Positions 1 to 64,000 of a stretch of 64,000 nt of DNA are shown here, in pieces. The translations under genes were made by a program, and so were the position numbers. The stretch is taken from positions 902,639-966,638 of the forward strand of contig CBDCNM010000002.1 of assembly GCA_965219385.1 (NCBI GenBank), given 5' to 3'. Numbering within the stretch: the stretch's first letter is position 1; each line of letters opens with the position of its first letter. Below the pieces are notes generated by a model, which saw nothing but the letters and a program-made list of their open reading frames with translations, was not told the origin of the DNA and did no database searches. The stretch comes from Candidatus Latescibacterota bacterium. GTDB lineage: Bacteria; Latescibacterota; UBA2968; UBA8231.

Positions 1-172
1 GTGGGATGTGGACAGCGGCCAACTCAAGGCCATCTTGGAGCATACGGATGATGTCTCTTCCGTGGCGTTTTCTCCGGATGGAACCACCTTGGCCAGTGCC
101 AGTTGGGACGAGACGGTTCGGTTGTGGGATGTGGACAGCGGCCAACAAAAGGCCAGCCTATCAGGCCGTTGA
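1..172 (+). pseudogene. WD40-repeat protein, 3' part, truncated by IS insertion (5' end outside window)
   Basis: Frame starting at base 2 reads [53 protein letters not shown] (classic WD40 repeat), then stops at TGA 170-172 inside the IS end. Not in the ORF track. Confidence 0.85.
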
Positions 173-1576
173 AAAACCAGGGTTTTTGCACAATGCACTG
201 TGGGATAGGACGGCACCGATCTTGAACCTCCATTTGCAAGCAAAGGTCTCGAAAGCACCCAGACCTTTGCTAATGCGATCCCAAGCCCGTTTGAGCCGGT
301 TAGTAACGACGAAAAAGCCCGATATCAGGCCATGGAGACCCCTCGGAGTCCCCTTCCCGGTGATTTTGCGCATCACCAACCCCAGATTAAAAGCGCCGCC
401 ATGAATACACCGGCGTTTATAGATCTTGTCCTGACTGCGCAGGTACGTGCGTCGCAGGCCCCCCGTTTCATAAGCGTGGGCGAAACTGCGTTCCGCGTAC
501 TCAGCGCGAAGCCGTTGCAGGGCGTGGCCACGGACCCCTCGTATGCGACGCCGATTGGCATACACGGCCGCCTTGGCCTGGGGATCATTCTTCCACTGGC
601 GGCGCCCGCGACCGGGTTCGGAAAGGTAGCTGCGGATCTGAGCGCGCTTCAACGTCTTGGCGGTGTAATTGCTGTGATAGCCCTTGTCCGTTACCACTTC
701 GGTGAGCACGGGCGGCGGCGGCCGTCCTTTGTGAGCCGCCTCGGCGACCAGGCTCGCCTCCAGATTCATGGAGGCCTGCAGCAGACTCCAGGGCAGAGAC
801 GCCGTATCGCCCTCGTCAGCGCCGCACACCTGAATCGCTACCAGGGCCTGGGTGTCCAGATCGATCGTATGCTCCGCCTTGTGCGCCAAGTGGGTACGCC
901 CGTCTTTCATCTTGGTAATGCGCGCCTCCGGGTCATGGGGGTGTTGCCAGTCCTGGTTGGAGCCTTTGTGCGCACGCTTCTGGTCGAGCTGGGCCAGATC
1001 CTGCCGCGTCGGCGTCTCGATGCCTTCGGCCTGGGCCAGCCCCTCCAGATAGGTGTGGTAGCTTTCCCCACTGTCGCGCCGCACGATGCGGCGCAGGGCG
1101 GCGTTGGCCTCCAGCGTGGTGGCGTCCACCGCCACTGTCTTCCCCTTGAGCAGGCCTTCCTGGGCCAGCACCTTCAGCACCCAGTTGAAGACCTCCTGAT
1201 GCACCTCCAGCGGCAGGCGCTGACGAATGCGCGACCGGCTCGAATGGTCCGGTGTGGTCTCGGTCAAGGCGTAGCCCAGAAAGTGGCGCAAGGCCAGCGA
1301 ATCGGCGACCCGCCCGTCCATGCCGCGCTCCGAGCCCAAGCCCTCGAAATAGCCGATCATGAGCATGCGGAAATAGACCCCGGGGGCAATACTGGGTCGT
1401 CCCAAGGTCTCCGCATAATAGGGGGCGCAGCGCGCTTCCACGAAGGCATCAAATCCATGCGATGCCAGCAGCTTATTGAGTTGGGCATAAAACGGATGCC
1501 CCGGCGCCTCGGGCAGGTCATGGGTCTGTACCCACATCTCCTGCTGCTGACTTTCTCGACGCTTGCTCATCGACAT
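161..1576 (-). CDS. DDE transposase (IS1182-like: DUF772-type N-terminus plus DDE domain)
   Basis: Motifs [34 protein letters not shown]. Start placed at ATG 1576 behind an AAGGAGG ribosome-binding site. Confidence 0.85.
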
Positions 1577-1685
1577 ACAACAACCTCCTTCAGCTATTAC
1601 TAATCTAGAATAGAAAGAATAGACTTGTATGCCAAGTCGCCTATTTTTGATATAGCAGAACTTTTCAGCCTTTTTCAACGGCCTG
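162..1685 (-). mobile_element. Insertion sequence, probably IS1182 family
   Basis: Terminal inverted repeats CAGGCCGTTGAAAAA (162) / TTTTTCAACGGCCTG (ends 1685). Flanks CTAT and CTAG. Single transposase gene. Confidence 0.8.
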
Positions 1686-2804
1686 CTAGGGGATGTTATA
1701 GAGGTCGCCGAGTGACGTGAACTCTTCTACAACTCGTAAGACACCCATGCTCCTAGCAGAGGAGCATCAACCATAACCATGCAGAAATAGGGAGATATGA
1801 TGTCCTGGAATACAGGTCTTGACAAAGATTCATTACGGATCGCAACTACCGAAGCATCGCCATTACGTGTGCTCACTGGCCCAGGAACAGGCAAGACATT
1901 CACTCTTATCAGGCGGGTTGCCCGGCTCCTGGAAAACGGCGTACCCCCGAAGCAAATATTGGCTCTACATTCACCCGCACTGCTGCAGGCGATCTCAGAC
2001 ATGAACTGAAGCGCCTGAACGCCAATGGCGCATCCTCAGTGCGCTCTACCACCATCCATGCACTCTGCTTCAATATACTTAGCCGCAATGAAGTGCTTGC
2101 TATTACAGGACGCGTACCCCGGCCATTGCTTGAGTACGAAAAGCGCTTTCTGTTAGAGGACTTAAAGGACGGGGACTTTGGAGATATTCATCAGCGACGA
2201 AAGCGTCTCAAGGCATTCGAAGCTGCTTGGGCACGACTTCAGAGTGAACAGCCCGGCTGGGCATCTGAGCCTGTAGATCAACGGTTTGAAAAAGATCTGC
2301 GAGAATGGCTTACATTTCACAAGGCGATGTTGATCGGCGAGTTCATTCTGGAGGCTCTGCGTTATTTGCGAAATAACCCTGCTAGCCCTGACTACTCGGC
2401 CTTCTCTCACGTCTTGATTGATGAATACCAGGATTTGAATGCTGCGGAACAAGAGTTCATACAGCTCATTGCCAAAGAATCTCAGTTTACGATAATCGGT
2501 GACGAAGATCAGTCCATCTATTCTTTTAAGCACGCTAATCCTGAAGGAATTGCTAACTTTAAGAACCGGCATCCAGATACAGCAGATGAGAATCTAAACC
2601 TTTGTCGTCGCTGTCCACCAAACATCGTCGAGATAGCCAATCGATTAATTGCCCACAACCAAAATCGTACTAACAATCGCGTCCTAATACCGCAGCCGGG
2701 AACAGAGGATGCCGAATTTCGTGTGGTGCAGTGGCAAAGTATGGAGGAGGAGGCGCAGGGACTCGCCACTTTTATCGACGGTAAGGTACAATCAGGAGAT
2801 ATAA

Positions 2805-3709
2805 GAGGCCCTAACAAAACTCTTTGAGGTACTTCCAACAGATGAGAATACATCCGATGTCGAGAAAGGCTTCATGGAGATCACCTCGTCGCTCCCAGCG
2901 GACTCGAAGCCGACGGAATTGGTGCAACCATGCCAACGTTCGTTCCACCACCCACCGATAGACGCCCAAGCCGCTGCCGTGGGCTTGCCCTCGCCGAGCC
3001 AACACCGAGCCGATGCCCCGCTTACGCAAGGCGCGCCGATGGGCTTGCGAATCATAGGCCCGATCCCCTTGCACCCGATCCGGCCGACGACGCGGGCGGC
3101 CGACCCGACCGGCCACCGGGGGTATGCGATCCACCAACGGCAACAGCTGCGTCACATCATGCCGATGGGCCCCCGTCACCCCCGCCGCCAACGGCACCCC
3201 TTGGGCATCGGTGATTACATGGTGTTTGCTACCGGGTTTGCCGCGGTCCGTCGGATTGGGACCGGTGTGCGCCCCCCCCCAACCGCCCGCACCGAGGCAC
3301 TATCGACCACCGCACGAGACCAATCAATCCGGTCGGCGGCCCTCAGTCGGTTCAACAGGATATGATGGACTCTTTTCCAGACCCCGGCTTGTTGCCAAGC
3401 GTGCAGGCGACGCCAACAGGTCATCCCCGAACCGCACCCCATCTCTTGAGGCAAATACTCCCAAGGGATACCCGTCTTGAGCACAAAGAGAATGCCGGTC
3501 AGCACCCTACGGTTATCCAGCCGAGGCCGCCCCCCTTGGGGGCCAACGGTTACGGGGGGCAAAACCGGTTCAATCAAGGCCCATAACCCATCGTCGAGTA
3601 ACGGCTTGGCCATCAAAAACACCTCCATATCAAGACGGTAGAAGCAATACCGAAGAGGATAAGAATATAATGAAGCCTATACGCGATTCCAAGGTTTTGT
3701 TAGAGACTC
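2805..3709 (-). mobile_element. IS5-family element (IS427 subgroup)
   Basis: Imperfect inverted repeats GAGGCCCTAACAAAAC / GTTTTGTTAGAGACTC, TAA target duplication at 2802-2804 and 3710-3712. Confidence 0.9.
2811..3613 (-). CDS. IS5/IS427 transposase encoded by two overlapping ORFs (probable programmed frameshift at a G9 run, ~3272-3280)
   Basis: ORF1 has LLDDGLWALIEP...GIPWEYLP...VVDS. ORF2 has GDRAYDS and RWVVERTLAWL. The frames overlap at a G9 run. Confidence 0.85.
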
Positions 3710-4045
3710 TAAGACCTGGCGCAGTCCTCGTACTCGCACCACGTCGCCAATTCGGATACGCCATTCGAGACGCACTAAAGGAAAAAGAAATTCAAGCTCA
3801 TAGCTTCTTCCAAGAACAGGAACTAGATGGCGACCCCAAGAAGCTCACCAATTGTCAGACGCAGCAAGCCTTCACACTGCTTACACTGAGCGCAAAACCC
3901 GACGATAATGTCGCGCTTCGCTGTTGGTGCGGTTTTGGCGATGCCAACCTAGCACGAGAACTTTGGAATCTCATCAGAAAACTATGTGTCGATAAAGACC
4001 TCTCGCTCAAAGATACACTTAGTCGTCTTAAAGCCGGGCAGCTAA

Positions 4046-5494
4046 GCTCGACTTTATCCATTTATGTAGCGTACGAGACGGTGTGTATCAAGCGGTTGAG
4101 TAGGCTTCGAGGGATTTTTATCAGGTCGTGTTGGTTGGGCAGGTTGGAAAAAGCCTGCCAGAGCCGTTGTCGGACCCAGGCCACGGCATCGGAAAAGGTG
4201 GGTTTTCGTTTGCCATACCAGGCCGTGGCATGGCAGGGGGAGGCGCTTTTGGGGGCCAGCCGATTGGCGATGAGGGCGACCAGACTAAACAAGGCCAAGA
4301 TGACCGGCGTGGTCCGGGCAATGGCCCGCTCATTCCATTGGCGTTGGGTTTCCATGCCCAGATGGGCGCGGGCTTCCTCAAAGGTAGTTTCTACCGACCA
4401 GCGTTGGAGAAAATAGGTCAGCATTTGCCGAGGGGACAGACGCACATCGGTCGAGAGCAAGGCTTGGGGCGCGAAGCGGCCGGCCGGGTCTCGGATCAGC
4501 AGCCAGCGGAGGGGCACGGCGGGCAAGCCAGTGTGATACCACAGCGCCGTTTGGCTGTAGGTTTCCACTGTATAGGGGCCGGCGGCATACCACCGGTCCA
4601 GGGTGAGGGGGTGCCAAGGGGTAGTCGGATCGTCCAGGTGCTGCTGGAGGGTGGGCTGCCGGGCGCCTTTGCCGCGGGGGCGTCCCCGCGTGTGCGGCGT
4701 GCGGGTTGGTGGTGGGTCATACAGGGCCGCATCCAACCGCAAGCGGGTAATCAGCCCCACGTGGGGCCGAACCGCGTCGAGAAAGGCCAAGGCGGAGAAG
4801 GTGCTATCGGCGACCACGACCAGCCGGCGGGTGGGCAGCCAGCGCGCTACCAGCTTGAGCATAGTCTGCCCCCGTTGCAACAGGGTGAGGGGGGTGCGCT
4901 GGCGCTGAGTATAGTAGCGGGCCGACGGACACAGCACACTCATAAAGGGTAAGGCCCAACTTCGATCCGCCCAAGGGATAGGCGCTACCAGCATCAACGA
5001 CAGCCAGCGCAAGCCGCTAGCCTTGACCAGGTGGGGCCCACTCGAGCGGACGGGATCCCGGTAGATGCCTCGGGCCCCAATCTGGGCGCCCCGGCGCCGC
5101 TCGATGGTCTCATCCAGGCCCAGGACCAGGGGCCCGTGGGGGGCAAAGGCGGCCACCAACGCCTGGAGGAGTAGCTTACTGCCGGCCAGGGGCGACCACA
5201 CACAGCGGTTGAGGATCCGGTGGTAGGTTTGAAAGGTAGGCTGTTGGCTCAAGCCCAACACCTCCAACACGGCGCTGACCGTGCGTTTACCCGGGGCTAA
5301 CAGCGCCCCGACCAACAGCGTCTGAGCCTGCGGCCAAACGCGGCTCGAAAAAAGGGGGGCAAAGGGCGACAAAATCGTTATTATATCCTTCGGCAGGGGG
5401 CTCATCGGTTTCTCCTGGGCTGTCGATGCTTGGATACCATCAACAGTACGGAGGATACCGGCCTCCTGCCATGCGCGTTTGGAAAAAGTCGAGC
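4046..5494 (-). mobile_element. IS701-like insertion sequence (full-length)
   Basis: Inverted repeats GCTCGACTTTATCCA (4046-4060) / TGGAAAAAGTCGAGC (5480-5494) enclose one transposase gene. Confidence 0.75.
4062..5405 (-). CDS. DDE transposase (IS701/IS4-superfamily type)
   Basis: 447 aa with LGLDET, VVADS and RWSVETTFEEARAHLG catalytic signatures. Confidence 0.85.
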   Translation of the reverse strand: MSPLPKDIITILSPFAPLFSSRVWPQAQTLLVGALLAPGKRTVSAVLEVLGLSQQPTFQTYHRILNRCVWSPLAGSKLLLQALVAAFAPHGPLVLGLDETIERRRGAQIGARGIYRDPVRSSGPHLVKASGLRWLSLMLVAPIPWADRSWALPFMSVLCPSARYYTQRQRTPLTLLQRGQTMLKLVARWLPTRRLVVVADSTFSALAFLDAVRPHVGLITRLRLDAALYDPPPTRTPHTRGRPRGKGARQPTLQQHLDDPTTPWHPLTLDRWYAAGPYTVETYSQTALWYHTGLPAVPLRWLLIRDPAGRFAPQALLSTDVRLSPRQMLTYFLQRWSVETTFEEARAHLGMETQRQWNERAIARTTPVILALFSLVALIANRLAPKSASPCHATAWYGKRKPTFSDAVAWVRQRLWQAFSNLPNQHDLIKIPRSLLNRLIHTVSYAT

Positions 5495-5673
5495 CCCTTC
5501 AGGTTTCGAGCAAGCTCCGCCCCCTCGACGAAAGGCACCCCAGAGTACGCCCACCCAATATCCGACCGATTGGACCGACGCGCAAGGGCAACGCCTCCAA
5601 CCACTGGGGCCTTTAGCCTAAGGCAGCCCGGGGGTCCGGGGAGTCCTCCCTGGAACCGACGCCCCGTCCTTAA
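5495..5673 (-). other. Structured ~180-nt non-coding segment X, copy 1
   Basis: Lies outside the inverted repeats of both flanking IS elements and contains several nested stems. Identical to 8515-8693 in reverse complement. Confidence 0.6.
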
Positions 5674-6603
5674 GAAGCCGTCTGAAAACTCTAATTTTCA
5701 TTTGATTCGTTTAAGTAGCAAGTGGATCATGGCAATCTGGATCAAGGCTTCACTATGGCGGGTCAAGACCTCATAATCTCGGGCATGTCGGCGAAAATTC
5801 ATCAACCACGCAAACGTGCGCTCGACGACCCACCGGCGTTTAACTACGGTAAATCCGGAGCCTTGTTTGGCGACGACTTCCAAGTCTATTTTGTGCGTCT
5901 TTTTTTGGTTGGCCACCCACGTTCGGATGGCCTCGCCTTGGTAGCCGCCATCAACCCACAGCTTGCGTAACCGAGCCACGCCGGCGGCCTTCAAGCGGGT
6001 CAACACCTGCTTCAAACCCTCTCGATCCTCGACATCGGCGGCGGTGACCACCACCTGTCGAAGCAAACCCGACGGGTCCACCAACAGATGCCGTTTGCGG
6101 CCTTTGATCTTTTTGCCGGTGTCATAACCGGTTGTTTTACCATGCGTTGCGGTCTTAATCGTCTGACTATCGACTACGCCAGCCGACGGCATCGCAGCCC
6201 GGCCGCTCTGGCGGCGCTCCCTCTTAGTCAGCCGATCCAACACCAGCGGCCAGACCCCTTGCAGGCTCCAGCGACGAAAGTAATCATACACCGTTTTCCA
6301 CGGCCCAAAACAAGCAGGCAACAACGCCCAAGGACACCCCGTCTTGTTCAAATACAAAAGGCCGTTGACAAGCTGGCGTCGATCCCGCGGCGGCCGACCC
6401 GGACCGTGAAGCCGCCAGCGCGGCGCGGGCAGCAACGGTTCGATCCGCTGCCATTGTGCATCGGTTAGATCGGTGGCATATTGCATACGCGGTGTACTCA
6501 TCATACAAGCCTTTCTGTTCAGAGTTTGTGGTGAAACCTGAATATGGCTCGATGAGTACGCCCGTTCAAATGCGGCTACATCAGAGGGTTTTCAGACGGC
6601 TTC
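5674..6603 (-). mobile_element. IS5-family element (IS1031 subgroup), copy 1
   Basis: Perfect 16-bp inverted repeats GAAGCCGTCTGAAAAC, TAA on both sides (5671-5673, 6604-6606). Confidence 0.9.
5698..6504 (-). CDS. IS5-family transposase
   Basis: YATDLTDAQW, TGCPWALLP, VVDSQT, GRKRHLLVD, WVDGGY, RWVVERTFAW. Confidence 0.92.
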   Translation of the reverse strand: MMSTPRMQYATDLTDAQWQRIEPLLPAPRWRLHGPGRPPRDRRQLVNGLLYLNKTGCPWALLPACFGPWKTVYDYFRRWSLQGVWPLVLDRLTKRERRQSGRAAMPSAGVVDSQTIKTATHGKTTGYDTGKKIKGRKRHLLVDPSGLLRQVVVTAADVEDREGLKQVLTRLKAAGVARLRKLWVDGGYQGEAIRTWVANQKKTHKIDLEVVAKQGSGFTVVKRRWVVERTFAWLMNFRRHARDYEVLTRHSEALIQIAMIHLLLKRIK

Positions 6604-7107
6604 TAAAATAATGCCCCCAAGAGTACCGAAAACCAACTTTCGGGCAATTCTCCCCGTTCTCGGCCAAAGACCATCCGGGGTCTCCCTGAATCCGCCAACG
6701 GCGGGGCCAGAATCTACCTGCGTACTGTCTCTGACCGCCGGTCTCAGGGGAAGCGCTGCAACGATCGGCACCTTGACCGCCACGGCGGCCTGCGTACTGT
6801 CACCATTTGCCGGTCCCGGGGAAGGCGGTCCTACCAGGACCAGCGTTTGAATGCGATCCAGGGCGATCACCTCCGGCAACCCATCTACGGTTTGAATCTC
6901 CTGAGACCGGATGCCGGTCCCGCTGCCCATAGACGACCGCAGCAAAGGCTCCCCGTATCGTCCGCCGTGCTGCCTGTCGATCTGGCCGGCCTCCAACACC
7001 TGTCCGGCCCACAGCGCCGCGCCGCCGTCGCTCGCCCAAGCTACAGACCCAGCCCCCATCAGGAGTAGGGACCACGATATACTTACAGCCATCCTATACG
7101 TCATCAT
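6604..7107 (-). pseudogene. Exported hypothetical protein, C-terminally truncated by IS5
   Basis: Signal-peptide-like N-terminus (…LLLMGAGSVAWA-SD) with an AGGAG ribosome-binding site. The frame runs into the IS end and stops at 6592. Confidence 0.55.
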
Positions 7108-7209
7108 TTTTGGCTCCTACCTGACAGAAAACTAGAGAAACTATCCATGTAAGCATTACCGGCCAAGTGCCCTTTGCCAAATCCACAAGCTGGTGTAGTA
7201 CCGGGATAT

Positions 7210-7584
7210 TCAAAAAAATGCACGTGTTGAGTAACTACCAGGAGTCAGTCCCTCTCTCAAGGCGTTATAGGTTCTCAGATCCCTATGATCAAGAAACGCA
7301 AACCTGTTTTCATCAAAGTCGACTTCCCCATCAGGATACCATGTATGTTGGTTGAATCTTATGGCGGCTGGATCGAAAATCGTCAAATCGAGCGGGGCAG
7401 AAGTCACATGCTCGTCTCCGTTTAAGTTATTTACCTCCAACCATATATTCGACGCGGAATCAGCTCCGACGATTTCAACCGGTCCGGGTTCGGTCACGCG
7501 AATGTCTCCCCATTGGCCGCCAGTCTCTTGCGTAAGGACCAATATGGGCGAGAACTTGCGTGCCAACTTGCTTATCCTTTCTAA
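7210..7584 (-). pseudogene. Fragment of a hypothetical protein, 5' end removed by IS5
   Basis: Open frame ERISKLARKFSPILVLTQETGGQWGDIRV... begins directly at the IS boundary and ends at a T7 run. One fewer T would continue as AFFEYPGT. Confidence 0.45.
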
Positions 7585-8514
7585 GAAGCCGTCTGAAAAC
7601 CCTCTGATGTAGCCGCATTTGAACGGGCGTACTCATCGAGCCATATTCAGGTTTCACCACAAACTCTGAACAGAAAGGCTTGTATGATGAGTACACCGCG
7701 TATGCAATATGCCACCGATCTAACCGATGCACAATGGCAGCGGATCGAACCGTTGCTGCCCGCGCCGCGCTGGCGGCTTCACGGTCCGGGTCGGCCGCCG
7801 CGGGATCGACGCCAGCTTGTCAACGGCCTTTTGTATTTGAACAAGACGGGGTGTCCTTGGGCGTTGTTGCCTGCTTGTTTTGGGCCGTGGAAAACGGTGT
7901 ATGATTACTTTCGTCGCTGGAGCCTGCAAGGGGTCTGGCCGCTGGTGTTGGATCGGCTGACTAAGAGGGAGCGCCGCCAGAGCGGCCGGGCTGCGATGCC
8001 GTCGGCTGGCGTAGTCGATAGTCAGACGATTAAGACCGCAACGCATGGTAAAACAACCGGTTATGACACCGGCAAAAAGATCAAAGGCCGCAAACGGCAT
8101 CTGTTGGTGGACCCGTCGGGTTTGCTTCGACAGGTGGTGGTCACCGCCGCCGATGTCGAGGATCGAGAGGGTTTGAAGCAGGTGTTGACCCGCTTGAAGG
8201 CCGCCGGCGTGGCTCGGTTACGCAAGCTGTGGGTTGATGGCGGCTACCAAGGCGAGGCCATCCGAACGTGGGTGGCCAACCAAAAAAAGACGCACAAAAT
8301 AGACTTGGAAGTCGTCGCCAAACAAGGCTCCGGATTTACCGTAGTTAAACGCCGGTGGGTCGTCGAGCGCACGTTTGCGTGGTTGATGAATTTTCGCCGA
8401 CATGCCCGAGATTATGAGGTCTTGACCCGCCATAGTGAAGCCTTGATCCAGATTGCCATGATCCACTTGCTACTTAAACGAATCAAATGAAAATTAGAGT
8501 TTTCAGACGGCTTC
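7585..8514 (+). mobile_element. IS5-family element (IS1031 subgroup), copy 2
   Basis: Same 16-bp inverted repeats as copy 1. Flanks TAA and TTA. Confidence 0.9.
7684..8490 (+). CDS. IS5-family transposase (identical to 5698-6504)
   Basis: Identical translation in the ORF track. Confidence 0.92.
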   Translation: MMSTPRMQYATDLTDAQWQRIEPLLPAPRWRLHGPGRPPRDRRQLVNGLLYLNKTGCPWALLPACFGPWKTVYDYFRRWSLQGVWPLVLDRLTKRERRQSGRAAMPSAGVVDSQTIKTATHGKTTGYDTGKKIKGRKRHLLVDPSGLLRQVVVTAADVEDREGLKQVLTRLKAAGVARLRKLWVDGGYQGEAIRTWVANQKKTHKIDLEVVAKQGSGFTVVKRRWVVERTFAWLMNFRRHARDYEVLTRHSEALIQIAMIHLLLKRIK

Positions 8515-8693
8515 TTAAGGACGGGGCGTCGGTTCCAGGGAGGACTCCCCGGACCCCCGGGCTGCCTTAGGCTAAAGGCCCCAGTGGTTGGAGGCGTTGC
8601 CCTTGCGCGTCGGTCCAATCGGTCGGATATTGGGTGGGCGTACTCTGGGGTGCCTTTCGTCGAGGGGGCGGAGCTTGCTCGAAACCTGAAGGG
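8515..8693 (+). other. Structured ~180-nt non-coding segment X, copy 2
   Basis: Reverse complement of 5495-5673. Confidence 0.6.
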
Positions 8694-8909
8694 GCTCGAC
8701 TTTTTCCAAACGAAAATGGCAGGAGGCCGCTTAACCCGAACTCACGTTAAAACCCACTTTTTCCGATGCCTTGGCCTGGGTCCGGCAACGGCTCTGGCAG
8801 ACTTTTTACACCTCGCTGAACCAACACGACCTGATAAAAATACCCCGAAGCCTACTCAACCGCTTGATACACACCGTCTCTTACGCTACATAAATGGATA
8901 AAGTCGACC
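8694..8909 (+). mobile_element. Miniature non-autonomous derivative of the IS701-like element
   Basis: Ends GCTCGACTTTTTCCA / TGGATAAAGTCGACC. About 36 bp of left end joined to about 160 bp similar, but not identical, to 4046-4206. Confidence 0.8.
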
Positions 8910-8955
8910 TTAGAAGGTGTAGAGGTTTCACTATCTTTCTTCAGGAGGAGCCAGT

Positions 8956-9732
8956 ATGCGCTTGCAGGATCGCATTGCCATTGTCACAGGAGGAAGCTCG
9001 GGGATTGGGCGGGGAATCAGCCTGGAATTCGCCCGCGAGGGCGCCAGGGTGGTGGTGGCCGATATTCGGGAGGAGCCCAAACGAGGCAAGTACCATGACC
9101 AGGATGTAGTTACGCCTACGGTCGCCGAGATCGAAAAAGAGGGAGGTCAGGGGTATTTTGTCCAGGTGGATATGGGGGATGCGACCTCGGTGGAGAATCT
9201 CATCGAGCGCAGCGTCGAACACTTCGGAGGGCTGGACATCCTGGTAAACAATGCCGGGATCCACATCCCCGGCAACAGCCAGGAGCTGGCTATTGAGGAC
9301 TGGGACCGGGTCCTGAGCGTTGACCTGAAAGGGTTGTTCGTGGCCACCAAGTTCGCCCTGCCTCACATCCGGCAATCCAGGGCCGGTCGCATCATCAATA
9401 TTGCCTCGGTGCACGCCTTTCGCGGTGGGGGAGGGCCGGCTTATGCGCCGGCCAAGGCCGGGGTGGTCAACCTGACCCGCGATACCGCGGTGGAGGTGGC
9501 GGCCAGAGGGATTACGGTCAATGCCATCTGTCCGGGTTATATCGAGACTCCCGTCCAGGACTATCTGACCGAAGAACAGATAGAAGAAGCGCGGCAAAAA
9601 AACCCGCTGCCGCGTTTTGGCCGGCCCCGGGACATTGGCAGGGCCTGTGTGTTTTTTGCCTCGGACGATGCCGAGTGGATCACGGGGACGGCTCTGCCGG
9701 TGGATGGGGGCTGGCTGGCGCCGCTCATGTGA
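8956..9732 (+). CDS. SDR-family oxidoreductase (FabG/glucose dehydrogenase-like)
   Basis: TGGSSGIG, NNAG, YxxxK (YAPAK), VNAICPG, VDGG. AGGAGG ribosome-binding site. Confidence 0.92.
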   Translation: MRLQDRIAIVTGGSSGIGRGISLEFAREGARVVVADIREEPKRGKYHDQDVVTPTVAEIEKEGGQGYFVQVDMGDATSVENLIERSVEHFGGLDILVNNAGIHIPGNSQELAIEDWDRVLSVDLKGLFVATKFALPHIRQSRAGRIINIASVHAFRGGGGPAYAPAKAGVVNLTRDTAVEVAARGITVNAICPGYIETPVQDYLTEEQIEEARQKNPLPRFGRPRDIGRACVFFASDDAEWITGTALPVDGGWLAPLM

Positions 9733-9769
9733 TGACCGCTCCCTGGCCGGTGCCCGGTTGGGCAAAAAA

Positions 9770-10945
9770 TCAATGGTGAAACAGCCGCACGCCCGAGTTC
9801 ACCATGACCATGTTGCAGGCATCGGCCGCGGCGATCACCTCATCGTCCTGCACCGAGCCTCCAGTCTGGACCACGTACTCCACCCCGCTCCTGTAGGCCC
9901 GGTCGATGTTGTCGCGGAAGGGGAAAAAGGCGTCCGAACTCAGGGCCACGCCCCGCAAGCCGTCCAGCCACGCTCGTTTTTCCTCCGCCGTGAGACGCTC
10001 CGGCACCACGCTGAAATTGGTCTCCCAGGCCTTGAGTTCCGGGGGAGTGGCTTCTTCCTGTAGAAACAGGTCGATGGCGTTGATGCGCCCTGCGCGCCGC
10101 ACCCCTTTTTTAAACTGCATGGCCCGCACCCGGGGATGCTGGCGCAGGTACCAGTTATCGGCCTTTGAAGCGGCCAGGCGCACGCAGTGAACCCGCGACT
10201 GCTGGCCGGCGCCGCTGCCGATGACCTGGCCGTCCAGGGCCAGACAGACCGAGTTGGACTGGGTGTACTTCACGGCGATGGTGGCCACGATCAGGTCGCG
10301 GCGGGCGCTCTCGGGCATGTCCTTGCGGGCGGTTACCGCGTTTTCGAGGAAAGAAGAATCCGGGATGAAATGGTTGCGCGGTTGCTCCAGGGTGAGGCCA
10401 AAGACCTGGCGGGTCTCCAGCGGATCCGGTTCAAAGCTCGGGTCTATCTGGAATACCGGGTACTTGCCGCCCTTTTTGCCCGCGAGAATTTTCAGGGCCT
10501 CCTCTTCGTAGCCCGGAGCAATGGCGCCATCGGAGACCTCCCGTTCGATGAGTCTGGCGGTGGCCACGTCCACAGGATCGCTCAACGCGACCCAGTCGCC
10601 ATAGGAAGCCAGTCGATCGGCCCCGCGCGCCCGGGCATAGGCCGTGGCCAGGGGGCTCAATTCCATCTTCTCGACGAAATAGGTTGCTCGCAAGTCCTCG
10701 CTTAGGGGTATGGCCACGGCGGCGCCGGCCGGACTGACGTGCTTGAACGAAGCCGCGGCCGACAGCCCCAGGGCCTGCTTCAATTCGCGCGCCAGCTGCC
10801 AGGAGTTGAGGGCGTCCATCAGGTTGATATAGCTGGGCCGCCCGTTGAGGACCTGCAGGGGCAAATCGCCCCCGTTCCGCCGGTAGCAGCGCGCCGGGGT
10901 CTGGTTGGGGTTGCAGCCATAGCGCATGCTCAGTTCACTGGACAT
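9770..10945 (-). CDS. purH: AICAR transformylase (stand-alone PurH C-terminal type)
   Basis: [47 protein letters not shown]. No N-terminal IMP cyclohydrolase domain. Confidence 0.88.
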
Positions 10946-11077
10946 TTCCGACCTCGTCTTTTGAGTTGACAAAGTATAATGGCCTGATTATTATGTCTCA
11001 CTTACGCATGGGCGATCTTATGATCGCTAAATTTCCCCTGTCCCGCAAGGGGCTCCTTCATCGACGAGGTGGTTGCT

Positions 11078-12118
11078 ATGTTTAAGGGTTGCTATACCGC
11101 GCTGGTAACGCCCATGAGAGAGGACGGCAGCGTCGATTACGCCGGACTGGAAAGGCTGATCGAATTCCAGATCGCCAATAATATTCAGGGTGTTCTGGGG
11201 GTTGGAACCACGGGTGAGAGTCCGACCCTGCGGTGGGAAGAGCACAACGAGGTGATCGAACGCACCTGCAAGCTGGCCCGGGGACGCTGCGCGGCGATCG
11301 CTGGTACGGGAAGCAATTCCACCCGGGAAACCCTGGCCGGCACTGAGCACGCCGCGCACGCGGAGGCGGATGCTGTGCTCCTGGTCGATCCCTATTACAA
11401 CGGCCCCAGTTCCCTGGAGATCCGCCGCGAATACGTGGAACCCGTGGCGCGGGAATTTCCCCAGCTGCAGGTCATCCCCTACATCATTCCCGGCCGCACC
11501 GGCACCATGATGCAGGCTGAGGATCTGGCCATTCTGGCGCAGGAGCACAAGAATGTCGCCACGGTCAAAGAGGCCACCGGCGATCTGGAAAACATGGCCA
11601 AGACCCGCCGGCTCTGCGGCGAGGATTTCTCCATTCTCTCCGGCGACGACGACAAGACGGTGGCCATGATGAAAAGCCAGGAGATCAAGGCCGCCGGGGT
11701 GATTTCCGTGATGTCAAACGCGATCCCCGGGCCCATCCAGCGCCTGACCGAACTGCTGGATGCCGGCGACGACGAAGCCGCGGACAAGTTGGCTGCGGAT
11801 CTGCAGCCCTTCTTCGGTATTGTGGGCGTCACCACCACCGAGGAATCTTCCTTCGGTCCGGTCGAGTGCAAGGCCCGCAATCCCCTGGCCATCAAGGCCT
11901 TGATGAATATCCTCGGCATGCCCTCTGGCCCCTGCCGTCGCCCCCTCGGCAAAATGACCCGGTCCGGTGTCCAGGTGGTGCTGGATGCCGCCCGCCAGGT
12001 GTACCAGAACGATCCTGCCAATCTGACGCCCGTGGGCGAATTTTTCGGGGTGGATGTCGAAGCCCGCCTGCAGGACGAGAGCCTGGTGGTAGAGCAACTC
12101 GTCTACACCTCGTACTGA
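11078..12118 (+). CDS. dapA: 4-hydroxy-tetrahydrodipicolinate synthase
   Basis: TALVTP, GTTGES, PYYN, VKEATG, SGDD. Adjacent to dapB. Confidence 0.9.
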   Translation: MFKGCYTALVTPMREDGSVDYAGLERLIEFQIANNIQGVLGVGTTGESPTLRWEEHNEVIERTCKLARGRCAAIAGTGSNSTRETLAGTEHAAHAEADAVLLVDPYYNGPSSLEIRREYVEPVAREFPQLQVIPYIIPGRTGTMMQAEDLAILAQEHKNVATVKEATGDLENMAKTRRLCGEDFSILSGDDDKTVAMMKSQEIKAAGVISVMSNAIPGPIQRLTELLDAGDDEAADKLAADLQPFFGIVGVTTTEESSFGPVECKARNPLAIKALMNILGMPSGPCRRPLGKMTRSGVQVVLDAARQVYQNDPANLTPVGEFFGVDVEARLQDESLVVEQLVYTSY

Positions 12119-12132
12119 GAGGAGCTGGAACC

Positions 12133-12936
12133 ATGATCGAGGTAGTGGTATGTGGAGCGGCCGGGCGCATGGGCCAGCGCTTGGCCAATCTCGTCATTGG
12201 CAGCGAAGACCTGGAACTGGCAGGTGCGACCGAACGCCCAGGACACGAGTCCATCGGCAAGGATATCGGCGAGGCAGTCGGCAGTCGCCAGCTGGGACAG
12301 GTGGTCTGGCCCCATCTGGGGGAAGCGGTCGGCCAGGGCCAGGTGGCGATATCCTTTACCACCCCGGAGGCGACCCTGGCGGATGCCGCGATCTGCGCGG
12401 AGAAGGGCGCGGCCATGGTGGTGGGCACTACCGGTCTTTCCGACGAGCAGCTGGACGAGTTCCGCAGGCTGGTGGAACCGATCCCCTGTGCGTTTGCGCC
12501 CAATTACAGCACCGCCATGAATGTGCTGTTTAAACTGGTCGAGGAGGTTTCCCGGATTCTCGGCGACGACTACGATGTCGAGGTGATTGAGGCCCATCAT
12601 CGCCTGAAGGTGGACGCGCCCAGCGGCTCGGCTCTGCGCCTGGCGGAGCAGGCAGCGGCCGGCCTGAGCCGCAATCTGAAGGAGGTAGCTGTGCATGGCC
12701 GCGAGGGCCTGGTCGGGGAGCGCAGCCGGCAGGAAATCGGCATACACGCGATCCGGGCCGGAGACCTGGCCGGGGATCACACCGTGCTTTTCGGGGCTGC
12801 GGGGGAGTACCTAGAACTGCGGCATCACGCCACCAGCCGCGACGCCTTTGCTCTGGGCGCTCTGCGGGCCGTGCGCTTCGTGGCCCAGGCCAGCCCGGGA
12901 TTTTACGACATGGGGGATGTACTGGGGATTAAGTAG
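12133..12936 (+). CDS. dapB: 4-hydroxy-tetrahydrodipicolinate reductase
   Basis: GAAGRMG, GTTG, EAHHRLKVDAPSG, GDHTVLF. ATG at 12133 within the long ORF 11866-12936. Confidence 0.93.
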   Translation: MIEVVVCGAAGRMGQRLANLVIGSEDLELAGATERPGHESIGKDIGEAVGSRQLGQVVWPHLGEAVGQGQVAISFTTPEATLADAAICAEKGAAMVVGTTGLSDEQLDEFRRLVEPIPCAFAPNYSTAMNVLFKLVEEVSRILGDDYDVEVIEAHHRLKVDAPSGSALRLAEQAAAGLSRNLKEVAVHGREGLVGERSRQEIGIHAIRAGDLAGDHTVLFGAAGEYLELRHHATSRDAFALGALRAVRFVAQASPGFYDMGDVLGIK

Positions 12937-12945
12937 CGGCGGACC

Positions 12946-13728
12946 CTAGTGCTCGGGCCTGAACAGGGGGCGCATTCCAGGCCGCAAGGTTTTGATCTTG
13001 TCGCGCAGACGGGCGGCTTCTTCAAAATTTTCGGCTTCTACCGCCGTGCACAGATCCCGCTCGAGTTGTTCTTGCTGCGACAGGGGGCGCTCTTTTTCCA
13101 GCTCTTCGTACCAATCGTGCAGGAAGGCCAACTCGGGCAAGTCCTCTTCGAGCACATCGCCGTCCCACTCCTCTAGAAATTTTTCGATGCGGCTTATGCC
13201 CTTTTGCACTTCCTCCAGAGCAACCGGGTACTTATCGTCTTCGAGAGCCAGCATGGCTCGAGCCCGTGCCTGCATCATGGCGGCGTGGGGGTAATACTGC
13301 TCAAAGTACCACTTGTCGTCGTCGTTGTCGGCGTAGTGCTGGACCAGAGCAAAGATCTTCAGGGTGTGTTCGGTGTCCTCTACGACCCCGACGTAGTTTT
13401 CCAGATAGAACAGGCTCAGGTAGCGATGGTAGTACTGCCAGGCTTCCTGGAAGAGGTCCTCGCATTCCCGCCCTTCCAGGGCAAAGGGCGCTGCGTTTTC
13501 GCGAGTCTGTCCGTAGGTTTCCACCATGTCTTCGTAGTAATCCAGCAGAGAGGTGTAGCCATGGGGGCGCTGGCCGTCCGGACGTCCCTGTATCTCCAGC
13601 TGTAGAATACCCATATCGATGCGTATCTGGATTTTTTCAATGCCATCTTTGCCCTTGATCTGGCGGGCGTGAAATTCGTCGGGGTCAAATTGCCAGTCGT
13701 TCAGCAGGTCGCCGATATCATAATTCAT
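12946..13728 (-). CDS. UvrB/UvrC-motif-containing protein
   Basis: C-terminal UVR motif LERDLCTAVEAENFEEAARLRDKIK. N-terminal IQIRIDMGILQLE-GRPDG-RPHG block. Confidence 0.75.
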   Translation of the reverse strand: MNYDIGDLLNDWQFDPDEFHARQIKGKDGIEKIQIRIDMGILQLEIQGRPDGQRPHGYTSLLDYYEDMVETYGQTRENAAPFALEGRECEDLFQEAWQYYHRYLSLFYLENYVGVVEDTEHTLKIFALVQHYADNDDDKWYFEQYYPHAAMMQARARAMLALEDDKYPVALEEVQKGISRIEKFLEEWDGDVLEEDLPELAFLHDWYEELEKERPLSQQEQLERDLCTAVEAENFEEAARLRDKIKTLRPGMRPLFRPEH

Positions 13729-13871
13729 GGGGAAGCTCTCTTGCAGAGTTTCTGGTAAATTAAGAGCCTGGAGTCTGGAACGCAACTTTAATCCTGGCCT
13801 CGTCCTGCCGTGCAAATTTCCGCACCCGGACAGGTTCCGGTACAGAATATACTGCAGAATGGGGTTCCGCG

Positions 13872-15467
13872 CTACCTGCGGCTGACCTTGATACTGCCCA
13901 CGGCTACACCGATGACCAGGGCGATCACGCCGCCGATGATCAGGGCATTGCGGAGGATATTGGCGCGTGCCTCCACGCGGATGGTGACGTCTTTTTCCTG
14001 GGCTTCGATTTTTTCGTTGCCCATGTACCCGGCGGCTTCCACCCTGACATCGTACTCGCTTTCGCCCAGGTCTGCCGGCGGCACGAGGGTGATGTTGACC
14101 GGTTCTTTTTCACCGGGCAGGATCCGGTCTATGGTATCGGGCCTGGCTGAATAGGTCCAGTCCAGCGGCGGGGTCAGGAGCAGGTGAACCTGTTCGACCT
14201 CCAGGGTGCCCGTATTCAGCAGGTCGATCCGCACAGTGGCCTCTTCACCTACCTTGATCTCCTGATAGCGGTTGGAGATGATGGTCTCCAGGGCACCCTG
14301 GCCTCGGGGAATCAACTCGAAGCGCTCCTTGTTGCCCTTGATGGAGTTGACATCCTCCAGTTCCATGGGTTTGTCGCCGTACTGGCGGTTCAACGCGCCA
14401 ATCTGCCGAAAGCCTTCCCGGTCGGTCACGAATACGTAAAACTCCATGGTCTGATCGACATAGTGTCGGCTGAGCTGCTCCGGGATCTGGAGTTCGAGTT
14501 CGAGGTGCTGGCGGGTAACTTCTTCGCTGAACTTCACTTGCGTGAGACTGGCGTTGGTGGCGGGGTCCAGAAAGGCCGGGGCGATCTCCTGGGGGAGGTT
14601 GACAATGACCAGGCGGAAGCTCTTTTCGTCCTCGGCGAGGCGTTCGAGGATGAGGTCGTAGCGGACCCGGGTGTTGAGATCCCCCTCCTGGGAGAACTGC
14701 ACGGAGTTGATGGTGGGAATGTCCTGGAGAGATTCCTTGCGCAGGACAATCCAGAGATTTTGTGCCGAGTTGTCGAATCCACTTTGAGCATCACCGAATG
14801 CGCTCAGAGACGGAGTCTCCTGCATTTTCATCGCGACCACGACCTCGTCATCGTCGTTCAACAAGCGGAATTTCAGGTTTTTTTGCTCATAGAGTTTGAG
14901 CGAGGAGATGCGGGTTTCATAGGGGTCGGCAATGATCAGACCCATTTCGTCCTGGATGGAAATCAGGATGTTCTGGACTTCGAGCAGGGCCCTGATTTCC
15001 TCAGGGGTTTTCTGGGGGTTCAAGGATAGGGCCTGATTGAGATTGGAGGAATTCCGCAGGACGATCTCCACCTGCCGCCGGCCGTCCTGGGTGCGATATT
15101 TCTTGGCCTCCATGATAGAAATATGGGTGGCGTCGCGCAGGAAGGAGAGGCGTTTTTCTTCCAGGGCGATTTCCGCCTGACGGAATTCCAGTTCGGCCTG
15201 CTGGAATTGGCGTTGTGCCTCGTTGAGCATGTCCAGGGTGCGTATATTCTGTTCGTAGAGGTCCTGGATCTCGTCGTAATTGCTCTTCTTGGTCTCCATG
15301 TCGAGTTTGGCTGCGCGCACCAGCCACTCGGCATTGCGCAGCTGGATCTGGTAAAAACGCTGCTCTTTGGTGCGGAGGTCTCTGGCTCCTGCCTCCAGAC
15401 CTTGGTCGGCTGTTCCCGGCCGGGAGGACAGGAGGAATACAGCAGCGAGGAGATAGAATAGAGCCAT
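13872..15467 (-). CDS. Exported coiled-coil + NEW3 (COG1470-like) protein with C-terminal membrane anchor, paralog A
   Basis: Signal peptide, helical hairpin, NEW3-like NTG...PPLDW...ILPGE...PPAD...EYDV, then a hydrophobic helix ending KVSRR. Confidence 0.75.
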   Translation of the reverse strand: MALFYLLAAVFLLSSRPGTADQGLEAGARDLRTKEQRFYQIQLRNAEWLVRAAKLDMETKKSNYDEIQDLYEQNIRTLDMLNEAQRQFQQAELEFRQAEIALEEKRLSFLRDATHISIMEAKKYRTQDGRRQVEIVLRNSSNLNQALSLNPQKTPEEIRALLEVQNILISIQDEMGLIIADPYETRISSLKLYEQKNLKFRLLNDDDEVVVAMKMQETPSLSAFGDAQSGFDNSAQNLWIVLRKESLQDIPTINSVQFSQEGDLNTRVRYDLILERLAEDEKSFRLVIVNLPQEIAPAFLDPATNASLTQVKFSEEVTRQHLELELQIPEQLSRHYVDQTMEFYVFVTDREGFRQIGALNRQYGDKPMELEDVNSIKGNKERFELIPRGQGALETIISNRYQEIKVGEEATVRIDLLNTGTLEVEQVHLLLTPPLDWTYSARPDTIDRILPGEKEPVNITLVPPADLGESEYDVRVEAAGYMGNEKIEAQEKDVTIRVEARANILRNALIIGGVIALVIGVAVGSIKVSRR

Positions 15468-15488
15468 CGGGATACTTGTGGGCTGTTT

Positions 15489-17030
15489 TTACCTGCGGCT
15501 GATCTTTATGCTGGCCAGACCGATGCCGAGGACCAGCAGGACCAGAACGCCGATGAGGATGGTATTGCCGGCTATATTCGAACGCGCGCCGATGCGTATG
15601 GTGATATTTTTCTCGAGCGATTCGATGTTTTCGTTTCCCACCTGCCCCTGGGCCTCTATGCCCAGTTCGTAATCCCCCACGGCAATATCGCTCGGGGGGC
15701 GCGCCAGGATCTGTACTGGTTTGCGCTCATCGGGCTCGAGCAGCTTGATGAGGGTGGGGTCCACCTCGCTTTCCCACTCGTAGGGCAGGTCGAGTTCGGC
15801 CTTGACGTTCTGCACGGCCACGGAGCCCCGGTTGAGAAATTCGACCCGGAGCTGGAGTTCCTGGTCCACCTTGATCTCCTGATAGCGATTGGAAACCAGG
15901 ACCTCCAGCTTGCCCATGCCCGTGGGAATCAATTCCAGTTTGACGTACTCGCTCTGGAGGGCTTTGATCTCTTTTTCGGGAACGGGTTCATCGCCGTACC
16001 GGACTTTCAGGGCATTGATTCGGGCGTACCCGGTGGGCTGGGTGACCAGGGCGAAAAAGGTCCGGGTGCGGCCGATGAAACGACGGTCCAGCTTTTCGGG
16101 GATCTCCAGCTCCAGGAAAATCTTGACCTGGGAGGTATGCTCGTCGAATTTGACCTGGTTTACCTTGGCGCCCGAGTCCACGAAGGCGTAATCAATGCGC
16201 CGGGGAAGTCCCGCAACGGCCAGGGAAAAGCTTTGCTCCTCGTCGGACAGGCGCTCCAAGGTGAGTCCGAAGTTGACGGTGTTGTTGAGTTTGCCTTCCT
16301 GCGAGAACTGGGCTGAATTGATGCTGGGCAGGTCCTGCCGGCCGCCTTTTTTGAGTATGATCGGATTTTTGTGGGTGGTTTCCAGGTACCTGACCTGCAC
16401 GACCACGGCGGACTGGTCCTGCAACAAGCGGAATGACAGGGGTTTGCGTTGGCCTACGGCAAGCGAGGGGATGCGCCTTTCATAGGGTTCGCCGACGATG
16501 GGTCCGTTTATCAGAGAGACGAGAGAGACGAAGATATTTTCCACTTTGAGCAAGGTGCGCAGTTCGTCCTCGCTGAGAGACGGGTCCACCAGCAGGGCGT
16601 CGCGGGTATCCGAGGCGTTCTCCAGGACCAGATCCACCATGCTCTTGCCGTCCTCGGTCTTGTACTTGCGAGCCTCGACCACGATGATGTGGGTGGCGTT
16701 TTCCAGCAGGTCGAGTTTGGTCTGCTCGAGCAAAATCTCGGCCTTCGCGTAATCCAGTTTGGCCTGTTCGTACTTATTCAGGGTCTGCTTGAAGCGCTGC
16801 AAAGCGATGAAACCCTGGTCGAAGAGTTCCCTGGTGGTATCCCGTTCTTTCCTGTAGGTCTCCAGGCTCTTGCGCCGCTGTTCCAGCAGCAACCGGCGAT
16901 CCTCGAGCTTGAGCATGTTGAGTTTTTGCTCTTTGGTCAGAGATGGCTGGACGGCTGTTTGCGCCCAACCCGTCCACGGAAGGACCAGGGCAAAGATCGC
17001 CATGTACAAGGCTGGGGGCATGCGGTTCAC
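15489..17030 (-). CDS. Exported coiled-coil + NEW3 (COG1470-like) protein with C-terminal membrane anchor, paralog B
   Basis: Colinear with paralog A (ATHI...EAxKYxTxDG, INSxQFSQEG, LERL, SNRYQEIKV, KISRR). GTG start overlaps the tolC stop. Confidence 0.75.
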   Translation of the reverse strand: MNRMPPALYMAIFALVLPWTGWAQTAVQPSLTKEQKLNMLKLEDRRLLLEQRRKSLETYRKERDTTRELFDQGFIALQRFKQTLNKYEQAKLDYAKAEILLEQTKLDLLENATHIIVVEARKYKTEDGKSMVDLVLENASDTRDALLVDPSLSEDELRTLLKVENIFVSLVSLINGPIVGEPYERRIPSLAVGQRKPLSFRLLQDQSAVVVQVRYLETTHKNPIILKKGGRQDLPSINSAQFSQEGKLNNTVNFGLTLERLSDEEQSFSLAVAGLPRRIDYAFVDSGAKVNQVKFDEHTSQVKIFLELEIPEKLDRRFIGRTRTFFALVTQPTGYARINALKVRYGDEPVPEKEIKALQSEYVKLELIPTGMGKLEVLVSNRYQEIKVDQELQLRVEFLNRGSVAVQNVKAELDLPYEWESEVDPTLIKLLEPDERKPVQILARPPSDIAVGDYELGIEAQGQVGNENIESLEKNITIRIGARSNIAGNTILIGVLVLLVLGIGLASIKISRR

Positions 17031-18394
17031 TCAAAGTGGCCCATCAGGCGTCGCAGGGCGGCCTGTCTCTGGATATAACTGCCCTGGTTCTGGAACAGCC
17101 TGTCCTGGGCCTGGAAAAACTGTGCGCGCACCTGCTCGAGCAGGCTTTCGTCGGCCTGTCCCTTGTCCTTGAGGGTCTGGTTGATTTCCAGCCGGCGCCG
17201 GGCGATTTTGACCTGTTTTTCCTGGATGCGCTGCTGCTCCCTGGCTTCGAGCATGGACTGGTAGGCCTGGCGCACGCTCAGTTCGACCGCGGCACTCAGA
17301 TCGCGCAACTCCACTTGCTTCTGGTGCAGGCGGGCTTTCTCCTGCTTCCTCCGACCCAGCCGGGAAGTCCCTTCGAAGATGGGGATCCGAGCTTCGACCT
17401 GGGTGAACCAGCGCTCCTTCTCTTCGGCGGGCCCCGGGGGAGGTTGCCGTTCCTTGAGCTGGTATTCCGACACCATGTTAACCCCCCAGGTTGCCCCTTC
17501 CTTGTCGATGCTGACCGCGGTATTTTTGCGGCCGTCTTCGACCCCGGCATTGAGCGAGATATCGGGACCATAGGCCCAGTGCACCTCGCGCACCACCCGT
17601 TTTTGCTCCTCGACTTCCCTGTCCTGCCGGGCGACCTGTACGCTGTTCCGCAGAGCAATCTCCACGGTCTGGTCCTGTTCCATCTCAAAGTCCGCGAGTC
17701 GTCCTTCCACCTGGATATCGATCCCGATCGGCTGGCCGATCAGGCGCAGAAGTTCCATTTTGTTGTTGAGTTGCCGGCGTTCCAGATTGCTGATGGCGAG
17801 TTCCTCGTTCAGGACATTGAGTTCGGCGCTCAGAACATCTTCTTCGGTGGCCAGGCGGCGCTGGTAGCGGGCCTCCTGGCGCTCAAGGGTCTTTTGGAAA
17901 CCGTCGCGGGATTCGCGGCGGATGGCGATCTGGCGCTCCTGAAGCAGGACCAGGTGGAAGGTCTCCCACATCCTGGCCAGTACCTCGTAGACCTTGCCTT
18001 CATAGCCGTAGACCGCCTGGCGGAGCTCGGCCCGCAGGCCCACTTCCCGGGCCGCGTTGGGCCCGAACTCGAAGAGGCGTTGAGAAAAGTGCAGCCGGCT
18101 GGCCAGGTGGTCCCTGGTCGCGCCGTCGAGTTCGGTGCGGGCGGCATTGTAATCGGCCCGCAGATCCAGGTGAGGCATAAAGCGCGAGCGCACCACGACG
18201 CCGCTGCCCTGCACCTGCTCGATTTCTTCCCGGGCCCGGATCAATTCGCGGTTGTGTTCCATGGCCGCTTCGAGGCAAAAGGGGAGCGTGAGCTCGTCAA
18301 CCTCGGCCCGGGCGCTGGGGGAGCCGAACAGCAGAATTCCCAGGATCCAGTAGGGGGGTCTCAGCATTCTTTTGTCGGGTAAGGGTCTGTCCAA
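17027..18394 (-). CDS. TolC-family outer-membrane efflux protein
   Basis: Signal peptide, LTLPFCLEAAMEHNREL, two helical OEP-like repeats (QRLFEFG; RIPIFEG, VRQAY). TTG start behind AGGAGG. Confidence 0.85.
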   Translation of the reverse strand: MDRPLPDKRMLRPPYWILGILLFGSPSARAEVDELTLPFCLEAAMEHNRELIRAREEIEQVQGSGVVVRSRFMPHLDLRADYNAARTELDGATRDHLASRLHFSQRLFEFGPNAAREVGLRAELRQAVYGYEGKVYEVLARMWETFHLVLLQERQIAIRRESRDGFQKTLERQEARYQRRLATEEDVLSAELNVLNEELAISNLERRQLNNKMELLRLIGQPIGIDIQVEGRLADFEMEQDQTVEIALRNSVQVARQDREVEEQKRVVREVHWAYGPDISLNAGVEDGRKNTAVSIDKEGATWGVNMVSEYQLKERQPPPGPAEEKERWFTQVEARIPIFEGTSRLGRRKQEKARLHQKQVELRDLSAAVELSVRQAYQSMLEAREQQRIQEKQVKIARRRLEINQTLKDKGQADESLLEQVRAQFFQAQDRLFQNQGSYIQRQAALRRLMGHFE

Positions 18395-18492
18395 GAGTTA
18401 CCTCCTGGTTTCGCGTAGCTGCGCTGGCCCTGAATAGGAGATCGTCTCAAGATTGTAAGGATAGGCGGAAAGGGGTAGAATGTCAAGAATCG

Positions 18493-18595
18493 GCAGATAA
18501 ACTACTTGACATGGATAGCGTTTTAACTTGATATGGATAGCGTTTTAGGTTCATCCTAATAACAGGGTCTGTGGAAATCCAGTCCCAAAGGAGAC
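18493..18595 (+). repeat. Duplicated promoter/RBS block, copy 1, with an internal 22-bp tandem duplication (18504-18547)
   Basis: GCAGATAxACTACTTGACATGGAT...TTTTAGGTTCATCCT...TCTGTGGxAATCCAGTCCxAAAGGAG, similar to 20683-20768. Contains TTGACA and AAGGAG. Confidence 0.8.
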
Positions 18596-18596
18596 G

Positions 18597-18839
18597 TGCC
18601 AAGCGACCCGGATATTCTGCGGGGCGGAACCGTTGTTCTTCATAATGACCCCCTGGATGAGAGACCACACGCGGGCCGGCAACGGCCGAATGGTAAGCCG
18701 ACACCGATACCTGGATAAGGACGAGATGACGGAGAAGATGGACCATTTCCAGGAGGTGTTGCAGAAGCCGGTCATCGATATCATGGATGTGAACAACGAC
18801 GGGCTCATCTTGGACGCCATCCAGGATTTCTTTTCGTGA
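18597..18839 (+). pseudogene. Headless C-terminal fragment of a gene (possibly DUF1611-like)
   Basis: Frame ...RIFCGAEPLFFIMTPW...LQKPVIDIMDVNNDGLILDAIQDFFS* has no good start. The family assignment is a recalled resemblance only. Confidence 0.35.
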
Positions 18840-18859
18840 ACGGACATGAGGACTGCACC

Positions 18860-19129
18860 ATGAGAGAAGACATCGAGAAGCGGCTGTACGAGCTGATAGA
18901 GACTTTCGGGGACCAACCGATTGACTTGTCGATCGAGGGCGAGGCGCGGAGGGTGCTCCATATCATTTTGAGCGAGTCCATACAAGCGATGGAATTCGTC
19001 ATCGCCATTGAGAACGAATTCGAAATCGAGTTCGACGACGAAGACATCTCCATCGAATTTTTTCTCGATCTGGATCATATCGTCTTATCCGTGCTGAGGA
19101 GTCTGGCACAATCAAGTGCCGTCACCTAA
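18860..19129 (+). CDS. Acyl carrier protein-like protein
   Basis: Small and acidic, with ESIQAMEFVIAIENEFEIEFDDEDI matching the ACP DSL...EEEFxIEI-D pattern (ES instead of DS). Confidence 0.7.
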   Translation: MREDIEKRLYELIETFGDQPIDLSIEGEARRVLHIILSESIQAMEFVIAIENEFEIEFDDEDISIEFFLDLDHIVLSVLRSLAQSSAVT

Positions 19130-19140
19130 GGAGTCTTGCC

Positions 19141-20541
19141 ATGTTCAAGACCATTCTGTTTAAGGAAATCAAGGGCCATTTAAGCACAATAACCTTCGCC
19201 GTATGGCTTGGCGTCTCGTGTTTTCTGGTATGGATGGCCTTGGAGAGCGGTTATTCGAGATACGAGCAGAAGCATCAGCAATACCTCGATATGAAAAGAG
19301 AGGCCAAAGACGCCTCCAGCAAAAAATACGATGTCAACAAGCCGGAAGAGGAGCTCTTCCGGGTGCTGCGCAAGCCGTCCGTGTTGAGCACGATCGTCTA
19401 CGGGCTGGAAGGCAAGATGCCGGTCTATATGAGCGTCAATCCCAACGGCGTACGGTCCGGTTCGGGGTCGGGCACGGAGGAATCCGTGCTGAGCCTGTTT
19501 GGGGAGCTGGATTTTCTCCTGGTCATCGAGCTGATTCTCGGGCTGATGGCCGTGGTGCAGGCGGCCAGTCTGGTGTCTTCGGAGGGGGAAAACGGAACCC
19601 TGAAGCTAATTTTAGCCAACCCGGTCTCCCGCAGCACCGTCTTGCTGGGCAAGAGTATGGGCGGATACGCTGTCGTCGCCTTTGTCTTTGTGTTTTCCAC
19701 CTTTATCGGGCTTTTGCTCCTCTCGACCAGGGGGTTTCCGCTCTTCGACTCGGCTGTGCTCGCGCCGATTCTGTTGATCATGGTGGGGAGCTTGGTCTAT
19801 CTGCTGTGCATCTTTCTAGTGGGGATGATCGGTTCCATCCTGTTCCTGAATTCCCAAGTGGCCTTGGTGCTGAGTGTCTCGATCTGGGCCGCGCTGTCTT
19901 TTCTCGTGCCCAAAAGCGCCCGGACCGCGGCGGAGTTGATCCGCCCGGTAGAAGACGAGCGGACGGTTTACTTGCGTCAGAAGCACGCCCGTGAAGACCT
20001 GCTCAGGGCCCAGCACAAGGAAATGAGCGAGAATTACCCCCAGGAACTGGATCCAGGATGGCTGATGGCCAACTTCGCGACCCTGGCAGAGGAAGGCGCG
20101 GCGGTTTGGAAGAAATACAGCGACCGGATCTCCAAAGATCTGACCACCATCGCCGAGGACCACCACCGGGAGAAGAAAGCGCAGGAATCCCTGGGTAAGG
20201 TGCTGTCCCGGGTATCTCCCGCGGGCAGTTTCCGACTGCTCTTGGCCAATGTGTCCGGTACGGGCGACCAGGTGAGGTGGCGATTACTGGAAGCAGCCTG
20301 GAACTACCAGAATACAGTCAATGACAAGGTCTTCGCGAAAAAACCCTTGATCGCTGTCCAGAATATGAGTTTCCCCCATGATATGGGTGTAGAGGACCCA
20401 CCACCACCACCTCTGGTCAGGGCGCTGCCCCTCGGCAGTGTCTTAACGGAATCGACGCTAGACATAGCCTTATTATGCCTCTATGCCGTCTTGCTCTTTA
20501 TGCTGGCCTATATGCTGTTTCTGCGTCGCTCCATATTGTAA
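19141..20541 (+). CDS. ABC-2-type transporter permease
   Basis: MFKTILFKEI, SSEGENGTLKLILANPVSRSTVLLGK, multiple transmembrane helices, RVSPAGSF. Confidence 0.85.
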   Translation: MFKTILFKEIKGHLSTITFAVWLGVSCFLVWMALESGYSRYEQKHQQYLDMKREAKDASSKKYDVNKPEEELFRVLRKPSVLSTIVYGLEGKMPVYMSVNPNGVRSGSGSGTEESVLSLFGELDFLLVIELILGLMAVVQAASLVSSEGENGTLKLILANPVSRSTVLLGKSMGGYAVVAFVFVFSTFIGLLLLSTRGFPLFDSAVLAPILLIMVGSLVYLLCIFLVGMIGSILFLNSQVALVLSVSIWAALSFLVPKSARTAAELIRPVEDERTVYLRQKHAREDLLRAQHKEMSENYPQELDPGWLMANFATLAEEGAAVWKKYSDRISKDLTTIAEDHHREKKAQESLGKVLSRVSPAGSFRLLLANVSGTGDQVRWRLLEAAWNYQNTVNDKVFAKKPLIAVQNMSFPHDMGVEDPPPPPLVRALPLGSVLTESTLDIALLCLYAVLLFMLAYMLFLRRSIL

Positions 20542-20682
20542 CCCAGCACGACCATTGCGTGAGGACGGGGTGAGGGTGTATGAAACGCGTCCCTGACTGA
20601 TATTCCCCCGGAAAAATGGACCCATCAAGCGGCCCCTTTGCGTTGGTGCTGATCGAATTGAGCCGGAGAGAGATACTCCAGA

Positions 20683-20768
20683 GCAGATAGACTACTTGAC
20701 ATGGATGGTGTTTTAGGTTCATCCTGATAGTATAGAATCTGTGGGAATCCAGTCCAAAAGGAGGCGAG
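20683..20768 (+). promoter_or_regulatory. Promoter/RBS block of the ABC ATPase, copy 2 of the repeat
   Basis: TTGACA and AAGGAGG directly upstream of ATG 20770. Diverged direct repeat of 18493-18595. Confidence 0.7.
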
Positions 20769-20769
20769 C

Positions 20770-21492
20770 ATGCTGGAAATCATCGATATGTCCAAACACT
20801 ACGACGAGGTCCGGGCCGTCAACCACCTCAACCTCACCATCCAGCCGGGTGAAATCTTCACCATGCTGGGCGCCAACGGCGCCGGCAAGACCACCACCCT
20901 CATGGTGTCCCTCGGCTTTACCGAACCCACTGCCGGCACGGTCAAAATCTGCGGCATCGACGTCACTAAAGACCCCCTCGAAGCCAAAAAGCACGTGGCT
21001 TATGTGTCGGAAAATGTCATGCTCTACGGCAACTTTACCGCGCGCCAGAATCTGGACTTTTTTGCCAAGCTGGGGGGGCGCAAGAATGCCACCGACCAGG
21101 ATTACAACCAGGTCATGGAGCGGGTGGGTTTGCAGCCGGATGCCTTTAGCCGCCGGGTGAAGGGTTTTTCCAAGGGCATGCGGCAGAAGCTGGGGATTGC
21201 CATCGCGATCATGAAGGATGCCCAGGTCATCCTGCTGGACGAGCCCACCTCGGGTCTGGATCCCAAGTCGGGAGCCGAGTTTCTGCAGCTACTGGCCGAA
21301 TTGCGCGGCGAGGGCAAGGCCATCTGGATGACCACGCACGACATATTCCGGGCCAAGGAGATCGCCGATCGGATCGGCATCATGGTGGAGGGGAATCTGG
21401 TGAAAACCTTTACGCGAGAGGAACTGGAACGGGAGGACCTGGAGCGGATTTATGTAGAATACGTCAGCCGGCCCATGGAAGAGGCGGCCTGA
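20770..21492 (+). CDS. ABC transporter ATP-binding protein
   Basis: GANGAGKTT, FSKGMRQK, LLDEPTSGLD, TTHD. Confidence 0.95.
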   Translation: MLEIIDMSKHYDEVRAVNHLNLTIQPGEIFTMLGANGAGKTTTLMVSLGFTEPTAGTVKICGIDVTKDPLEAKKHVAYVSENVMLYGNFTARQNLDFFAKLGGRKNATDQDYNQVMERVGLQPDAFSRRVKGFSKGMRQKLGIAIAIMKDAQVILLDEPTSGLDPKSGAEFLQLLAELRGEGKAIWMTTHDIFRAKEIADRIGIMVEGNLVKTFTREELEREDLERIYVEYVSRPMEEAA

Positions 21493-21597
21493 GAGGCACA
21501 AACCATCTGGACAGCGCCCGGCATCCGGTCGAAATCATCAATGCCATCTACGCCGCCGCGCGCAGTGGCAAAGAAGTGAAAGCGGGAAGAACCTGAT

Positions 21598-22521
21598 ATG
21601 GCACATCACCAATTCAAACCTCAAGTCTACTACAACGCCATAGGCTGGCACGAGCCCGTCCTGCACATCGCTCCCGGCGACGCGGTTTCCACCACCACAG
21701 TGGATGCGCGCGGCTGGGATGTCCATGGCAAACAGGTGGCCGAACGCGGCAATCCCATGACCGGGCCCTTTTATGTCGATGGCGCCGAGGAGGGAGATAC
21801 CCTGGTGGTTTTCCTGGACAAACTCTATCCGAACCGCACCATGGGGTGGACCGCTACCAGTATTGCTCCAAATGTGCTGGATCCGGGGTTTGTGCCTGAA
21901 TTTGACGATGAGGTCGAGCTGGGCGAATGGGAGGTGGACCTGGAGAAGGCTACGGTCAGGCTGGTCAAACCCCAGATTCGTCTGGGGGCGCTGGAGTTGC
22001 CCCTGGCTCCGATGGTGGGTTGTTTCGGCGTGGCGCCGCCCCGGCACCAGGCCATTTCCACGGCGACTTCCTCGACCCACGGCGGCAATATGGACTACCG
22101 CGGTTTTGTCCAAGGGGTCAAGGTCTACTTCCCGGTCGCAGCGCCCGGCGCCCTGTTCCACCTCGGCGATGGCCATGCTGTCCAGGGCGATGGCGAGATC
22201 GTCGGCACGGGCGTGGAAATCTCCTTTGACGTGACCTTTACCGTGGATCTGATCAAGGACAAGAGGATCGGTTGGCCCCGGCTTGAGAACGACGAATATC
22301 TCATGACGGTGGGCAATGCCCGCCCCCTGGATCAGTGCGTGCAGCACGCTACCACGGAAATGCTGCACTGGCTGCAGGGAGATTTCGGCCTGGATGCCCG
22401 CAGCGCCCACATGTTGCTGGGGCAGTGCGTGCAATACGATATGGGCAATGTCTTCGATCCGGCCTATACCATGGTGTGCAAGGTGGCCAAGTCGGCGCTG
22501 AAGGACTTGGGGGTTTTATAG
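21598..22521 (+). CDS. Acetamidase/formamidase family protein
   Basis: NPMTGPFYVDGAEEGD, HGGNMD, GDGHAVQGDGE. Confidence 0.88.
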   Translation: MAHHQFKPQVYYNAIGWHEPVLHIAPGDAVSTTTVDARGWDVHGKQVAERGNPMTGPFYVDGAEEGDTLVVFLDKLYPNRTMGWTATSIAPNVLDPGFVPEFDDEVELGEWEVDLEKATVRLVKPQIRLGALELPLAPMVGCFGVAPPRHQAISTATSSTHGGNMDYRGFVQGVKVYFPVAAPGALFHLGDGHAVQGDGEIVGTGVEISFDVTFTVDLIKDKRIGWPRLENDEYLMTVGNARPLDQCVQHATTEMLHWLQGDFGLDARSAHMLLGQCVQYDMGNVFDPAYTMVCKVAKSALKDLGVL

Positions 22522-22523
22522 GA

Positions 22524-24041
22524 TTATAGCTCGACGATAGAATCCAGGCCTTCGGGGGGCGGCAGGACATAGCGGATAGGCTGGACGGTGCCATCTCGTC
22601 GCACTACCTGTTCGAGGTGTTTGCCCTTGACGACCGAGTGTTCGATCAGCAGATCATCGTCGATGCGACAGCCGTAGAGATAGGTGGTGCCCTTGATGGT
22701 CACGCGCTCGCCGACCCGCATGGGAAATTCATCGCTGCCGGTCATGATGACCCCGGATTCGACGCGGCTTTGAGCGCCCAGGCGCAGATTGCCTTTGAGG
22801 ATATTGCGGGCCAGGACTTGGACGCCGTCTTCCAGAACCATCTTCTGCTCCGGATAGGTGCTGAACTGGACCCCCGGACCAATCTGCACTCCTTCCCCCA
22901 GAACGATGTTTCCGCTCAGATGGCTGCGATCGCCGATCTGGACTTTGCGGTTCAACTGGACCTGGGGGCCGATGTGGACGCCTTTGCCGATAGCCATGTC
23001 CAGCGGCCCTTTGTCCTTGTCCAGGGAGACGATTTGATCGATCACTTCATCGGCGATGAAAAAATCTTCTTCGTCGGCGATGGTGATGGTGTCCCTCAGG
23101 CGTTTGTAGGCCCAGCGCCGGGCAATGGTTTCCATCTGCTGCAGCACGCTCTTGACATTGAAGGCCAGGATTTCCTCTTCGCTGGCCGCCTGCACGGCGC
23201 GCACCACTTTGCCGTGGTTGTTGAAGATCTGCACCAGATCGGTGAGCATGACCTCGCCCTGGACATTGTCGGTCTGGATCTCGGGGATATAGGTGCGCAG
23301 TTGCTTTTCCTTGAAGGCGAAAACCCCGGTGTTGATTTCGCGAATTTCGAGCAGGTTGGCGCGGGTAAAGGAATAGGTCCGGCCGTTGTAGACCACGGCG
23401 TACGGGGTTTCCGGATCCAGGCCGAGGATGTCCTCGTGTTCCTTGATCTCGATGACCTTGTCCTGGTCCGCGGCGGAAGGATTGCCGTCCTGGTCCGCGG
23501 CGGGGACGCGGAGGATGCGACCGTAATAATTTTGCTCTACCGGCCCGCTGTAGGCCCCGGTCAGGACCATCATATCGCAGGGATTATTCTCGAAGTCCCG
23601 GCGAAACTGCTCGACCGCTTTCCCGGTGAGCAGCCCCATATCCCCCAGAAAAATGTAGACATCTCTGTTTTCTCTGCTGTCGGCAAAGGCCGCCAGGGCC
23701 ACGCGCACGGCATCTCCGGTACCGGCCGGCAGTCCCAGGACCGGGTTTGCCTGGTAGGCGAAAACACGGCCCGGTTTTTCCCCGGTGGCACGAGCTACGT
23801 CTTCTGCCTTGATGCCCACGACGATGATCTGGTTGGGGCTCTCGAGTCCGTCCTGAATCGCCAGGGCCACGCGCAGCGCCGTGGGCTGGCCCCAAATCTG
23901 GTGGAGCATCTTGGAGGTCTCGGAGCGGATGCGCTTGCCGTGACCGGCGGCCAGCACAATGCCGATGCAGGGATTGTCCGGAACGATCTCGGTGCTCAGC
24001 GAGCGCAACACTTCGATGGTCTGTTCTTTTGAATCCGCCAT
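22524..24041 (-). CDS. glmU: GlmU-like nucleotidyltransferase with C-terminal beta-helix
   Basis: LAAGHGKR, GTGDAV, YYGRILR, EINTGVFAF, DNVQGE-LTD, then hexapeptide-like repeats. Divergent from typical GlmU. Confidence 0.65.
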   Translation of the reverse strand: MADSKEQTIEVLRSLSTEIVPDNPCIGIVLAAGHGKRIRSETSKMLHQIWGQPTALRVALAIQDGLESPNQIIVVGIKAEDVARATGEKPGRVFAYQANPVLGLPAGTGDAVRVALAAFADSRENRDVYIFLGDMGLLTGKAVEQFRRDFENNPCDMMVLTGAYSGPVEQNYYGRILRVPAADQDGNPSAADQDKVIEIKEHEDILGLDPETPYAVVYNGRTYSFTRANLLEIREINTGVFAFKEKQLRTYIPEIQTDNVQGEVMLTDLVQIFNNHGKVVRAVQAASEEEILAFNVKSVLQQMETIARRWAYKRLRDTITIADEEDFFIADEVIDQIVSLDKDKGPLDMAIGKGVHIGPQVQLNRKVQIGDRSHLSGNIVLGEGVQIGPGVQFSTYPEQKMVLEDGVQVLARNILKGNLRLGAQSRVESGVIMTGSDEFPMRVGERVTIKGTTYLYGCRIDDDLLIEHSVVKGKHLEQVVRRDGTVQPIRYVLPPPEGLDSIVEL

Positions 24042-24047
24042 AGAAGC

Positions 24048-26177
24048 TCAGGGCTTTGTGGGAACCTTAGCCGGGGCCGGCTGGGCGGAGCGACCATTGC
24101 CCAATACAGGGCCGAGTGGAAGATCCGGTCCCTCGCCCAGGGCGATCTGCATGAGGGCGTCCTGCAGGCACAGAGCAGGTTCCTTGGGGGCCGGGTGCAG
24201 GCGCGTATAGGTGCCGTCCGGTTGCAAAAAGCGCGCCTTGACGCGGTCCTGCAGGCACAGCAGGAGTTCGTTGTGGATCCTGTTTTTCAATTTCTGATCT
24301 TCGATGGGAAAGACCACTTCCACGCGTCCCCGCAGATTGCGGTTCATCCAGTCGGCACTGCCCGCCCAGATTTCCATGTCGCCGTCGTTGGCAAAATAGA
24401 ACACCCGGCTGTGTTCCAGATAGCGTCCAATGATGCTGTAGACCCGTATGTTCTGGCTGACGTCGGGAAGACCGGGACGCAGGCAGCAGATGCCGCGAAC
24501 GATCAGGTCGATCTCGACGCCGGCCTGCGAGGCCTGGTAGAGGGCCTGGATGATCACGGGGTCCATCAGGCCGTTCATCTTGGCGATGATGGCGGCCGGC
24601 CGGCCGGCGCGGGCGTGCTCGATCTCGCGGTCAATGCGGTAGAGCAGGCCCTTCATCAGGGTGGAAGGGGCTACCAGCAACTTCTGGAAGGTGGTCTCGC
24701 GGGAACGCGTGGTGAGCAGGTTGAAGACTTCGGCCACGTCCGCGGTGATGTCCTCGCGGGCCGTAATCAGGCCCAGGTCGGTGTAGAGACGCGCGGTGGA
24801 GGGGTTGTAATTCCCGGTCCCCAGGTGGGCGTAACGCCGCAATCCGTCCTCGTCGCGGCGCAGCAACATGGAGAGCTTGCAATGGGTCTTCAGACCCATC
24901 ACCCCGTAGATGACGTGGACCCCGCTTTCTTCGAGCCGTTTGGCCTGTTCGATATTGGAAGCCTCGTCGAACCGCGCTTTCAATTCGACCAGGGCGGTCA
25001 CTTCCTTGCCGCGTTCGGCCGCATTGATCAGGGCCTGGACAACCGGGGAATCCTCACCCGTGCGGTACAGGGTCTGCTTGAGGGCCAGGACTTTGGGGTC
25101 TACGGCGGCCATGCTGATGAAATTGATCACGGTGGTAAAGGATTCGTAAGGATGGTGGAGGAGGATATCGCCGGCGCGGATGGTCTCGAAGAAGGTTCCG
25201 GGATTGGGGGGCAGATCTTGTTCCACGGGCGCGAAGGGAGGGAGCTTCAAATCGGCGCGCGGCACATCGCTGTAGATGGTCATGACCCGATTGAGGTTGA
25301 CCGGACCATCCACGCAAAAGACTTGGTCCTGGTCCACGCCGAACTGGTTCTTCAGCAGACTCACCAGCCGCTCCGGGGCGCTGGATTCGATTTCCAGGCG
25401 CACGGTATCCCCTTTGCGGCGATTTTTCAGCTGTTCCGCTATCTCCTCAAGGAGGTTGTCGGCTTCTTCTTCGTTGACGTAGAGTTCGCTGTTGCGGGTG
25501 GCCCGGAACGAAGCCGAGTTGAGGACCTTGTAGCCGCGGAACAATTCGCTCAGCTGCAGGTCAACGATACCGGCCAGGGTGACGAAGTGGATGCCGCCGT
25601 CGCCGGTGTCGGGCAGGCGCAGGATGCGCGGCAGGACCCGGGGCACGGTGACTACGCCCAAGGCGCTCTGGCGCTTGGACTCCAGCAGGGCGCCAATGCA
25701 CAGGGCCTTGTTGAGCACGCGGGGGAAGGGATGGGACGGATCCACCACCACCGGCGTGAGGAGCGGTTCCAGTTCCTCTTTCCAGTAGTGTTTTACAAAA
25801 TTTAGATGCTTGCCTTCCAGGGCTGAACCTTCCCACAGATGGATGCCTTCGCCGGCCAGAGCCGGCAGGAGTTCACGGTTCCAGCAGCGGTACTGCGTTT
25901 CGACCAGGAAGTGGGATTTCTCGGCGATTTTTTCCAGCTGTTCGGCCGGGGTCAGTAAATCAGGTCCGGTAGGAGCGGCGCCGGCTTCCTTCAGCTGCAG
26001 AAGGCCGGCGACGCGGACCTCGAAGAACTCGTCCAGGTTGTTGGCGACGATGGCCAGGAACTTGACCCGCTCCAGGAGGGGGTTGCTCTCGTCCTGGGCT
26101 TCTTCGAGGACCCGGTAGTTGAAATCCAGCCAGGAAAGCTCGCGATTGATGTATAGGTCGGGGTCGTCGAGATTCAT
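24048..26177 (-). CDS. ppk1: Polyphosphate kinase 1
   Basis: YINRELSWLDFN, NLDEFFEVRVAG, LLHHPYESF, ELKARFDE, HLGTGNYN, RYLEHSR. Confidence 0.96.
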   Translation of the reverse strand: MNLDDPDLYINRELSWLDFNYRVLEEAQDESNPLLERVKFLAIVANNLDEFFEVRVAGLLQLKEAGAAPTGPDLLTPAEQLEKIAEKSHFLVETQYRCWNRELLPALAGEGIHLWEGSALEGKHLNFVKHYWKEELEPLLTPVVVDPSHPFPRVLNKALCIGALLESKRQSALGVVTVPRVLPRILRLPDTGDGGIHFVTLAGIVDLQLSELFRGYKVLNSASFRATRNSELYVNEEEADNLLEEIAEQLKNRRKGDTVRLEIESSAPERLVSLLKNQFGVDQDQVFCVDGPVNLNRVMTIYSDVPRADLKLPPFAPVEQDLPPNPGTFFETIRAGDILLHHPYESFTTVINFISMAAVDPKVLALKQTLYRTGEDSPVVQALINAAERGKEVTALVELKARFDEASNIEQAKRLEESGVHVIYGVMGLKTHCKLSMLLRRDEDGLRRYAHLGTGNYNPSTARLYTDLGLITAREDITADVAEVFNLLTTRSRETTFQKLLVAPSTLMKGLLYRIDREIEHARAGRPAAIIAKMNGLMDPVIIQALYQASQAGVEIDLIVRGICCLRPGLPDVSQNIRVYSIIGRYLEHSRVFYFANDGDMEIWAGSADWMNRNLRGRVEVVFPIEDQKLKNRIHNELLLCLQDRVKARFLQPDGTYTRLHPAPKEPALCLQDALMQIALGEGPDLPLGPVLGNGRSAQPAPAKVPTKP

Positions 26178-26258
26178 GGGGGAGACCTCTCGAACAACGG
26201 GTTGGGGATTTGAGGACAATTGTCAAAGGTTTAAATCTGTGGAATTCAACACGATATG

Positions 26259-27289
26259 TCAAATAAATCGCACTCCCAGTTTGACGTTTTCGCCGGGGTG
26301 GGTGGCGATTTTGGAGTACTCTTTCAGAAGGTCGTCGAAGTCCACCACGGGCTGGACCACGGGTTCGGTCTTGAGGCTGCCGTGGGCCAGGAGGCGCCAG
26401 GCCACCTCTAGGAGGCGATTTTCGTCCCAGTTGGGGTAGTCCCGGGTTGGGTTCGCTGCAGGCGCGCGAGAACACGATGCGCGGACGGTTGATATGGGCT
26501 TCGGCGCCCAGGTCCAGGCCGGCCGGATAGCTGCCCGGATAGGCCCCGGCCACGACCGTGCCGTTTGTAGGCCACGCCGCGCAGGGCCGCCTGCAGCGCC
26601 TGGTGGTGGCCGCTGTATTCGATGCACACGTCGGCACCGCGTTTGTCGGTGGCCTTCTTTATTTCGAGCCCGGCGTCGCACCTGGTCGGGTCCAGGATCA
26701 GGTCGGCGCCGCATTCCAGGGCGACCTGGCGGCGCAATTCTAGCGGCTCCACGGCCACGACCGGTTGGGCGCCGGCGAGGCGGGCCAGCTGCAGGGCCAT
26801 AAGGCCGATGGCGCCCATGCCGAAGACGGCCACGGCATCGCCGATGCGCACGTGGCCGTCGCGCACGGCACCCAGGGCAAAATCGGCCGGATCCAGGCAC
26901 ACGGCCGCCTGCCAGGGCACGCCCTCGGGAAGGGGGCGCACCCGGTCCTCGGTCCAGATGTGTTCCTCGCGGAAGAAGCTGTGCCGGAAGACCTGGTCGC
27001 CTTTGCTGAAGCGAGTGACTTCGGGTCCGGTCTCGACTACTTCGCCGACGGTCATATTGCCCAGAGGCGCGGGGTAGCTGATGGTGCCTTGGTCGTTGGC
27101 AAAGACTTTGTAGTCGCCGTCAAAACGACCGCGGGGACCGGCATATCCTTTGTAGAGGGACATTTCGGTGCCGTGTTTGGCGGCGGCGAAGAGGCTTTTG
27201 ACGCGCAATTCGCCCGGCTGTGAGGCCGGGCTTTCGTAGTGGTTGAAGGCGAGTTGTTCCGGGGCGGGGACGATTAGTTCTCTGGGCAT
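26259..27289 (-). pseudogene. Zinc-binding alcohol dehydrogenase family protein with two +1 frameshifts (real or sequencing error)
   Basis: KHGTE, GMGAIG, DVCIEYSG. The continuation GTVVAGAYPG...SRACSEPN and DYPNWDENR...KLGVRFI is split over three frames at ~26565 and ~26445. Confidence 0.8.
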
Positions 27290-27505
27290 TATCGGGCTTC
27301 CGGTTTTTATGTTATATTTTGTGTCGTTTCGAGATTTTGAATATATGCAGGGTCGGATCCGCCATCAACGAGAGAAGTAGCCATGACCGAGCGCGCCGGT
27401 TCGCCCAACTCGAGCGTCTGAGCCCTACGGGGATGTGACGCTCTGCATCCTGGGCCTGGAAGGCCGGCCGCGGAACAACGTGGCCGTTCGAAGAGGAGGG
27501 ACAGC

Positions 27506-28348
27506 ATGTATCGTTCGCTTGCCCCCGGGGCGCTAGGGGTAGAGGTCGACAGTCTGAAAGAGGGGCTGGACCTGGCGGCCCGGCACGGGTTCGCAGGGTA
27601 TCACTACGACATTTCCGAGGCGGCCGAGCTGGGGGTGGAAAAGGTGGAGAAGCTGGCCGCCTCCGCCGGGGTGCGGCTGGCGGCCTGGGGTTTTCCGCTG
27701 GCTTTCCGCGGTGGGGAGGGCGAGTACGAGGAGAGTCTGGCCCGGTTGCCGCGCCTGGCGCAGACCGCCGCCCGGCTCGGGGTTGTGCGGACCGCGACCT
27801 TTATCGTGCCCGGCTCAAATGAACTCACTTACCTTGAAAATTTTGCTCTCCACGTCCAACGCCTCGGAAGGGCCGCGGCCATCCTGGCGGAAAACAACAT
27901 CCGCCTGGGGCTAGAGTACGTGGCGCCCAGGATCTTGTGGACCAGCTTTGCGCATCCCTTTGTCCACACCATGGAACAGATGGCCGAGTTGTGCGCTGCC
28001 GTGGGCCCGAATGCCGGCTTTTTGCTGGATAGCTGGCACTGGTACACGGCGGAAGAGAGGGTTGCGCACCTACAGCGGCTGGCGCCCGAACAGGTGGTGG
28101 TGGTCCACATCAATGATGCGCCGGCCGGCGTGCCCGTGGAGCAGCAGGTGGACCATGTGCGCACCTTGCCCGGAGAGACCGGGGTCATCGATATCACCGC
28201 TTTTCTGGGCGCCCTGAAGGAGATCGGCTACGATGGGCCGGTGATGGCGGAGCCCTTCAGCGAGCGGGTGCGCCGGCTGTCCTCGGAAGATGCCTGCGCC
28301 GCCACGGCCGCAGCGCTCGACAAAGTCTGGGACCAGGCCGGTATTTAA
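27506..28348 (+). CDS. Sugar phosphate isomerase/epimerase (xylose-isomerase-like TIM barrel)
   Basis: LGLEY, LLDSWHWY, VHINDA, PGETGVID, GYDGPVMAEPF. Confidence 0.88.
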   Translation: MYRSLAPGALGVEVDSLKEGLDLAARHGFAGYHYDISEAAELGVEKVEKLAASAGVRLAAWGFPLAFRGGEGEYEESLARLPRLAQTAARLGVVRTATFIVPGSNELTYLENFALHVQRLGRAAAILAENNIRLGLEYVAPRILWTSFAHPFVHTMEQMAELCAAVGPNAGFLLDSWHWYTAEERVAHLQRLAPEQVVVVHINDAPAGVPVEQQVDHVRTLPGETGVIDITAFLGALKEIGYDGPVMAEPFSERVRRLSSEDACAATAAALDKVWDQAGI

Positions 28349-28360
28349 AGGAGTGCGGAG

Positions 28361-29497
28361 ATGAAAGGGATCCTTTCGGTTTTACTGTTCATACCCATAA
28401 GCGGCTGTACCCTGGAGGGAGGCGTAGACCATCCGAAAGAAACAAGTGCGGAGTTTTCGCAGTACCCGCAACTGGTCAAGGTCCGGCTGCCCCCGGGTTT
28501 TTCGATCCACATGTACACAGACGATGTGCCCAACGCCCGCTCCATGAGCCTGAGCCCCGATGGCACCCTGTTCGTGGGCAGCCGGGAGGCGGGCAAGGTG
28601 TACGCCGTGGTGGACCGCGACCGGGATTTCCGGGCGGATGACGTCTTCCTGCTGGACGAGGGGCGCGACAGCCCCAATGGGGTGGCGTTCCGCGACGGCG
28701 CGCTCTACGTGGCCGAGATCAGCCGGATTTTGCGCTACGACGGGATTGAAGAGCGGCTGGAGGATCCGCCCGAGCCGGTGGTGCTCAACGATGGTTTTCC
28801 AAGCGACCGGCACCACGGCTGGAAGTTCATCCGCTTTGGCCCGGACGGTCTGCTCTACGTGCCGGTGGGCGGGCCGTGCAATGTGTGCGAGGGCGACGAC
28901 CCCTATGCCTCGATCACGCGGATGAGGGCGGATGGTTCGGGCCTGGAAATCTTCGCGCGTGGGGTGCGCAACAGCGTGGGGTTCGACTGGCATCCCCAGA
29001 CCGGGGAGCTGTGGTTCACGGACAACGGCCGCGACCTCATGGGCGACGACGTGCCCCCGGACGAGCTGAATCACGCCCCGCAAGCAGGGCAGCACTTCGG
29101 CTTTCCCTACTGTCACGGCGGGGATATCCCCGATCCGCGCTTCGGCGCGGGGCGCGACTGCGGGGAGTTCGTGCCGCCGGCCCAAAACCTGGGGCCGCAC
29201 GTGGCGGCCCTGGGGATGCGGTTCTACACCGGGGCGATGTTTCCGCAGGAGTACCGTGGCCAGATCTTGATCGCCGAGCACGGCTCGTGGAACCGCTCCG
29301 AGAAGATCGGCTACCGGGTCGTGCTGGTGCGCCTGGAGGACAACCAGGCTTTGAGCTACGAGGTTTTTGCCGAGGGCTGGCTAGAGGGCCAGGAGGCCTG
29401 GGGCCGGCCGGTGGACGTGCTGGTGCTGCCGGACGGGTCCCTTCTGGTATCGGACGACCAGGCCGGGGCGATTTACAGGATTGTCTACGGGGCTTGA
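28361..29497 (+). CDS. Glucose/sorbosone dehydrogenase family (PQQ-dependent) lipoprotein
   Basis: Lipobox ISGC, HHGWKFIRFGPDG, GVRNSVGFDW, EHGSWNR, GRPVD, SDD. Confidence 0.9.
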   Translation: MKGILSVLLFIPISGCTLEGGVDHPKETSAEFSQYPQLVKVRLPPGFSIHMYTDDVPNARSMSLSPDGTLFVGSREAGKVYAVVDRDRDFRADDVFLLDEGRDSPNGVAFRDGALYVAEISRILRYDGIEERLEDPPEPVVLNDGFPSDRHHGWKFIRFGPDGLLYVPVGGPCNVCEGDDPYASITRMRADGSGLEIFARGVRNSVGFDWHPQTGELWFTDNGRDLMGDDVPPDELNHAPQAGQHFGFPYCHGGDIPDPRFGAGRDCGEFVPPAQNLGPHVAALGMRFYTGAMFPQEYRGQILIAEHGSWNRSEKIGYRVVLVRLEDNQALSYEVFAEGWLEGQEAWGRPVDVLVLPDGSLLVSDDQAGAIYRIVYGA

Positions 29498-29520
29498 CGG
29501 GGAGCTGCAAGCGAGGCTTC

Positions 29521-30633
29521 TCAGGCCTTTTTGGTTTTCCGCGCCGCTTTTTTGCCCCCCTGTCTTACCTGGCGCTCGAAGGCGCGGATTTCGCGCTCGC
29601 CGTCCAGCACCCCGATCTCCAGGTGGAACTCCCGTACCTGGCCGGGCTGAATGTACTCCAGGCAGCCGTGCTCCCGGTTCCAGGCCCGGCCCAACATGCT
29701 GACATTGCCCGGCTCGATCCCGGTCACGTAGGTGCCCCGGTGGAGGTGCTGCCACTGGTTGACGATGGGGATCTCCTTTTGGGGGAAAGTCCAGTACAGC
29801 CCCAGTCCCAGGCGGTCGTTGATCAGGCCCACGTGGCCAGCGCCGTTTTTGTCGGCCAGGGGACGGTGGACCCAGACATCGTCGTGGGCCTGTTTGCGGG
29901 GGGCCGTGGCCACGGTATAAGCCTCGGGCCCTACCTCGCGGTCTTCCTGCCACTCGGTGGTTTTTTGGCTGTTGATGACCAGACGGGTGCCCGCGTCCAG
30001 CAGGGGGAAACCCGGATTGCAGTGGTATACGAACATCAGGGGCGAGCGGTCCACGCTGAGATTCTCGATGCGATCGTGGATCCTGAGGCATTTCTCGCCC
30101 AGGACCGTGGAAATCTCGCGGGACAGTTCCAGGTTGGTGCCAAAGACCACGGCCTGGCGCATTTTGCCGCGCACCCGCACCACGTAGTCCTCGCCTTCCC
30201 AGCCGCTTGCGGCCACCACGTTTTTGGCCGGGATGAAGGAGAGACGGCCGTGCAGGCCGAGTTCCTCGTTCTCCTCCTCGGGGTCCACTTCCGGGTGGCC
30301 GGTGAAGGTCATGCCGCAGCTGAGCACCAGACCGCCGAAAAAGCCGCGCATCCAGCCGTAGCCCTGGGGCTCGTAAAAGGCCGGCCCCACGTCGCCGGTA
30401 TTGCCGCGGAAGCACAGGGACATGCCCTTGTAGTGCGCCGAAGCAATGTCCAGGGAGCGACCGGAGAGGATCGAAAAGCACAGCCCCGAGGCGTTGAAGA
30501 CCTCGATCAGGTCGGAGCCGCGCTCATTGCCTTCCACCAGTTCGGCGCGGCGGGCGCCGGCCACCTGATCCATATCTCCCACCATGGTGAGAAGCTGCTG
30601 TTTGTCGTAGTTTTTACCGAAGAGTTTGGGCAT
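29521..30633 (-). CDS. Aldose 1-epimerase-like protein (DUF4432)
   Basis: GWMRGFFGGLVLSCG, GLHGR, YHCNPGFPLLD, YVTGIEPGN. Confidence 0.82.
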   Translation of the reverse strand: MPKLFGKNYDKQQLLTMVGDMDQVAGARRAELVEGNERGSDLIEVFNASGLCFSILSGRSLDIASAHYKGMSLCFRGNTGDVGPAFYEPQGYGWMRGFFGGLVLSCGMTFTGHPEVDPEEENEELGLHGRLSFIPAKNVVAASGWEGEDYVVRVRGKMRQAVVFGTNLELSREISTVLGEKCLRIHDRIENLSVDRSPLMFVYHCNPGFPLLDAGTRLVINSQKTTEWQEDREVGPEAYTVATAPRKQAHDDVWVHRPLADKNGAGHVGLINDRLGLGLYWTFPQKEIPIVNQWQHLHRGTYVTGIEPGNVSMLGRAWNREHGCLEYIQPGQVREFHLEIGVLDGEREIRAFERQVRQGGKKAARKTKKA

Positions 30634-30886
30634 GGTCCTTCTCCTGATAGGGTGCGAAAAATCCTGTTTCCAAACTTGAAGATATGGCGGCCGGCAGGGC
30701 GGCACAAGGGGCCTGATAAGCGCGCTTTCGAGCAACCTCGATTCTTTGCGGGCGAGACGGTTTCACAACGCGACAAGTGGTCTCTCGACAGGAGTTTGCG
30801 GACGGTCCGCCAGGCTGTCGAACACCCGAAAAATTCCTTATCTTTAGCTTCTAAGGCGAGTTCCCACACACCTCCAACCTTTCTCG

Positions 30887-31642
30887 ATGCACGAAATCCT
30901 GCTTCTGACCGCTACGGCTTTTGAGCAGCGCGACCTGGCGGCGCGCATGCAAGAGACGGTGCACCAGGTCGTGGCCGGCAAAAACTGGCGCAAGGGCCGT
31001 GTGGGCGGAGTGGTGGCGCAGCTGGTAGAAACCGGGATGGGCGCGGTCAATACCGCCCACGCTCTGACCTGCGTCCTGCAAGCCTTGCGTCCCTCCCTGG
31101 TGCTGCAGGTGGGCGTCGGCGGCGCCTATCTGGATACTGGCCTGGGAATCGGCGACGTGGTCGTAGCCAGTGAAGAGATATACGGCGATGTGGGGGTGCG
31201 CACCAGGGAGGGGTGGCAGTCGGCCGAATGCATCGGCATTCCACTGTTGGAACAGGAAAAGCCGTACTTCAACCGCTTCCCCCTGGATAGAGAACAGGTG
31301 GCCCGAACCCGGGATCTGTTGGCGGCGGGAGCATGGGCCGGCGCCGCGCCCCAGGTGCGGGTGGGACCTTTCGTCACCGTGCAGGAGTGCAGTGGCCTTG
31401 CCGATCTGGGACAGGAGCGGACCGGACGCTTCCAGGCTCTGTGCGAGAACATGGAGGGTGCCGCGGCAGCGCATTTGTGCCGGCTTTACGGCGTTCCGTT
31501 CCTGGAGATCCGCGGCATCAGCAATCTGGTGGAAGATCGCCGGACCGAAAAGTGGGACCTGTCCCTGGCCTGCCAGCGGGCCCAGCAGGCGGGACTGCAC
31601 GTGTTGAACCGGCCCGAAGAGGTACTGGGAGGAGACGGATGA
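30887..31642 (+). CDS. mqnB: Futalosine hydrolase
   Basis: PNP/UDP fold: TGMGAVN, GVGGAY, ENMEGAAAA, EIRGISN. Overlaps mqnD. Confidence 0.88.
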   Translation: MHEILLLTATAFEQRDLAARMQETVHQVVAGKNWRKGRVGGVVAQLVETGMGAVNTAHALTCVLQALRPSLVLQVGVGGAYLDTGLGIGDVVVASEEIYGDVGVRTREGWQSAECIGIPLLEQEKPYFNRFPLDREQVARTRDLLAAGAWAGAAPQVRVGPFVTVQECSGLADLGQERTGRFQALCENMEGAAAAHLCRLYGVPFLEIRGISNLVEDRRTEKWDLSLACQRAQQAGLHVLNRPEEVLGGDG

Positions 31643-32472
31643 CAAGCCGCGTTTCTCTGGGGTATTCCCCCTGTCCAAACGACACCTTTATTTTTTACGC
31701 CCTGGTGCACGGCAAGATCCCCGGGGCTCCCGTCTTTGAGGAGATGCTGGAGGACATTGCCACCCTCAACGCCCTGGCCCTCAAAGGCAAACTGGCCATT
31801 GCCAAGATTTCCTTTTACGCGCTGGCCCATTTGCGCCAGCGCTATTGTCTGCTGCACGCCGGAGGCGCCCTGGGGCGTGGGTGCGGGCCCCTGGTGGTGG
31901 CGCGCGCGCGACTGGCGCCCGGTGAGTTGAGCGGGAAAAAAATCGCTATCCCGGGCAAGCTGACCACCGCGGCCCTGCTGCTGCGTTTGTTCGATCCGGG
32001 TCTCGATGATCTGGTGATTTTGCCCTTTGATCACATCATGGCCGCGGCGCAGCAGGGCCAGGTGGACGCCGGCGTCATCATCCACGAAAGCCGTTTTACC
32101 TACCCGCATTACGGTCTGCACGAGGTGATGGATCTGGGGGGGTGGTGGGAAGAGGCTACGGGGCATCCTATCCCCCTGGGCGGAATTCTGGCCCGGCGCG
32201 ATCTGGGGCGCGAACTGATCGGGCGGATCGACCAGGCTTTGAGGGCGAGTGTGGAATACGCCCATGCTCACCCGAACGAGGTGCGCGATTACGTGCGGGC
32301 GCACGCACAGGAGATGGACGAACAGGTGATGCAGGCGCACATCGACCTGTACGTGAATCACCATACCTTGGACTACGGAGAGGATGGTGAGGCGGCGATT
32401 GCGGATTTGCTGCAGCGCGCCGAAAGAGCGGGAATTGCGCCGATTTCAGAGCTACCGTTGTTTGCCGGCTAA
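31639..32472 (+). CDS. mqnD: 1,4-dihydroxy-6-naphthoate synthase
   Basis: GYSPCPNDTFIF, GGALGRGCGP, IIHESRFTY, PIPLGG, HIDLYVN. Confidence 0.95.
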   Translation: MTSRVSLGYSPCPNDTFIFYALVHGKIPGAPVFEEMLEDIATLNALALKGKLAIAKISFYALAHLRQRYCLLHAGGALGRGCGPLVVARARLAPGELSGKKIAIPGKLTTAALLLRLFDPGLDDLVILPFDHIMAAAQQGQVDAGVIIHESRFTYPHYGLHEVMDLGGWWEEATGHPIPLGGILARRDLGRELIGRIDQALRASVEYAHAHPNEVRDYVRAHAQEMDEQVMQAHIDLYVNHHTLDYGEDGEAAIADLLQRAERAGIAPISELPLFAG

Positions 32473-32486
32473 CGCGGAGTCCAACC

Positions 32487-33524
32487 ATGAAACTACTGCA
32501 ATTTATCGACCCCGAGGACAAAGGACAGGTGCACGTGGGGCTGGTCGAGGGGGGTGAGGTCATCGATCTGACCCAGACCTCTGCGGCCCCGCATTCGGTG
32601 TGCGATATCTACTACGGACAGGGGGGAGACGAAACAGGGCTGGAGGAAGCAGGGCGCCGGCTGCAGGACGCGGCGGGCGCGGCGCGGCGCCTGGACCTGG
32701 GCCAATTGCTGGACAACCGGGATGGCGGCAGGCCGCACCTGACCAAACCCATCAGCGGTCCGGCGGACAATCCCCATGTCCTGCGGGTATGGCTGGCCGG
32801 GGTGACGCATGAAGACAGCGCCAAACTGCGCGAAATCGAGGCCAAGCAGGCCACCGGCGATCAGGTCAATGTGTACGCACAAAAGTACCGCGAATGCGCT
32901 GCCGGGGGGCGTCCCGAGCTGTTCGTCAAGGGCGAACCCGATGCGGTGGTGGGGCACAATCAGCCCCTGACACGGCCGGCCGATACCCAGCGTCTGGTAC
33001 CTGAAACCGAGCTGGTGTCGGTGTACGGGCTAAATAAAAAGGAACAGGTCGAGTGCCTGGGCTACACCGGGGGCAACGACGCTACCGACAACGGCATTGA
33101 GGCGGCCAATCCTCTGAACCTGCCCCAGGCCAAGAACTGGGCCGATGGCTGCGCCAGTCTGGGACCGCTTCTGGTGACGGAGGCGGCCTACGACGACAGC
33201 GCGGTCGAGGTCTCCTGCGAGATCCTGCGCCACGGCCGGCGGGTCGGGTTCAAGGAGGGGGCGACCGGACGAAACCACCTCAATATGCCGGATGGGCTTT
33301 TTCATATGGAGCGGTCCCTGTTCAGCCGGATGCCGTTGCAGCCAGGGCAACTACAGGCCCTCTACTGGGGCACCCCGATCGTATTTGCCGAAACCGATCT
33401 GGCGAGCGGATTGCTGGTGGGAGACGTGGTCAGGATGAGGTTTTCGGGTGGGATCGGGACGCTGGAAAACCAGATCGTGGCCCTGGCCGAGACAGGGCAG
33501 CTGGAGGGGTTGAGCAGGGGGTAA
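32487..33524 (+). CDS. Fumarylacetoacetate-hydrolase-superfamily protein (sugar-acid dehydratase-like)
   Basis: VWLAGVT, RPELFVK, VPETEL, GYTGGND, ANPLNLPQAK, SLGP. Confidence 0.7.
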   Translation: MKLLQFIDPEDKGQVHVGLVEGGEVIDLTQTSAAPHSVCDIYYGQGGDETGLEEAGRRLQDAAGAARRLDLGQLLDNRDGGRPHLTKPISGPADNPHVLRVWLAGVTHEDSAKLREIEAKQATGDQVNVYAQKYRECAAGGRPELFVKGEPDAVVGHNQPLTRPADTQRLVPETELVSVYGLNKKEQVECLGYTGGNDATDNGIEAANPLNLPQAKNWADGCASLGPLLVTEAAYDDSAVEVSCEILRHGRRVGFKEGATGRNHLNMPDGLFHMERSLFSRMPLQPGQLQALYWGTPIVFAETDLASGLLVGDVVRMRFSGGIGTLENQIVALAETGQLEGLSRG

Positions 33525-33739
33525 CTGACGAAATGGGCGGACGGCCGAAAGGCGCCCAGCTGGTGGAGTGACCTTTTTGTGGTGGGCGGCTCGCCTCAGG
33601 GGATGCCCCGAAAATTGGCTGAGCTCCTTCGTCTATTCCTCTCCCCCATCACCCTGCACAAAACGCCGCCGGCAACATCCCCTTCCGGCCTTGATGCTCG
33701 TATATTTACGATATTTCGGGAAGTTCTAGTTTTCGGCCC

Positions 33740-34999
33740 TTAAAGATCTTCTGCAGGGATATCCCGTTCCTGGCCAGTGGCCAGATCTTTGATGCGCACC
33801 TTGCCGGTGGACCACTCTTGCGGAGCCAGCAAGATCAGCCGGGCCGCCCCTGAGATATCGGCGTGTCTAAAGGCCCATTTTATTTTTTTGTTCCCCAGGA
33901 CCAGGTCCACCGCCCGTCCGTTCTCGCGCAGCCGGGCCGCCACCTGCATGGCGGCATCGCGCAGGGAAGCGTCGAAAGGAAAAACCACATCGTCCACGGA
34001 TCCCGCAAGGGTGGGAAGCAGGCCTTTGTCCTTGAGCAATTCCACGATCACGGCATCGCCGAAACCCAGACCGCAGGCCGGAATGTCCTTTCCTCCAAAA
34101 GTAGAAAGGAGGCGGTCGTAGCGACCTCCACCGCAAATAGCGCGCAGGGCCGCACCGCGGTCGAAGGCCTCGAATACAATGCCGGTGTAGTAGGCCAGAC
34201 CCCGGACCAGGCTGGCGTCGAATTCCAGCCATTCGGCGCAACCATAGGCTGCGGCCAGAGAAAATAAGGACCTCAAATCCTGGATGCCCCCGTGTTCTCC
34301 TCCAATGATACCGGCCACCTCGTCGAGCGAGTTCAGGGATATGACCTCTACAATCCGGTCTACCAGGGAGCCGTCGAGATCCAGATCCGCCATCTCCTTT
34401 TTGACGACTTCCTCCGGCACCTTCTCCAGCTTGTCCACGAGCACGCAAATCGGGGCGAATTTGTCGTCCGGGATCCCCAGTTTCTCAAGGGTGCCCTGGA
34501 GTATTTTGCGGTTCGAGATTTTGATGCCGATATCCGCCGGACCCAGGCCTACGCGCCCGAAGAAGGTGGTGATGGCGGCGAGCAACTCGGCCTCGGCCGT
34601 CATCCCCGGCACCCCGAAAATGTCCAGGTTCCACTGGTAGTGCTCGCGGCGTCGGCCCCGCGTCATGCGCTCGTAACGCCAGCACTGGGGGATGCTGTAC
34701 CACTTGACAGGCAAGGGTAGTGAGCCGCCCTTCTGCAGGATCAAGCGGGCCAGCGAAGGCGTCATTTCCGGGCGCAGCGCCAGCCGTCGGCCCGACTTGT
34801 CGGCAAAGCTGTAGAGTTGCTGGACGATTTCTTCGCCGGCTTTGCGGGTGTATAGTTCCTCCGCTTCGATGAGCGGCGCGTCGTACTGCTCGAAGGCGAA
34901 GAGCCGGGCTACTTCGCGAAAGTGCCCGAAAAGCCAATTTTGCAGCCGCATATCTTCGGGAAAGAAGTCCCGGGTACCCCGGGGAGGTGCCAGATCCAT
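33740..34999 (-). CDS. hisS: Histidine--tRNA ligase
   Basis: PRGTRDF, LRPEMT, WRYER, GRRREHYQ, VRGLAYYTG, GGGRYD. Confidence 0.96.
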   Translation of the reverse strand: MDLAPPRGTRDFFPEDMRLQNWLFGHFREVARLFAFEQYDAPLIEAEELYTRKAGEEIVQQLYSFADKSGRRLALRPEMTPSLARLILQKGGSLPLPVKWYSIPQCWRYERMTRGRRREHYQWNLDIFGVPGMTAEAELLAAITTFFGRVGLGPADIGIKISNRKILQGTLEKLGIPDDKFAPICVLVDKLEKVPEEVVKKEMADLDLDGSLVDRIVEVISLNSLDEVAGIIGGEHGGIQDLRSLFSLAAAYGCAEWLEFDASLVRGLAYYTGIVFEAFDRGAALRAICGGGRYDRLLSTFGGKDIPACGLGFGDAVIVELLKDKGLLPTLAGSVDDVVFPFDASLRDAAMQVAARLRENGRAVDLVLGNKKIKWAFRHADISGAARLILLAPQEWSTGKVRIKDLATGQERDIPAEDL

Positions 35000-35087
35000 G
35001 GTACACTGTCCTTTCCTGATCCTGAGTGTCTGGGATTATAATATCCGGAGGGATGGCGAAAACGACAAAATGGACCCCTGGGAGCAG

Positions 35088-35972
35088 CTAGTACACCTCG
35101 CCCGCCACAATCGCCCAAAGGCCCAGGAACATGCCGGCCTTGAGCACGAGATTCAAAGAGGGGCCATCTGCTGAGGCCGGACTCCGGTGCAGCCTGAGCA
35201 GGGCGTAGAGCAGGAGCAGATCGACCAGGAGTACCGGTGCCAGGTAGGCTGGGCCGTAGAGACCAAGCGCCCAGGGGACAAGGGTAAAGCCGATTAAAAA
35301 CAAATATACAACAAAAACGAGAAAAGTTGCCTTTGCAGTGCCCCAGCGCAGCGGCAGGGTGCGGGCCCCGGCTGCGGCATCGCCTTTCACATCCTCGATA
35401 TCCTTGATGATTTCTCTGCCCAGATGGAACAGGAGGGCAAAACCGGCCGGAATCCAGGAACGCCCCCAGGTCCCGGTGACAATGGCGCCATAAGGGAAGG
35501 GGGCCGCTCCCAGCAGGCAGACCAGCAGGTTGCCCCACAGCGGCGTGGGTTTCAGATATATACAATACAGAATCAGCAGGCCGGCGACACCGCTGGCAAT
35601 CAGGCCGTTCGCCGGACCCAGCCACCAGGCCAGTACCAGGCCGCTCACGCCAAAGAACAGCGCCTCCATCTTGGCTGCCCGCCGGCTGATCAGAGCGGCA
35701 GGCAGAGGGCGGGTGGGCCGGTTGATGCGGTCGATGTCCAGGTCCATCACGTCGTTGAAGGCATTGCCGGCCCCCAGGACGAGGGCGGCCGAGAGCGCGG
35801 CCAGCACTGTTTCGAGGGTGGGCCAGCGGATGCCCGCGGTGAAGGCTCCCACCCAGACCGATAGAGCCACGATCAGACAATTGAGCGGTCTGGACAGGAG
35901 GAAAAAGCCGGTGAGAGCAGATTTCAAGGGCGGTCCATACGCTGGAAAAAGGGGGGATTGGAGGAGCGTCAA
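35088..35972 (-). CDS. UbiA-family prenyltransferase, DGGGP-synthase-like
   Basis: SRPLNC, NDVMDLDIDRINRPTRPLP, REIIKDIEDVKGD, GARTLP. Multiple transmembrane helices. Confidence 0.82.
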   Translation of the reverse strand: MTLLQSPLFPAYGPPLKSALTGFFLLSRPLNCLIVALSVWVGAFTAGIRWPTLETVLAALSAALVLGAGNAFNDVMDLDIDRINRPTRPLPAALISRRAAKMEALFFGVSGLVLAWWLGPANGLIASGVAGLLILYCIYLKPTPLWGNLLVCLLGAAPFPYGAIVTGTWGRSWIPAGFALLFHLGREIIKDIEDVKGDAAAGARTLPLRWGTAKATFLVFVVYLFLIGFTLVPWALGLYGPAYLAPVLLVDLLLLYALLRLHRSPASADGPSLNLVLKAGMFLGLWAIVAGEVY

Positions 35973-35977
35973 TCTAT

Positions 35978-36011
35978 AATAGGCAAGAATTTCAAATAGG
36001 CAAGAATTTCA
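35978..36011. repeat. 17-bp perfect tandem duplication
   Basis: AATAGGCAAGAATTTCA twice. Confidence 0.9.
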
Positions 36012-36071
36012 CCGGCACAAGCCCGATTGTTCTGTAACTGTAAAAAAATAAACGTTTTGTATAAATTTTTC

Positions 36072-36100
36072 TTGACAGGGCTTTCGCCCTAACTTACTTT
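36072..36100 (+). promoter_or_regulatory. Sigma70-type promoter upstream of the HU/IHF gene
   Basis: TTGACA, 17-bp spacer, TACTTT, with an AT-rich upstream tract. Confidence 0.55.
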
Positions 36101-36209
36101 CCCATAACATTTTATTTCCACAAAACTAAAGTCATGTTAAGACGGCTTCTAAGACCCAGGAGTTAATGCAGGCGCAACCGCGGCTGTATTTCGCTCAGGA
36201 GGTGCGCTC

Positions 36210-36551
36210 TTGCCTACCATAACCAAAAAGGATCTGGCCCTCCTCGTCAGTCGCAGCACCGGGTGCAAAAAAAACCTGGCTGCCAAGATGGTCGATAGTT
36301 TGTTCGTGGCTATGCGGGACAGCTTGATCCAGGGCAATCGCATAGAAATCAGGGGATTTGGGGTGTTCCAGGTCAAGGATACGCGTCCCAAACCAGCGGC
36401 GCGCAATCCTCGTACAGGCGAAATTATCTATGTGCCAGCTCGCCGCAAGACCCACTTCAAGCCCGGTCGTTTGCTCAAGGAAGCGATGCACCAGCGGCGC
36501 GAAGGCATGCCCCCACTGGAGATCTACGACGACGGGGACGACGACGTATAA
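36210..36551 (+). CDS. HU/IHF family DNA-binding protein
   Basis: ITKKDL, IEIRGFGVF, ARNPRTGE, FKPG. TTG start behind AGGAGG. Confidence 0.93.
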   Translation: MPTITKKDLALLVSRSTGCKKNLAAKMVDSLFVAMRDSLIQGNRIEIRGFGVFQVKDTRPKPAARNPRTGEIIYVPARRKTHFKPGRLLKEAMHQRREGMPPLEIYDDGDDDV

Positions 36552-36627
36552 AGACGGGATGGACCTTGTCCTCCGTCTGCGGTACGGGGAATGCTTTTGC
36601 AGGGGACCCTGCAGATTTCCCTGTTCT

Positions 36628-38643
36628 ATGAGAACGATTATTTTTTTCTTCCTCCTGGGCCTGTGGCCTGCCGTGCTGCAGGCCCAGATTCTCCTCGGTA
36701 CATCCTGGTCTTCCCCCCGGGAGCTTGAGCAAGTGGCAGCCATCGGTTTGCGGGTTCGCTACATTACCCCGCGGGCCCTCTTTGCCAGCGGCGACGAGCA
36801 CGCCCTCCAGCAACTCAAGTCCCGGGGATTCACCCCCTTCCTCATTGACAGATCCGGCCCTGAGGAAGCCTATTTTCTCACCGACCATCTGGACTTTCCG
36901 CTCCTCCCCGGCGTTGAGTTGATCTACAAGAGCAGGGCAGGGTGGGCCTTGCTGCGCTTGCCGCAAACCCGTCTTGCCGAGATCCACGAACACCACCATT
37001 TCCTCTGGCCCTTGCCCGAGGACTACGATCTGGGACCCTGGCTCAGGCCCCAGAGGGCGGCCAAGCCCACCGCGCCGCTCGGGGCCGATTCAATGGCGGA
37101 ACTACTGGCCCTGGTGGATCCAGCGCAAATCCAGGCCCATGTCGAGGCCCTGGCCCTGATAGACCCCGACCGGGACAGCACTCCGGACAACCTGCGCACC
37201 CGTTATGCCCGCCACCCGCGCACCTTCGAGTCCACCACTTATATCCGCGATCAACTGAGCGCCTATCTGGGAGAAGGGGCGGTCGAGGTCCAGGACTTTA
37301 GACACCGCCCGGACGAACCGCTCATGTACAATGTAGTCGGCACCCTGGCAGGGGCGGATCCACAGGCCGGGTACTATGTGGTCTGCGCCCACTACGACGC
37401 CATTGCCTTCCGCACCCGGGACTGGGACTGGCGGGTGGACTCGGCCGCTGGCGCCGACGACAATGCCACCGGAACGGCCCTGGTACTGGAGAGCGCCCGC
37501 GTCCTTGCCCAGCAGCAGTTCCCTTCTTGGTCGATCCGCTTTATCGCCTTTTCCGGCGAGGAGCTGGGGCTGTGGGGTAGCCGGGCTTACGCCACTCAGG
37601 CTCGGGAGAGGGACGACCGGATCCTGGGGGTGCTGAACTTCGACATGATCGGTTTCAACGATTTGAGCCATCGTCTCGAGCTGGTGGCCAATCCCCCTTC
37701 TCGCTGGCTGGTGGACCTGATGCGCCAAAGCAACCAGCGCTACCATGTTGGACTCCAGGTGGATGTGCTGGTAGACCAGACCGCCCGTCTCAGCGATCAC
37801 GCCCCGTTCTGGGCTCGGGGGTACGATGCTTTGCTGGGCATCGAGAACTACCTGCCTACGGACTCTACCACCTATGGGGTACGCGAGAATAAATATCGAA
37901 TTAATTCCCACTACCACACTGTGCGCGATGTGCCGGACAGCATCAACTGGGAGCTGGTGAAGCGCACCACCCAGCTGGCCGTGGCCACTCTGGCCCAGTA
38001 CGGATTGCAGGAAGGGGAAGGCCTGCCCAATCTGGTGGTCTTTCTCGGGGATTTGAGCGGCGATCCCCAGGGCAACCTGCGGGTGCGGGTCAGCAACATC
38101 GGCCTGAGCCGGCTCGAGATCCCCTATCGGGTGCGGGTTTCGCGCTGTGGAGCCGATTCCAGCGGCTGCGAGGTGATCTACGACGAGGAGCGGAGTACTC
38201 CCCTGGAACCAGGAGGAGTGGAGGATATCGAGATCGCCTGGGATCGTTTTGGAGAGATGGTCTTTCTGCTCGAGGTCGATCCCCAGGGCCGGATTGCCGA
38301 GTCCAGCGAGGACGACAATCGCGCCTTTCAGAATGTGCGCCTGGTGCCCCAGAGCGTCCGGGTATTCCCCAATCCCTACAGTCCCATCCGGGACGGAATA
38401 TTGCGCTTTAGTGGGGTACCTTTAAACTCCATGGTCCAGATTTTCACCTTGCGCGGGGAGCTGGTGTGGTCTGCTCAAGAGGACGACAGGGAGCAGAGGA
38501 GGTTGCGGGCGAAGCCCAAGGATATCCTCTGGAAGGGGGTCAACCAGACCCAGGAGGTTCTGGTGGGCAGTGGGGTCTACATCTACACAATCACCGTGGA
38601 AGGGGAGGTGATCGAGATGGGCAAGATTGCGGTTGTGCGGTAG
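36628..38643 (+). CDS. Secreted M28-family metallopeptidase with CARDB and FlgD/T9SS-like C-terminal domain
   Basis: AHYD, GADDNATG, FSGEELGLWGS, NFDMIG, SDH, YHT. VDPQGRIAESSEDDN (CARDB). VFPNP...SGVYIY at the C-terminus. Confidence 0.88.
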   Translation: MRTIIFFFLLGLWPAVLQAQILLGTSWSSPRELEQVAAIGLRVRYITPRALFASGDEHALQQLKSRGFTPFLIDRSGPEEAYFLTDHLDFPLLPGVELIYKSRAGWALLRLPQTRLAEIHEHHHFLWPLPEDYDLGPWLRPQRAAKPTAPLGADSMAELLALVDPAQIQAHVEALALIDPDRDSTPDNLRTRYARHPRTFESTTYIRDQLSAYLGEGAVEVQDFRHRPDEPLMYNVVGTLAGADPQAGYYVVCAHYDAIAFRTRDWDWRVDSAAGADDNATGTALVLESARVLAQQQFPSWSIRFIAFSGEELGLWGSRAYATQARERDDRILGVLNFDMIGFNDLSHRLELVANPPSRWLVDLMRQSNQRYHVGLQVDVLVDQTARLSDHAPFWARGYDALLGIENYLPTDSTTYGVRENKYRINSHYHTVRDVPDSINWELVKRTTQLAVATLAQYGLQEGEGLPNLVVFLGDLSGDPQGNLRVRVSNIGLSRLEIPYRVRVSRCGADSSGCEVIYDEERSTPLEPGGVEDIEIAWDRFGEMVFLLEVDPQGRIAESSEDDNRAFQNVRLVPQSVRVFPNPYSPIRDGILRFSGVPLNSMVQIFTLRGELVWSAQEDDREQRRLRAKPKDILWKGVNQTQEVLVGSGVYIYTITVEGEVIEMGKIAVVR

Positions 38644-38742
38644 GGTGATTCAGTCCTTCCCGTCTTCGTCCCGGGATAATAGGTTTTGTATCCCTTTGAA
38701 TTTTTTCGCAGCAAATTGCTGAAAAAAGTAAGGTAATGGGGT

Positions 38743-38863
38743 TTACAGTAATGAGGTTATGTGAGGAAGTTTTGATGCTTCAAGCCCACATCCCCAACAA
38801 ATTGGACCAAATTTTCCTATAAGAATTTCACGGATTTGTTTTTTATCGAATTTCATAACCATC
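38743..38863 (-). pseudogene. Truncated N-terminus of a possible HNH-type protein
   Basis: KKQIREILIGKFGPICWGCG (CxxC) followed by an early stop, in an AT-rich patch. Confidence 0.4.
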
Positions 38864-38999
38864 CCCCGCACAATAAAAGGTAGGCCGCTCCAATATTGTT
38901 TGTTTTGTCCTTGACAGTACAAAATATCCAATCTTATTATACTGTAGACAAGGGAAAGTTCATACCCCTATCAACCCCTTGAGATAGGGAGAAAAGGCC

Positions 39000-39296
39000 A
39001 TGGAAACCCCCTTCATTACCGCCCAATTCGTTAGCCTTTTGGTGGCCATCGTGGGTGTGGGCATAGTCGCTATGGGCATAGGATGGCTTGGTCTGGATCG
39101 AATGAGGGATGATATCAAGGCCGACGCCCAAAAAGCGCATGGTGAGATTGGGAAGAATATCGATACGCTACGCTCTGATATCAACACGCTACGCTCTGAA
39201 GTAAGCGACCTGCGTAAGGAAATGACCGACCTGACTGGCCGTGTGGGCCGTATTGAGGGCTATCTTGAGAGGGGGGACACCCAACGAGATGGTTGA
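39000..39296 (+). CDS. Small membrane-anchored coiled-coil protein
   Basis: N-terminal transmembrane helix, heptads DTLRSDINTLRSEVSDLRKEM, tail RVGRIEG. Confidence 0.7.
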   Translation: METPFITAQFVSLLVAIVGVGIVAMGIGWLGLDRMRDDIKADAQKAHGEIGKNIDTLRSDINTLRSEVSDLRKEMTDLTGRVGRIEGYLERGDTQRDG

Positions 39297-39430
39297 AGAT
39301 GTTGAAATCACGAGGAAGATTCTGGAGTATTTAGCCCAGAAGGACAGTTTCCCCTCCCATACAACTGAGGAGGAGCTGCGCCAAGCCAACTGAGGAGGAG
39401 CTGCGCCAAGCCTTTCGGGTCATCTGCTGA
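39289..39430 (+). pseudogene. Gene remnant disrupted by a 25-bp tandem duplication
   Basis: MVEDVEITRKILEYLAQKD... stops inside CAACTGAGGAGGAGCTGCGCCAAGC x2 (39362-39411). Confidence 0.5.
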
Positions 39431-39522
39431 ATAGAAGAGCCGATATACCCGGCGAAGGGTAGCTCCCTAGCCCGGCAAATAAATTGGGGCGCCGCTACCT
39501 TCTACCAACCAGGAGATGCGTT

Positions 39523-40553
39523 ATGAGGCGCCTTGTCTGCCTTGCATGCGCGGTTTGCTTGGGATGTTGGCATTGTTCCCAGGAAAAACCCACCTCTTCA
39601 GAGTCTACCCGTTCGTTTGAAGGTACTGTACAGACCCCGGATGAGCAACCGGTCGCCATGGCCACGGTTTATCTCGTGCGGGCTTCTAATCTAACCCTCC
39701 AAGCAGCAGACCATCACGGATGCGCACGGGGCATTCAGCGTGTCCCTGCCCCACTCGGGGCCGTACTTGGTTGGGGATCCACTTCAGACAGGGCAATTGG
39801 CACGTCTCCTACCGCGACACAGCCTTCCTGTGGGACCAGGACTCACAACACATCCGGGCTGATTTTCTCTGGCTTACACAGAGCAAACCCATCCTCTTGA
39901 GGGAGGATGAAGAAATAGACGAACTGGATAAAAAGCCGTCGGCCAAGCCCCTTGCGATACGATTTCTACCCAAAATAGGCGATCTCGATCGAACGGGCCA
40001 CGTCACCATAAAAGACGCCGTGGCCCTGTTCGATCTGTTTCTGTACGGCACGCCTGTGGATGCCCTGTCCATCCGTCTGGGGGACATTGACCAAGACGGC
40101 CAGACCGACTGGACGGACCTGGCCTTGCTGGGCGATTTCCTCCAAAAGGGCTTACCCCAGGACGATAATCCCTATAACATTGGAAAAAAGGTCCAACTGG
40201 GGACCGCTTCTTTGGTCCCCAATCCTGAAGAGACGTCCTTTTCGAGTAACGGGGCTTGGGAGACCTTCACGGTGCAAACGGATATGGACAGCGTGCACGT
40301 GGTCGTCAACCCACCTCGCAGTGATGTTATTCTTGAGGTGGCCGGAGGCTATAGGGCACCTTCCCGTAGTTACTGCGGGGCGGAAGCCGAAGACAGCCCA
40401 ACGCGACCGAGACGGAACAACTACAAGCTCCATTTGGCCGGCTGTGCATCCGGCCGGTCCAAGGTATTGCTGAAAGACTATATCTACGGTCTAACCCTGG
40501 TTCAATACGAAATAGCAGTACAGGAGGGAAATGAACAAGACGAAAGGGACTGA
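39523..40553 (+). pseudogene. Exported protein with carboxypeptidase-regulatory-like and dockerin/EF-hand-like domains, two frameshifts
   Basis: GTVQTPDEQPVAMATVYLV / TITDAHGAFSVSLPHSGPYLV / GIHFRQ... in three frames. GDLDRTGHVTIKD and GDIDQDGQTDWTD pair. Confidence 0.65.
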
Positions 40554-40574
40554 AAATAAGCACGGAGATATTAA

Positions 40575-40787
40575 ATGCAGGCTGATATTCCTACGCCCCC
40601 TATGTATCAGATCGAAGAGACGGCTATAGCGAAGTCTCCCGAGGCTGATCACGTAGTTGTTTTGTTGAAAATGCGGCCACTATCTGAAACGGGTACTCTA
40701 CTCCCTCAACTTCAAGAAATAGGGTTTTTGTTTTCGGATCGAGCGGAAGCCAGTCGATATTATCAACAGCTACTTCTGGATATCTAG
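40575..40787 (+). CDS. Hypothetical protein
   Basis: 70-aa ORF with a GGAG ribosome-binding site. No family recognised. Confidence 0.4.
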   Translation: MQADIPTPPMYQIEETAIAKSPEADHVVVLLKMRPLSETGTLLPQLQEIGFLFSDRAEASRYYQQLLLDI

Positions 40788-40871
40788 AATCCATTGCCTT
40801 ATTCTCCTTTCAAAAACCGTGCCAGCCCAGCGCCTACGGCAAGAAGCGTACCGGGCGTTATTCAAACGAGG

Positions 40872-41519
40872 TCACGACCGGGATAATAAGCCTTCCATTT
40901 GCCGGCGCCAGTTTTCCGGGTAGTGCAGCCGGCCTTCGAGACGGAAATCCGCGACCAGGGAGCGCAGCAACCCCATCCGCTTCTCGCGGTCGGGTTCCTT
41001 TTCTTTCAAGTATTGCCGCACCTGGGCCAGCTGGTCAAGGTAGTAGACGAACTCCTCGTCGAAAAGCGCTTCGAGATCCTGGCGCAGCCGGCTGGCCAGA
41101 GAGGGGCTGGCGTTGCTGGTGCTGATGCTGAGGCGCAAATGGCCCGGGTGCACCAGGGCGACCATGCCGAAGTTGGAGAAAGCCGGCTGGTCGTAGGAAT
41201 TGATCAGGATGTGGCGGGCGCTGGCCTGTGCGAAGATCTGCCGGGTCAATTCGGGATTGCTTCTGGCCGTATTCACCACCAGGAAAACACCGTCCAGATC
41301 TTCGGACTGAAATGGGCGTTGATGGCAGGTCAGCCTCCCCTCCCGGGCCCACTCCCGCAAGCGGGGCGCAATCCGGGGACTGACCAGGGTGACGCGGGCG
41401 CCGGCCCCCAGGAGGCGACCGCTTTTTTCCGTGGCCTCGTCGCCGCCGCCGATGACCAGGCAGGATCGATCCGCGATGTCGAGGTTGATCTGGAAATAGG
41501 GGTTCGGGAGCCGTTTCAT
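40872..41519 (-). CDS. Precorrin-2 dehydrogenase/sirohydrochlorin ferrochelatase (CysG N-terminal/SirC-like)
   Basis: CLVIGGG, VTLVSP, LINSYDQP, LSISTSNASPSLASRLR. Confidence 0.85.
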   Translation of the reverse strand: MKRLPNPYFQINLDIADRSCLVIGGGDEATEKSGRLLGAGARVTLVSPRIAPRLREWAREGRLTCHQRPFQSEDLDGVFLVVNTARSNPELTRQIFAQASARHILINSYDQPAFSNFGMVALVHPGHLRLSISTSNASPSLASRLRQDLEALFDEEFVYYLDQLAQVRQYLKEKEPDREKRMGLLRSLVADFRLEGRLHYPENWRRQMEGLLSRS

Positions 41520-41674
41520 ATTTTTCTGGAAATCTGACCCACCATGTCGACCAGCTGTGGGAGGATGAGCTTTTCCATGGCCAGCCGGACCGCGCCTGGG
41601 GCGTCGGGGGCGCCGACGCTGATAACCGCGCAGCTGATCTGCTTGGCCGGGTTTGGACCCTCTTTATGTGCCAT
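41516..41674 (-). pseudogene. moaB: MoaB/Mog remnant with a large in-frame internal deletion (52 aa)
   Basis: MAHKEGPNPAKQISCAVISVGAPDAPGAVRLAMEKLILPQLVDMVGQISRKI: the MoaB first strand fused to the MoaB last helix. Confidence 0.65.
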
Positions 41675-41675
41675 T

Positions 41676-42110
41676 TTATTTCTTCCCGCCCAGCGAGGTG
41701 TAGCTTTGACCTTCGCCGGTGCCGTACTCGATGGGCAGCCCCAGCTCCATCCAGCCTTTTTCGATCACCTGTCCCATCTCGTTGCGGGACCCGCCAAAGC
41801 CGCCGTCCATGTGGAGGATTTGCGTGAAGCCGGAGGCGGTCAGGGCCTCGACCGCACGTAGCGAGCGAGCGCCCGACTGGCAGCCGATGATCAGCCTGGC
41901 GTCCTTGGCGAAATTGACCTCCACCAGGCGCAAGAATTCCGGGTTGGGAACCATCTGGTCCTGCTCGTGGTGCATCAGCGGGATGTTGACGGCACCGGTG
42001 GGGTGACCGTTTTCGAATTCGGGGATGGAGCGCACGTCAACGTAGGTGTACCCTTCGTCCCGGTCCAGCAGTTCGCCGGCCTGAGAGGGATTGATGTTTT
42101 CGAAGCTCAT
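41676..42110 (-). CDS. Rhodanese-like sulfurtransferase
   Basis: YVDVRSIPEFENGHPTGAVNIP, GCQSGARS, MDGG. Confidence 0.9.
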   Translation of the reverse strand: MSFENINPSQAGELLDRDEGYTYVDVRSIPEFENGHPTGAVNIPLMHHEQDQMVPNPEFLRLVEVNFAKDARLIIGCQSGARSLRAVEALTASGFTQILHMDGGFGGSRNEMGQVIEKGWMELGLPIEYGTGEGQSYTSLGGKK

Positions 42111-42416
42111 GGGGCATATCTCCTGTTTAGTGAATGCTCCGTTTTTGTCGAACAACTGCTCGGCCGTCTTGGGTCGGCCTCGGAGAGAATCGAACCAGCA
42201 GGTGTGCAGAAGATGATTCCGTGACCGACGACTGCCGGATAGAGCGGGTCGAGATAATTGCCAGGGGCACTGTGACCAGGATGTAGACAGGCAGCATGCC
42301 TGCTTGACAGGGTTCACCTAAATGGGGTCCTTATTAAGGAGTTTTGTCTCCTTAATGTAGTATTTTCTGCACGATAGACAAGACTTCACGGGTTTTGCCG
42401 GGAGCAAAAGAAAGAT

Positions 42417-43553
42417 ATGAGGTACACGCCCAAGCTCAGGTGGATCGCCTGGCTCCTTTGCGCGGTGCTGTGGACTTGCAACGGGTCCGAGGAAGCCGGG
42501 AAAGATACCACCGCGAGCACGGCTGCGGATAGCACGGCTGCGGACAGTACCCGGATCGCAGAAGCCGTCCCGGTGGAAACCGCCCCGGCCACGAGTGGAG
42601 ATATTTCTTCCTTTCTGTCCTTCAACTCGACCCTGGAGACCGAAGCGGCCGTGGAGATTTATCCGCGCATCGGCGGCCTGGTAGAAGCGCTCGAGGGGGA
42701 AGAGGGAGACTGGGTCGCCAGCGGGGATACCCTGTTGCGCATCAACGACGACGAACTGCGGCTCGCCTTCCGCGAAAGCGAGGTGAATCTGCACCATCTC
42801 GAGGCCGGTTTCGAGCGTACCCAGGAGATGTTTCAGCGCCAGCTGGTCAGCGAGCAGGATTACGAGAACGCCAAACTCGAAATAGAACAGGCCCGTCTCG
42901 GGTGTCAAAAAGCCCGGCTGGCGCTGGAGCACACCCGGGTCTGCGCCCCTTTTTCCGGGGTCATCGCCGAGCGCCACGTGCAGGTGGGTAGCCGGGTGGA
43001 ACCCGGGACCAGATTGTTCGCCCTGGTCAAGCTCGACGAGATGCTGGCCAGGGTTTTTGTTCCGGGCCAGCATCTGACCAGCATTCGCACAGGGCAAAAG
43101 GCCATCATTACCTCTGATTTCCTCGAAGATAGGCGTTTTGCCGGCTGGGTCAAGCGCATCAGTCCGGTCGTGGATCCCAAGAGTGGTACCTTCAAGGTCA
43201 CGGTCGGGATCGAGGCGAGTCAGGAGCACCTGCGCCCGGGCATCTTCGTCAATGTGGAAATCGTCACCGATACCCACGAAAACGCGGTGCTGGTGCCCAA
43301 GGAAGCCGTGGTCTACGACGGCGGGGATCGCTACGTATTCGTGGTAGAGGGCACCACGGCCTCCAGGGTCAAACTGGATGCCGGTTTTGAAAACAGCCGC
43401 TTCATTGAAGCCCTTTCTCTCATCCAGCCCGATACCCCCATCATCGTCGTAGGGCAGAACGGGTTGAAGGACAAGGCCCGGGTAAAGATCGTCAACCAGG
43501 AAGACCATACCCTGGAAGCTGGTAGCCCAGAACCTGACGCCGACCAGGGCTGA
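42417..43553 (+). CDS. RND efflux periplasmic adaptor subunit
   Basis: PRIGGLV, GDWVASGD, alpha-hairpin, APFSGVI, ISPVVDPKSGT, LRPG. Confidence 0.92.
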   Translation: MRYTPKLRWIAWLLCAVLWTCNGSEEAGKDTTASTAADSTAADSTRIAEAVPVETAPATSGDISSFLSFNSTLETEAAVEIYPRIGGLVEALEGEEGDWVASGDTLLRINDDELRLAFRESEVNLHHLEAGFERTQEMFQRQLVSEQDYENAKLEIEQARLGCQKARLALEHTRVCAPFSGVIAERHVQVGSRVEPGTRLFALVKLDEMLARVFVPGQHLTSIRTGQKAIITSDFLEDRRFAGWVKRISPVVDPKSGTFKVTVGIEASQEHLRPGIFVNVEIVTDTHENAVLVPKEAVVYDGGDRYVFVVEGTTASRVKLDAGFENSRFIEALSLIQPDTPIIVVGQNGLKDKARVKIVNQEDHTLEAGSPEPDADQG

Positions 43554-43564
43554 CGACACCGCCG

Positions 43565-47377
<3,813 letters not shown>

Positions 47378-47386
47378 GGAGTTGTT

Positions 47387-50300
47387 GTGAAAGAGGAAGC
47401 CCAATACCCGCTGCCCCGTCTGTCGGTGAACCGTCCGGTATCGGTGGTGATGGTGCTGGTGGCCCTGCTCGTGGTCGGGTACATCGCCTATACCCGCATC
47501 CCCATCAATCTGTTTCCGGAGGGTCTCGAATGGGACCAACTGGGCGTCTGGGTGAGCTATCCCAATGCCAGCCCGGTGGAGGTGGAGCAAAAGATCGCCC
47601 GCCCCATCGAGGAGGCCGTAGCCACGGTCAGCCGGGTGGGCAAGATTCGCACCAACAGCAGCCGTGGGGGGTGCTGGACCCGCATCGAGTTCCGGCCCCA
47701 CACGGATATGAAGATGGCCTACGCGGAGTTGCACGACCGGATGGAACGGGTCATGCCCGAACTGCCCGACGAGGTCGAGCGCATCCACGTGCGCCGCTGG
47801 GACCACAACGACATTCCGATCATGTGGATGGTGGCCACCCTCGAAGGGAATTTCAGCGATCCCCAATTCCTCCTGGAAACCCACCTGCGTCCGGCTCTGC
47901 AGCGGATTGAGGGCGTGGGCAATGTGGATATCTGGGGCGGCAGAGAGCGGCAGATCATCATCGAGCTGGATCAGGAAAAGGTGCGCAGCCACCGGGTCAA
48001 TGTCTACGAACTGGTGGGCAAGCTGCGCAACCAGAACTTTGCCCTGCCCGGCGGGTCGGTGCGCGAGGGCGGCAAGAAGATTTACGTGCGCTCTCTGGGC
48101 AAGCTCCAGAGCGTCGAGGAGATCCGCGCCCTCAGCATCGACCAGGAACACAACCTGAAACTTTCCGATGTCGCCCTCGTCGGCCTGGCGCGCCCGCTCA
48201 GGGACTGGATCAACCGCGTCGATCGCAAGGAATCCATGGGGATCGAGATCCAGCGGGCCTCTGGCGGCAATATCGCCCGGATTTCCACCGAAGTGCGGGC
48301 GACCCTGGAGGAACTGCAAAGCCGGCCGCGGTTCCAGGGGGTGGATTTCGAGATCTTCTGGGACCAGGGCGAGCACGTGGCCGAGTCGGTCGACAACCTC
48401 AAGACCTCGGGGCTGTGGGGCGGGCTCTTCGCGGCCATGGTGCTGTTCTTTTTCCTGCGGGCCGTGCGCATGACCTCGATCATCACCCTGGCCATCCCGC
48501 TCTCGATCCTGGTGACCATGACCGCGCTCTACTTCATAGGCTGGTCGCTCAACATCGGCACCATGATGGGGCTGATGCTGAGCCTGGGCCTGGTGGTGGA
48601 CAACGCCATCGTGATCGTGGAAAACATCTACCGCAAACGCCAGGAAGGGGTGGAGCCGCGCCGGGCCTCGATCGAGGGAGCCGGCGAGGTGGGGCTGGCC
48701 GTCACCATGGCCACCCTGACCACAGCCGTGGTTTTTCTGCCTTTGATCCTGATGAGCGATGACCAGAATTTCTCCTTCTGGATGCTGCGCATCGGGGCGC
48801 CGGTCATCGTCGGCCTGATGGCCTCCCTGTTTATCGCCCTGGCCTTTATCCCCCTGGCCGCTCTGCGGCTCTCGAGCGCCAGGGAACGCGGTGAGGGCAA
48901 GCTGATCCCGTCCTTGCGCGGTTTCTATCTGCACTGCCTGAAGTGGGTCCTGAGGCACCGCCTCGACGCCCTGATCCTGGTGGTGCTCGCCATGGCGAGT
49001 ATCCTGATTCCGCAGCAGGGGATGAAGCACACCGACCAGGAGGAAGGGCAGCGCCGCGGCCTAGACCTGAGTTTCGAGATGCCCTCGGGCCAGTCGCTGG
49101 CCCGGGCCGACACCTTCATGAGCACCGTGGAGGATACCCTGCTGAACCACCGGGAAGACTACAATATCAAAACGGTGAGGGTCTGGTTTCGCAACAGCTG
49201 GGGCCGCACCGAGATCCTTTTCAGGGAAGCAGAAAACCTCAAGTGGTACCAGGTGGCCCTGGAGGACTTTTTGACCAGGTTGGGCTTGCGCGACAAGCCC
49301 CACCTGGGCTACAAGGAGGTGGTCGAAGACATCAAGAAACGCATGGTGCTGCCGGTCGGCTTCACCATGCAGGTGAACTGGGAGCAACAGGACCAGGACA
49401 CCCGCATCGCCATCAGCCTCTACGGCGAGGACACCCGGGTGCTGATGCAACTATCCAGGGAGGTCGAACGCCGCCTCGGCAATATTCCGGGTCTGCTGGC
49501 GGTGCACACCGACATGGATCGGGGCAGCACCGAACTCCAGGTGCGGCTCGACCGGGACCGGATCCGGCGCTACGGCGTGGATCCCCGGATGGTTTCCAAC
49601 AATATCGCCTATGGCTTGCGCGGGCTGAATCTGAGCCGCTTCCAGACCGAGGACGGTAAAGAGGTCCAGATGTGGCTTCAGTTCGAGGAGGGGAACCGGC
49701 AGAGCATGCAGAGCTTGCGCAATCTCACCTTTCCCACTCAGGAGGGCAAAGAGATCCCGCTGGAATCCCTGGCCGATCTCTACGTGACGCGGACCCTGGG
49801 CAACATCCACCGCGAGGACCGCAAGACCACATTGACGGTGACGGCCCGGGCCGCCAAAGACGATACCAAGGGGATTTTCGAGCAGGTGGATTGGGCCATG
49901 CGCGATTTCGAGATGCCCCGTGGATACCACTGGGACAAAGGCTCCCGCTACGTGCGCCTGGAGGAAGCGGACCGGTCCCAGCAGTTCGCCCTGCTTCTGT
50001 CGGTGATCTTCATATTTCTACTGATGGGGGTGCTCTTCGAGTCCTTCGTGCTGCCGCTTTCGGTCATCATATCCATCCCTTTTGCCTTCCTCGGAGTGTA
50101 CTGGTTCCTCTACCTGACGGGGACTTCCTACGACATCATGTCCATGATCGGCACGGTCATCCTGGTGGGTGTGGTGGTCAACAACGCCATCGTGCTGATC
50201 GACCTGACCAACCGGCTGCGCGCCGAGGGCATGGACCGCTACGCGGCCCTGCTCGAAGCCGGCAAGCACCGCTTCCGTCCGATTCTGATGACCTCATTCA

Positions 50301-50554
50301 CCACCATCTGCGGATTGATCCCCATGGCCGTGGGCAATTCCAGGATGGTGGGGATGCCCTACGCGCCGCTGGGGCGCACCATGATGGGGGGCCTGCTGGC
50401 CTCCATGGTGCTGACCCTGGTGATCGTGCCGCTGTGCTACACCTTCTTCGATGATTTGCGCACCCTGCTCCAGCGGGTTTTGGCTTCTGCCTTTAAGGAG
50501 GACCCCGCTGGTGTACAAGGTGCGCAGTCCGCGACCGCCGAATATGGAAAATAG
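47387..50554 (+). CDS. RND efflux permease (second subunit)
   Basis: NRPVS, GLVVDNAIVIVENI, GVVVNNAIVLID, RFRPILMT. Confidence 0.92.
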   Translation: MKEEAQYPLPRLSVNRPVSVVMVLVALLVVGYIAYTRIPINLFPEGLEWDQLGVWVSYPNASPVEVEQKIARPIEEAVATVSRVGKIRTNSSRGGCWTRIEFRPHTDMKMAYAELHDRMERVMPELPDEVERIHVRRWDHNDIPIMWMVATLEGNFSDPQFLLETHLRPALQRIEGVGNVDIWGGRERQIIIELDQEKVRSHRVNVYELVGKLRNQNFALPGGSVREGGKKIYVRSLGKLQSVEEIRALSIDQEHNLKLSDVALVGLARPLRDWINRVDRKESMGIEIQRASGGNIARISTEVRATLEELQSRPRFQGVDFEIFWDQGEHVAESVDNLKTSGLWGGLFAAMVLFFFLRAVRMTSIITLAIPLSILVTMTALYFIGWSLNIGTMMGLMLSLGLVVDNAIVIVENIYRKRQEGVEPRRASIEGAGEVGLAVTMATLTTAVVFLPLILMSDDQNFSFWMLRIGAPVIVGLMASLFIALAFIPLAALRLSSARERGEGKLIPSLRGFYLHCLKWVLRHRLDALILVVLAMASILIPQQGMKHTDQEEGQRRGLDLSFEMPSGQSLARADTFMSTVEDTLLNHREDYNIKTVRVWFRNSWGRTEILFREAENLKWYQVALEDFLTRLGLRDKPHLGYKEVVEDIKKRMVLPVGFTMQVNWEQQDQDTRIAISLYGEDTRVLMQLSREVERRLGNIPGLLAVHTDMDRGSTELQVRLDRDRIRRYGVDPRMVSNNIAYGLRGLNLSRFQTEDGKEVQMWLQFEEGNRQSMQSLRNLTFPTQEGKEIPLESLADLYVTRTLGNIHREDRKTTLTVTARAAKDDTKGIFEQVDWAMRDFEMPRGYHWDKGSRYVRLEEADRSQQFALLLSVIFIFLLMGVLFESFVLPLSVIISIPFAFLGVYWFLYLTGTSYDIMSMIGTVILVGVVVNNAIVLIDLTNRLRAEGMDRYAALLEAGKHRFRPILMTSFTTICGLIPMAVGNSRMVGMPYAPLGRTMMGGLLASMVLTLVIVPLCYTFFDDLRTLLQRVLASAFKEDPAGVQGAQSATAEYGK

Positions 50555-52121
50555 ACCATCCACTCGCTGGCTCCCGGCGCTGGTCGGCATCGGCGCCGGC
50601 CTTGTGGTCCTGTACCTGTGGCAGGCTCTGCCCTTTTTTCGCGCCTCGACATTGCCGGTGGGCTTTGTGGGCGCGGCGCTGCTGGCCCTGGCGGTCTATC
50701 TGGCCCAGATCGCCCGGCGCACCTGGGAGACCAGACTGGTCTCCCAGGTGCGCCGGGCGAATCAGCGCTTGCAGGTGGAAATCTCCGAGCGCAAGCAGGC
50801 CCAGGATGCGCTGCAAAAAAACCTTCGGCGCGAGGAGGCCATAGGTCGAATCCGCGACCACATCATCGCCATGAGGGAATTTCCCGAACTGCGCTCTGAA
50901 TTCGAGAACAACTGGGTGGAGGAATTGCGGACGCTGGGCATCCCGGTGAACGATGTTTCTCTGCAGCTTCCCGCTCCGCAACCCGGGTACTTCGTCAATG
51001 GCTGGGCCATTTTGCTGGGTGAAGACAATCCCAAAGCTTATCCCGTGGCGGATTTTGTCTGGCTGCAGGAGGCCTGGGAAAGCAGGGAGCCCGTGGTGAT
51101 GGCCCCCGAAGCATTCGTTGGCAAGCACGTAAAATCCACCACCCATTCGCTCGTGGAAATCCCGCTCACAGGAGGTGGTTCCGTGGGCCTGAACAGCACG
51201 GTTTCGGATGCCTTCGATCCCGAGACGGTCCGGATACTGCAGGTGTTTGCAGAGCTGTTGGCCGAAGGACTGCACCGCGTACAGGATTTTGAAGCCCTGC
51301 GCAATGCAGAAGGAGAGTTGCAAAAAGCCCACGATGAACTGGAACAACGGGTGGAGGACCGCACCGTCGATCTGCAGGCGGCCAACGAACGGCTGCAGGT
51401 ATTGGCCAACCAGCTGCAGCAGAGCAACCGGGAGCTCGAGGATTTTGCCTATGTCTCGTCGCACGATCTCCAGGAGCCGCTGCGCAAAATCCAGGCCTTT
51501 GGCGACCGGCTGGTGAGCAAAGAAAGCGACTCCCTGAGCGAGGGGGGAATCGACTACCTGAGGCGGATGCAGGATGCGGCCAGGCGGATGCAGAACCTGA
51601 TCGGCGATTTGCTGTCCTTTTCGCGCATTGCGACCAAGGCGCAACCCTTTGTCTGGGTGGATCTCAACCAGGTTTGTCGAGAAGTGGTGTCCGACCTGGA
51701 AGTACGCCTAGAGGAAACCGATGGGCGGGTGGAGGTCGGCGATCTGCCGAGCATCAACGGAGATCCTACGCAGATGCGCCAGGTGTTGCAGAACCTGGTT
51801 GGCAATGCCTTGAAGTTTTGCCGCGAGGGGGTGGCGCCGCTCGTCGAGGTTCGGGGGGTTGTCGAGGCCGAGGTCTGTCAACTCACAGTAGAGGACAATG
51901 GCATTGGGTTTGACGAAAAGTATCTCGACCGCATTTTTAGCCCTTTTCAGCGTCTGCACGGCCGCTCCGAGTACGAGGGGACCGGCATGGGACTGGCCAT
52001 CTGTCGCAAGATTGTGGAGCGCCACGGGGGCCAGATCACGGCGCGGAGTACGCCGGGGCAAGGCAGTATTTTTGTGGTTGCACTTCCCGTCGAACAACCC
52101 AAGGGGGAACAGGCGTCCTAA
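50544..52121 (+). CDS. Membrane sensor histidine kinase
   Basis: Two transmembrane helices, GAF-like region, FAYVSSHDLQEPLRKI (H box), NLVGNALKF, DNGIG, GTGMGL. Confidence 0.9.
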   Translation: MENRPSTRWLPALVGIGAGLVVLYLWQALPFFRASTLPVGFVGAALLALAVYLAQIARRTWETRLVSQVRRANQRLQVEISERKQAQDALQKNLRREEAIGRIRDHIIAMREFPELRSEFENNWVEELRTLGIPVNDVSLQLPAPQPGYFVNGWAILLGEDNPKAYPVADFVWLQEAWESREPVVMAPEAFVGKHVKSTTHSLVEIPLTGGGSVGLNSTVSDAFDPETVRILQVFAELLAEGLHRVQDFEALRNAEGELQKAHDELEQRVEDRTVDLQAANERLQVLANQLQQSNRELEDFAYVSSHDLQEPLRKIQAFGDRLVSKESDSLSEGGIDYLRRMQDAARRMQNLIGDLLSFSRIATKAQPFVWVDLNQVCREVVSDLEVRLEETDGRVEVGDLPSINGDPTQMRQVLQNLVGNALKFCREGVAPLVEVRGVVEAEVCQLTVEDNGIGFDEKYLDRIFSPFQRLHGRSEYEGTGMGLAICRKIVERHGGQITARSTPGQGSIFVVALPVEQPKGEQAS

Positions 52122-53695
52122 TCCCTCTGCAGCAAAAAGACGTGGTAGCGCCAGGATGCACAGCCGGCGGCCATGCGGGGGAGTTCGGCAAGGAGTCGGC
52201 TTTGTGGGTAGAGGGGTTGGAGGGAAGCAGGCAGGGCAAAGCCTCCTCGAATAATGAATACCACCTTTTCCGGGAAGTCGGGGCCGGCCTGCTGGTGGAA
52301 GTCCGTAAAGTCGCGGAAGCGGGGATCGTCCACGGTAAAGAAGGGCCTGTTCCCAGCCCCGTAATACCCCACGGCAAAGCTGATGCCGTACTGGGAACTG
52401 AGCAGGGGCACGGAGGGGGGCACGGCTTTTTGCTCCAGGGTTTTCTCCAGCTCGACGGCCAGCCGACGCCAGCCGCTGTACTCGCACAGCCGTTCGGTCC
52501 ACGAATAGGAGGCCTCGCGCCGCAGGTCCGGGGCGGACACCAGGCGCGCGTAGGTAGCGTCGAAGACCGGGCTCTGGCGGCCGGCGTTGAGGCGCTCGAG
52601 GGCCACCGGGTACTTGAGGGCCACTCCGATGGGCAGGGCCCAGGCCAGGCCGGTGAGTAGCAGCAGGACCAGGAACCAGCGAGGGCGGGCGGGCAGGTTG
52701 GCACGGCTGAAGGCCAAGGGCCACAGACCCAGGAAGGCGGGGAGGATCCAGTTGCCTTTGATCTGGCCGCGCCCCAGGGCGAAGAAAGCGAAGCCGGCGA
52801 GCAGGCACAGGCCCGGCAGCAGGGCCAGGAGTTGTTCCGGGGTGGGACGGCGGAAGGCACGCCGAATCTCGTTCCCCAAAGCCTTATAGAACAAGAAGAG
52901 CAAAAGAGGAGAAACAAAGAACAAAGGGTTGAGCAGAAAGAAAAGAAGCCGCGTCGGCAGCGGACGAGTAGCGGCGATTTGCGACAGGCTGCTCAGGGTG
53001 GTGGGCAGGTAGAACAGGCTGCTGAACTGGGCGTGGATCAGCGGCGCGGTGACCAGGAGGAAGGGGATAAGGGTCCAGAGCAGCATCTTCCAGCGGGCAG
53101 TCCGATCGCAGGTGACGAAGATCCAGAGAAACAGACCCAGGACCAGGAAGGCGGCGGAGTACTTGCACAGCACGGCCAGACCGGCGGCCACGCCCAGCAC
53201 GACCTGTGCGGCGGGCGATTCCCGCCCCACGGATTGCCGGGCCCACACCAGGGCCAGGAGCCAGCAGGCGACCAGGAAGCCGTCCGGGTGCAAATAGGAG
53301 GTGGTATGCCAGATCCAGTGGCTGGTGGCAAAGGCGGCTACGGCCCACAGGCACAGAGCGTGCTCGAGGCGGTAGAGCCGGCAAAGATGGTAGAGCAGGG
53401 CCACCGAGAGGGCGCCGCACAGGATCGGCCCCAGGCGCAAGACCCACTCGCGGTCGGGGTAGAGGAAGTGGGCCAGCTTGAAGACGCTGAAGGGCAGCAG
53501 GGCATAGGAGGCGTCGAGGTGCTGGCCCCAGTACCAGTAGACGGCCTCGTCCTTGCCCAGCTCCACGGTTCCCACCAGCCAGAGCTTGAACAGGCTGTAG
53601 AGGACCAGAAGGGCGGCCCACCCGGGCCGGCCTTCTGGTTTGACGCGGCCCGGTCCGGGGTGTATATTCTCAGCTTTACAGGGTGTTTCCGGCAT
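52118..53695 (-). CDS. Glycosyltransferase family 39 (ArnT/PMT-like) membrane protein
   Basis: DEAVYWYWGQHLDASY, HPD, LCKYS, many transmembrane helices. Start uncertain. Confidence 0.78.
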   Translation of the reverse strand: MPETPCKAENIHPGPGRVKPEGRPGWAALLVLYSLFKLWLVGTVELGKDEAVYWYWGQHLDASYALLPFSVFKLAHFLYPDREWVLRLGPILCGALSVALLYHLCRLYRLEHALCLWAVAAFATSHWIWHTTSYLHPDGFLVACWLLALVWARQSVGRESPAAQVVLGVAAGLAVLCKYSAAFLVLGLFLWIFVTCDRTARWKMLLWTLIPFLLVTAPLIHAQFSSLFYLPTTLSSLSQIAATRPLPTRLLFFLLNPLFFVSPLLLFLFYKALGNEIRRAFRRPTPEQLLALLPGLCLLAGFAFFALGRGQIKGNWILPAFLGLWPLAFSRANLPARPRWFLVLLLLTGLAWALPIGVALKYPVALERLNAGRQSPVFDATYARLVSAPDLRREASYSWTERLCEYSGWRRLAVELEKTLEQKAVPPSVPLLSSQYGISFAVGYYGAGNRPFFTVDDPRFRDFTDFHQQAGPDFPEKVVFIIRGGFALPASLQPLYPQSRLLAELPRMAAGCASWRYHVFLLQRD

Positions 53696-53720
53696 TAGAG
53701 ACCTTCGGGAGAACGAGAAC

Positions 53721-54326
53721 ATGGCCGCGGAAAAAGAAGAGGATCTACTGAAAAACCTCCAGGAGAAAAACCTGGAACTGAGTTTGTTCAAAACCCGCAA
53801 GATCTTTCTGTGGTCCGATGTCAACGACGAATCGGCCAAGGCCGTGGTGACCCGTTTGCTGTCGCTGGATGTGGAGGATCCCGGCGTGGAGATCGTCCTC
53901 TACATCAACAGTCCGGGCGGGACCATTCACGACGGGATGGCCATCTACGACGCCATCCAGGCCATCCAGTCGCCGGTGTCCACGGTGTGTATGGGCCTGG
54001 CCGCCAGCATGGGCGCCATGCTCCTGGCCTCCGGTTCCGAGGGGCGGCGCTTTGCCTGGCCGCACGCCCGGATCATGATTCACCAGCCCCTGATCATGGG
54101 GACCATCACCGGCACGGCCACCGATCTGGACATCCGGGCCCGCGAGACCATTCGCTACCGCGAGGAGTTGAACCGGCTCCTGGCCCGGCACACCGGCCAG
54201 AAGGTGGAGAAGATCGGCCAGGACACGGACCGCGATTACTTCATGTCCTCCAAGGAAGCCAGGGACTACGGCTTGATTGACGAAATCATCACCACCATAT
54301 CCCCCGGGGTGAACGGCAGGGGATAG
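53721..54326 (+). CDS. clpP: ATP-dependent Clp protease proteolytic subunit
   Basis: YINSPGG, GLAASMGA, MIHQP, DTDRDYFMS, YGLID. Confidence 0.95.
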   Translation: MAAEKEEDLLKNLQEKNLELSLFKTRKIFLWSDVNDESAKAVVTRLLSLDVEDPGVEIVLYINSPGGTIHDGMAIYDAIQAIQSPVSTVCMGLAASMGAMLLASGSEGRRFAWPHARIMIHQPLIMGTITGTATDLDIRARETIRYREELNRLLARHTGQKVEKIGQDTDRDYFMSSKEARDYGLIDEIITTISPGVNGRG

Positions 54327-54348
54327 AACGATGTACTGCCTGGTGCGG

Positions 54349-54387
54349 AACCGCCGGTCCTTTTTTGCGACCGGCGGTTTTATTTTT
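54349..54387 (+). terminator. Intrinsic terminator between convergent clpP and mutM
   Basis: AACCGCCGGTC, 9-nt loop, GACCGGCGGTT, followed by TTATTTTT. Confidence 0.75.
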
Positions 54388-55189
54388 GACACCGCGCGCA
54401 ATAAAAGGTGTTGCGGCCGGCCAGGACCAGACTCTGCACGGGGCGCTCGCAGACCAGGCAGTTTTCCCCTGTCCTCCCGTACACCGACAGGTGCTGTTGG
54501 AAGCGCCCTCCCGTTCCCGATCCCCGGTAGTCGCTGATGGTGGTGCCGCCCTGGCGGATGGCCGCCTCCAGGATGTCTTTGATCTTTTCGACCAGCAGGG
54601 CCAGGCGTTGCCGACTGATTTTTTGGGCCGGCGTGGTGGGACGGATGCCGGCCTCGAACAGGGCTTCGCTGGCGTAGATATTGCCCACCCCCACGACCAT
54701 GCGGCCGTCCATGATCAGGTTTTTGATCGGCCGCGTGCTGCCCTGGCAGCGGGATCCGAGGTAGTCCGCGTCAAAGGCCGGGTCCAGGGGCTCCACCCCC
54801 AGCCTGTCCAGGTGGGAGCAGGTCTCAAGCTCTGGTGGTTTCAGCACCAGGACCAGGCCGAAGCGCCGCGGGTCGGAGAACACCAGCGGCGGGCTGTCTT
54901 GCAATTCGAAGATCACGTGATCGTGTTTTTCGCCGCCCGGGCGGAAGAGCAGGTTGCCGGTCATGCCCAGATGGACCAGCAGGGTGTGGCTGGATTTCAG
55001 GTCGAGGAGGAGGAATTTGGCGCGCCGGCGGGCCTCTGTAAAGCAATCGCCGGCGAGGGCTTTGAGGCGCTTGCGGGGCAGGGGCTGGCGCAGGCGCTTG
55101 GCGCTGGTGGCGACCCGGACGATTTGGCGTCCCACGAGGTGGCGCTGCATGGCCTGGCGCACGGTTTCTACTTCGGGTAGTTCGGGCAT
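54380..55189 (-). CDS. mutM: Formamidopyrimidine-DNA glycosylase
   Basis: MPELPEVE, HLGMTG, DPRRFG, GVGNIYASE, C-terminal zinc finger CLVC...CARCQ. Confidence 0.96.
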   Translation of the reverse strand: MPELPEVETVRQAMQRHLVGRQIVRVATSAKRLRQPLPRKRLKALAGDCFTEARRRAKFLLLDLKSSHTLLVHLGMTGNLLFRPGGEKHDHVIFELQDSPPLVFSDPRRFGLVLVLKPPELETCSHLDRLGVEPLDPAFDADYLGSRCQGSTRPIKNLIMDGRMVVGVGNIYASEALFEAGIRPTTPAQKISRQRLALLVEKIKDILEAAIRQGGTTISDYRGSGTGGRFQQHLSVYGRTGENCLVCERPVQSLVLAGRNTFYCARCQK

Positions 55190-55317
55190 GAGGGTGTATT
55201 ATAGGTGCCCGGGAGAAAGAGGTCAATGTCGTGTCCGGGTGCGCTTGTGTGCGCTTGGGGTGTGGTTTAGTTTATCTGTGGATTGGGGCTATCTATCTGT
55301 GAAAGGAGCACTACCAT

Positions 55318-56616
55318 ATGAACCTGACCCAACAACCACCGCGCCGGCCTTCCAACCTGGGGATAACCGGCATCGTGGCCGTGGCGCGCATGACCGACAA
55401 GGCGCGCGCCGCCAACCAAGAACTGGAGGGCGAGTACAAGTACGGCGAGATCTCGGGGCTGGACCGGGAGGTACTGGCGTTTATCAACATGACCGCCGCC
55501 GAGTTCGCCGCGGCCGTTGATGAGCTGGACGATGTCGCGCTGGGCCGGCTGGTGCTGGAGAAGGCCGGGAGAAGGCCGGAGGAGATCGAGGCCTTCAATA
55601 AGGAGCAACTCGAGCGCGAGCCCCAGGACGACATGCACCGCCGCCTGCTGGTGGAGCGGCGCGCCAAGTTCGCGCCCGGCAACATGGAGATCAAGACCGT
55701 CCTGGCTTCCATGGAGCTGGACGACTGGGGGTCGTTCAAGGACGTGGACCTGACGCAGGGACCGCCGCGCACCCCTTATCTGCGCAGCATCCTGGGCATT
55801 GTGGCCGTGGCGCGCATGGCCGACAAGGCACGGGCGGCCAGGTCCGCTCTGCTGGGCGAGTATCGCTACGGCGAAACCTCGCCTCTGGATACAAGCATCC
55901 TGGAGTTTCTGGGCCTCGGCCAGGAAGACTTTATGGAAGGCGCCTACCGAAATCCCAACGATGTCGAGCTGGGGGAGTGGATACAGGAGTGCGTGGAGCG
56001 CTCGGCCGCGGAGGTTGCGGCCTTCAATGCCGGGCAGGCCGACCGGGGACGGATCGATGCCAGCCGCGAGCGCTTTGAGCAACGGCGGAGCGAGATCTGT
56101 CTCGAGCGCACCGAGATCAACACCTGGTTCGACCTGATCGACTACGACGACGAGCACAGCTTCGGGCTGGTGGATCTGACCCGCCACCCGCCTCGAAGCC
56201 CCTATCACACCGAGGTGGGCGGGGTTGTGGGCCTGGCGCGGATGATCGACAAGGGGCGGGCACACAACAAAGATACCCTGGGCGAGTACTGGTTCGGGCA
56301 GGACTCCGGCATCGATCGCGCCGTGCTGGAACTGCTGGGGCTGAGTCAGGATGAATTCGCCGAGGGCTTGAAGACCAATGCCACCGACCAAGCCGTGGTG
56401 GAGTGGCTGGGAGACCGCCTCGACAAGTCGCCGGAGGAGATCGAGGCGTTCAACCAGAGGATGCGGGTATTCGGCCCCAACAACGACCGACAGTGGGCCT
56501 TTCTGCGCGACACCGTAGCCCGGCTGGATCCCTCCCGGACCGACATTGAGAGCTTCTTTGCGCTCACGGTCCTGGATGATCAGGTCGGTTTCGCGCGCCG
56601 CAAATCGCAGGTTTGA
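55318..56616 (+). CDS. Protein of three tandem DUF5069-like domains
   Basis: Three ~143-aa repeats xLTxxPPRxP...ARMxDKxRA...GEY..G..S..D..L. Confidence 0.78.
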   Translation: MNLTQQPPRRPSNLGITGIVAVARMTDKARAANQELEGEYKYGEISGLDREVLAFINMTAAEFAAAVDELDDVALGRLVLEKAGRRPEEIEAFNKEQLEREPQDDMHRRLLVERRAKFAPGNMEIKTVLASMELDDWGSFKDVDLTQGPPRTPYLRSILGIVAVARMADKARAARSALLGEYRYGETSPLDTSILEFLGLGQEDFMEGAYRNPNDVELGEWIQECVERSAAEVAAFNAGQADRGRIDASRERFEQRRSEICLERTEINTWFDLIDYDDEHSFGLVDLTRHPPRSPYHTEVGGVVGLARMIDKGRAHNKDTLGEYWFGQDSGIDRAVLELLGLSQDEFAEGLKTNATDQAVVEWLGDRLDKSPEEIEAFNQRMRVFGPNNDRQWAFLRDTVARLDPSRTDIESFFALTVLDDQVGFARRKSQV

Positions 56617-56626
56617 GTCCAGCCGC

Positions 56627-57964
56627 ATGTCCAGTTCCCTTCTCGCTCGCAAACCCGCAGCCAGTCACATAATGGCCAAGCCCTCGGGCTCGGTGTGCAA
56701 CATCGACTGCAAGTACTGTTTCTATCTGGAAAAGGAAAAGCTCTATCCGGGGGTCGGCAAGAACTGGCGCATGAGCGACGAGGTTCTCGAGCGGTACGTA
56801 TCGCGCTACATCGAGGCCCAGGATGTGCCCGTGGTGAATTTTGCTTGGCAGGGCGGGGAACCCACCTTGATGGGGGTGGACTTTTACCGCCGCGCCGTGG
56901 AGTTGCAGCGGCAATACGCCGATGGCAAGGCCATTACCAATGCCTTTCAGACCAACGGCATCCTGCTCGATGACGAGTGGGGAGAGTTCCTGGCCGAGCA
57001 CGATTTTCTGGTGGGTCTCTCCATCGACGGGCCGCGCGAGTTCCACGACCACTACCGGGTGGACAAGGGCCAGAAGCCGACCTTCGACCGGGTCGTGGCC
57101 GGCTTCGAGATCCTCAAAAAACACAAGGTGGAGTTCAATACCCTGACCGTGCTGCAAAACCACAATGCCGATCATCCCTTAACGGTTTATAACTTCCTCA
57201 AGGAGATGGGCAGTCATTTCATGCAGTTCATCCCGATCGTGGAGCGGATTGCCCAGGAGCCGGCCGCGGATGGCCTGGAACTCATCGATCCTGGTTTTGC
57301 GGGCCGGGCCCAGGTCTCCAGGTGGTCGGTGGGCGCAATGCAGTACGGCAGGTTCCTCTGCACAATCTTCGACGAGTGGGTGCGCCGCGATGTGGGCCGC
57401 TGCTTCGTGCAGATGTTCGATGTGGCGCTGGGCGCCTGGATGGGACAGGATGCCAGTCTGTGCATTTTTGCCGAGACCTGCGGCAATGCCCTGATCATCG
57501 AGCACAACGGCGATTTGTACTCCTGCGATCACTTTGTGTACCCGGATTACAGACTGGGCAATGTCCGGGATAAAAGCATCCGCGCAATGGTGGAGAGTCC
57601 CGAGCAGGTGAAGTTCGGGCAGGACAAGAAGGACGCCCTGCCCGGGTACTGCCGTTCCTGCGATTTCCGCTTTGCCTGCAACGGCGGCTGTCCCAAGCAC
57701 CGCTTCGAGCGGACCCCGGATGGAGAGGACGGCCTCAACTACCTGTGCAAGGGGTACAAACTGTTCTTCGGGCACGTGGATCCGTACATGCGCTTCATGG
57801 CCGGCGAGCTGGAGGCCGGCCGGTCGGCGGCCAATGTGATGGAGTGGGCACGGCGGCTGGACGAGGCCAGGAATGCGGCGCAACGAAAGGCCCCCGGGCG
57901 CAATGATCCATGTCCGTGTGGCAGCGGCAAAAAGTACAAGCGTTGTTGCGGCAGGGCGAGCTGA
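56627..57964 (+). CDS. Anaerobic sulfatase maturase (radical SAM/SPASM) with C-terminal SEC-C motif
   Basis: CNIDCKYC, WQGGEP, QTNG, YSCDHFV, CxxC...CNGGCPK, GRNDPCPCGSGKKYKRCC. Confidence 0.92.
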   Translation: MSSSLLARKPAASHIMAKPSGSVCNIDCKYCFYLEKEKLYPGVGKNWRMSDEVLERYVSRYIEAQDVPVVNFAWQGGEPTLMGVDFYRRAVELQRQYADGKAITNAFQTNGILLDDEWGEFLAEHDFLVGLSIDGPREFHDHYRVDKGQKPTFDRVVAGFEILKKHKVEFNTLTVLQNHNADHPLTVYNFLKEMGSHFMQFIPIVERIAQEPAADGLELIDPGFAGRAQVSRWSVGAMQYGRFLCTIFDEWVRRDVGRCFVQMFDVALGAWMGQDASLCIFAETCGNALIIEHNGDLYSCDHFVYPDYRLGNVRDKSIRAMVESPEQVKFGQDKKDALPGYCRSCDFRFACNGGCPKHRFERTPDGEDGLNYLCKGYKLFFGHVDPYMRFMAGELEAGRSAANVMEWARRLDEARNAAQRKAPGRNDPCPCGSGKKYKRCCGRAS

Positions 57965-57984
57965 AGGATAGAGCAAGGAGTTCA

Positions 57985-58899
57985 ATGATCGATATTCAGT
58001 TGCAACCCGAAAACTTCAAGGCCGTCGTCACCATCGACGGCCAACTCTTCACCGAGTACCGCTACGGCCACTATGTGTGTCGTCCGTACTTCTATCCGGT
58101 GCTCACCCCCGGCGGGCAGCGGTTGACGCGGGGCTATCCCAGCGAGGAGATCGAGGGCGAGACCCAGGACCACTACCACCACCGCAGCATCTACGTGGCC
58201 CACGGCCTGGTAAACGGCTACAACCTGTGGGACGAGAGCACGGATCACGGGGCCATGCTGCAGCGCGGCGAGCCCGTGGTCGGCGTCCTGGGAGACAGGG
58301 CCGTCATCAACGGCATGGTGGACTGGTTCGGGCCGGAGGGCCAGCGGCTGCTGGAGGAGCGGCGCAGCATCCAGATCCGGGCCGAGAGCGCTTTGCGGCT
58401 TGTGGATCATCGCAGCGAGTTCAGGGCCCGGTACGGGGATGTAACCTTCGGGGACACCAAGGAAGGCGGTCTGTTTTCGATCCGGGTGCCGACCTCTATG
58501 GACGCCAAGGACAAAGGCCGCATCGAAAATTCAGAGGGTCAGGTCTTCGACAGCGGCCAGGGCGAGGAGACCACCTGGGGAGTACGGGCGGCATGGGTGG
58601 ACTATTCGGGACCGTTGGCCAATGGCGAGGAGTGGGGCCATACCGTGGTGGACCACAGGGACAATCCTCGCCACCCGACCTACTGGCACGTGCGCGGCTA
58701 CGGGCTGTTTACCGCCAATCCCTTCGGGGTCCACGACTTCAAAGGGGACAAAAGCATCGACGCGAGCTTGACGATTCCGGCGGGCGGACAGGCCGTCTTC
58801 CGCTACCGCCTGATCATCCACCCGGGACGCGGCATCGAGGACGGGCGCCAGCGCGAGTTGATCGACGAGTTCCAGACTTCACGCCATTCTACGGCGTGA
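57985..58899 (+). CDS. DUF6807/'PmoA-family' beta-sandwich hypothetical protein
   Basis: RPYFYPV, DHYHHRS, GDTKEGG, WVDYSG, WHVRGYGLFTANPFG. Confidence 0.75.
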   Translation: MIDIQLQPENFKAVVTIDGQLFTEYRYGHYVCRPYFYPVLTPGGQRLTRGYPSEEIEGETQDHYHHRSIYVAHGLVNGYNLWDESTDHGAMLQRGEPVVGVLGDRAVINGMVDWFGPEGQRLLEERRSIQIRAESALRLVDHRSEFRARYGDVTFGDTKEGGLFSIRVPTSMDAKDKGRIENSEGQVFDSGQGEETTWGVRAAWVDYSGPLANGEEWGHTVVDHRDNPRHPTYWHVRGYGLFTANPFGVHDFKGDKSIDASLTIPAGGQAVFRYRLIIHPGRGIEDGRQRELIDEFQTSRHSTA

Positions 58900-60478
58900 A
58901 CGGCATGCCCGTGCCCGCGTAGGTCTCGTCGTCGCGCAGGGCATTGCGGTGGGGCAGGTACTCGACCACTATGTCCAGGTCGTGAATCGAGATCGGGTGA
59001 ATAAGTTTTTCGTCTTTTTTCACCAGGTCAACGCGCACGGTATTGCTGCCCTGCCGCGGCAGCATGTCGCTCCTCAGATCGACGTGGAAGCGGTAGCCCC
59101 GGGCGCCGGCGTTGGGACGCATCTGGAAAACCCAGTCCGCCTTGCGGATCCGTTCCTCGGGCACCTCCGCGCCGTTCCAGTATAGACGCGCCTCATCGCT
59201 GTGGAGCATTTCCTCCAGCATGACCCGCAACTCGCAGCGCCACAACTCGCCCGCTGCCTGCTTGGCCGCGATGTCGTCGGCCACGTCGATGTGGATCTCT
59301 TTGCCCTTTTCGCCGGCTTTTAACTCCTGCGGCAGCTGCTCTTCGAGGCCAAAGGTGATGCCCTTGGGGCGGCCGGAGCCGGGGCCGACGTAGAAGGTCT
59401 TGTCTTTGTGGGCGATGATGTCGGGGTAGGCCAGGTAGCGCAGCCGTTCGGTGTCCTGAGTAGTGTAGGGATAGCGATGGGGCGGCGGGTAATAGCGGTG
59501 GTAGAGGATGCCCTGCGCCCCGGCGTCGTAGGCGTTGGCGGTGGCGGCGCGGTGCACTTCGGCGTTTTGCTCGGGGCCGACGCTGTCCAGGCCGACGACA
59601 ACCGGGATGTTGGTGCTCTCGGCCAGCGCGGTGATCTCCCGCAGCCGCGCCGTCTCGCTGGAAAAATCGCCCCCGACCGGCATGCCGATGAGGGTGTCCA
59701 CCAGCCCTTCCCGCACCCAGGCTTCGACATCGTGGCCCATGATTTTATTGCCTTTCAGGGTTGCCGCGAGGCGCACGACCAGGCGCTTCTCGCGGCCCTG
59801 GGTCCGGGCGGCCTCGTCGCAGGCCTGGCGGATCTGCCGCACCCACCCGGTCAGGGTCCCGGTATGTTCGGCGACCTCGCGGCGGCCGATGAAGGGGGCG
59901 TAGGTATGAAAGTTGATCTCGATCCCGTCGGTCGGGTAGTCGCCGAGCAGTTCGCGGATGACGGCCAGGCGGTTTTCCCGCACCTCGGGCACGGCAAAGG
60001 AGAGCCGGTGGGGATTGTCGAATTCGGCTTCCGGGCAATCCGTTTCCTCGCCGACCTGCCACTCGGGGTGGTCGGTGGTGAAGTCGGCGACGCGGCAGTT
60101 GGTCACGCGTCCGTGGGGCGTGTGGATCATGTTCAGGAGGAGGTGGGGCAGAAAGTTGAGGCCGCGTTTGTGGGTGTGCTCGCAGACGACCAGAAGCGGG
60201 TCGTGGCCGCTCTCGATCATGGCCTGGCAGTTGTGGGCGGCTTTGTACCAGACTTCGTGGTCGGCCAGATCGACGTTGTGGCCCCAGCGCTCGCCTACCT
60301 TGGTGTCGTAGAGCAGTACGCTGCAATCCCCCACCACGTAGCTGATGGTATCGATGCCCAGGTCCAGGACCTCGTCTATGGGTTCGACGTACTGGCGCAC
60401 GCCCATGGGGGGTTCGTAAAGGTAGATACTGGAGTGCCGGCCATCGGTTTCGAACATGACTTCGCGTTGCTTGCTCAT
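58889..60478 (-). CDS. Hypothetical glycoside-hydrolase-like TIM-barrel protein
   Basis: LSFAVPEVRENRLAVIRELL...DGIEINF resembles GHL10/DUF187-like barrels. GGAG ribosome-binding site before ATG 60478. Confidence 0.55.
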   Translation of the reverse strand: MSKQREVMFETDGRHSSIYLYEPPMGVRQYVEPIDEVLDLGIDTISYVVGDCSVLLYDTKVGERWGHNVDLADHEVWYKAAHNCQAMIESGHDPLLVVCEHTHKRGLNFLPHLLLNMIHTPHGRVTNCRVADFTTDHPEWQVGEETDCPEAEFDNPHRLSFAVPEVRENRLAVIRELLGDYPTDGIEINFHTYAPFIGRREVAEHTGTLTGWVRQIRQACDEAARTQGREKRLVVRLAATLKGNKIMGHDVEAWVREGLVDTLIGMPVGGDFSSETARLREITALAESTNIPVVVGLDSVGPEQNAEVHRAATANAYDAGAQGILYHRYYPPPHRYPYTTQDTERLRYLAYPDIIAHKDKTFYVGPGSGRPKGITFGLEEQLPQELKAGEKGKEIHIDVADDIAAKQAAGELWRCELRVMLEEMLHSDEARLYWNGAEVPEERIRKADWVFQMRPNAGARGYRFHVDLRSDMLPRQGSNTVRVDLVKKDEKLIHPISIHDLDIVVEYLPHRNALRDDETYAGTGMPFTP

Positions 60479-60793
60479 GAGTTGGGCTCCTCGATAAAGA
60501 TGAAATGTGGGTGGCGTGATTTTAAAAGCAATTTTTAAAAGCATATAATGAATGTGGCCTACCAACAAGGCATCCACTATATTGAGTATATGCCGACGTT
60601 GGTTTTGCGTGATGGACCGACGCATGACCCAAGGCACCCGCGGCGATCCGGGCCAACGGTGGTATGCGCGGTTCCGGACCATCCAAGCTACGCCCGTCTC
60701 CTCCGTAGGCGACGTCGTTGCGCCGGAGCGCGTCGGGGCCGCGTTGCGGGAACTATAAAATTCCGCTCACATCTTTCTCTGAGGATTAATTCC

Positions 60794-61600
60794 ATGAGCC
60801 GCGATCTCCCCCGGACAATTTTAGGCCGCACCAATCTTGAGGTTACCCGATACGGCATCGGCGGCGCTTATTGCGAGTCGGTCGATGGATACAAGATGGC
60901 GCTCGATTGTGGCGTCAACTACATCGATACGGCACGCAGCTATCGAGGCGGTGAAGACGAGAAGGTGATCGGCCGAGCGATCCAGGGCCGGCGCCACGAT
61001 CTCATCTTAGCCAGCAAATCCGCGCAGCGCGACGCCGAAGGGGCGCGCCAAGAGTTGCAAACCTCTTTGCGCGCGCTCAAAACAGACTACCTCGATATTT
61101 TCCAGCTCCACCATTTAAACACCGAAAAAGAACGCAACCAAGCGCTGGGCCCCGGCGGAGCATTAGAAGCCGCCCAACAAGCCCGCGAAGAAGGCCTAGT
61201 GCGCTTCATCGGCGTCACTGGACACGATTGGGTGCAAGTTGAACAGGCGGTCCGCACCGGTCATTTTGATACCGTACTTTGCTGGTATAATTGCGCGATG
61301 CAAGAGCCGGAAGAAACGGTTTTTCCCGCAGCGCAGGCCGCCAATACGGGCGTGGTGATCATGAACGCCTCGCGCAACGAGAGGTTGCTAAAAGGTCCCG
61401 ACGCGCCCGCCCCTGAACAATTCTATCGCTACGTGCTCAGTCACGACGCCGTGCATACCACGCTCATGGGTTTGCGGAATGTCGATCTCTTCGCACAAGC
61501 TGCCGCTGGTTTGTCGGAGCGCGAGATGCTCACGCCACAAGAGCGGGCTGAGCTTGAATCCTATGGAGCACAGCGGCGAGCGTCCGGGGCACTGGAATAA
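60794..61600 (+). CDS. Aldo/keto reductase
   Basis: LGRTNLEV, YIDTARSY, SLRALKTDYLDIFQLH, GLVRFIGVTGH. Confidence 0.9.
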   Translation: MSRDLPRTILGRTNLEVTRYGIGGAYCESVDGYKMALDCGVNYIDTARSYRGGEDEKVIGRAIQGRRHDLILASKSAQRDAEGARQELQTSLRALKTDYLDIFQLHHLNTEKERNQALGPGGALEAAQQAREEGLVRFIGVTGHDWVQVEQAVRTGHFDTVLCWYNCAMQEPEETVFPAAQAANTGVVIMNASRNERLLKGPDAPAPEQFYRYVLSHDAVHTTLMGLRNVDLFAQAAAGLSEREMLTPQERAELESYGAQRRASGALE

Positions 61601-61792
61601 GTGCCGACAGCAAGAACCGGATGGGTCAGCCGTTCACTGGCAAAGCGCAGACAGGCGCGAATATCCTCAGATTCAAGATCGGTATGCTCGGTCAATCAGC
61701 ACATCCGTGACGCGAATCCGCGTCCCCCGAATACAGGGCCGCCCCCCGCACTGGTTGGGATTTACCGTGATGCGATCTTTTAGAATAGCCAT
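61601..61792 (-). pseudogene. DUF433-family antitoxin-like gene with internal deletion and frameshift
   Basis: MAILKDRITVNPNQCGGRPCIRGTRIRVTDVL, then in a shifted frame LTEHTDLESEDIRACLRFA. The middle helix is missing. Confidence 0.75.
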
Positions 61793-61824
61793 AGCGGTCC
61801 TTTCTTATACAAGTGGCTTAATCA

Positions 61825-64000
61825 TTACGCACCGAACAGGTAGGCAGTTGTTTTATTAAGCCAACACCTATCGACATCTACCCGCGTCACAGGGTATTGT
61901 TTTAATTTTTGCATCAACCATTTGCGTTCGTACATTTTCACCTGATTTACACGACTGAGTTGACGAGTTTCTTTGGTAAATTCTCGATTCGTAACGACCA
62001 TAGGATGAAAGGTCGTACTATATTTTTCTTCATAAAACGGTTTTGCCGCAACAATCTCGCTCACGGCAGCACTTCCCGGTTTTCCATCCTCTTGACGCTG
62101 TTTGACCTGTATCAAAAGTCCACCGTCTTCTTCCTCATACTGATGAGCGATAACATCTGCGCCTTTGTCGCCTGAATAGGGAGTCAATTCGACGCGGTAC
62201 CCTTGCTTATTAAAAAGGGCGGCAACAAAAATCTCGAAGTATTCTGGCTCGAAGCTGTCAACATCTTCTATCGTCAGAGGAGGACCATTCTCTTTTTTAG
62301 CTTGCGCTTCTTGCAATCGGGTTAGAATATCTACAGGCTTTACTTCAGCTTGTTCAGTCGGGAATAGTGTTCCTTGTGAAAGTCGACTTTTTCGCTCAAG
62401 AAGTCCGTGCAGGATTACATCAAATGTTTGAAACTCCGGGTAGGTAGCCATTGGCAGGTAGATGTGAACAGGGCGCGTCTGCCCGATTCGATAAACCCGG
62501 TCACTCGCCTGATCTTCTTTTGCAGGATTCCACCAGCGGCTATAATGAATAACATGATTAGCTGCGGTTATGTTGAGTCCAACACCAGCGGCGAGTGGAG
62601 ACATGATAATGGCGTTGAAACCCGGAGCGGCTTGGAAACAATCGACGCTTTGTTGACGGCTCATCCTCATCGAATTTGCCCGTTGTGTGCTTCCGGGAGT
62701 ATCGCCATTCACGATAGAGACCTCCTCCAAACCAAAGTGTTCCCGAATGACATGGGCCAAAAGATGTTGCGTCTTTCGACGTTCAGCAAACAGAATCACC
62801 TTCTCATCAACAGAGCGATTTTTTTCGAGAAGCTCTACTGTCACCAGAAGTTTTGCCGATTGTTCGATTACCTCAGAGGTAGAAACCCGTTCCCATTGAG
62901 AATCAGCCAACAAGGGATGATCTGATATGTCACGTAACTGGTGCAGAACTTGCAAGATACGGTTGCGCGATTGCGGCCTTGTTGATTCGCTGTCTTGGGA
63001 AAATTGAAGTGTGGATCGATAGCGTTCAGCCTGTTTCGGCGACATCTCGCGTTGGCACTCTTCGACATGGATATGTTTTTCAGGGAGGTCGTCTAGAATA
63101 TCGGTTTTTAGCCGTCTTTTGAGGTGAACGCCGATGCGTTTCCGAATCTGCTCGCCAAGGTCTCGAATGTCGGTCTCAGGACGCTCAAGGGGGCGGCAAA
63201 AGTCGCGGTTAAAATTCTTCGCACTGTCGAGATAGCCCGGTGCCACAAAATCCGTGATGCACCACAAATCCATCAACGAGTTTTCAACAGGTGTTCCCGT
63301 CAGCGCGAGGCGAAAATCGGTTTTGAGTGCTTTTAAAGCGTTAGTGGCAAGCGTCCCCGGTGTCTTGATGCGTTGTGCTTCGTCAATGACAACGGTCGCC
63401 CACGAAATCAAGCCCAGATCCAACTGAAAGTCGCGGACGGTTTCATAAGTGGTGAGCACGAGATCGGCAACTCGGAGGAGTTTGACATTAAGCGCGCCGC
63501 GTTGTTTACGTAATTCTTGCAACCGCTCTGCACCTTCAATTTCTGGAACCTGGATGTCATCCGCGTCAGATGACTCGCACTTGAAGGTTTGCAACTCCTT
63601 TCCGTATAGCGTAATGAAATCTAGCGCACCCTTGTCAAAAAATTTCAGGTATTCCGCCCTCCAATTCTCCAAGAGCGCAATAGGTGCAACGATGAGATAC
63701 GGTTGGCGTTGTGACTGTTGCGAGCGATATTTCGCGTTATGCCACTCCAGAAAACAGAGCACTTGTAGCGTTTTGCCAAGTCCCATGTCATCGGCAAGCA
63801 GTCCGCCCGAATATTCCTTCTCTCGAAGTTGTTGTGTCCACGCAAGCCCTTCCTCTTGATGCGGCAGGAGTTTGAATTCCTGTTTCAGGTTTGGCGGGAA
63901 TTCAAGCAGATGACGGAACGGTTCTTCGATCCGAGCATTAGGGATTTGTTCAACATAATCGGAATCCTCAATGTTCTCCCCTATAATCAAGACCGGGGTT
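61825..64000 (-). CDS. zorD: SNF2-family helicase with C-terminal Mrr-like restriction endonuclease (ZorD-like), 5' end outside window
   Basis: LLADDMGLGKT, DEAQRIK, LTGTPVEN, GVGLN, WWNPAKEDQASDRVYRIGQ, then FEIFVAALF...SGDKGADV...IQVK...VVTN (Mrr). The gene symbol rests on architecture only. Confidence 0.7.
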   Translation of the reverse strand, partial: TPVLIIGENIEDSDYVEQIPNARIEEPFRHLLEFPPNLKQEFKLLPHQEEGLAWTQQLREKEYSGGLLADDMGLGKTLQVLCFLEWHNAKYRSQQSQRQPYLIVAPIALLENWRAEYLKFFDKGALDFITLYGKELQTFKCESSDADDIQVPEIEGAERLQELRKQRGALNVKLLRVADLVLTTYETVRDFQLDLGLISWATVVIDEAQRIKTPGTLATNALKALKTDFRLALTGTPVENSLMDLWCITDFVAPGYLDSAKNFNRDFCRPLERPETDIRDLGEQIRKRIGVHLKRRLKTDILDDLPEKHIHVEECQREMSPKQAERYRSTLQFSQDSESTRPQSRNRILQVLHQLRDISDHPLLADSQWERVSTSEVIEQSAKLLVTVELLEKNRSVDEKVILFAERRKTQHLLAHVIREHFGLEEVSIVNGDTPGSTQRANSMRMSRQQSVDCFQAAPGFNAIIMSPLAAGVGLNITAANHVIHYSRWWNPAKEDQASDRVYRIGQTRPVHIYLPMATYPEFQTFDVILHGLLERKSRLSQGTLFPTEQAEVKPVDILTRLQEAQAKKENGPPLTIEDVDSFEPEYFEIFVAALFNKQGYRVELTPYSGDKGADVIAHQYEEEDGGLLIQVKQRQEDGKPGSAAVSEIVAAKPFYEEKYSTTFHPMVVTNREFTKETRQLSRVNQVKMYERKWLMQKLKQYPVTRVDVDRCWLNKTTAYLFGA

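Follow-up and report, generated by a model that had tools for sequence, protein, structure and literature searches.

Results

The tolC-B-A genes

Three genes, supported as real by gene and domain calls, lie in tandem on the minus strand of the window, the 64,000-nucleotide stretch of DNA that was analysed. The first, tolC (17027-18394), encodes a 455-aa OEP channel protein (PF02321, E=9e-41; TIGR01844 below cut-off). Paralogue B (15489-17030, 513 aa) starts with a GTG codon that overlaps the tolC stop by 4 nt (an alternative ATG start lies 9 nt further in), and paralogue A (13872-15467, 531 aa) begins 21 nt after B. The coordinates confirm the arrangement described in the initial annotation, that is, tolC followed by two colinear paralogues, the first of which overlaps its stop. 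A and B can be aligned over their whole length (39% identity, E=8e-121) and have a similar architecture, with a putative signal peptide, a hairpin (residues 33-112 in B), three Ig-like domains and a C-terminal helix; the hairpin tips of A and B are separately conserved. A sigma-70-like site upstream of tolC (18458..18486, minus strand) is a consensus match only, and the promoter scan returned 4 sites against 3.1 expected, with no excess over shuffles. RNA runs X1-X3 contributed small shares, as scattered low-depth pieces that covered intergenic DNA too, and the plasmid collection search gave no match.

The AF2 model of B (pLDDT 88, pTM 0.48, so that relative domain orientation is not fixed) comprises a helix (6-16), the hairpin (33-71/77-112), three beta-sandwiches (115-225, 236-370 and 375-481) and a final helix (486-512). 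No strand precedes the hairpin, into which the signal segment runs directly. The model and the ends of the two sequences (KVSRR in A, KISRR in B) agree with the coiled coil and the C-terminal helix ending K[VI]SRR that had been noted earlier. The Ig-like/NEW3 stack proposed at the same time was upheld in part: three Ig-like domains are present, and Pfam assigns NEW3 (PF10633) to the last sandwich only, a match found in 83/83 family members scanned. Foldseek with the whole B model returned generic Ig stacks only (TM about 0.2), with no solved homologue among the matches listed.

A C-terminal helix with a basic tail is present in 125/125 aligned members, in line with the claimed C-terminal anchor. 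The N-terminal segment has a median hydropathy of 1.7 as compared with 2.8 for this helix and, in both A and B, stays under the membrane-helix threshold; by crude heuristics, a loose cleavage-site pattern occurs in 117/125 members and a lipobox in 4. The family is thus predicted to be without the N-terminal anchor of classical adaptors.

Kinship of the hairpin with periplasmic adaptors

The three 30-residue segments on which the initial annotation had based its comparison are present in the sequence, the adaptor segment lying in the RND adaptor of the window (42417-43553, plus strand). The likeness to this adaptor was borne out by hhalign (P=90.9%, E=1e-6), which aligned the hairpin only and places the resemblance above chance. 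A profile made from family sequences only, with no adaptor among them, matched 30 PDB sequences at E<=10, 20 of them on the hairpin (best E=2e-5 and 1e-3). Nineteen of these 20 are periplasmic adaptors, the exception being ataxin-3 (E=1.7); the top match, 6vej, which we take to be a TriA-TriB fusion, accounts for two hairpin matches. When the hairpin profile was run over the 16,145 ORFs of the genome, the three family members came out on top, followed by six adaptor-like ORFs, with no TolC. NCBIfam adaptor models also match the hairpin region only, below cut-off (for A, TIGR01730 at residues 35-107, E=0.0054).

On the PDB and ORF searches, the possibility that the hairpin is simply a generic coiled coil was rejected. 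An origin from TolC was likewise rejected (hhalign against TolC, P=11.8%; weak PF02321 matches in 7/83 members). Shape alone is not specific, adaptors scoring Z=10.8-10.9 and unrelated hairpins 10.3-10.4. Judged from profile comparisons, the hairpin of A and B is homologous to the hairpins of periplasmic adaptors.

The kinship ends there. No lipoyl halves, beta-barrel or membrane-proximal domain was detected in A or B, and 0/83 members matched HlyD or lipoyl Pfam models at E<=0.01, which the RND adaptor of the window does match. The hairpin was detected in 114/117 proteins, a count that is partly circular since the profile was derived from many of them; two relatives, P0163 and P0166, are hairpin-less. 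At the positions of the RLS tip motif, R occurs in 52/125 members, L in 114/125 and S/T in 97/125, the full motif being present in 38/125; A has L and T but no R, and B has L only, with neither R nor S. Complex prediction with a truncated TolC trimer (154-450) and one tip each of A and B gave a score of 0.01, which weighs neither way.

The ABC transporter genes and a RiPP cassette remnant

An ABC-2 permease (19141-20541; PF12679) and an ABC ATPase (20770-21492; PF00005) are encoded on the plus strand, divergently from tolC-B-A as reported in the initial annotation, and its statement that the locus has no classical adaptor gene holds between 12.9 and 22.5 kb. Orthologues of the ATPase (75-86% identity) stand beside tolC in many relatives, and the genome contains one other close copy. 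The permease has six membrane helices and long periplasmic helices. Its AF2 model (pTM 0.90) matches the folds of NosY, ABCA and ABCG (Z=17-26), that is, the six-helix fold of type V transporters. NosY is the closest (E=1.5e-18; Z=26.3, rmsd 2.4 over 251 aligned residues) and KpsMT-KpsE is among the fold relatives (Z=11.9).

Between tolC and the permease lie three features, all on the plus strand, that had been overlooked. At 18526..18599, a 76-bp copy, 83% identical, of the stretch that precedes the ATPase gene (about 20694-20769) marks a cassette junction. It is followed by a 68-aa 3' remnant of an S8-protease/TIGR04066-like RiPP maturation gene (18633-18839), the C-terminus of which is that of a 631-aa protein of locus L005, and by a gene for an acyl-carrier-like protein (18860-19129; weak PF00550/ACP models below cut-off), 80% identical to the L005 copy and part of the same radical-SAM RiPP remnant. 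The DNA from 18595 on is 87% identical to L005, and the permease, the last gene of the remnant, is 90% identical to the L005 cassette permease over 188 aa. On this sequence comparison, the permease of the window is a single one and part of a RiPP cassette that was inserted recently and has decayed.

The usual partners of the family are permease pairs, three of which occur elsewhere in this genome without a neighbouring core. The best matches of these orphan pairs lie at core loci of other genomes; the matches were drawn only from family-locus permeases, so that the argument rests on the identity contrast and not on where the matches lie. The proposed ABC partnership stands as far as a permease and an ATPase are present at the locus, but the permease found there came with the cassette and the usual pairs are elsewhere. 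Permeases of this family were found in 61/67 family-bearing genomes and their modules reach ten or more per genome. A permease-adaptor fusion was found in two assemblies, and HEAT/TPR/CBM9-like lipoproteins are interleaved with the permease pairs at several loci.

Linkage to tolC across genomes

The survey covered 151 genomes of one phylum, 67 with the hairpin-Ig family and 84 without; these genomes are related and the 80 metagenome loci represent close relatives, so that the counts are not independent events. The window-type tolC subfamily occurs in 50/151 genomes, all among the 67, and in 0/84 of the others. The association with tolC envisaged in the initial annotation holds for 53/54 window-type tolC loci, at which a hairpin-Ig gene lies within 700 nt in one of several gene orders, but some loci of the family have no tolC. 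In Aminicenantes-type loci another TolC subfamily occupies the same place (32/36 with enough flank). The hairpins fall into two length classes one heptad apart, the long ones beside window-type TolC (n=61) and the short ones beside other TolCs (n=51), with no crossing; 43 members had no tolC in range. The A+B pair is a lineage feature, many relatives having a single adaptor gene. Overall, the family is associated with tolC and an ABC-2 transporter. It comprises at least 234 clusters at 50% identity, at present labelled 'NEW3 domain-containing protein'. No longer fused form was found among 7,998 candidates of 1006-2870 aa, which is weak evidence.

Discussion

Comparison with known systems

The closest solved relative of the permease core belongs to NosDFY, although NosY is without the long periplasmic helices (276 versus about 470 aa). 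To our knowledge, the NosDFY system includes neither TolC nor a hairpin adaptor. YbhG, the adaptor of YbhFSR, is a classical HlyD-type protein. E. coli YbhFSR is described as an ABC exporter whose two membrane subunits differ (PMC13739795), which recalls the permease pairs, YbhF itself carrying fused nucleotide-binding domains. In reviews, adaptors are described as having an N-terminal anchor together with a hairpin, lipoyl and beta-barrel domains. In MacA-MacB-TolC, an adaptor hexamer is described to dock tip to tip on TolC (PMC10094684). This system shares with ours an ABC ATPase, an inner-membrane dimer, a TolC trimer and a hairpin of the same sequence family (MacA is among the PDB matches). 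However, MacB is a type VII transporter whereas the window permease is of type V, and the N-terminal helix and the lipoyl, beta-barrel and membrane-proximal domains of MacA contrast with the three Ig-like domains and C-terminal helix of A and B. Paired adaptor paralogues are known from TriA-TriB-TriC-OpmH of Pseudomonas aeruginosa, in which TriA and TriB are reported to be 36% identical with non-equivalent roles (PMC13328181), a situation reminiscent of A and B with their 39% identity and distinct tips; unlike A and B, the Tri proteins are adaptors of the classical type and serve an RND pump. COG1470/NEW3 proteins (~390 aa) also have an Ig-like stack ending in PF10633, but are about 100 residues shorter. 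COG1470 clusters from Pseudomonadota, Bacillota, Myxococcota and others are distant Atlas neighbours of the family (0.76-0.77), which provides no more than a lead for the history put forward in the initial annotation, whereby a COG1470 protein would have gained the hairpin. In the literature we found no description of a C-anchored hairpin-Ig adaptor.

A candidate ABC-TolC exporter

The system is probably a tripartite type V ABC-TolC exporter whose adaptor belongs to a new, C-anchored class, a reading to which we assign a probability of about 0.7. An OEP channel accompanies the family except in family f3 and three metagenome loci, and ABC transporter, channel and adaptor co-occur in 61/67 genomes, genus g11 being the exception; the permease-adaptor fusion points in the same direction. 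Against this reading count the g11 genomes, the loci without tolC, the absence of the RLS arginine from A and B and of the serine from B, and a hairpin shape that alone is not specific. Also against it, a contig of a DNA run holding the locus is without 17766-18531, the 5' half of tolC, so that a strain holding the locus has tolC half deleted. We infer that A and B dock on TolC. Sec would export both proteins, the signal peptide would be cleaved and the C-terminal helix would stay in the inner membrane. The Ig stalk would replace the membrane-proximal, beta-barrel and lipoyl domains and raise the hairpin, so that six hairpins could form a tube meeting the TolC trimer tip to tip. Here the hexamer would probably consist of three A and three B, elsewhere of six like subunits. 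The anchors and lower Ig domains may encircle a type V ABC transporter that combines the shared ATPase with a permease pair that can be swapped for another; in this way, one ATPase-adaptor-TolC core would serve several permease modules. ATP hydrolysis would then push cargo out through TolC. The nature of this cargo is the weakest step; the most plausible candidates are peptides, or other amphipathic compounds, produced by the genes that neighbour each permease module.

A broader version of this proposal has, in our estimate, slightly better than even odds. In several little-studied diderm phyla, the family would represent a second class of TolC adaptor that was built independently, with the classical docking hairpin alone on a C-anchored Ig stalk of three to five domains, and one ATPase-adaptor-TolC core would work with exchangeable, genome-wide type V permease pairs, some of them carried on mobile cargo cassettes.

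Alternatively, TolC and the hairpin-Ig proteins may form an envelope-spanning tether or gated duct rather than an efflux pump, the NosY-like ABC transporter being a motor on periplasmic partners or a lipid or lipoprotein extractor, dispensable for part of the function. NosDFY does act as a motor on periplasmic NosD, and the closeness of the permease core to NosY and the lipoproteins interleaved with permease pairs would fit this explanation. So would genus g11, in which five genomes (drafts, 84-97% complete) keep tolC-B-A but yielded no permease of the family and no cognate ATPase. In diverged g11 pairs the three genes have dN/dS of 0.23-0.36, indicative of purifying selection (neighbours, 0.04-0.14). 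This constraint, however, is two to three times weaker than elsewhere at similar dS, and in one g11 genome all three genes are disrupted. Moreover, permeases are retained in most family-bearing genomes, and their multiplication, together with the carriage of one in a RiPP cassette, suits substrate-specific export. We consider the tether or duct unlikely.

Less likely still is a model without docking on TolC, in which the sole role of the hairpin is to assemble the protein into an oligomeric periplasmic cage above the permease. The tolC gene would then be co-regulated and its product used by classical adaptors elsewhere, such as that of the RND operon (42417-50554), which is without its own tolC. 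Adaptors with hairpins are reported from Gram-positive bacteria, which have no outer-membrane channel (PMC4446572), and the scarcity of the full RLS motif would be in keeping with a cage. Loci without tolC also exist: no tolC lies within about 9 kb of the short-hairpin members in the closed genomes of family f3 (other OEP genes are present there), and at three Aminicenantes-type loci neither tolC, permease nor ATPase was found nearby. On the other hand, two unrelated TolC subfamilies have each been recruited beside the gene, hairpin length follows the TolC subfamily, and window-type tolC was found only in genomes with the family.

KpsE forms a coiled-coil cage around a polysaccharide ABC exporter. 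That A and B resemble such cages, being anchored at both ends owing to an uncleaved N-terminal segment, so that the base of the hairpin lies close to the inner membrane and the topology is not 'inverted', appears very improbable: the kinship of the permease fold with KpsMT-KpsE, the N-terminal window reaching a hydropathy of 1.6 in 71/125 members and the fusion P0268, in which this segment reads as a membrane helix (445-463) ~10 residues ahead of the hairpin, speak for it, but the hydropathy values and heuristic cleavage-site pattern given above, including those of A and B themselves, speak against it.

If the family docks on TolC as the exporter model predicts, the hairpin by itself would be a transferable docking module and the remainder of the adaptor could be replaced, which would bear on how pumps open TolC and how ATP hydrolysis is coupled to this. 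The model would also assign a function to proteins that now bear a NEW3 label and explain the many orphan ABC-2 permease pairs of these genomes.

A locus for a predicted exporter

The system encoded by tolC, the two paralogues B and A and an associated ABC transporter is real, conserved and apparently undescribed. We predict, with a probability of about 0.7, that it is a tripartite ABC–TolC exporter with a C-anchored adaptor; its working mode would resemble that of known tripartite ABC–TolC pumps, although A and B are not classical adaptors.

Gene calls and Pfam assignments agreed with the gene positions proposed in the initial annotation. On the minus strand, tolC (17027–18394) is followed by B (15489–17030), whose first 4 nt overlap the tolC stop, and by A (13872–15467), while the permease (19141–20541) and the ATPase (20770–21492) lie on the plus strand. 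A and B align end to end with 39% identity. An AF2 model of B, built from a 40-sequence alignment (pLDDT 88, pTM 0.48), comprises from N- to C-terminus a short helix, a hairpin (residues 33–71 and 77–112), three beta-sandwiches, only the last of which is the Pfam NEW3 domain, and a further helix. The C-terminal membrane helix claimed for A and B is indeed present, with its basic tail, in 125 of 125 family members. In most tandem loci the gene immediately after A encodes a UVR-motif protein (12946–13815 in the window; two further paralogues in this genome), and dapB, dapA and purH come next.

A profile search (E ≤ 1e-30) returned 234 clusters at 50% identity, with members named from Latescibacterota, Gemmatimonadota, Aminicenantales, Acidobacteriota, Bacteroidota and Zixibacteria. 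The close homologues carry the name Ca. Latescibacterota, probably also the phylum of this DNA. Among the 150 clusters listed, 117 are at least 430 residues long and 114 of these carry the hairpin, a count that is partly circular. B has matches in 67 of the 151 genomes of the phylum; genomes lacking the family gave weak profile matches at most (best E about 1e-5 to 1e-10). Stalk variants include members of 718–797 residues in which the first Ig domain is repeated (P0128, P0131 and P0132) and two that have a signal peptide but no hairpin (P0163 and P0166). Some members bear the automatic JGI label 'AcrA (membrane-fusion protein)'.

The hairpin is of the adaptor type

The family hairpin is adaptor-type. 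A profile built from 125 family sequences, none of them a classical adaptor, gave matches at E ≤ 10 to 30 distinct PDB sequences. On the hairpin, the matches were 19 periplasmic adaptors, such as MexJ, MacA, MexA, ZneB, AcrA, EmrA and the RND adaptor entry 6vej, and ataxin-3; the others were six NEW3-bearing glycosidases and four ribosomal uL16 proteins. Single-hairpin E-values were modest (1e-3 to about 1); the weight rests on specificity. Run against the 16,145 ORFs of this genome, the hairpin profile placed the family's three members first. Six adaptor-like ORFs came next (E 7e-11 to 0.19), with two weaker matches to unrelated ORFs and none to TolC. A tblastn search with the adaptor of the window confirmed three of the six, two adjoin OEP (TolC-type channel) genes and the sixth is a candidate only. 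The likeness to the window's RND adaptor, proposed from sequence, was borne out by hhalign (P = 90.9%, versus 11.8% for TolC); by structure alone, the top matches (HlyD, Z 10.9, rmsd 1.7, 82 aligned residues; EmrA; AcrA) tied with unrelated hairpins. At the positions of the RLS tip motif, 52 of 125 members have R, 114 have L and 97 have S or T; the R has been lost from both A and B, whose tip sequences are separately conserved across 22 tandem loci. None of 83 family members matched lipoyl or HlyD Pfam models, and A and B are outside the classical adaptor family. The window also contains an RND operon (42417–50554) in which a single classical adaptor gene accompanies two genes of AcrB type; the operon lacks its own tolC.

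Linkage to tolC and to the ABC transporter

All tolC-linkage counts are inflated by kinship among genomes. The window's TolC has matches in 50 of 151 genomes (E ≤ 1e-15), all within the 67 having the family, and adjacency to tolC was found at 53 of 54 window-type loci (family gene within 700 nt); loci without tolC also exist. Among the 17 family genomes without window-type TolC, some loci are cut short by the end of the contig. In family f10, the two loci inspected adjoin a different TolC; at the f3 and f4 loci the retrieved flank contains no tolC, though all five f3 genomes tested have OEP genes elsewhere. An upstream flank of 5 kb is available for 36 of the 80 metagenome loci that are related to an Aminicenantes member, and in 32 of these 36 an OEP gene lies no more than 3.5 kb away. 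Hairpins of 155 family proteins from the locus set fall into two length classes one heptad apart: 61 long ones beside window-type TolC and 51 short ones beside other TolCs, with 43 proteins lacking tolC in range. Single-adaptor loci in two phyla (L012, L016, L020, L024, L029, L111) adjoin a gene for a sigma-54 response regulator, in many cases accompanied by one for a GAF histidine kinase.

The permease family occurs in 66 of 151 genomes (E ≤ 1e-40). Of these, 61 belong to the 67 with the adaptor family; the five permease-only genomes are drafts, 61–93% complete. The permease is of type V, with NosY as its nearest relative, from which it differs by added long periplasmic helices. Permeases are mostly paired, with up to six per locus and at least 10 matches in some genomes, and in P0267 and P0268, from two assemblies, a PF12679 permease is fused to the adaptor. 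Three permease pairs of this genome are orphans, and their best matches lie at relatives' core loci (56–66%, 42–46% and 29–36%). A second operon without tolC (L001:9310–16796; about 3907300–3914800 of contig G000:C2) encodes two permeases, a short-hairpin paralogue, an ATPase and a 756-aa DUF2341/repeat/LamG protein. Its permease, paralogue and ATPase genes lie at about 3907300–3912500; the permeases and paralogue are frameshifted, the latter at a run of G, reflecting either pseudogenes or assembly error. HEAT/TPR/CBM9-like lipoproteins of about 450–480 aa, sometimes arrayed, are interleaved with permease pairs (L009:6097–7554 and 13204–18773; L011:6132–7571; L030; L036; L043), and an IS-interrupted copy seemingly lies at L003:3358–3597; they are possible cargo or periplasmic partners.

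Origin of the window's permease

Just downstream of tolC–B–A–ATPase, a relative's locus has a complete radical-SAM RiPP cassette (L005:14786–21455), with an S41 peptidase, FlmA-like peptide, FlmE/OhkG-like radical SAM enzyme, S8/TIGR04066-like fusion, ACP-like protein and ABC-2 permease, all assigned below curated cut-offs. From 18595 on, the window DNA matches the end of this cassette at 87% identity (core genes, 71–80%) and retains its last three genes only: the S8/TIGR04066-like one as a fragment, the ACP-like one and the permease. The remnant adjoins a 76-bp duplicate of the segment upstream of the ATPase gene. The permease reported as divergent from tolC is present, on the plus strand, but differs from the usual partner. 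That a permease of the family travels within a cassette for peptide biosynthesis is the main pointer to cargo, if only a hint. A transposase cluster occupies 4062–8490, with a DDE_5 family member at 4062–5405 and a 268-aa one at 7684–8490, a second copy of which is in L003.

Results against the exporter and alternative readings

All five genomes of genus g11 have tolC–B–A, and neither the permease family nor the cognate ATPase was found in them, which counts against an exporter. There, dN/dS of the three genes is 0.23–0.36 in five diverged pairs and 0.13–0.18 in one close pair; it is mostly 0.05–0.20 in other genera, and 0.24–0.37 in two close pairs of one non-g11 genus, whose neighbour genes are likewise high. 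In one g11 genome all three genes are broken. A contig of sequencing run X7 joins 17765 to 18532; the deleted stretch, 17766–18531, includes the 5′ half of tolC. On its right side the deletion ends in the small tandem repeat at the junction with the cassette. An identical TolC fragment of 253 aa is also on record (P0341). Three metagenome loci have the adaptor alone. A tether or motor without efflux, which the g11 genomes favour and the permease co-occurrence speaks against, seems unlikely. A cage without docking, favoured by the loci that lack tolC, is less probable still. A doubly anchored protein, suggested by the fusion protein, in which what was the signal segment looks like a membrane helix near the hairpin, is the least credible reading beside the exporter with a C-anchored adaptor.

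As to precedent, the available portions of PMC8277102, PMC4446572, PMC10094684, PMC13328181, PMC13739795 and PMC10849945 contain no Ig-stalk, C-anchored adaptor; in the last, COG1470 is called yerB in an unrelated context. The literature, mainly open-access main texts, yielded nothing linking COG1470 or NPCBM-associated/NEW3 proteins to an ABC transporter and nothing under terms for non-canonical adaptors, and Latescibacterota with TolC gave, by their listing, unrelated papers only.

Other genes in the window

A protein of three DUF5069 repeats (55318–56616) is encoded upstream of a radical SAM/SPASM gene. In a low-GC stretch, 61825–63990 encodes a fusion of an SNF2 helicase with an Mrr-type nuclease domain and may be a defence gene.
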